Origin: Jimgerdemannia flammicorona
Taxonomy: Eukaryota
NCBI GenBank assembly: GCA_003990765.1
Contig: RBNJ01000129.1
Span: 1 to 40,035, forward strand
Reading direction: 5' to 3'
DNA length: 40,035 nucleotides
Made by a program: the position numbers and the translations under genes. The notes under the pieces were generated by a model. That model saw only the letters and a program-made list of their open reading frames with translations, did not search any database and was not told the DNA's origin. Numbering within the stretch: position 1 is the first letter of the stretch; every line of letters starts with the position of its first letter. Shown piece after piece: positions 1 through 40,035 of this stretch.

Positions 1-574
1 AAAAAAAAAAAAAAAAAAAAAAAAAAAAAGCAATGCCAGTAGAACCAGAGAACAAACCAATGTAGTAGTCATCAAGGAGATTGGTGACACTGATGATGAA
101 GAATACTATGAGGAGCTCGAATTCTACCCTGCTATTGAAGATACCAGAACTCAGTCTAAGCCCTATGACAGGAAGGGCAACAGCAAGCCAGTTGGAAGAC
201 CAAAGAAGACCCCAGCTGTCACTATTCAAAGCAAGATCCAACTCAAGGAGATTGATCAAGATATGGAGTTAGATGAAGCTGCCTACCAAATTATTGAAGA
301 CACTACTCTAGTCTCAAGAGAAAGCAAGAGCAAGAAAGAACAGAAGCTGTACAAGACCAAGATCTATCAGTATGATATCTATAAGAACCTCAAGGAATAG
401 AAGGTCAATGCTACTTTTGGACAACTAGCTGAAGTCCCTGCCTTCAGATAGCAGTTGAGAGTAGGACTTGCAACTACCACCAAGAATCAAGAGTATAAGA
501 TTGTAGAAGCTCACAATGTATAGGAAGAATCTGAAAACTCAGGTGAAGAATCTGAAGATCAGTGCAAGACATCA

Positions 575-930
575 GCCTATACCCCATGTCAGATTGAAGA
601 CTGTATCTTTGATGCCATCATTGATACTGGTGCTGGAGAATGCCTCATGAGCAAGAAGGCAATTGACTGCCTAGGTTGGGACATTGAAGAGTCCACCAAG
701 ATGGTCTATGTTATAGCAGATAGTACAAAAGCTACCCCCCTTGGCAAAATCCGAGAAGTCCCCATCAAGATAGGAGGAGCTACCATCCCAGTAGATGTGA
801 TTGTTACAAGTGCCACCAACTATAACATCCTCATTGACAACTAATGGCTTCACAAGGCCAAGGCTATCATTGACCTCAATACTCAGAAGATGCAGATCAA
901 CTATAGAGGAAGAAAGGTATAAGTTTCTAT
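575..930 (+). pseudogene. Retropepsin-like aspartic protease domain (A1)
   Basis: CQIEDCIFDAIIDTGAGECLMS...NYNILIDN*WL; DTG at 623-631; internal stops. Confidence 0.9.
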
Positions 931-1289
931 CAATGTCCACAAAGAAGTCCTACCAGACATGGAGGAAGGAGATGAAGAGGACACATAGGTCTTCATGTAC
1001 TCAGTGAACAAGAACAAGAACAAGAATAAGACATCCAAGCTCACAGATAAGCAGTGGTACAACAAGATCATCGATGGCTATGCCCCTCAAGGAAGATGCC
1101 TCTATGGTACTAGGATGTACTGCTCTGAACATCTGAATGACTGCTGGTCTTATATCAGTGAAGTCAGAAAAATCCACCAACAGAAACATGAGCAAGAAGC
1201 TGCCAAAGCAAAAAGGAAAGCCAAAGAAGATGACCACCCCCCAGAGCTTCAGGCTGACAGTGATGATGAGGAGGAATAAGAATCAGACA

Positions 1290-1710
1290 TCATCCTCAAG
1301 ATTAAGAAGTTTTACCCCAAAGCCAAGATCCCAGAATATAAGACTGAAGGAGCCATAGGAATGGACCTTGTTAGCATTCAAGATGCTATCCTTGAACCAC
1401 AGACCACCACCCTACTTGGCACTGGAATAGGAGTCAAGCTACCAGAAAACTATGCCAGAATTATCAAGACCAGGAGCAGTCTGGCCAAAAGCAAAATCTC
1501 AGTTGAAGGAGGAGAAATTGATCCTGATTACACTGGCAAGATCTTCCTCATAGTCAGAAATCACAACCCCACTACCCCATTTGAAGTCAAGAAGCATGAC
1601 AGGATTGGCCAGATGCTGATCCACGAAATCAAGAAGCCCAAGATCATAGAAGCCATTGAACTCATCAAGATCAAGAGAGAAGAACAAGGCTTTGGATCTA
1701 CTGGAAGAGG
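1290..1710 (+). pseudogene. dut: dUTPase domain of Gypsy pol (A1)
   Basis: All five trimeric dUTPase motifs recognisable: GMDL, RSSLA, GEIDPDYTGKI, DRIGQML, REEQGFGSTG; in frame with downstream RT in ORF 1361-2248. Confidence 0.95.
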
Positions 1711-1889
1711 AGCCTATGCTGCCACCAAGATTACTGAACTTGAGCACAAGAAAGACAAGGACCAGAACAAGCACACATACACTATTGGAGAAAACTTTCC
1801 CCAAGAAGAACAACTTCTCAAGATCCTGCATCAGAATGAAGGAATACTTGCTATGGACTTCAGGGATATCTACAATCAAGAACCCAAGT

Positions 1890-3206
1890 ACTACTATGAA
1901 GTTGACACTGGTGATACTAAGCCCATTTATCAGAAAGCCAGATCCATACCACCTGCCTACAGAGAATGGCTGCAAGCAGAACTCAAGGAAATGGAAGAAG
2001 CTGAAATCATCAAGCAAGCTATCAGCCCCTGGGCCTCACCCATTATCCTTGCTCTGAAGAAAGGAAGCAAGCCTGGAGAGTTTGTGCCAAGACTCTGCAT
2101 TGACTACAGGAAGCTCAATGCCATCACCAAGAAGGATAGGCAGCCCTTGCCAAATATTCAAGAAATCCTTACCACCCTCAGAAGCAAAGCCAAATACTAC
2201 ACCACCTTGAATCTGTTCTCAGGCTTCCATCAGATTGGTCTCACTTAAGATGTCAGTGAGAAATCAGCCTTCATAATACCTGATACCACCTATATCTATC
2301 TGTGAATGCCATTTGGAATATGCAATGCCCCAGTAAGTTTTCAGCAAATGATAAACAGAGTCTTCAGCAATGAGATTGGAAAATGGCTCTTTGTCTATGT
2401 TGATGATGTAATCATCTTCAGCAATACTGCATAGAAACATATCAATCACATACAGCTAGCCCTCTAGAAGCTCAAGGAGCATGGCCTTTACATCAAGCCC
2501 AAGAAATGTAAGTTTGTGGCTCAGGAAATCATCTATCTAGGACACTTCATCAACCAGACTAGAATCCACACAGACCCCATGAAGATTGAGGCTGTTGCAG
2601 CCTACCCAAGACCCAGAACAACTACAGAAGTCTATGCCTTCCTTGGACTGACTAGCTACTACAGAAGGTTCATCAAAGAATACTCTAATATTACAGCACC
2701 TATCTATGAGCTATTGAAGAAGGAGACTAAATTCAAATAGACCAAGGAGTACCAAGAAACCTTCAAGGAACTCAAGACCAGGCTGACCCAAGCACCTATC
2801 CTCAGAAGACCAGATTGGAACCTAGAATTCATCCTGCAGACAGATGCAAGTACTATAGGACTTGGAGTAGTTCTTGCTCAGACATCAATATATCATCTCC
2901 TATATAAGTCAAGATACCCATGGAGTGGAACAGAACTACAAGTCATGCAAGCTTGAATGCTTAGCAGTGGTTTGAGCAGTAGATAAGTTCCACTACTACC
3001 TAACTGAGAAATACTTCACCATTCAAACAGATCATTCTGCTCTTATCTGGCTATTCCACACTCTGAACCCTAAAGGAATATATGCCAGATGGATCTACAG
3101 GCTGCAAGAGTATGACTGTACTATCAAGCACTGCTTAGGAAGAACCAACACCAATGCTGATGCACTTTCAAGGATACTCCGAAACACCCTCATCAAGACT
3201 ATTTAA
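1890..3206 (+). pseudogene. Reverse transcriptase and RNase H (A1)
   Basis: SPWASPII, RLCIDYRKLN, MPFGICNAP, YVDD at 2396-2407, FLGLTSYYRRFI, LQTDAS, LECLAVV, TDHSAL, NADALSR; several stops and a small deletion near 2880. Confidence 0.95.
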
Positions 3207-3207
3207 T

Positions 3208-4412
3208 ATGAATAAGGAGCTATACTATGGATTAATCAGCTATCTTAGGCAGCAGAAGATGCCCAACCACTTTGAACTCTGGACAATCACCATCATCAAC
3301 CAGACTTGGAAATAGTTTGAATTAGACAATACTATACTCAGAAAACGAGGAAAGCTAGTAATACCTGAACACAAGAAGTATTAAGTAATGAAGGAAGTAT
3401 ATGAGCAAGAACACTTAGGAGGAACCAACACATATGATAAGGCAAAAAGAACTATGTGGTGGCTCAAGATGGAAGAAGACCTGTACCAATTTGTCAAAGG
3501 GTATGATAAGTACCAAAAACAAAAATAAGATCAGCAAGACCAGGCACCCAGGGCATCAAGAATTGAGCCTATCTCCTTCCACCACATTGCAATGAATATC
3601 ATTGGACCACTACCAGTAACATTATCAGGAAACTGCTATATTATAGTTATTATAGACCTCTTTACCAAATAGATAGAGGCAGGAGTATTATATGAAGCCA
3701 ATGCCCTCTCTATAGCCAACTTCCTGCACCAAGAAATCATCTGCTGCTACAAGACACCAAAGCAAATCACACCAGACTGCAGCACAAAATTTGTCAATGG
3801 ATTCCATGAGATAATGTATCAGAAATACAAGATCCAGTATATCAAGACTACTGCATACCACCCTCAAGGAAATGGATAAATAGAGAGAACCAATAAGACT
3901 CTCAAGAACATTCTGGTGAAGATCTCAAAGACATATGAGAATTGGGATAACTATCTCCCAACTGCCCTCTCTGTCCTACAAGACATATGGTCACAGAGTA
4001 CACACTTTACCCCAAAGGAACTGCTCTTCAGAGAAGAAGATTCTGATGGATCCTCAGCTACAAATCTAGACTTAACTTGGAGACAGGTTGTGCAGAAATC
4101 TGGAGGCTACACCAAATCAGGAAGAAGGCTGAAGATTACATTACCAAGTCATAAGTGCTGATAAAAAAGAATACAGAAAAGAATCACAAGACTCTAGAAA
4201 CCATCCAAATCAGAGAAAGGGTCCTACTGTATCAAAATATAGTAGAAGCCTCATGGTTACGAAAACTGGAGCCCAAATGGGAAGGACCCTTCTATATGCA
4301 AGATATCAACAGAACTACCTTCTGGCTTAGAAAAATCTCAGAGACTATACTGCCTACCATGGTACATAGAAACAGACTCAAGAAGTACCATGAACCTATA
4401 CAAGAGAAGTAA
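3208..4412 (+). pseudogene. Integrase (A1), in a separate reading frame with its own ATG
   Basis: MNKELYYGLISYL..., degenerate HHCC zinc finger, NIIGPLP, DLFTK, TAYHPQGNG*IERTNKTLK, KLEPKWEGPF (GPY/F module), VHRNRLKKY; no chromodomain seen. Confidence 0.9.
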
Positions 4413-4766
4413 AACATGATGACTACCCAAAAGGTTCTAGTCCATAAATCATAACAGCATGTTCCATAACCAGCAGACTATCTGTCTAGACCATTCTCTA
4501 AGAGATACAGCACCAGTAACTACTCATCTGTGAGACTTTCAAAGCCAGAGGAGTTTGAACCATCAACTGATTGGTCAAGATCAGAATCAGGCCCTTGCTC
4601 TATATAAAGGGAGTGACTCTTCACTATCATGCCAAAATATAAAAGGAAGATGCCAGCCTATAAACACTACTTTTCAACCCATTACCAGAGGTTATGAGAT
4701 CAGCAAATTTTTCAGAACTGGACCAATGAATAAGAATGCTCAAGAAGATCCTTATCAGGAGGAAGA

Positions 4767-6313
4767 TGTAATAGTGACCCCAGAATGATGACATCAGCAC
4801 AGGAGACAGTCTTTCCTTATAAGCTATCAGATTAGAGCACAAGAAGATCATATGGTATATGAGATGAGCAATGATGACCAATTGTGAGTTATTGTGACCA
4901 CAGTATAAGCATTCTGAGGAATATAAAAGAAGGATCAAGAAACTGCAGTAACAGCAATCAACAAGACCCACCAATCCCAAAATAGCTCAAAGACTCACTA
5001 CAAATGAAATGCCTACTGCCTGTCAAACCTCAAGATCAAGAAACTACCAAGATATCTCAGTTGAAGAAAGGATGTTCCAAGACATCAGAAGAGCCATGAG
5101 GACTCACTCAAAAAGGACTCCTAGTATCAACCTGGGTACTGGTGACTCTTATCACTATATCCTCTACCACTGTGAAATGGAAACAAGGATCACTATTGCT
5201 ACTAAATGTCTCCAAATATAGCAGGAGTATGAAATAGGAAACCTCCTCTGCTGGGAGTTCCCACAGGCCAGCTCTCAAGAGCTACAAGATGCCACTTCCA
5301 TAGATATATATGAGGCAAGAATGGCTAAGAAGATCCATCAGATCTTCAGGCATGTACCATGGTCAATCCCCAACTTGAAGTATGTTAGAGTCTTAGATTT
5401 CAGAGATCTGTCATCCTGCCATATCAATACACTAGAAGCCAGGGTGGCTACAGAAGCCCAGTCCACTATTACTCTCAATAGTGATGAAGTAGAAGACTTC
5501 TGGTATCCCATCCTTCAGAACAACCCAGACCAATTTCTGCAAGGATTGATCTCAGTATTTCAAGGCCCAAGCATCTAGGTTAGACCTCCCCAAGATCCCA
5601 CATTTGTTCCCTATTTTGTAGAAGAGAACCTCATAGACTAGAGAGCTCCAGACCTCCTTCCCACCACTGAATGTGATGACATCATCGGCAATGACATCAT
5701 TCTGTGCAATATTGAAGCATGTGAAACATGCAACATATGTGAGATATGTGGACAATGACAAGACAGATGAGATATTTACAGACCTCATCTCCTTCGAAGA
5801 CATCCTGACTTCTAATGATGAAGCCCCTATAGTCTTGAACATTCTGCTCTAAGTCTCCTAGTTACACTGAATAATACCAGCACCAGCATTCTGAGGTGAT
5901 GCAAAATTATGCTAGCACTGGTATTCTGATGTGATATCAAATTATACCAGTATTCTGAACCTGTACAACCATTAGTACTGACCCTGGAACTTAGTAGTTT
6001 TTCCTGTCCTGGCATTTTGTTTTAGTTATTGGAATTTATATTTAGCTTTATATCTTAGCAACCATTGAATTATATTTTGTATAAATACTCCTCTTATTTC
6101 CTCTGAAATAAAGTCAGTTCTGATTCACTTATACACACTTCCTTGCAAGCAATCTAAGAGATAACAAGATAGTTAAAGATAAGTTTGAGGACTATAAGAC
6201 CTTGGGAAGGCACTCCAATAAGAACTTACTTATAATAAACTTGAGTTAGTCTAAGAGATATACCTTGAAGAGAATCTGGTATATTTGAAGAACTTAGTGA
6301 CCACTATATAACA
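4767..6313 (+). repeat. 3' LTR of A1 (~1.55 kb)
   Basis: Starts TGTAATAGTGACC directly after the PPT, ends ACTATATAACA; homologous to 6887-8438 and 15551-17094, with a divergent segment at ~5640-6000. Confidence 0.9.
5009..5850 (+). pseudogene. LTR-encoded accessory ORF of unknown function (A1 copy; 3' end approximate)
   Basis: ORFs 5009-5221 and 5321-5578 are in one frame, joined through stop codons; the ATG is conserved in all three family-A LTRs (5009, 7148, 15808). Confidence 0.7.
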
Positions 6314-6886
6314 CTATATAGCAATGACTGATGAGCTGGCAAACTATAATAAAGCTATATACTTAGATAATAAAAAGTAGTAAAAAAAGACTATAGATGA
6401 GGAATACAATTAACTTATTAAGAATAATATATAAGATTTAGTCTCTCTTCTGATAGATAGGCAGGCTATTAGATCCCACTAGATATATAAAATCAAATAT
6501 AATAGTAATAATAATATAGAGCAGTATAAGGCTCAATTTGTAGCAAAGAAGTATTTATAAGAATATAGTATAGACTATGATGAGACCTTCTCTCTGATAT
6601 TTAAGCTTATTTTTCTTAGAATACTTCTTATAATTAGAGTTAAATATAACTATAAAATTTACTAAATAGATATTAAGACAGCTTTCTTGAATAGTGATAT
6701 AGATATGGAGCTATATATTAATTAACCACAGAGATACAAACTATATAATAATGAGCAAAAGAAGATTATATATAAATTATATAAAGATCTCTACAATATC
6801 AAATAAGTAGTAAGACTGTAGAATCATAAAATTAATAAATACCTCTTAGGCAATAGATTTAAACATTATATGACTGATCTATATAT
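6314..6886 (+). pseudogene. Ty1/Copia RT fragment 1 (host element)
   Basis: Decayed RVT_2 motifs: DEEYN*LIKNN, YKIKY, YKAQFVAK, IDYDETFS, DIKTAFLN, LYIN*PQ, LYKDLYNIK*. Confidence 0.9.
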
Positions 6887-8438
6887 TATAATGGTGATCT
6901 CAGAATGATGACATCAGCATAGGAGACAGCAATTCCTTATAAACCACCAGATTAAAGTATAAGAAGATTATATGGCATGACTTACCCAGGTTATAAGATG
7001 AGCAATGATGACCAACTATGAGTCATTGGGACCACAATACAAACATCTTGAAGAATATAAAAGAAGGATCAAGGAACTGCAGTAGTAGCAACTCAATAAG
7101 ACCTACTAATCCTAAAATATGTAGCTCAAAGACTTATCACAAACAAAATGCCTGCTGCTTGTCAAACCTCAAGATCAAGGAACCATCAAGATCCCTCAGT
7201 CTAGGAAAGGATGTTCCAAGACATCTGAAGAGCTATAAGGATCTGCACCACAAGGACTCCTAGTGTCAACCTGGGTACTGGTGACCTTTATCATTATATC
7301 CTCTACTATTATGAGATGGAAACAAGAATCACCATTACTACTAAATATCTCCAGATGTAGCAAGAATATAAAATAGGAAACCTTCTCAGCCAGGAATTCC
7401 CTCAAGCCAGCCCTCAAGAGCTACAAGATACTACTCTCATAGATATATGTAAAATAAGAACAGCTAAGAAGATTTATCAGATCTTCAGACATACACTATA
7501 GTCAATCTCCAACTTGGAGTATACCAGAGTCTCAGACTTCAGAGATCTGTCAGCCCATTATATCCATGCACTAGAAGCCATGGTAGCTACAGAGGTCAAG
7601 TCTACTATCACCCTCAATAGTGATGAGGTAGAAGAGTTCTGGTACCCCATCCTCCAGAACAACTCAGATCAGTTCCTATAAGGATTGATCTCAGCATTCC
7701 AAGGCCCTAGTATCCAGGTTAGACCTCCCCAAGACTCCACATTTGTTCCTTATTTTGTGGAAGAGAATGTCATAAATTGAAGAGCCCCCACTACTGAATG
7801 TAATGATGTCATCAGTAATAACATCATTCTACATAATATATATGATGAGATAGATAAAATATTTATAGATCTCATCTCTTTTAGTGATGATCAGAATGAA
7901 GCCCCCATAGTCCTGAACATTCTGCTTTAAAGTTTTTGGTGATATTGAATTCTGCCAGCATCCTTTTTCCATATAACAGTTAATCCTTCCACTGGCATTC
8001 TGATCTTGTATGACTCAGAATTCTTCCAGCATCCTTTTTCTATACTACCAAATTCTACCAGCACCCTGAACTTGTACAACCATCTATACCAATACTGGAA
8101 TCTGTACCAACAACTGTAGTTTTCTGTGTTCCAGTATTTTATTTGGTTATTGGAATTTATATTTAACTTTATATCTTAGCAACTATTGAATTATATTTTG
8201 TATAAATACCTCTCTTATTTCCTTTAAAATAAAGTCAGTTCTAGTTCACTTACTCTCAATTCCACACAAGCAATCTAAGAGATAATAAGACAGTTTAAAG
8301 ATAAGAAGTTTGAGGACTATAAGATCTTGAGAAGATACTCCAATAAGAGCTTACTTATAACAAACTTGAGTTAGTCTAAGAGATATACTTTGAAGAGAAT
8401 CTGACATATTTGAAGGACTCAGCAACCACTATGTGACA
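6887..8438 (+). repeat. 5' LTR of A2
   Basis: TATAATGGTGATC (decayed TGTAA...) to TATGTGACA; TATAAATA at 8201, AATAAA at 8228; contains the accessory ORF from ATG 7148. Confidence 0.9.
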
Positions 8439-8441
8439 ACT

Positions 8442-8460
8442 TGGTGTCCATTGGCTGGTG
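8442..8460 (+). promoter_or_regulatory. Primer-binding site of family A (tRNA not identified)
   Basis: TGGTGTCCATTGGCTGGTG after a 3-nt spacer downstream of the LTR; TGG is complementary to tRNA CCA. Confidence 0.7.
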
Positions 8461-10757
8461 ATTCAAGACAAATCTCTCACTTTCAAGCTGAAAAATGAAC
8501 AACTGTCATAACAACTATCCTGACTACAAGAGTCACCCCTGTAAGAATTCAAGATAAGATAGAAATATGTCTCCCTACATTCTATAGATATACTACTAAA
8601 GAGTCAATCCTGACCTTCATTGAAGACTTTGAATAATTCACTACTGTACAAGCCCTCAATATAGATGTACAATTGGCCCTTCTATCAGTCAGCCTCAGAG
8701 GACCTGTTAGAGACAAGTTCAATACAGCCACTATTGCTGATAATGGTGTAGCCAGACTTGCCAACATGAAGACCTTCCTCAGAACTATATACTATACTGA
8801 AAAGATCAAGCAAGCTCTCAAGGATCAACTCAATACTATCTGCCAGAGACTCAGTGAAGATCTCAACTCATTCTATATCTGAATCTGCCACCAGATTGTC
8901 TTAGTTAGCTATGATAACTGCCTCAAGGAACAAATAGTGGATTCAATCTTTCTCAAAGGAGTTCACTCTGAAATTGCCCTAGAAATCTGGTCTACCCTAG
9001 CTGTACTGACTCTTGATCAGAAAGTGGTCTTTGCATAGAGATATTGGACTGCCAGACATCCTGCCAAACACTCAATGGAGAAAATAACTAGTATCAAGAT
9101 AGAGCCATCAAAGCCAACTAGTATCATACTTGCCATAGTTGTAAACAGACAACTATCTCTACCTATCCCCAAGATAGCCAAAGCTGACCCAGTAGAGGAA
9201 CTTGCCAAGCAGTTTGCCAAGATGACTACATACCTTGGTAATGTTGTTAGAGAAGTCTGAAGTACTAACAGGAGACCAGTACAGATATTTGCAGCTACTA
9301 CAGAAGAATGTAATATTACATACTTCAGATATAGAGAAGAAGGCCACTATGTAAAGATTTGCATAACTGAAACAAGATACAAAGCCCAATTAAGTAATGC
9401 CATCAGAACCAGAGAACAAACCAATATAGTAGTCATCAAGGAGATTGATGATACTGATAATGAAGAATACTACAAGGAGTCTGAATTCTATCCTGTTACT
9501 GAAGGTACCAGAACCCAGTCCAAGCCCTATAATAAGAAGAGCAATAACAAGCCAGTTGGAAGACTGAAGAAGACCCCAGCTGTCATTATTCAAAGTAAGA
9601 CCCAATCTGAGGAGATTAATCAAGATATGGAGTTAGATGAAGCTACTTGCCAAATTATTGAAGGCACTACTTCAGTCTTAGAATAAAGTGTAAGTAAGAA
9701 GGAATAGAAGCTGCACAAGACCAAGATCCACCAGTATGATATCTATAAGGACATGAAGGAACAGAAGGTCAATGCTACTTTTAGACAACTAGCCAAAGTC
9801 CCTGCCTTTAGATAGTAGTTAAGAGTAGGACTTGCAACCACTATCAAGAACCAAGAATACAAGATCATAAAAACTCACAATGCATAAGATAATGATCAAG
9901 AAGACTCAGATAAAGAATCTGAAGACTAGTGCAAAACATCAGCCTATATCTCATATCAGATTGAAGATTATATCTTTAATACCATTATTGATACCAGTGC
10001 TGGAGAATGCCTCATAAGCAAGAAGACAATTGACCACCTAGACTGGGACATTGAAGAGTCCACCAAGGTGGTCTATATTACAGCAGATGGTATATAAGCT
10101 ATCCTCTCTTGGCAAAATCTGAGAAGTCCCCATCAATATAGAAAGAGCTACCATCTCAGTAGATGTGATTGTTATAAGTATCACCAATTATGATATCCTC
10201 ATTGGCAACCAATGGCTTTACAAGGCCAAGACCATCATTGAACTCAATGCCCAGAAGATATAGATCAACTATAGAGAAAGAAAGGTATGAGTCTCTATCA
10301 ATGTCCACAAAGGAGTTCTACTAGACATGGAAGAAGAGATGAAGAGGACACAGAAGTCTTCATGCACTCAGTGAATAAGAATAAGAATAAGAACAAGACA
10401 CCCAAGCTCACAGATGAGCAGTGATATAACAAGATCATTGATGGCTATGCCTCTCAAGGAAGTTACCCCCATGGTACTAGGATGTACTACTCTGAACACC
10501 TGAATGACTGCTGGTCCTACATCAGTGAAGTCAGAAAAATCTACCAACAAAAGCATGAGTAAGAAGCTGCTGAAGTAAAAAGGAAAGCTGAAGAAGATGA
10601 CCAGCTCTCAGAGCTGCAAGCTGACACTAATAATGAGGAGGAACAAGAACCAGACATCACCCTCAAGATCAAGAAGTTTCACTCTGAAGCCAAGATCTCA
10701 GAATACAAGACTAAAGAAGCCATAAGAATAAACCTTGCCAGTATTCAAGATACTACC

Positions 10758-12156
10758 TCATTTATTAACTATCTATAATATGCTACATATCCTCATACAA
10801 CATCAGTAGTCCCATTCTACCCCAATCTCAACCCACTACCAGCCTTATACCTTTAGGGTGTGAGTTGTGACCTCACTGTCCGAGTAACTAGATCCTCCTA
10901 TCCAGTCTGCCCCATCCAGTGGATATGGGTTGTGAGCCCCAATCACCTCAAGTACTTGGCATTTAGTGCACCTGACCTATCCCTATTAGTGCCTCCTATC
11001 TTGCCCATCTAGCCTGTCTTATCCACCCATGTTGCCTGTGTTGCCATCTTGCTATCTTGCCCATCTTACCCATCTTGCCCATCTTGCCTACCTGTATTGC
11101 CCATGTTGCCTGTGTTGCCCATATTGCCTACCCATATTGCCTGTATTGCCCATCTTACCCATCTTGCTCATGTTGCCCATATTACCCATATTGCCCATCT
11201 TACCCATCTTGCCCGTCTTGCCCATCTTGCCCATCTTGCCCACCCATGTTACCCATGTTGCCCATGTTGCCCATGTTGCCCATGTTGCCCATATTGCCCG
11301 TTTTGTCTGTTTTGTCTGTTTTGCCCATCTTGCCCATGTCACCTGTCTTGCTGTCTGCTTGTCTTGCCCATGTCGCCCATCTTGCTGTCTTGCCTGTCTT
11401 ACCTGTCTTGCCTACCTATATTGCCCATGTTGTCCATATTGCCCATGTTGCCCATATTGCCTGCCTGTATTGCCCATATTGCCCATGTTGCCCGCTCATG
11501 TTGCCCATGTTGCCTGTGTTGCCCATGTTGCCCACCTATGTTGCCCATGTTGCCCATGTTGCCCATTTTGCCCATTTTGCCCATTTTGCCCATTTTGTCC
11601 ATTTTGCCCATTTTGCCCATCTTGTCCATATCACCTGTCTTACCATCTGCCCATCTTGCCCATGTCGCCCATCTTGCCATCTTGCTGTCTTGCCTATCTT
11701 GCCCATCTTGCCCATCTTGTCTGTCTTGCCCATCTTGCCTGTCTTGCCTGTCTTGCCTGTCTTGCCTGTCTTGCCTGTCTTGCCCATCTTGCCCATCTTG
11801 CCCATGTCACCCATCTTGTCATCTTGCTGTCTTATCCATCTTGCCTGTCTTGCCCACCTGTGTTGCCCATATTGCCTGTGTTGTCTGTGTTGCCTGTGTT
11901 GCATGTTACCTGTATTGCCTGTTTTGCCCATATTGTCTATCTTACTGTCTACCTGTCTTACCCATGTTGCCCATCTTGCTGTCTTGCCATCTTGCCTGTC
12001 TTGCCCATCTTGCCTATGTTGTCCATGTTGCTTATATTGCCTATGTTGCCCATGTTGCCCATGTTGCCCATATTGCCTGTATTGTCCATATTGCCCATGT
12101 TGCCCATGGCCTACCAAACCATTATGACCATTAAGGTAGCAGAGAAAGGGGTGGCA
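10758..12156 (-). mobile_element. Non-autonomous minisatellite-containing retro-insert in the A2 dUTPase
   Basis: Perfect 16-bp TSD TATTCAAGATACTACC (10742-10757 / 12157-12172); absent from the equivalent site in A1 (~1375-1392); AATAAA on the minus strand at 10761-10766. Confidence 0.85.
10998..12108. repeat. 9-bp minisatellite (TTGCCCATG / TTGCCCATC / TTGCCTGTC variants) with higher-order blocks
   Basis: Visible directly; explains the three overlapping ~360-380 aa low-complexity ORFs on the + strand. Confidence 0.97.
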
Positions 12157-13994
12157 TATTCAAGATACTACCCTTGAACTACAGACCACCACTCTACTTG
12201 GCACCGAAATTGGAGTCAAGTTGCCAGAGAGCTATACTGGAATTATCAAGACCAGGAGCAGTCTAGCCAAAAGCGAAATCTCAGTTAAAGGAGGAGTAAT
12301 TGACCCTAATTATACTGGCAAGATCTTCCTTATAGTCAGGAATCACAACCTTACCACCCCATTCAAAGTCAAGAAGTATGACAGGATTGGTCAGATTCTG
12401 ATCCACAAAATCAAGAAGCCCAAGCCATTGAACTCATCAAGATCAAGAGAGGAGAACAAGGTTTTGGATCTACTGGAAGAGAAGCCTATGCTGCCACCAA
12501 GATTACTGAACTTGAGCACAAGAAAGATAAGGACCAGAACAAGTATATATATATATATCATTGGAGAAAACTTTCCTCTAGAAGAACAACTTCTCAAGAT
12601 CCTGTATCAGAATGTAGGAGTACTTGCTACAGACTTCAGAGATATCCACAATCAAGAACTCAAGTACTACCATGAAGTTGACACTGGTGATACCAAGCCC
12701 ATCTATCAGAAAGCCAGACCTATATCACCTGCCTACAGAGAATGACTGTAAGCAGAACTCAAGGAAATAGAAGAAGCCAGAATTATCAAGCAAGCTATCA
12801 GTCTCTGGGCTTCACCTATTGTCCTCATTCCAAAGAAAGGAAGCAAGCCTGGAGAGTTTGCCCCAAGACTCTGCATTGACTACAGAAAGCTCAATACAAT
12901 CACCAAAAAGAATAGGCAGTCCTTGCCAAATATTCAAGAAATCCTTACCACTCTTGAAAGTGAAGCCAAATACTACACCACCTTGGATCTATTCTCAGGC
13001 TTCCATCAGATTGGTCTCACTCAAGATGCCAGTGAGAAATCAGCCTTCATTACATCTGATACCACCTATATCTACCTGTAAATGCTATTTGGAATGTGCA
13101 ATGCTCCAGCAAGTTTTCAGTGAATAATAAATAGAGTCTTCAGCAATGAGATCAGAAAATGACTCTTTGTCTAGGTTGATAATGTGATCATCTTCAGCAA
13201 TACTATATGGGAATATGTCAATCATATATAGCTAGCTCTCAAGAAGCTCAAGGAGAATGGCCTCTACATCAAGCCTAAGAAGTGTAAGTTTGCAGCTCAG
13301 AAAATCACCTACCTAGGACACCTCATCAACCAGACTGAAATCCACACAGACTCTATAATGATTAAGGCTATTGCAGCCTACCCAAGACCCAGAATAACTA
13401 CAGAAGTCCATGCCTTCCTTGGACTGGCCTCCTACTACAGAAGATTCATCAAAGGATATGCCAATATTGCAGTACCTATCTATGAGCTACTGAAGAAGGA
13501 GATCAAATTTGAATAGACCAAGAAATGCCAAGAAACCTTCAATGAACTCAAGACAAGATTGACCTAAGCACCCATCCTCAGAAGATCAAATTGGAACCTA
13601 GAGTTCATCCTGCAGACAGATGCAAGTACTATAGGACTTAGAGCAGTCCTAGCTCAGAAGAAAGATGGACATGAATATGTCATCTCCTATGCAAGCCAAG
13701 GTACCTGTAGAGCAGAACAGAACTATGAGTCATGCAAGCTTAAATGCTTAACAGTAGTTTGGGCAGTAGACAAGTTCCACTACTACCTAGCTGGGAAATA
13801 CTTCACCTTTCAAACAGACCATTCCACTCTTGCCTGGCTATTTCACACTCTGAACCTCAAAGAAATATATTTCAGATAGATCTACAGGCTATAAGAGTAT
13901 GACTGTACTATTAAGCACTACTTAGGGAGAACTAATGCCAATACTGATATACTCTCAAGAACACTCTAAAACACTCCCATCAAGACTATTCAAC

Positions 13995-15196
13995 ATGAAT
14001 AAGGAGTTATACTATGAATTAATCAGCTATCTCAGGTAGCAGAAGATGCCCAACCACCTTGAATCCTGAACAATTACCATTATTAACTGGACTTAGAAAT
14101 AGTTTGAACTAGACAACACTACACTCAGAAAAGGAGGAAAGCTTGTAATACCTGAACACAAGAAGTATCAAGTAATGAAGGAAGTATACAAACAAGGATA
14201 CCTAAGAGAAACTAATATATGATAAGGCAAGAAGAACTATATGGTGGCTCAAGATGGAAGAAGATCTGTACCAATTTGTCAAAGAGTATAACAAGTACCA
14301 AAAACAGAAACAAGATCAGCAAGACCAGGCATCCAGATTACCAAGAATTGAGCCTATCCCCTTCTACCACATCACAATAGATATCATTGGGTTACCTAGT
14401 AATACTATCAGAAAACTGCTACATTATAGTTATTATAGACCTCTTTATCAAATGGATAGAAGCAGATGTATTACAAGAAGCCAATGCCCTCTCTATAGCC
14501 AACTTCCTGTACTGAGAAATCATCTGCTACTACAAGACACCAAAGCAAATTACCACAGACTACAGCACAGAATTTATCAATAGATTCTATGAGATAATAT
14601 ATCAGAAATACAAGATTCAGCACATCAAGACCACCATGTACCATTCTAAAGGAAATGGACAGACAGAGAGAACCAATAAGACCCTTAAGAACATCCTGGT
14701 AAAGATCTCAGACATATATAAGAATTGTGATAACTACCTCCCAACTGCCCTATCTGTCCTATAAGATATATAGTCACAGAGTACACACTTTACTCTAAGA
14801 GAACTGCTCTTTGGAGAAGAAGATTCTGATAGAACCTCAGCCATAAATCTAGACCTAACTTGGAGACAGATTGACTCAGAAATCCAGAGACTATACCAAA
14901 TCAGGAAGAAGGCTGAAGATTACATCATCAAGTTATAAGTGCTGATAAGGAAGCTTGCAGAAAAGAATCACAAGACCCTAGAACTCATCCAAATCAGAGA
15001 AAAGGTCCTACTATATCAAAATATGATAGAAGCCTCATGGTCATGAAAACTAAAACCCAAATAGGAAGGACCCTTCTATTTGTAAGATATTAAGGAAACT
15101 ATCTTCTGGCTTAGAAAACTCTCAGGGACCATACTACCTACTATAGTATATAGGAATAGACTTAAGAAATACCATGAACCTATATAAGAGAAGTAA
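13995..15196 (+). pseudogene. Integrase (A2), separate ORF
   Basis: ATG within CAACATGAATAA overlapping the RH stop; colinear with 3208-4412. Confidence 0.88.
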
Positions 15197-15550
15197 AATA
15201 TGATGACTTCCCATGAGGTTCTAGTCCATGAATTGTAACAGCATGTCTCATGACTAGCAGGCAATCTGTCTGGACCATTCTCTAAGAGATATGGCACTAG
15301 CAACTACTAATTCATGAGACTTTCAAAGCCAGAGGAGTTTGGACTATCAACTGATTGATCAAGATCAGAATCAGGCCCTTGCTTTATATGAAGAGAGTGA
15401 CCCTTCACCATTATGCCAAATACATAGGGAAGACACCAGCCCATAAATATTACTTTTTGACCCCCTGCTAGAGGTTATGAGATTAGTAAATTTTTCAGGA
15501 CTGGACCAATGAATAAGGATATTCAAGAAGATCCTTATTCAGGAGGAAGA

Positions 15551-17094
15551 TGTAACAGTAATCTCAGAATGATGATATAAGCACAAGAGACAGCAATTCC
15601 TTACAAGCTATCAGATCAAAGTACAAGAAGATTATACAGTATGACTCACCCAGGCTACAAGATGAGCAATGATGACCAACTGTGAGTTATTGGGACCACA
15701 ATATAAACATCTTGAAGAATATAAAAGAAGAATCAAGGAATCACAGTAGCAGCAACTCAACAAGACCCACTAATCCTGAAATAGCTCAAAGACTTATCAT
15801 AAACAAAATGTCTGCTACTTATCAAATCTTAAGATTAAGAAATCATCAAGGCCTCTCAATATAGGAAAGGATGTTTCAAGACATCTGAAGAGCCATAAGG
15901 ACTTATACCACAAGGACTCCTAGTGTCAACCTAAGTACTGGTGACCCTTATAATTATATCCTCTACTGCTATGAGATGGAAACAAGAATCACTTTTGCTA
16001 CTGAATGCCTCTAGATATAGCAAGAATATAAAATAGAAAACCTCCTCAGATGGAAATTCCCTCAAGCCAACCCTCAAGAGCTACAAGATGCCACTCTCAT
16101 AGATATATATGAAATAAGAACAGCTAAGAAGATTCATCAGATCTTCAGGTATGCACTATGGTCAATCCTCAACTTAGAGTATACCAGAGTCTCAGACTTC
16201 AGAGATCTGTCAGTCCATTATATCAATACACTAGAAGCCATGGTAGCTACAGAGGTCCAGTCCACTATCACCCTCAATAGTAATGAGGTAGAAGAGTTCT
16301 AGTATCCTATCCTCCAGGACAACCCAGATCAGTTCTTATAAGGATTAATCTCAGCATTCCAAGGCCCCAGTATCTAGGTTAGACCTCTCTAAGACCCCAC
16401 ATTTGTTCTTTATTTTGTGGAAGAGAATGTCATAGATTGGAGAGCCCCTGCTGCTGAATATGATGACATCATCAGTGATGATATCATTCCATGCAACATA
16501 TGCAACAAGATAGATGAAACATTTGCAGATCTCATCTCCTTTAGTGATGATAAGGATGAAAGTCCTGAACATTTAGCTTTAAAGTTCTTGGTGATACCAA
16601 ATTCTGCCAGTATTCTTTTTCCATATAACAGTTAATCCCTCCACTGGCATTCTGATCTTATGTGACTCAGAATTCTTCCAGCATCCTTTTCCTATACTAT
16701 TGAATTCTACTAGCACTTTAAACTTGTACAACCATTTGTACCAATACTGAAATCTGTACCAATAACTGTAGTTTTCTGTGTTCCAGTATTTTATTTAGTT
16801 ATTGGAATTTATATTTAGCTTTATATCTTAGCAACCATTGAATTATATTTTGTATAAATACCCCTCTTATTTCTTTTGAAATAAAGTCAGTTCTAGTTTA
16901 CTTACCCTCAATTCCATATAAGCAATCTAAGAGATAACAAGACAGTTTAAAGATAAGAAGTTTGAGGACTATAAGACCTTAGAAAGGCACTCTAATAAGA
17001 ACTTACTTATATATAACAAACTTGAGTTAGTCTAAGAGATACACTTTGAAGAGAATCTGATATATTTGAAGGACTCAGTGACTACTATGTGACA
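15551..17094 (+). repeat. 3' LTR of A2
   Basis: TGTAACAGTAATCTC after PPT AGGAGGAAGA; ends TATGTGACA; homologous to 6887-8438. Confidence 0.92.
15808..16635 (+). pseudogene. LTR-encoded accessory ORF (A2 3' LTR copy, ~275 codons)
   Basis: One frame from ATG 15808 to TAA 16635 with no net frameshift; stops are explicable as decayed CAA/CAG/CGA/TGG; includes QEYKIENLL...RTAKKIHQIFRYALWSILNLEYTRVSDFRDLS. Confidence 0.7.
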
Positions 17095-17287
17095 ATATAT
17101 ATATATATTTAGCTTATATCCTCAGGAATAGTATACCTAGAAATTTGAATAGATGATATCATTCTGGTTGAGATAGTAAGTAAGATTAATGATATAAAGG
17201 TAATACTATATCAGAAATTTAAGATGATATATAAATATGAGTGATGTATTCTATCTTATTGAAATATCAATTATATATAATAGGTAC
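17095..17287 (+). pseudogene. Copia RT fragment 2
   Basis: GIVYLEI*IDDIILV (Copia YVDD-equivalent), then LYQKFKM...FYLIEISI. Confidence 0.8.
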
Positions 17288-18540
17288 TGTGACAAACCAG
17301 AACATACCACCTAAATTATACCTTAGTCAGATGACCTGAACACACAGCATAGTAACCAGCAACCATTGCTATGGAAACTGTATAAATAGCCAGACTATCA
17401 GATAAGATATATCTGTGTAGGACCTGCACACCTGTGCTGGACCTGCATACTTGTGCTGGACCTGTACAACTTGCTATAGATAGCAAATCTATAGTTAGCC
17501 ACATAGAAACCAGATAGCAACCAACTTGTATAAATTACCTCAGAGACAAGATTGAATAAACCTCAGTCTGAATTGAAGTATAAACCAAAGAAGCCTCTAA
17601 AGATTGAGCATTGGTCCCCTTATTCCACTCCAGTCCACTTTCTGATACAAAGATTGATTGGTACACTTGCCAGACTAAGCTTGAAGATTTGCCACCAAAG
17701 TTCAAGGAGAACTTTGCTGCCTTTTGAAAAGAAACCCACTACTTAAGAAATAAGCTGTCATTTTCAAGAAGTCTACTGATTCAGGAGAATCTGCATCATC
17801 TGCTGTTTTTAAGTTATTTGCCACCATTCTTGCCACAAGCCAGTCTTTCTAATGCAACTTCACAGTAGAGCCAGTCTATGACATAACCTCATGCAAATGA
17901 AGCCAGTCTTTGATGTAACTTAAGTTAATTCCCAGTTGAAGCTGCCAATTCAGGAGAATCTGCATTATCCACCATTTCCAAGTTATCCACCATACTCCCA
18001 GTTAAAGCCACCATTTTCAAGTTATCCACATTCTCAGAAGAACCTGTACTGCTCAAGCTATTATTCCCAGAAGAACCCTATTTACACCATCTGAGTAGTA
18101 TTCCCAATTGAAGCTGAATCTATGACATTTGAGTTAATTGTCCCCAAATGTCCCACATAAGAAATCCACTGTGCTATACAGAGATCACCCACCACCCAAG
18201 AAGGAGAACTGCTAAATTGCCAGACTGTCATGCATAAGATTGTTGTGCTACACAGAAATCACCCACTACTCAAGAAGGAAACTGCTCATGCTATACACAA
18301 ATTCTGTCATTCCCAGTTGACCCAAGAAGGAAAGATATAAATCACTGCCACACCTAGAGAATCATCCTAATAAGAAAACTGCTCAAAGATATCCAGCTTG
18401 ACTATTATACCACTAAACACCAAGGACCTCAGGAATCTTAGAATATTTTATTGCTTTTTGACAAAGTAACTGGGGGCTTAAGCCAAACTACATCAATCCC
18501 CAACCTTGTAATTTGCCTCTATTGAGCCAGGCACATTACA
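17288..18540 (+). repeat. 5' LTR of B
   Basis: TGTGACAAACC...GGCACATTACA; TATAAAT at 17529, AATAAA at 17555; internal ~19-bp tandem (GGACCTGCACACCTGTGCT-like, about 3 copies) at ~17420-17475. Confidence 0.95.
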
Positions 18541-18542
18541 TT

Positions 18543-18559
18543 TGGAGGCTCAACTGGGA
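18543..18559 (+). promoter_or_regulatory. Primer-binding site of family B, tRNA-Pro-like
   Basis: TGGAGGCTCAACTGGGA after a 2-nt spacer; two transitions away from a Pro-type PBS TGGGGGCTCAACCGGGA (tRNA assignment is inference; Thr is possible). Confidence 0.7.
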
Positions 18560-18575
18560 AGATTTCAAAATCAAC

Positions 18576-20995
18576 ATGACTTTTCAACTCATAAGAATCC
18601 ACAGTCAAACTGGATACATTTGATACAACACCAACCTCTACTACTACAGGAGAACCAGTCATCACTAGCATTTGGACAGGAAGAGAAGTAATCACCTCAA
18701 GACTTACTAACTACCCAGCATCAGAAGGATCCCAACCAGAAGCAGGAGGCAGTACAGCCCGAAATCTCCAACCAGACCAACCAGATCAACCAGATCAACC
18801 AGACAATATAGGCAATCCTGCTAGAGATTTTGGAGAACTCACACACAAGAACTAGAAGACCTCATCACACAGACCCAATACTTTACAGCCAGACACTCCA
18901 CAACAGTCCCACCAATCTTACCAATAGAACCCCTACCACAACCTCTTGCAGAACTGGAAATAGCTCCTACAAGAATACCTAGGCCTATTCCACTCCATCC
19001 AAGGACCAGAACACTATCTTCAAGATACCCAAGCACCCCCATCTCTAGTGACAGTTTAGAAAGCAAATCAGAATCAGAATCCGAACTTGAACCAGGATCA
19101 GAGGAAAGTGATGACAAAATGGCCACCTCATTGCTAACCTTTGCAGTATATCCAGAGGAAGACCCCAGAGAATTCCTTAATGGAATTGAAGGAATTGCAG
19201 TCTTGAGAAATCTCTCAGATGAAAGAAAATTGCCATCTACAAAGCTTAGCTCAGAGAACCAGCCAGAGGAATTTTCCATCAAATAGCAAATAACTGAGAT
19301 TCAGAACTAGCAAGACAGATACAAGCAGCAATGTCTGATGAGCTAGAATATGAAGCCATGGTCCACTGGCTCATTAAAAAATATGCAGGAAACAAAACCC
19401 ATCACAAGGCTCAGGAATCCATCATGGGAATGAAGATGAATCTTAGAGAATCACCCAGAGCCTTCTTTATAAGAATCCAGAAGAGAATGCATTCTGCTGG
19501 GTTCAATGCCACCAACCAAGACATCATAGATCCAATGACCTTCATGAATGGAATTCCTCTGAATATTGCCCAGTATGTCCACACCCTAGGTATCAGAAGG
19601 TCTGAAGAGCAAGTAGATGCAGCCCAAGGATTCTTCGATGTCAGACAAGGAACTACCTGGAGTGATCATAACAAGAAGGAAGATAAAGAAGATATCCTGG
19701 TCAAAGCCCTGCAAGAACTCCTTCAAGGACAAGAAAGATCTGAGGAAAGAAGGCCAGCCAAGGAAGGAAAGAAGGACAGAAGTGAAATCCAAGACCTCAG
19801 CTCCAAGTTAGACCAATTGGTTGGACAGATTGAAAAACTCACTACATGTGAAAATCAGAGCTATCAAGACAATAGAGGATACTCACCACAGAGGAGCCAA
19901 GGTTATCTACCAAGAGATAACAGGAATTACTAGTAAGAAGAAAGAAGGTACTCTGTCCAAGACAGAGCCCAAGTCCAATACTTCTACTGTAGACAATTTG
20001 AACACTATGCCACTGAATGTGACAACAAAAGAAGTGACTGAAGGGACTCAGAACCACTGAACTGAAGGAATGACACTCAGTACAAGAAGACTGAAGTCCA
20101 TCCTGTTGAAGATTTCGAGGAAGCAAGCAACAGTGAAGACTACAGTGACCTAGACTTGTACCCCACTAAGGTTACAATCCAGAAAACAGTCTATCCAGTA
20201 GAAAAAAGAAAGAGACCTGTAGGAAGACCATCCAGAAACATCAGCAGAAGAATTATCTAAGAAGAGGATGAAGAACATGAGGAGGAACAAGTAGAAACAC
20301 CTCCCCAAACCCCTTCACCTTTTGTCTCTAAGATAAATGAGTTGTCACCAGAAGATGAAGAAATGGAACAAGAAGAACAGGAACCCACTGCTCCAAAACC
20401 TAAGAAGAAGTACACTCCGAAGACCATACCTAGAGACATTTACAATGAAGCCTGGCAGAAGATTCAAGAAGCAAAGATGGAAGTCCCTCTCCTGCAGTTC
20501 TTGCAACTGATACCAGCTGGGGTCTGAAACAAATTGCTGAGAACCACCAGGTCTAGCACTGACCGAGTTCCAATCCCACAGCAAGAACCAGCTTTCATTC
20601 CTATCCAAGCAGTCAAAAGACATGTCAGCACCTACTTATATGGAGATATTGGAGAATAAAAAGCGAAAATCCTCATAGACACAGGAGCAGCTGTCTGTGT
20701 TATTGCCAAATGATTCCTGGACACCCTCCAATGGCCCATTGATGGACCATCCAACCTCAGCATCATAGTAGCAGATGGAGCCCAAACTCAACCCCTTGGA
20801 GAAGTACAAAATATCACCATCTCTCTTGGACACATTCAGTTCTCCATCCCCAAGGCTGTTGTCACCAAAGCTGTCACCTATGATATAATTCTTGGCACCA
20901 ACTGGATGAAAGAAATGAATGCAGTTGTTGATATTGGCCAACAAGTACTCAAGTTTGATTATCGAGGCAAGAAGTATAGAGTTAAGGTGACCAGC
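18576..20995 (+). pseudogene. Gag (capsid-like region plus zinc knuckle) and aspartic protease of B
   Basis: EDPREFL, MKMNLRESPRAFFIRI, FMNGIP; knuckle (Y)FYCRQFEHYATEC at 19979-20020; ILIDTGAAVCVI at ~20678; YDIILGTNWM. 5' start approximate. Confidence 0.88.
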
Positions 20996-22299
20996 TATGA
21001 GCAATCAAAGAAGAAGAAGATCACTATTCAGGAAGAATATACCAGTAGTGAGAAATCCACCACAGAAGAAGAGGAAGAATCTGAAGATGGAAATGATCCC
21101 AGACTCAATCCCTGAATTAACCTGGTGGATGACAGACCAGAAGACAATGTATGGGCCAAGAACACCATCTCCATCACTATTGGAGCCATTGCAGGAGAAG
21201 CCAAAGGATACCCTATCTGCCTCAAGAGACACAAGTGTCCTGAGCACTCCTCCAAGATCATGGGAACAAGGAAATCGCCTGGCACAGCCTGCCCAGAGTG
21301 CAGAAGGAAGAAGAAGAAATACAGACATGTTCTAGAAACACCTGCAACCAAAGCTGCAGAAGTACAAGCAATTTGGGGTCAAGAATCATCTGAGGAAGAA
21401 GAAACTTCTGACCAAGAAGTTCTCAAACAAGAAGTACCTGAAGAAGAAGAGATCCCTGAACTCATTCCCTGGGATGACCCTCGCTGGACACCATCTAAAG
21501 ACAATGACCCTTGGAATACAGAAGAAGGACCCAGTACAATCACCATTATCCCCAAGAAAGAAACCCACCAAGAGAAAGCTTTTCAGCTAGGAAGATGTCC
21601 ACACCAAATGGTCTTCCACTCTCCCTGAGACTACTGCTATCAGTGTCATCTGTTGGACCAATAAGAAAGACAGAGACCCCAGAGACCAGAACCCCCAACT
21701 ACCCTTGCACAGTCCACCATCTTTCAAGAAGTCACCACAAGGTTACAAAGTCAATTTAGGGGACAAGGCTTCTTTACCCAAACAGAAAGATACCCCTTGT
21801 CTACCCTTCCCCTGACCTATGATCAAGATAGGTACTGATTCCCAAGACAACAAGAGATAAATAGCTGAGAATATCATTTTCAGGCAATGGAATATTGCAA
21901 CCACAGGAGACATCCTGACTGCCAAGACTGCAGACATCAGAAGATTCACCTCAGTATTGATATTACAGTGCACACTTTGAGGAAAGGAGATAATCAAAGC
22001 CAGATCCAAAAAAACCAGATTCAAAAAAGCCAGACCAAGAAGCCCAGAAAAAGAATCCTCAAGATCTATGATTTGAGAGAAGACATCCTAGCTCTCATCA
22101 GACATATAACCTGCCAAGGATGGGCAGAAGATGCCACCAACTTCATGGAAGCCCTTGACCCTATAGGAAGGAGGGGAATCAACTACCTCTGAGACCCCTC
22201 TACTGGAGCCAGATGGCCACACCTCAACCTTAGAGCTTGGAGACTTTCCGCTAGTAGAGCTTCAGCCTTAGGAAAGCTTGAACTCAGCAAGGATATTGC

Positions 22300-22705
22300 C
22301 CTGTATGTCCTGCTGCACTCCAAGGCCAAACCCCCAACCAAAGCCCACCCAGAGGATGTAGGATATAATCTTCACAGCCTGGAGGATGAATCTATCAAGC
22401 CTGGAAAAACCTTCATGGTCAGAACCAGATTAGCCATGCAGCCACCCCAAGGAGCTTATATTCAACTGACCTCAAGGTCCGGACTTGCCAGACAAGAGAT
22501 AACTGTAGAAGGAGGAACCATTGACCCAGGATATACAGGCGAAATCAAGGTCATCCTACACAACAGCAGTGCAGAATGACACTGAATCATTAGAGGACAG
22601 AAGATTGCCCAGGCAATCTTCATGAAAGTCAAGACCCCTCAGTTATGGGAAGTCTCTGAACTAACTGAAGGAACAAGACAAGCCAAGAGATTTGGAAGTT
22701 CAGAC
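22300..22705 (+). pseudogene. dut: dUTPase domain of B
   Basis: DVGYNL, SRSGLA, GGTIDPGYTGEIKVIL, QKIAQAI, RQAKRFGSSD. Confidence 0.93.
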
Positions 22706-23239
22706 AGGAAGGAGGTATATCTTCTTCAAGTCAACCACCTCAAGAGAAATGTTCCCCAGCAAGTATACTGGCAACCAGTCAGACTGCACAAGAATCTCAT
22801 CCTGGAGCCCAGAGAACAAACTACCTTCGAAATCTTTGCACCACCTGACCCCAGAAACCTTTTCTTTGAACCCAAGGAAGATATCTCACACCTGGACATA
22901 GAGGGATACACATTCCCTGACAAGATGAACCCCGTACACTCCCAAGCAACCAACCAAAGTTAAGAGACCATTATCTTACTGAAAGGAATCATCATAGGAC
23001 ATCTGGTGCCCTTTCTCAACCAAACTTATAGGGAAGTTTATGAACTAAACCTATCAGGAAATGGCAAAAGATCCCAGAAGAAAGGAAAGGCCCCTCTGTG
23101 ACCTGGGAGACAGTGAAGCCTTCCACCAATATTGGAGAAGAATTGACATCTGGACAATAGCAACAACTAGTAGAACTTCTCAACAAATATCAAGATATCT
23201 TCACCACTGATTATGGTAACCTATCATACAACCCATCAT

Positions 23240-24527
23240 ATCACTACAGCATAAATACAGGAAGTGCAACACCCATCCAGCAGAAGCCCTATAGAATACC
23301 CCATCACTTGAAAACATTTGAAAAAGAGCACATTCAAGAACTCTTAGACAATGGAGTCATCTGACCCTCCACTTACCCCTGGGCCAGCTCTATACTTATT
23401 GTACCAAAGAAAGGAGGATGGAGACTCTGTGTAGATTACAGGAAACTCAATTCAGTCACTGAGAAGGATGCTTATCCTTTGCCCAGAATCAATGACCTTT
23501 GGATCAGTTACAGGATGACAGATACTTCAGCAGTATGGACCTCTTTGCAGGATTTCATGAGATCTCCATAGACCTCAAAGACATTCAAAAGACAGCCTTC
23601 CTTGCTCTAGGAAAACTGTTTGAATACCTCTGAATACCCTTTGGACTCTGCAATGCACCCCCCACCTTTCAAAGGATGATGAATTCAGTCTATGCCCCCT
23701 TGATCCACTACTGCCTGATTGTATATATGGATGATTCCAATATCTATTCAGTGAATTTCAAAGAACACCTGCACCACCTAGAGGAATTCTTCAAGCTCAC
23801 CCACAAGAATCACTTGAGATTAAATGCAAAGAAATGCTACTTTGGGAAACAGAAACTTGAATTTCTGGGATTTATGGTTTCAAAAGAAGGAACTCATGCA
23901 GACCTAAAGAAAACTGAGAAGATCAACAATTGGCCAGTATCCAAGACTCTAAAGGAAACACTATCATTTCTGATGCTAGTATTCTACTACAGAAGGTTCA
24001 TCAAGGACTTTGCCCAAATTGCTGCCCCGATCCAGATCCTTCTCAAGAAAGGAATACCATTCAAATAGACAGAGTTACAGGAAAAAGCCTTCAGAGAACT
24101 GAAGAACTGCATGACTATAGCACCAATCCTTGTGTGCCCCAATCTACAGAAGCCATTTATCTTATATACAGATACTTCCAAAGCTGGCCTAGGAGTAGTT
24201 CTAGCCCAAGAAGGACCTGATCAACAGCATCATGTGATAGCTTATGCAAGCAGAGCTACCAATCAGCAGCAGATGAACTATGGTAGCACCAAACTAGAAT
24301 GTCTTGCAGTTATATGGGCAGTCACTCTGTTCAAGCATTACCTCATTAGAAAAAGGTTCACTCTGATCACAGACCATACAGCCCTCAAATAGCTATTCAA
24401 CTGCAAGGAACCTGCCAGAATTCTAGCCTGCTGGATTCTTATCCTTCAGAATTACAAAATCACAATTATTCACAAAGCAGGGAAAGCCCACAACAATGTT
24501 GATATACTTTCCCACCAGCCCCAATGA
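23240..24527 (+). pseudogene. Reverse transcriptase and RNase H of B
   Basis: [46 protein letters not shown] at 23724-23735, YTDTSKAGLG, KLECLAVIWA, TDHTALK, HNNVDILS*. Confidence 0.95.
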
Positions 24528-25603
24528 ACCAGAAGAAGAGTGTTCTGAGGAACCACACCCTAAAGAAAGCTTCTCAGACCATCAAGGAACAAGAAGATCT
24601 CATCCAACAAGAACATCAGAAAGTCCACCAAGGACAGATGAGCACAGAAGACAAGATTCGAAAACAATATCAACATTGGCCCTATCTCAGAACCCAAGTC
24701 TGAGATATCATTCAGAAATGTGACACTTACCAGAAGTACTAAGGAAAGAAGATCTATCAAGCCCCTCTACAACTGATTCCCCCACCCACTCACATCTTTC
24801 AGAGATGGAGAGTAGATGTAATTAGACCTCTACCAGTTACACCAAGAAGAAACAAATACATTCTTGTATTTGTAGAATATTTGACCAAGTGGTCCAAGGC
24901 TTTCCCAATGAAAATCACAGATGCCTTAACCATTGTAGGCCTCCTCCATGAACTCACACTCAGATATGGACCCCCAGAAGAACTCATTTCTGACCAAGAC
25001 ACAGAATTCATCAACAACATAATCACAAGTTATGTCTGAATTCACAAGATTCACCTCAAAAGGACTACATCATACCACTCCCAGACCAATGGCATGACAG
25101 AGAGAATGAACCAGACCATTAAGAAAGGACTTGCCTGAGTCAATCCTACTAATTGGGACCTCTGCTTACCTATGATTCTATGGGAAATTCAGAACACCCC
25201 TACTGCCTCCACCAAACAAAAACCATTCGAAATGATGTTTGCCAAGAGAACCAGAACTGCTGACCATGAGAATCTTGGAGATCTCTTCAAAAAGGCAGAA
25301 CAGTTATGTAATTAAGCCCGAGGACAGATTATCAAAGCCCAAGAAAGACAAAAGAAGTACTATAACCAAAAACAGAAAAATCAGGAGATCAAGATTGGAG
25401 ATCAAGTACTAGTTTGGAGAAGTATGATTGAAATGAATTTTGCTGCCAAACTGGAACCCAAATGGAAAGGACCTTATCTTGTATACAACATCAGAGGGAC
25501 CAGCATCTATTTAAGAAACATAGATAGATGAACCCTCAGAACACCAGTACACATCAATCACCTCAAGATATATCTTTCCTTACATCATGAATCAGAGGGT
25601 TGA
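24524..25603 (+). pseudogene. Integrase of B, separate ORF (ATGA overlap)
   Basis: MNQKK..., H...H...CDTYQK, VDVIRPLP, EYLTKW, LISDQDTEF, SYHSQTNGMTERMNQT, KLEPKWKGPY, VHINHLKIY. Confidence 0.9.
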
Positions 25604-26099
25604 CAACTACCTTCAGACTCTTATTCTCAGCTCATTTCAATCACTGCCAGTCCCCCTACTCCAATTCTGAGAAGTCAATGGGAACACTCTCCAGAAGATC
25701 CAGATTCATCAAGAGAATCTTGTCCTGGCCAGACAATTGCTACAGGTCCATCAACTTCAGGCCCACTATGCAATTGGGGAACAATTGCAGAACCTCCCAG
25801 TCCCAGAACAAACATATATCAGAAATATTACAGGACTATCAAAGAGAGATGTTACTGCTGCCGACAGGCTCTACACCCTTTACAAGCGAAACCCTGCAGC
25901 TCTGATGCAAGTACAATTCTCCTGGTATGATACACGAGGAATTAACCTAGCCACCTACCTGAGCATTGTCAATGCTGTTGAAATCTTATTCCCCAAAGAA
26001 GAAGAACCCTTGGAATAGAGTGACCATGGTATAGATGATGAAGATGATATAACAGGTATTGATGCAGAAGATGCTTACCCACACTAGAATGATGACTAA
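25587..26099 (+). pseudogene. Post-integrase accessory ORF of B (~170 codons, unknown function)
   Basis: MNQRVDNYLQTLIL...HYAIGEQL...AADRLYTLYKRNP... with an acidic tail; three internal stops consistent with CGA/TGG decay; ends ~30 nt before the PPT. Confidence 0.7.
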
Positions 26100-26139
26100 A
26101 GGATAGTCTGAGGACAGACCATCCTTTAGTGGGGGCTGG

Positions 26140-27402
26140 TGTGACCAACCAGAATGTACCACCTAAATTATACCTTAGCCAGATGATGTGAACACATAGT
26201 ATAGTAACCAGCAACCATTGCTGTAGAAACTGTATAAATAGCCAGACTACCAGATAAGGTATATCTGTGCAGAACCTGCACACCTGTGTCAGACCTGCAC
26301 ACTTGTGCTGGATCTGCACAACTTGCTATAGATAGCAAATCTATAGTTAGCCATATAGTAACCAGATAGCAACCAACTTATATAAATTACCTCAGAGACA
26401 AGAGTGAATAATCCTCAGTCTGAATTGAAGTATAAATCAAAGAAGCCTCTAAAGATTGAGCATTGGTCCCTTATTCCACTCTGGTCTACTTTCCAATACA
26501 AAGATTGATTGGTATGCTTGCCAGACTAAGTCTGAAGATTTACTGCCAAAGTTCAAGGAGAATTTTGCTGCCTTTTGAAAAGAAACCTACCACTTAAGGA
26601 ATAAGCCACCATTTTCAAGAAGTCTGCCAATTCAGGAGAATTTATATCATCCACTGTTTTTAAGTTATTCACCACCATTCTTGCCACAAGCCAGTCTTTC
26701 TGATACAACTTCACAGTGGAGCCAGTCTACAACATAACCCCATGCAAATGAAGCCAGTCTTTGACATAACTTGCCAAGAATCCTAGTTAATTCCCAGTTG
26801 AAGCTGCTAATTCAGAAGAATCCACATTATCTGCCATTTCTAAGTTATCTGCCATACTCCCAGTTGAAGCTGCTGTTTTCAAGTTATCTGCATTCCCAGA
26901 AGAACCTGTGCTGCCTGAGCTATTATTCCCAGAAGAACCCTATTTACACCATCTAAGTAGTATTCCCAATTGAAGCTGAATCCATGACATCTGAGTTAAT
27001 TGTCCCCAAATGTCCCACATAAGGAATCTGCTGTGCTACATAGAGATTGCCCACCACTCAAGAAGGAGAACTGCTAAATTGCCAGACCATTATGCACAAG
27101 ATCATCATGCTACACAGAAATCACCTACTACTCAAGAAGGAAACTGCTCGTGCTATACACAAATTCTGCCATTCCCAGTTGACCCAAGAAGGAAAGATAC
27201 AAATCACCACTATACCTAGAGAATCATCCCAATAAGGAAACTACTCAAAGATATCCAGCTTGACTATTATACCACTAAACACCAAGGACCTCAGGAATCT
27301 TAGAACATTTTGTTGCTTTTTGATAAAGTAACTGGGGGCTTAAGCCAAACTACATCAATCTCCAACCTTATAATTTGCCTCTATTGAGCTAGGCACATTA
27401 CA
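26140..27402 (+). repeat. 3' LTR of B
   Basis: TGTGACCAACC...GGCACATTACA; aligns end to end with 17288-18540. Confidence 0.95.
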
Positions 27403-27907
27403 GTACAAATATACAATATATCTATTATAAGTTACATATATTCAGACTATACTTGAATAATTTGGTTTAAGTATACAAACTAGTTGGAACCTTTATGGAA
27501 ATGTCTGTAAGGTTAAAGAAGTCCAGAAATACTATATTAAAAAATAATGACATCTCCTATTGGCAAGCTACATATAAGATCTCTCATATATCTTATATTT
27601 AAAATAAGACCCAATATATTATATACATATAGTCAATAAAGTGCCACAGTACTCAACTTTCTATGACAATTCACATTAGATGACAATTAAGTATATTTTT
27701 TTGATACATCAAAGTTATAGTATACTATATACTATATATAAGTAGCAATAGATTAAGCAGGAGTACTATAAGGTTATCTGATACATGTAATGCTAATTGG
27801 GTTAGCAACTTAGATGATGGATGGTCTATGACCAGATACCTCTTTAAAATTAGTGAATATAGAGCTATTTTGTAGCAAATATAAGCAATTTTCAGTGATA
27901 ATATTAT
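27403..27907 (+). pseudogene. Copia RT C-terminus and RNase H start (fragment 3)
   Basis: YIQTILE*FGL, decayed GSLMYL...RPNI, and CNANWVSNLDDGWSMTRYLFKI (equivalent to DADW...RSTTGY). Confidence 0.85.
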
Positions 27908-27986
27908 TATTTTTTTTTTTTTTTTATAGTCACATGGACTTCTCCATTTATTACTAGTCTATTGATAATTACATGGACCCCTTGCC

Positions 27987-30900
27987 CTACCCAATCCCCA
28001 TGGGGGGGTCCCCCCCCAAACTCTTCTGTATAAATACTACTCTCCCACCCACTACCTTCAACCTCCCTCTACTCCTCTGGCAAATTTTCTCCACCAATTG
28101 ACACCTCTGACCACCCTGCGTACTCCAACCATGCCACCAACCTGTCATTATATCCTCCATCAACCCCTGCCACCGCAATACCTATGCCCCCAAACTCAAG
28201 CTCCTCCCTTCCTCAAAAACAAACAACCAGTGACCTGCCAACCCTATCCAAACTGCCAATGCCCACCCCAAGGTGAGCCACTCATTTCCCACCCCCCCTA
28301 CCAATCTATCCCTCAAATCCTCCCACTGACCACACTCACCATCTCTCCTACATGCTACACCCAGTTGATCACCAACTGCTAGCCAAAAGTCACCCAGTAC
28401 CTCACATTCCCCCAGCCAATATTCAGGTGTCTACACATATCCCCCCTCCTGTCTGACATTGTGGCACTCCTTACAGTCAAAGCTCCCTCCCTCGACAAGG
28501 TACCCCAATCAGAAGTTGAGCATAACATTCCTTCTTAGCATTCACCACCAGACCACCCAATACTTTGGTGATATCCAATGTCACACTCTATCACTCCAAG
28601 CCCAAATGCCACTCCAGTCCCACTCCTCTCCAATGCCTGCTAGTTGCCAGCTGCTGGGCCAAAGATCCTGTCCTGGTCCCTGCTGGCACTCAACCCTATC
28701 GCTAATATCAAAGTCTAAGAGGGGAGCACCCCCCAACAGTACTTGGTTCCACCTTCACATAGCTGGATCCCATGGCCCCTCTCCTTTATTCCCTCACCAA
28801 TGGACTCCAATATGGTGAGCCCCATCTATCACTCCCCACCAGAAACCTCTGAATCATATTCTTCCAATGTTCTGAAGTCTGACCAAGGACAGTAGATCAC
28901 CTGTAGAGCCTCTTGGTGACAACCTCATCTCCCAGACCTTCTGCATCAGGGGAACTCAACTACCCCCATTCAACTCTACCACCCTCTTCAGCCACCATGC
29001 ATGTAAGCAGAATAGCCATTTTAGGAAGTCCACCAGCCCAAGGCCCCCTCTAATCACTAGTAGAGACAAGACCTCCCAACTGATCTGACTTCTTTTTCCA
29101 GCCCATATCTACCCCTTGGCCAGTTTCATCAGCCTCTTCACCACCCAGGCCAGAAAGTCCAGGTGGTATGCCAAATACCATAGCTTTGGAAGCCAGTAAG
29201 TGTTCAGAATTGAGACTCACCCCATCAAAGACAGATGGCATCCACCCCAACCCCACAAGGCCTCCTCCCAGATTGCAATTCTCTGCTCCCACCAGGGTCT
29301 CAGAAGGACCAACCCATAGACTGACAGATATATGCCCAAGTACCCCACTGGGACAATTGTTCCAATGATGTTTCCTCCCACTAGTCTATTATCTAACACT
29401 ATCGCTTCACACTTGTGTCAATTGAGTTGAGCTCCAGAGTAGACTTCATACCATTCCACTGTCTTCTTGAGCTCCATAATATCCTCAATTAATCCCAGAC
29501 TGACCACCATATTATCTTCAAAGGTACCAACTTTCCACTCAATACCATAGATAGAAAGTCTAATTATTTTCCTTTGAATCTGATCCATCAGAGGCTCCAA
29601 GGACAGCACATACAAAATGGGGGATAGTGGGTCACCCTGAGGTACTCCCCTGCCCAGGGGAAATGTCACCCCTCTGTGTCTATTGCAAATGAGGGCAGCC
29701 CTACTCCTTTCCAGTAGGCTGACCATCGCTTTCCTGAACTGAGGATGTATGCCAATTCTATCTAGTACCTTTGCCAACCAGACTCATCAAACATGGTCAT
29801 ATGTCTTTTCCTGATCCAGGAAGACCAGTCAACCATCCAGTCTGTATGCCCATACCCCCTCAATAACCCCATGTACCCAAGCCATGCCATCCCTAATAAG
29901 TTGACCTCCTATAAAGCCACACTACTCCTCACTCAAGACCTGCTGGGCCATGCTCTGCAATCTAGCAACTACCACCTTAGTGACCAACTTTTTGTCCATA
30001 TCTAGCAGCATAATCAGCCTCCAGTTCTTCCAGTCCTCCCTCCTCCCTTTGTTCTTAAAAATCAGTATCACCAACCCTAGATCCTACTCCCCCACCCATC
30101 TCTTAGACTGTAGTATCAGATCGCACAATGCTGTCAACTCCCCCAGTATTCCAGGAACTCCCACCATTTTCTTCCAGAAGTCCCAGGGCAGACCATCCTC
30201 CCCAGGTGCTGTGCCTGAAGTGGTCACAGTAAGCACCCGGTGAACCTCCTCCTTTCAAACCAGTGATATCAAGTCAATCAGTCCTTCTGCTCGTGGTGGG
30301 TGCCAGTCCTCCAGAGCTTGGTCAATGGTGGCATCATCTGCCCCATCCTCCTCCTCACTCCATAGCCCACTCCATTGCTCATTCAATACACTGAGAATGT
30401 CTTGTATGCCATGTACTAGCAGACCATCAGAGTCCTCTACTCCCTTCCACCTCTGCTTCACCCTCCTCACCTAAAGAGTCCTCATGAGATACTTTGAAGG
30501 CCTTTCTCCTTCCTCCTGCTCTTGCCATTGTAACCTTGCCATCAGACCTTGCACTTGTGCTTCCTCCTCATCTCACAGTATCTGTTGTAATTCCCCAATC
30601 TCCATTTTCACCTGCATTACTCTCCAGTCCTCCCCCCCCTCTTGCACCACCAGATCAGCCCAATTCTCCAAAAGCCTAGCCAATCTAGCAGAAGCCCATC
30701 TCCTCTTTTTCTCCTCTGCCTTTCTGCCATTCTGCCAGCCTTACTCCAGTAGGCCCTGGTAGCATCTTTCAACCTCAACTACCAGGCACCAACTGGGGCA
30801 CCCTCTTGTATCCAGTCCTCTACCTTCTGTAAAATGTCTGCTGCCCACTTATCTCACAACATCTTATCAGCTAACAAAGAGGAATTGAGGTACCAATGTC

Positions 30901-31630
30901 CAGGCCCATCCCCACTCCCCCCAAAATGTCCCTACTCTAGCAAACCCCAATGATCTGACCATGGACACCACTCAACCTCCAATGACTTCCACACATCAAG
31001 ATCTCAACAGCTTGCTGTCAAAATCCAGTCAATCCTTGTCCCCAGGCCTCCCATCCAGTACATGTATACCCTTCTATCACTCCAAAACCCCCTACCAGCA
31101 TCCATCAGAGTACTCAACCATTCCACCTCCTCCCATGCCTCCAACCCTCTACTCCTACCCTCAGCCCCCCACCCTCTGTCAGTTCTATCTACCAGTACAT
31201 CTCTGACCATATTAAAGTCCCCACCAAGCAAGTCTATACACACCTCTGCAAGGACCCCACTCTTCCAGAGCCCCTTCACCCAATTTATATACTCAATCCT
31301 CACAGCAGGGCAGTAGCAGGAACCCACCATAGTAGGCTCCCAGCCTGCTCGTATCCATTCTCCCCAGACCAGCCTGTCACTCCAGTTCTTCATATCCCAG
31401 ATCTCCCCTCTGCCCCTCCAAATCAGAATCCCAACCTTTTCCCTCCAAACTGCCTCTCCTCTCCATTCCTTCATCCATTCTAGCCCTTCCAAGTCATCCT
31501 CACATCTGACATCCTGCAAAAGAAAGAGATCAGCATCCAGTCTCTTTAGCCAAGTAAAAATATTCCAGCACCAGAAAGACCCCCTTAGCCCATTCATATT
31601 CAAAGAAAAAATGTTAGTTGTACTATTCAT
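27987..31630 (-). pseudogene. LINE ORF2: APE endonuclease, RT and C-terminal zinc knuckle
   Basis: SLNMNGLR, LFLLQD, GGDFN, RIDWI, SDHWG; GVPQGDPLSPILY, FEDN (decayed FADD); CKEC...TPEY...EC near 28410-28470. Confidence 0.92.
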
Positions 31631-33683
31631 AAGGAAGGATATATAGTTTCAAATGGGTCCTTTACTGCTCCATGCCACTTTCTCCTGTGCCCTGTCCAGA
31701 TTACACTCTGCAATGGCTTCTGCCTTCTCAGCCCTCTTAGTCTCCAATTCAACCAGGATCTCAGCCAGCTCCCCATCCTCCTTTTCCTCAAACTCCTCAT
31801 GGTACTCCAAACAAGCCTCTTACCAGAGCTGTAGTCCATGCCGCTTAGCCCAACAGTGGGCAGCCCGCTTGCCCACCACAACTGCCAGAGCAGCCTCCCT
31901 CTCCTTATCGACCTCATACCCCTCCTCCTCCAAGTATATCACCAGAATTTCTGCCTTCAACACTGCTACCACTCCATCACTCTACAAGATTCTCTCCCAA
32001 TACTCATTGCTCATCACTCTGAGGTCTACTTTCCCCAGCTCTTCTGCTGCCAAGTTGTTCATCATCCAGCACACCCAGAGCAAATTCCCCACCTCCTTCC
32101 CTCCTGGGGTTGCTGGCCTCCCTTTATCCAGCATCGTAGTATCAGCCCCCACACTCACCAACTCATTCCATTCTTCCTCTGGGACATCCACCAATTCCTC
32201 TTCTCCAGTCACCTCTATCAATCCCCTCTTCTCCACATCTGGGACTCCAAAGCACACCTGCTGGGTACTGCACATCAGCACATTCTCCACCACCCTTCCT
32301 CTCACCACTGGATCCCTTCTGATAAGGAGAGAGGATGAGGGTGAATCTTCCCAGGTTTCCTTCCAAACCTCAAACATACCATCCTCATATGGATTCTTGC
32401 TTGGCACTCTCTTGACCTCCTTTGTACCCCCTTCCTCATTCCCTCCACTACCAGCAGCCCAGACACTTGCCTCAGCACCTCTAGTGGCTGCCCTACCTTC
32501 TGCCTTCCTCTTCGCCTCTGCCCCCATTTTCTCCAACAACTCCATCTGCCTTTGGTGCCCTTGGGACCTCTCCCATATCTCCTTATTGATGCGGACTTGC
32601 TTCCCTTCAACTACCTCAAGATGTGTCAACTTCTTGAATGCCTTCCACACCTTTACTCTCCTCTCCACTGCTCCACTCAACTCCTCCAGTGCTTCCACCA
32701 AGTCCTCCTCCTCCTCCTTGCTTCTCTTCACTCTCATCACCTTGCATAAGAAAGCCCCCCACACCATTACTGAAGGCCAGTCCCAAGCCTTCCCAGTAAC
32801 CTCCCTCTCTGCCAACCGAATCCTAATGTCAACATCCCCCATCCAGAGGGAGGTTCCCTCCCACACTCTGAACCCAATATCAACTACCTCTCTATACTCT
32901 GCCATGATCTCCTCAACTCTCTTCCTCATCTCCACAGCAGTTACAGTGAGAACTCCTTTCACCAGGAGCTGTACCACTCTTGGGTCCTACCTCAGATATC
33001 TCACCATCAGGATACACACCTTGCCCACTATCATCCCAGCCTTCAAAGCCTCCTCCAATGGCCCAGCCTCCTCAAAGCCCACCTCTACTCCTTCTAGGCC
33101 CTTCAGGAACTTAACAGATGCTGCACCACTCATCTGCTTTGCAATTAGCCCCAGAACCATTTTTGCCATCACTGCCAAGCCTTGGAAGCACATTGTGACA
33201 GATTGACTTCTTGAGTAATAGGGCCACCACCAGTCCTGTTATACCATCAGCCAGGTCTCCAGACCTCATGCCCTTCCCATTGCTTGGCCCACCATCAGCA
33301 GTTCCATCTAGATTTTTTTTCAGATTGTCCATCACACCCCTATCAGCAGTCTCTACCTCAGCCACTACCTCCCCAGCTCCACCCCTAAGGCCCTCCAGAG
33401 AGGCTCTCCCATGAGGCTGCTATCTTGTAGCCCTCACCAGCACCTTCTTCTCCCTCAGCCAGCTCTTCTGTCCAGCTCCCTGCTGACCCCCCTTCACCTT
33501 CTCTGCAAAGCTCACTCTACCAGACCCTTGACCTCCAGCTCCACCCCCTCCTCCACCACATCCTCCTGCCAGCAGGCCTCTCATACTTCCCCCCAAGTCT
33601 GGGCCTCTCCCCACTTGCTGCCATTCAAATGCTCCAGGGCCACCCTGCCCAGTACATGCCTCTGGATGCTCATTGGTTGCCAT
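31627..33683 (-). pseudogene. LINE ORF1 (fragmented; Gly-rich N-terminus, charged coiled-coil-like segments)
   Basis: Chain of minus-strand ORFs 33683-33420, 33365-33111, 33193-32987, 32977-31982, 31917-31627 upstream of ORF2; SFAEKVKG motif typical of ORF1 N-termini. Confidence 0.7.
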
Positions 33684-33773
33684 AATACTAGTAGCTTTTC
33701 TCCAGAAACTGTGTCAAAGGTGTTGCCAAAAGGTTGTGTAACCCGAATGTTACCAGAGAAAGAGTGAGGTATG

Positions 33774-34110
33774 GTGGTAATATCATCTATATAAGTGGAA
33801 TATTAAGCATTATCAATAGTAATAAAGGAAGCTATATAGCTTTAGAAACTGCTAAAGGAGTTAGGATATAAACAATAGCACTCTATGCTACTCTAATAAG
33901 ATAATTAATCTATGATTGCTATGACAAAGAACCTATACATTATACTAAAATGAAGTACATTAATATACAGTATTATTTTATATAAGAATGTGTGAAAAAT
34001 GATACTATATATCTAGAGTATACCCCAATAGAGTATATAATAGTAGATTTGTTGACTAAAGTTCTTCCCAAGGTAAAGTTTGACTTATATATATAAGGAA
34101 TAGAACTTAT
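33774..34110 (+). pseudogene. Copia RNase H (fragment 4)
   Basis: VVISSI*VEY*ALS (equivalent to VATSSTEAEY), KEAI*L*KLLKELG, DN*SMI, KYINIQYYFI*E, IVDLLTKVLP. Confidence 0.9.
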
Positions 34111-34459
34111 AAGCAATTCTACACTAGTGAGTAGCAAGCAATAACAATAATATAGAATATAATAAGAAGTCTTTCAGAATGCTAAAAAGTCTTCCACTAT
34201 ATCTTATATGTATATACATCTCTCTAGTATTTCTTATATTCCTTTATTTGTGAATGGATCTGAATTTACATTACTGATCTTTTATTAATATTGCTCAGAA
34301 TTTCTATTTTTCACCACTATGTTGACCTATTTTTATACTTATAAGTAGGAAATTTGGACCATTTTCAGTCATCTAGATAGTATCTAGTTGGTCATACTTT
34401 AGTTTAGTTATATTTTAATTTTATTTGTATATTTTGAGATATATCTTATTGAGCAAGAG

Positions 34460-35055
34460 TATTGAAATATCTTAGTTATATCAACTTGATATATGGTGGT
34501 GTAGCCTGACTACATCATTCTGTAAACATCATCAGTATGTATAAAAGTATTTTTTATTTTTATTTTTATTTTTTTTTTTATAGTCCCTTGGACTTCTATT
34601 TATTACTACTCAATCTATAAATAATACTATATATGTACCCACAACCCCTCAGCCAATATCTCTCAAATCTCTATCTCTACTCTCTATCTCTCTCTACCAA
34701 AGGACAACCCAATCACCCACTACCTGAACTCTTTCTCCACTCTTCTTATAAATATAATTTACTAGATTCTAATGGCCCCCCCCCACCTGGTCCACACCCT
34801 GTCCACCAATCATTCAAAATGTCAAGAATTAACTATTTCCAACATGCTACCCTAGCTCTAATTGTAACTCACTGGTCCTCCTCAAAGATATGAAGCCAAT
34901 GACCAGCCATCTCTACCCAAATTGCCAGGGCCCATCCCAAGGTCAACCATTTATCTCCCACCCCACCCACTAAGTATGTATAAAAGTATATAAGCTAGTA
35001 TTAATAAACAATTACTACTTCTCTTCATCTGTCTTTTTCTAAGTATTCTATAATA
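34460..35055 (+). repeat. Probable short 3' LTR of the Copia element (split by a LINE fragment)
   Basis: PPT-like TGAGCAAGAG followed by TATTGAAAT (decayed TGTTG); putative end TTCTATAATA; the matching 5' LTR is not in the window. Confidence 0.45.
34551..34972 (-). mobile_element. 5'-truncated LINE copy, related to 27908-33773
   Basis: Perfect 17-bp TSD AGTATGTATAAAAGTAT (34534-34550 / 34973-34989); T-rich tail; 3' end TATAGTCCCTTGGACTTCTATTTATTACT resembles TATAGTCACATGGACTTCTCCATTTATTACT. Confidence 0.9.
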
Positions 35056-36227
35056 GAGAGTATACTGGAAGATTATACTACTACTGAGTAGCTGTGTATG
35101 TAAAATAAGTAATAACTTTCTCTACTTGTGAGTCTATAGTTATATAGAGATCTTCAATCTCATAGTACTTATTATTGTTTAGAGTACTGTCTGAGTTTCA
35201 ATTATCATTCTATCTATTGGCACAATAATTGCTATTGATTTATTCTATAAATATTATTACTTGGTCTGCTTTATCTTTAAATAATATAAGTTAGAGATCT
35301 TTTATAGATTTTTTTATTGCAATATTGAGATAAAAGGCTTAGATAAGTATAATCACTTGATCAGTCAGAGCTACTATCTTTTTATCTACTGATATTATTC
35401 TACTATTCTCATTACTTATATAGTAAGATAGTAGTAGTCTTTCTTTAGATACTATTACTATAGAGATAGTATAATATATGGTTGTTTCTTCTATAATATC
35501 ACTAAGATGGGTATACTTGATGATCAGTCTGTAGGTTGGTAGTTTTGATAGAGTTATTGGTAGATTTTCTATAGTAATTTTTGATAGACTTGATATTCTT
35601 AATAGTAGATATATAGTAGTACTAGAGCCACTGATATCAGATTCAAATATTTTGTTAATTATTTTTCTGAATTGAGATGATATAGTAAAGGCTTTCCTAA
35701 ATCCAATAGTTTGAAATTTTCATTATAGAATTATCTTTGCTTATATTAGTGATATAGGTGGAATTTTCTTTGATTGATATAATATTCCTTATATATAGTT
35801 CAGAAAGGCCTTGGCTTTATAATAGTAATTATTAGAGAGGATATTTAAGAAATATTCACTTGTAGCTTTGATAGATTCTCTTATATATTTCTCATAAAAG
35901 TAGCTGCTGATTAATCTTTCTGATTCCTTAAGTATGGGTGACTTCTTTATTGAATATAATGAATATGTCAAATACTTCTTAGATGGCTTCATTGTTGAGT
36001 CTATCAAATTTCTCTTAGCTAATATAGGTCTTAGTCTACTCAGTAATAATTTTATTAGTTTCTTTAGCTTGGTTCTGAAGAGTAGCCAGAGTGAAGATAT
36101 TCTTTGATTATTACTGATAATGTTGGTAATATTGACTAAGTTGTCTATATTTATAGTAAGTTCCTTGAGAGAAACTTGCTTATAGGTAGGAGTAATTTCT
36201 ACTACTACTAAATTATAATAAAACTAT

Positions 36228-38570
36228 TGTAACATATGATATAAAATAGAAACAGAAAATAGATATTTAATTGTAGTATCTAAATCTGATTTCCAATTTC
36301 ATATAGTATAGAAAATTACCTTTACTATGAATACTATATCTAAAATATTATCAGTAAAACTCTTATTACTTTCACAAATTTCAGATAGAATTTTATATGA
36401 AAAGACTTAATACTTAGCCACATATTTAGTAGCAGAATTAGTATACAAATTTGTATAAATAACTCAGTATTTTATAGTAAATAAACCTCAGTCAAATCAA
36501 GTCAGTTCAATTCAAAAGTCTTTCTTATATACTCTTCCTCTCCATTTCAAAATCCTACCAACTCACCAAGTTCTACATCTACTCCATTACAACTTAGTAC
36601 CTATTGGCTGATGATTTAAAATGAATTCTCACTTTTAAGCTAAAAAACAAACAACCACCAGACTACTAGACCATTGTACAGACTGTTATATCACACATAG
36701 TATTTGTCTATGCCATCTACTGTTAATTGCTTATTCTAGTTGTCAGGCTTGTTTCTGTGAACCATCAGTATTGAATAATAGATGTTTTGCAAAAGATTGT
36801 ATTATTGAGTTAATAGCCAGATCACTTCTTTGTTCAAGAGACAACATTATAAAAATTAATCACCAAAAATGCTGAACAAATTACCATACCAAACAGACTG
36901 CTGTATGGACTGCTACTGCTACCCAATTTTGAAAAAGATAAACAAACTGCTTTACAGACTGCTACTGCCATCTGATTTTGAAAAAAAAACAAATGAACTG
37001 CTATACAGACCACCATTGCCACCTAAATTTTGAAGACATTGTTTGTCTGTGCCATCTGCTGTTAGTTCTAGTTGTCAGCCTCATTTCTGTGAACCATTGA
37101 TATTGAACAATAGATGTTCTGCAAAGGACTGCATCATTGAGTTAATAGCCAGATTGCTCCTTAGTTCAAGGGACAACACTATAAGAATTAATCACTGAAA
37201 ACATCAAACAAACTGCTATACAAAGAACTGCTATAGAGAATTGAAAATATGTTGTATATGAACTACCTGAGTTAATTATTTGAAGATACCATTATCTGAC
37301 TTTTGACAACATATGAATGAAATAGACTGCCCCAAAGAATTGAAGATATATTATATATAAATAGACTGTCCTGGAGAATTAAAAGATGTCATAATGAACT
37401 GCCTGAGTTAATTATTTAAAGATACTATCATCAGACTTTTGACAATATATAAATGGACTACTCTGAAGAATTAAAAGATGCCACTATCTGACTTTTGATG
37501 ATATATAAATGGAATAGACCACTCTGAAGAATTAAAAGATATCATATATAAACTATCCACCTGACTTTTGAAGATGCCACTGTCTGACTTTTGATGATAT
37601 ATGAATATTGCCTATTATAAACAAACCACCTGAGTGAAGAATGCCACCCAACCTTTGAAGATACCATCACTCACCCAACTTTTGAAGATGCTATTGTCTG
37701 ACTTTTGATAACATACAAATGGAATAGACAGCCGTAGAGAATTAAAAGATATCACCTAAGTTAATTATTTGAAGAACACTGCTGCCCAAGACAACATATG
37801 AATAGACCACCATATAACATACAAATAGACTGCCATGGAGAATTAAAAGACACTATACAAACTGTCATCCAACTTTTGATAACATACAAATGGAATGGAC
37901 TGCTCTGGAGAATTTGAAGATGAGCTGTCACTTGATTTTTGAAGACCCCATTACCCAAACTGCCACCCAAACTGCCACCTAATTTTTAAAGACCCTATCA
38001 CTTGAACTGCTGCCCAAACTAATTATTTGAAGACTTTTGGAACCTTGAATAACATTTTAACAATTACCTGAATATATTATAAATATGTTCATATAGGGGA
38101 AACAAATATATAAACATTATAATATAAGAATTTGAATAGGTATTTTTGTGTCAAAAATAACCTATTTAGGGGGGAGATGTGATATATATGTAGTATGAAA
38201 TAGAAACAGAAAATAGACATTTGATTGTGGTACCTGAATCTGATTTCCAATTTAGTATAATATAGAAAATTATCTTTACTATAGATACTGTATCTAAAAC
38301 ATTATTAGTGAAACTCTTGTTACTTTCATGAATTTCAGATAAAATTTCACATGAGATTCTACCTGAGAATTTCACATAAAAAGACTTAATACTTAGTTGC
38401 ATATTTAGTAGCAGAATTAGCATACAAATCTGTATAAATAATCCAGTATTTTAGAGTGAATAAACCTCAGTCAGATTGAGTCAGTTCAATTCAAAAGTCT
38501 TTCTTATATACTCTTCCTCTCTATTTCAAAATCCTACCAACTCACTAAGTTCCACATCTGCTCTGTTACT
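36228..38570 (+). mobile_element. Non-autonomous LTR retroelement D (TRIM/LARD-like)
   Basis: Direct repeats 36228-36591 and 38178-38570; TSD CTAT (36224-36227 / 38571-38574); decayed PBS; PPT AGGGGGGAGA; non-coding repetitive interior. Confidence 0.88.
36700..38040. repeat. Internal tandem repeats of element D
   Basis: ~180-bp duplication (~36702-36885 vs ~37040-37220) and many GAAGATGCCACTGTCTGACTTTTGATGATATATAAATGGAATAGAC-like units. Confidence 0.85.
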
Positions 38571-38999
38571 CTATATACTGATAAAATTAATATATTATAA
38601 ATAATCAAGATAACTATCAGCTCTAAGTTCTGAGTACTTGTGAGAAAGTACTAAGTTCTAATTACCTGTTATAGTAGTATAGTTCAAGTATTGATTTTAG
38701 GTTTTTATGCTGATGAAAGTATCATACTTATATTCTAAGTTAATTAGATTCAGAATTATTAATAAGTTGGATCTGAAGTTTTTATAATAAGAATACTACT
38801 TTATTCTTATATTTAAGAAAAATAGAGCTGAGGTTACAATATACTCAGTATAGAGGATATTTATATAGATTTAAAGCTATAACTAAATATAGTATACTGA
38901 ATATATCTATATATAGTTATACTATATTGATTATCCATGACTATTAGTTAAAAATTCCATAGAAATTTCCATAGGAATTTCTATCAGAATTTTTATCAG

Positions 39000-39730
39000 A
39001 AATTCTGATGACTTATAGATATATAATAATTCATTATAAGTTCCAAGCTAAGTTTATTAGATCTTATAAGATTACTAAATTAGGTTCTATATTATTCAAT
39101 TATCTTAATTTATTTAAAACTATAAAAATTTACTCTATCTTTTATATATCTTATCTTAAGATTTAGAACTAATTACTATTCTATTTTAGTCAAATATCTA
39201 AACTATCTATCTCTATTATTATTAAAGACTATATTAAGTATAAGATAGAAAAATTTTAATAATAGTATTTACTATTATAGATCTGAATATATTTTAAGAA
39301 ATTTCTGATCAATTTTAATAATACTTAAAATTTTATTTAAAAATATAATAATTTTAAAAAATCTAATAAGAATATTGATTTTTTTCTTTTTTTAAAAAAA
39401 ATAAAATATAATAGTTTAGCTAGTTATATTATATTTTTATATTATTCTCTAATCTTTTTTATTTATTTATTTATTTTTTTTTTCAATATTTTAGTATATT
39501 ATAAATATTTAAAAATCTTCTCTTAAAATTAAAATATTTTTATTTTCTCTTAGTACTAAGTATTTTAACTAGTTATAAAATCTTTTAAAATATTATAAAA
39601 TATTATTTATTATCTTTTATGAAGATATTATCTTAGTTTTTTATTTTATTTTTTTAATTTTTTAGTATTTTTAGTCATATTTAGTCTTAGTATATTTTTG
39701 CATCTTTTAGTTAGTATTTTTTTGTTATTT
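39000..39730. other. Extremely AT-rich low-complexity tract
   Basis: Almost only A/T; no ORFs in the track. Confidence 0.8.
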
Positions 39731-40035
39731 CTTGAATATTCTACTATGTTCCACCATCTTCTACTTGCTTAAAAACTTTCTCTCAGTATTCAGACATTAC
39801 TAAAACACTCTTGTCTTTTTTTGGTACCAAGTATCTTATCTTAGCTAGTTATAGAACCTTTTGGAATATTATAGAACAGTATTAGTTATCTTTACTGAGA
39901 ACCTATTTATTGGTATTTCTCTTTCTTTTCAAGATCCTTCTAGATCTTTTTTTCAGATCCTGTATAAATATCCTTATTCTCTGCCTAAATAAAGCTCAGA
40001 ATATTTTCTCTCAGAAATTCTTTTTTTTTTTTTTT

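Follow-up and report, generated by a model that had tools for sequence, protein, structure and literature searches.

The 3'-terminal accessory genes of HIV/SIV (nef) and of the foamy viruses (bel/tas/bet) lie downstream of pol and env and overlap U3; for nef and bel this overlap is just partial. The foamy-virus genes have an internal promoter and include a transactivator with an acidic activation region. The superantigen gene of mouse mammary tumor virus (MMTV), sag, is situated in the U3 of the LTR, and its product is a type II membrane glycoprotein of a vertebrate betaretrovirus. LTR retrotransposons can also carry extra ORFs downstream of pol, most of them without an assigned role. To our knowledge, complete genes within U3 mark out complex retroviruses, not Ty3/Gypsy elements, and a literature keyword search returned no description of such a gene in a Ty3/Gypsy element, though searches of this kind can miss one. 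Among described retrotransposons, the Ty3/Gypsy-like Juno, Vesta and TelKA elements of bdelloid rotifers carry a dUTPase domain and a family-specific third ORF (ORF3) after pol (PMC5408684). As far as the available part of that paper goes, these ORF3s are typically separate, spliced transcription units; the assignable ones are env-like, GDSL or DEDDy proteins, and some are coiled-coil or have no assignable function. Fungal Gypsy elements such as PosPlaTy3-5 are chromoviruses with a dUTPase between protease and reverse transcriptase (RT), and some fungal elements carry an 'add. ORF' of unassigned function, according to the portion of PMC2864245 available to us.

The window analysed here, a stretch of 40,035 nucleotides, contains elements of two families, A and B, whose features are collected in the table. 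We lean towards the explanation that ORF3-A is a conserved third gene located in the U3 of the family-A LTRs, that it has decayed in this window, and that it is probably related to the post-integrase gene of family B, ORF3-B.

Table. Positions of element features in the window
Feature	Position	Strand	Basis or remark
Family-A element 1, internal part	1-4766	+	element truncated by window start
Family-A element 1, 3' LTR	4767..6313	+	three-way alignment of LTR copies; end ...ACA
ORF3-A, decayed copy 1	5009..5852	+	profile A score 331 for 5072-5704; 8 stops/276 codons; insertions; frameshift before ...LNILL stop
Family-A element 2, 5' LTR	6887..8438	+	homology bounds against both 3' LTRs; end ...GTGACA
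ORF3-A, decayed copy 2	7148..7930	+	profile A score 295; 7 stops/261 codons
Family-A element 2, internal region	8439..15550	+	Pfam scan of three frames read through stops; sequence
Family-A element 2, protease	about 10123-10269	+	Pfam (RVP_2)
Family-A element 2, dUTPase	12161-12448	+	Pfam
Family-A element 2, RT	12827-13321	+	Pfam (RVT_1)
Family-A element 2, RNase H	13517-13900	+	Pfam (RT_RNaseH)
Family-A element 2, integrase core	14414-14638	+	Pfam (rve)
Family-A element 2, 3' LTR	15551..17094	+	TGTAAC...GTGACA
TATAAAAG motif	15720..15727	+	88 bp upstream of ORF3-A ATG; identical in 3/3 LTR copies
ORF3-A, decayed copy 3 (named by the earlier note)	15808..16582	+	profile A score 299; 8-bp deletion near 3' end
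TATAAATA/AATAAA pair	16853..16885 (TATAAATA 16853-16860; AATAAA 16880-16885)	+	conserved in three LTR copies; motif only
Family-B 5' LTR	17288..18540	+	TGTGAC...TTACA
Family-B internal region	18541..26139	+	Pfam scan
Family-B protease	about 20645-20947	+	Pfam
Family-B dUTPase	22325-22702	+	Pfam
Family-B RT	23481-23876	+	Pfam
Family-B RNase H	24069-24455	+	Pfam
Family-B integrase zinc finger	24584-24739	+	Pfam
Family-B integrase core	24797-25078	+	Pfam
ORF3-B (family-B post-integrase ORF)	25587..26099	+	profile B score 246; 170 codons, 3 internal stops
Family-B 3' LTR	26140..27402	+	TGTGAC...TTACA

The three family-A LTR copies can be aligned over their full extent and have a common right end, ...GTGACA, and a common left end, which in the two 3' copies follows immediately on the purine tract AGGAGGAAGA (4757-4766 in element 1 and 15541-15550 in element 2). 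Past 6313 the DNA is unrelated to the other family-A copies, and unrelated DNA follows both 3' LTRs. A TGG-initiated stretch resembling a primer-binding site begins at 8442, 3 nt past the 5' LTR of element 2. Because these ends are common to the copies, and the purine tract and primer-binding site are placed where they would be expected, the reading of the family-A 'LTR' as a tandem or nested artefact is excluded. The internal region of element 2 contains gag-like sequence, and in both families the Pfam matches follow the order RVP_2, dUTPase, RVT_1, RT_RNaseH and rve, with the dUTPase between protease and RT. The features that define Ty3/Gypsy elements (Metaviridae) are found in both, namely TG...CA LTR ends and the protease-RT-RNase H-integrase order, and family A also has the primer-binding-like site after its 5' LTR and the purine tract before its 3' LTRs. 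In family A, a Ty3/Gypsy LTR retrotransposon, gag comes first and is followed by protease, dUTPase, RT, RNase H and integrase. Its LTRs are unusually long, at about 1.55 kb, and the two LTRs of element 2 are 86.5% identical over 1507 aligned bases. Family B has the same dUTPase architecture and is 38% identical to family A in the RT-RNase H region; its element has GTAC at both flanks (17284-17287 and 27403-27406).

This architecture invites comparison with the rotifer and fungal elements. Families A and B resemble Juno, Vesta and TelKA in being of Ty3/Gypsy type and in having a dUTPase and a third ORF after pol; the rotifer elements differ in their host, no sequence relation to them was found, and the part of PMC5408684 available does not describe their ORF3s as lying inside the LTR. 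The placement of the dUTPase between protease and RT is also that of PosPlaTy3-5; elements of this type are chromoviruses, whereas Pfam scans of A and B gave no chromodomain at E <= 0.01. The available portion of PMC2864245 describes neither an ORF inside an LTR nor the ORF3-A protein family among its fungal elements.

All three family-A LTRs contain ORF3-A in the same frame and with a conserved ATG (5009, 7148 and 15808), as the earlier note had claimed, but the frame is not open in any of them: in-frame stops, the terminal one included, number 8 in 276 codons (5009-5836), 7 in 261 (7148-7930) and 9 in 276 (15808-16635). A homologous stop following ...LNILL is located at 5850-5852, 7928-7930 and 16580-16582. 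The end formerly given for the third copy, 16635, is only the first stop of a shifted frame, and once the homologous stop is located the gene comes to about 260-271 codons instead of ~275. Copy 2 is collinear with intact relatives from its M through the ...LNILL stop; the copies at 15808 and 5009 are frameshifted owing to the 8-bp deletion near the end and to extra insertions, respectively. All three copies in the window are pseudogenes, dead relics of the gene, and decay of the cytosine-to-thymine type has produced the 7-9 stops in each. One stop is common to all three copies; intact relatives have W at this position (LQMWQEY), not the R of the former reconstruction (LQIRQEY). Four stops are common to both LTRs of element 2, which allows that the ORF3 of this element was already defective at insertion. 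However, common stops are no proof of a dead ancestor, because independent copies show parallel stops at the same codons: copies 1 and 3, but not 2, have a stop at Q190, and copies 1 and 2, but not 3, have one at W211.

The ORF3-A frame is no accident but represents a genuine, conserved protein gene that belongs to the element. Intact relatives of 247-342 aa are present in public assemblies, with six proteins at E <= 0.01 among 113 candidates; P0001 had the lowest E (6.6e-106) at 83% identity to the ORF3-A query, and P0002 (271 aa, 74% identical) covered 100% of it. A profile search of 1.84 billion representatives returned five proteins at E <= 0.001, of 138-342 aa, the members including ones only 28-48% identical to P0002. 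Three divergent members (P0002, P0009 and P0010) begin with MP(A/P)xR at a common alignment column. In every local copy the ORF3-A frame has fewer stops than any of the other five (7-9 versus 10-29). Differences between the two elements fall at codon positions 1, 2 and 3 in the proportions 23/14/41 (chi-square P = 0.0007), as against 34/22/27 (P = 0.27) for the differences between the two LTRs of a single element, which served as the neutral control. Similarly, 40 of 78 changes between elements are synonymous (40 synonymous, 38 non-synonymous) versus 25 of 83 within the element (25 and 58; Fisher P = 0.0068). The intact relatives elsewhere, together with this synonymous excess between the two elements, show that purifying selection acted on the protein during the active life of the elements. 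The earlier idea of a conserved gene is in keeping with both the synonymous bias of the between-element changes and the existence of intact members without frameshifts. Searches of other sequence collections were less productive: among metagenome contigs, 250 stretches matched and one passed (L001), a false positive from a crAss-like phage contig (crAss muzzle, ART-PolyVal, DUF192) in which a short peptide was 30% identical, while in viral contigs 90 stretches fit the ORF3-A pattern and none was a relative.

ORF3-A occupies about positions 258-1032 of the 1544-bp family-A LTR. Its start is about 260 bp from the left end of the LTR, and about 270 bp separate its end from a TATA box and poly(A) signal further downstream, TATAAATA (about position 1303) and AATAAA (about position 1330), which are presumed to be the core promoter and poly(A) signal of the LTR. 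As the frame is upstream of this pair, ORF3-A is assigned to U3, the limits of U3, R and U5 being drawn by motif alone, and on that basis a location in U3, within the LTR as previously proposed, is probable. The TATAAAAG motif is a candidate LTR-internal promoter for ORF3-A, which we treat as a lead only because TATA-like words are common in AT-rich DNA. In a full element the gene may be read from the 3' end of the element RNA, either as a subgenomic message or from a promoter internal to U3; should there be such a promoter, even a solo LTR would amount to a self-contained gene cassette. MMTV sag is alike in that a whole accessory ORF, about 270-320 codons long, fits inside the U3 of a long LTR, of over 1.3 kb. 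A complete ORF inside U3 makes the LTR unusually long and, as in the MMTV case, provides every LTR with a copy of the gene.

The likeness to sag does not extend to the protein, as ORF3-A has no hydrophobic segment and no Pfam match at E <= 10, nor to the element, which is a Ty3/Gypsy retrotransposon without env. A crude scan of five proteins (P0002, P0010, P0012, P0013 and P0019) for TM-like segments found D, E, K, R, H, Q or N in every 19-residue window, in agreement with what the earlier note had said, and by this crude window scan there is no signal peptide or TM segment of the kind that marks an env-like ORF3 (errantivirus/Athila type). The acidic tails seen earlier are present in both the ORF3-A and the ORF3-B proteins, with a net charge of -8 to -21; the D+E fraction is 0.20-0.37 in ORF3-A and 0.38-0.46 in ORF3-B. 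In the ORF3-A tail there are two conserved hydrophobic short motifs (...DLISF... and ...LNFLL). The AlphaFold secondary structure of ORF3-A is mostly helical in a poor model (mean pLDDT 43.8), and the ORF3-B model (mean pLDDT 68.5) is also helical. The ORF3-A product would be soluble and largely helical, and its long acidic tail is probably disordered. Its composition tentatively suggests an adaptor or regulator acting through the acidic tail, for example an activator of its own LTR; the internal promoter and acidic activation region of the foamy viruses may serve as working analogies.

Known protein families gave no assignment. Pfam had no family at E <= 10 for any of P0002, P0001 and P0003, and none at E <= 1 for P0010, P0012 or P0011; the sub-threshold rows DUF7281 (0.058), LST1 (0.062) and HHH_RecD2 (0.36) were rejected as far below the cut-offs. 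The PDB sequence profile search gave 0 matches at E <= 1 for ORF3-A, and the only match of the ORF3-B profile, dynein regulatory complex subunit 4 (E 0.02), was taken as a match of helical/coiled-coil composition. A fold search with the ORF3-B model found nothing at E <= 0.001 in PDB or BFVD (best E 0.62 and 0.076). By Pfam and PDB sequence, ORF3-A does not belong to a known retroviral accessory protein family, and the Pfam, PDB and fold searches revealed no sequence or fold similarity of nef or bel to ORF3-A or ORF3-B. In the ESM Atlas, no score for an ORF3-A or ORF3-B query was as high as 0.9, and the nearest cluster common to both (244 aa, 61 members) scored 0.83 and 0.80, below the level of trust. 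For the resemblance to Glomeromycotina proteins raised in the earlier note, the one pointer is the third-nearest cluster to a B-family query, which carries the label Mucoromycota; its score of 0.79 is below the threshold for a lead.

ORF3-B, to judge by its relatives, is also a real gene: it has an intact relative, P0013 (171 aa, 82% identical), and 15 proteins were found at E <= 0.1 among 2943 candidates. The family-B stretch that had been aligned by eye with ORF3-A begins at 25755, within the ORF3-B frame. Each gene is the ORF that comes next after integrase, on the integrase strand, and encodes a helical, acidic-tailed protein; the two differ in their relation to the LTR boundary, ORF3-A being inside the LTR and ORF3-B ending 40 bp before it. 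In the aligned core, predicted helices of the two proteins match in position at the alignment offset of 13-14 residues (47-83 and 100-115 in A, from the model with pLDDT 43.8, versus 34-69 and 86-99 in B).

It is possible, if doubtful, that ORF3-A and ORF3-B are unrelated and were gained independently by two dUTPase-bearing Gypsy lineages, their similarity being due to chance or to convergent helical and acidic composition. BLASTP found no alignment in the register of the by-eye alignment, and the two genes are on opposite sides of the LTR boundary; bdelloid rotifer ORF3s, moreover, are reported in the available part of PMC5408684 to be family-specific and repeatedly acquired. The profile comparison speaks on both sides. 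With the thinner B profile, hhalign gave a score of 22.0 (P 0.026) at a probability of just 1.9%, and with the enriched B profile the score rose to 28.9 (P 0.0018), over about 42-45 columns and at a probability still no higher than 14.6%; the register returned was that of the alignment made by eye. None of 240 and none of 181 column shuffles reached the observed scores; of 213 block shuffles, one scored higher than observed. The signal is limited to about 45 columns, and the flanks contribute none: the score of the C-terminal parts alone was reached by 71 of 235 shuffles, and the N-terminal parts alone gave P 0.15. On the other hand, the HMMER cross-matches (i-E 0.2 to 2.9) are reciprocal, collinear and in the correct frame of the six-frame window, the two best non-self matches of profile B being the ORF3-A cores at 7328-7513 and 5186-5353, and the best-E non-self match of profile A being the ORF3-B core at 25746-25916 (i-E 2.9). 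The common post-integrase position, the acidic tails and the rare protease-dUTPase-RT order also argue against independent gain. The homology first proposed by eye is weakly supported: profile-profile comparison independently returns the alignment, and pairwise BLASTP finds nothing. We judge it probable, below conventional thresholds, that ORF3-A and ORF3-B descend from one ancestral post-integrase gene. If they had this common ancestor, the left LTR boundary of the A lineage, which is set by the polypurine tract, shifted to the upstream side of the gene.

Other origins of ORF3-A have also to be weighed against that of a conserved third gene. It is improbable that ORF3-A is a cellular gene or gene fragment captured by the LTR, or a host-domesticated gene, that is dispensable for the life cycle of the element. 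Such an origin would fit the lack of an assigned function, the location of the intact relatives on short contigs (0.7-4.8 kb), and the four stops common to the LTRs of element 2, which are compatible with transposition without a working ORF3. However, the parallel stops at Q190 and W211 show that common stops can arise after insertion, and ORF3-A is at the matching LTR position in both independent family-A elements. In addition, the five representatives among 1.84 billion proteins come from ENA/JGI assemblies and have no curated name and no Pfam domain; so few and uncurated relatives argue against a conserved cellular gene, which annotated genomes would be expected to hold. A C-terminal extension of Pol by read-through or frameshifting, comparable to the chromodomains that extend integrase, is very improbable. 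The gene is downstream of integrase on the same strand, and the B-family relatives P0016, P0018 and P0019 do reach upstream to overlap the integrase end in another frame. The pol stop (about 15180) is separated from the ATG, however, by the LTR boundary and by about 650 bp in which all three copies contain stops, and the three divergent A members start at one methionine. Nor was a pol-fused form found, since none of the five hits among the 1.84 billion representatives exceeds 342 aa. The stops that break all three local copies, 7-9 in each, might suggest a chance open frame in non-coding LTR DNA, a view already refuted by the intact 247-342-aa relatives, down to 28% identity, by the excess of third-position and synonymous changes between elements and by the lower number of stops in the ORF3-A frame than in the other five of each copy.

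Returning to ORF3-A as a conserved gene of the element, a more far-reaching version, which we consider unlikely, is that an ancestral post-integrase ORF3 of a fungal-type, dUTPase-bearing Ty3/Gypsy lineage was taken into U3 through an upstream shift of the plus-strand priming site and, with it, of the left LTR boundary, so that every LTR, solo LTRs included, became a cassette encoding a transactivator or anti-silencing regulator. Each LTR would then have its own candidate TATA box (15720) along with the LTR poly(A) signal. In this unlikely version, ORF3-A would be for a retrotransposon what the accessory genes are for complex retroviruses, and would come from a protein family without known relatives.

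If the explanation is true, families A and B, with the gene inside the LTR in one and outside it in the other, would form a natural pair for studying the movement of LTR boundaries, and solo LTRs of family A could still express a protein. ORF3-A would also represent a small orphan protein family under selection, the activity of which is directly assayable. For annotators, there is the warning that genes may hide in long LTRs.

The open reading frame that lies inside the LTRs of family A (ORF3-A), one of two Ty3/Gypsy families in the window, is a genuine gene. When 5.8 billion clustered proteins were searched, 113 candidates emerged, six of which matched ORF3-A at E <= 0.01. Intact relatives include P0001 (247 aa, 83% identity, E 6.6e-106) and P0002 (271 aa), which covers the whole query and shares with it both the starting methionine and the ...LNFLL end. 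A profile search of all 1.84 billion representatives found five proteins of 138-342 aa at E <= 0.001; members with 48%, 41% and 28% identity to P0002 still have open frames, and three divergent members share an MP(A/P)xR start at one column. No pol-fused form was present among these profile matches, as the longest was 342 aa. One further candidate, a metagenome locus (L001, 13 kb of a 48.8-kb contig), was rejected as a false positive with crAss-like phage domains. This locus has only four stop-to-stop frames of at least 120 aa in its 13 kb and hence may use a reassigned stop codon.

Because the two LTRs of family-A element 2 had the same sequence when it inserted, differences between them represent neutral decay and serve as an internal control. 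Within ORF3-A, 25 of these 83 differences were synonymous, and their distribution over codon positions 1/2/3 was 34/22/27 (P = 0.27). Between-element differences, counted where both element 2 LTRs agree and element 1 differs, were distributed 23/14/41 (P = 0.0007), and 40 of 78 were synonymous (Fisher P = 0.0068 versus within-element). This excess of third-position and synonymous changes indicates that purifying selection acted on ORF3-A during the divergence of the two element lineages.

An earlier note, made by eye, had described the same ORF in all three family-A LTRs. The ATG (5009, 7148 and 15808 for copies 1, 2 and 3) and the frame are indeed common to the three copies, but none is open: of their 276, 261 and 276 codons in this frame, 8, 7 and 9 are stops, respectively, and the other five frames contain 10-29. 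The three copies end at homologous stops (5852, 7930 and 16582); the end given earlier for the third copy, 16635, is in a shifted frame because of an 8-bp deletion shortly before the end of that copy. The stop common to all three copies (W71), which had been rebuilt as R, is W in the intact relatives. Such common stops could be read as proof of a dead ancestor, a reading that we reject. Q190 is replaced by a stop only in copies 1 and 3, and W211 only in copies 1 and 2; stops have thus arisen independently at the same codons in different copies. Their recurrence suggests that TGG and CAG/CAA codons are mutational hot spots. Of the 191 polarised changes between the element 2 LTRs, 111 are C:G-to-T:A transitions. 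The observed/expected ratio of CpG is 0.01-0.06 when all elements and the AT-rich tail are counted, and 0.02-0.06 across the elements, which have a raised TpG+CpA of 1.22-1.27.

The window was mapped by repeat finding, alignments and Pfam scans of frames read through stops.

Features of the window
Feature	Position	LTRs	Remarks
Family-A element 1	1-6313	3' LTR 4767-6313	5' part cut by window start
Spacer	between family-A elements 1 and 2		27% GC
Family-A element 2	6887-17094	6887-8438 and 15551-17094	complete
Family-B element	17288-27402	17288-18540 and 26140-27402	complete; GTAC either side (17284-17287 and 27403-27406)
Non-LTR retrotransposon relic	about 29400-31650		minus strand; endonuclease-like and RT-like words in open stretches
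AT-rich DNA	beyond non-LTR relic		

Families A and B have the same pol order (protease, dUTPase, RT, RNase H, integrase; Pfam), and 38% identity across 340 residues of RT-RNase H (E 1e-74) makes them distant relatives with a common, infrequent architecture. Fungal Gypsy elements with a dUTPase between protease and RT are already described in passages of one report (PMC2864245). The GTAC pair around the family-B element, which begins 193 bp after family-A element 2, is likely a 4-bp target duplication; element 2 was inserted in TA-repeat DNA, where no target duplication can be read with confidence. In its protease/dUTPase interval (10995-12107), element 2 carries the 9-bp unit CCCATCTTG about 120 times in an array (74% matches), which accounts for the 1.4-kb length difference between the family-A elements and for long spurious ORFs at 11029-12177. 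At the equivalent place, element 1 has about 108 bp with 0 of 73 pattern matches. The DNA around the non-LTR relic (28000-34000) is C-rich, with about 50% GC, and the AT-rich tail includes a 204-bp direct repeat (36387-36590 and 38366-38569, 90% identical).

The family-A repeats are true LTRs. The purine tract AGGAGGAAGA (4757-4766, 15541-15550) directly precedes both 3' copies; the 5' LTR enters the alignment at the same base, with unrelated DNA before it, and the DNA beyond the 3' copies is also unrelated. All three right ends read ...GTGACA or ...TAACA, and a TGG-initiated primer-binding-like stretch follows the 5' LTR at 8442. LTR identity is 86.5% within element 2 and 80-81% between different elements. 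ORF3-A spans positions of about 258-1032 of the 1544 in the LTR and is followed, in all three copies, by TATAAATA (16853) and AATAAA (16880), which by motif place it in U3. An identical TATAAAAG (15720), 88 bp upstream of the ATG in all three copies, could be a candidate LTR-internal promoter, although such words are common in AT-rich DNA. The location of ORF3-A matches that of sag in MMTV and is partly like that of nef and the foamy-virus bel genes; its protein is not a member of any of these families.

In family B, the first ORF past the integrase (ORF3-B, 25587-26099) lies outside the repeat, 40 bp before the 3' LTR; ORF3-A is likewise the first ORF past the integrase. The window copy of ORF3-B has three internal stops, and intact relatives exist (P0013, 171 aa, 82% identity; P0014, 172 aa), with more distant members (P0019, P0020, P0021) at 48-56% identity. 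P0016, P0018 and P0019 begin 20-40 residues further upstream, and this extension matches a second window frame (25440-25590) overlapping the integrase end; ORF3-B thus overlaps pol in some members. Searches of Pfam and by PDB sequence and fold yielded no usable match for either protein. Both are helical, both end, as noted earlier, in an acidic tail (net charge -8 to -21 for A, -6 to -18 for B) and neither has a hydrophobic span, and hence they are not env-like. The hydrophobic words ...DLISF... and ...LNFLL are conserved in the A tail. The composition of the two proteins would suit an adaptor or activator but is no evidence for such a role.

The earlier note had also proposed that ORF3-A and ORF3-B are homologous. 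BLASTP found no match in the proposed register, but an HMM-HMM comparison (hhalign, 8 A versus 6 B sequences) returned exactly this alignment, YEIGxxL ... AKKIHQxFR in A against YAIGxxL ... AxRxYTLYK in B (47 columns, score 22.0, P 0.026, probability 1.9%). With 10 B sequences the score rose to 28.9 (P 0.0018, probability 14.6%). Column shuffles of B never reached the observed score (0/240 and 0/181; null mean 12.3-12.6, maximum 19.6-21.1), and 1 of 213 did so under a stricter 8-column block shuffle that keeps local motifs. In six-frame searches of the window, the two best non-self matches of profile B (i-E 0.2 and 0.25) were both ORF3-A cores, read in the correct frame, and the best-E non-self match of profile A was the ORF3-B core (i-E 2.9). 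The predicted helices coincide over the aligned core. Against homology, the flanks gave no signal, either C-terminal (score reached by 71 of 235 shuffles) or N-terminal to the core (P 0.15), and the A model is poor. The link is plausible, with modest statistical support, and we regard common descent as rather probable. If so, the simplest account of the two gene positions would be that, in the A lineage, the plus-strand priming site moved to the 5' side of the gene; as this site defines the left LTR end, its shift would put the gene inside the A LTR.

Third ORFs without known function occur in LTR retrotransposons, including dUTPase-bearing ones, and are said to be separately transcribed, according to passages of one paper (PMC5408684); a figure legend names an 'add. 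ORF' for fungal elements (PMC2864245). Keyword searches of the literature returned no paper on a gene in U3 of a Ty3/Gypsy LTR or on the ORF3-A protein family, which does not prove absence. We conclude that ORF3-A is a real accessory gene, dead in the window, that has an unusual location and belongs to an orphan family.
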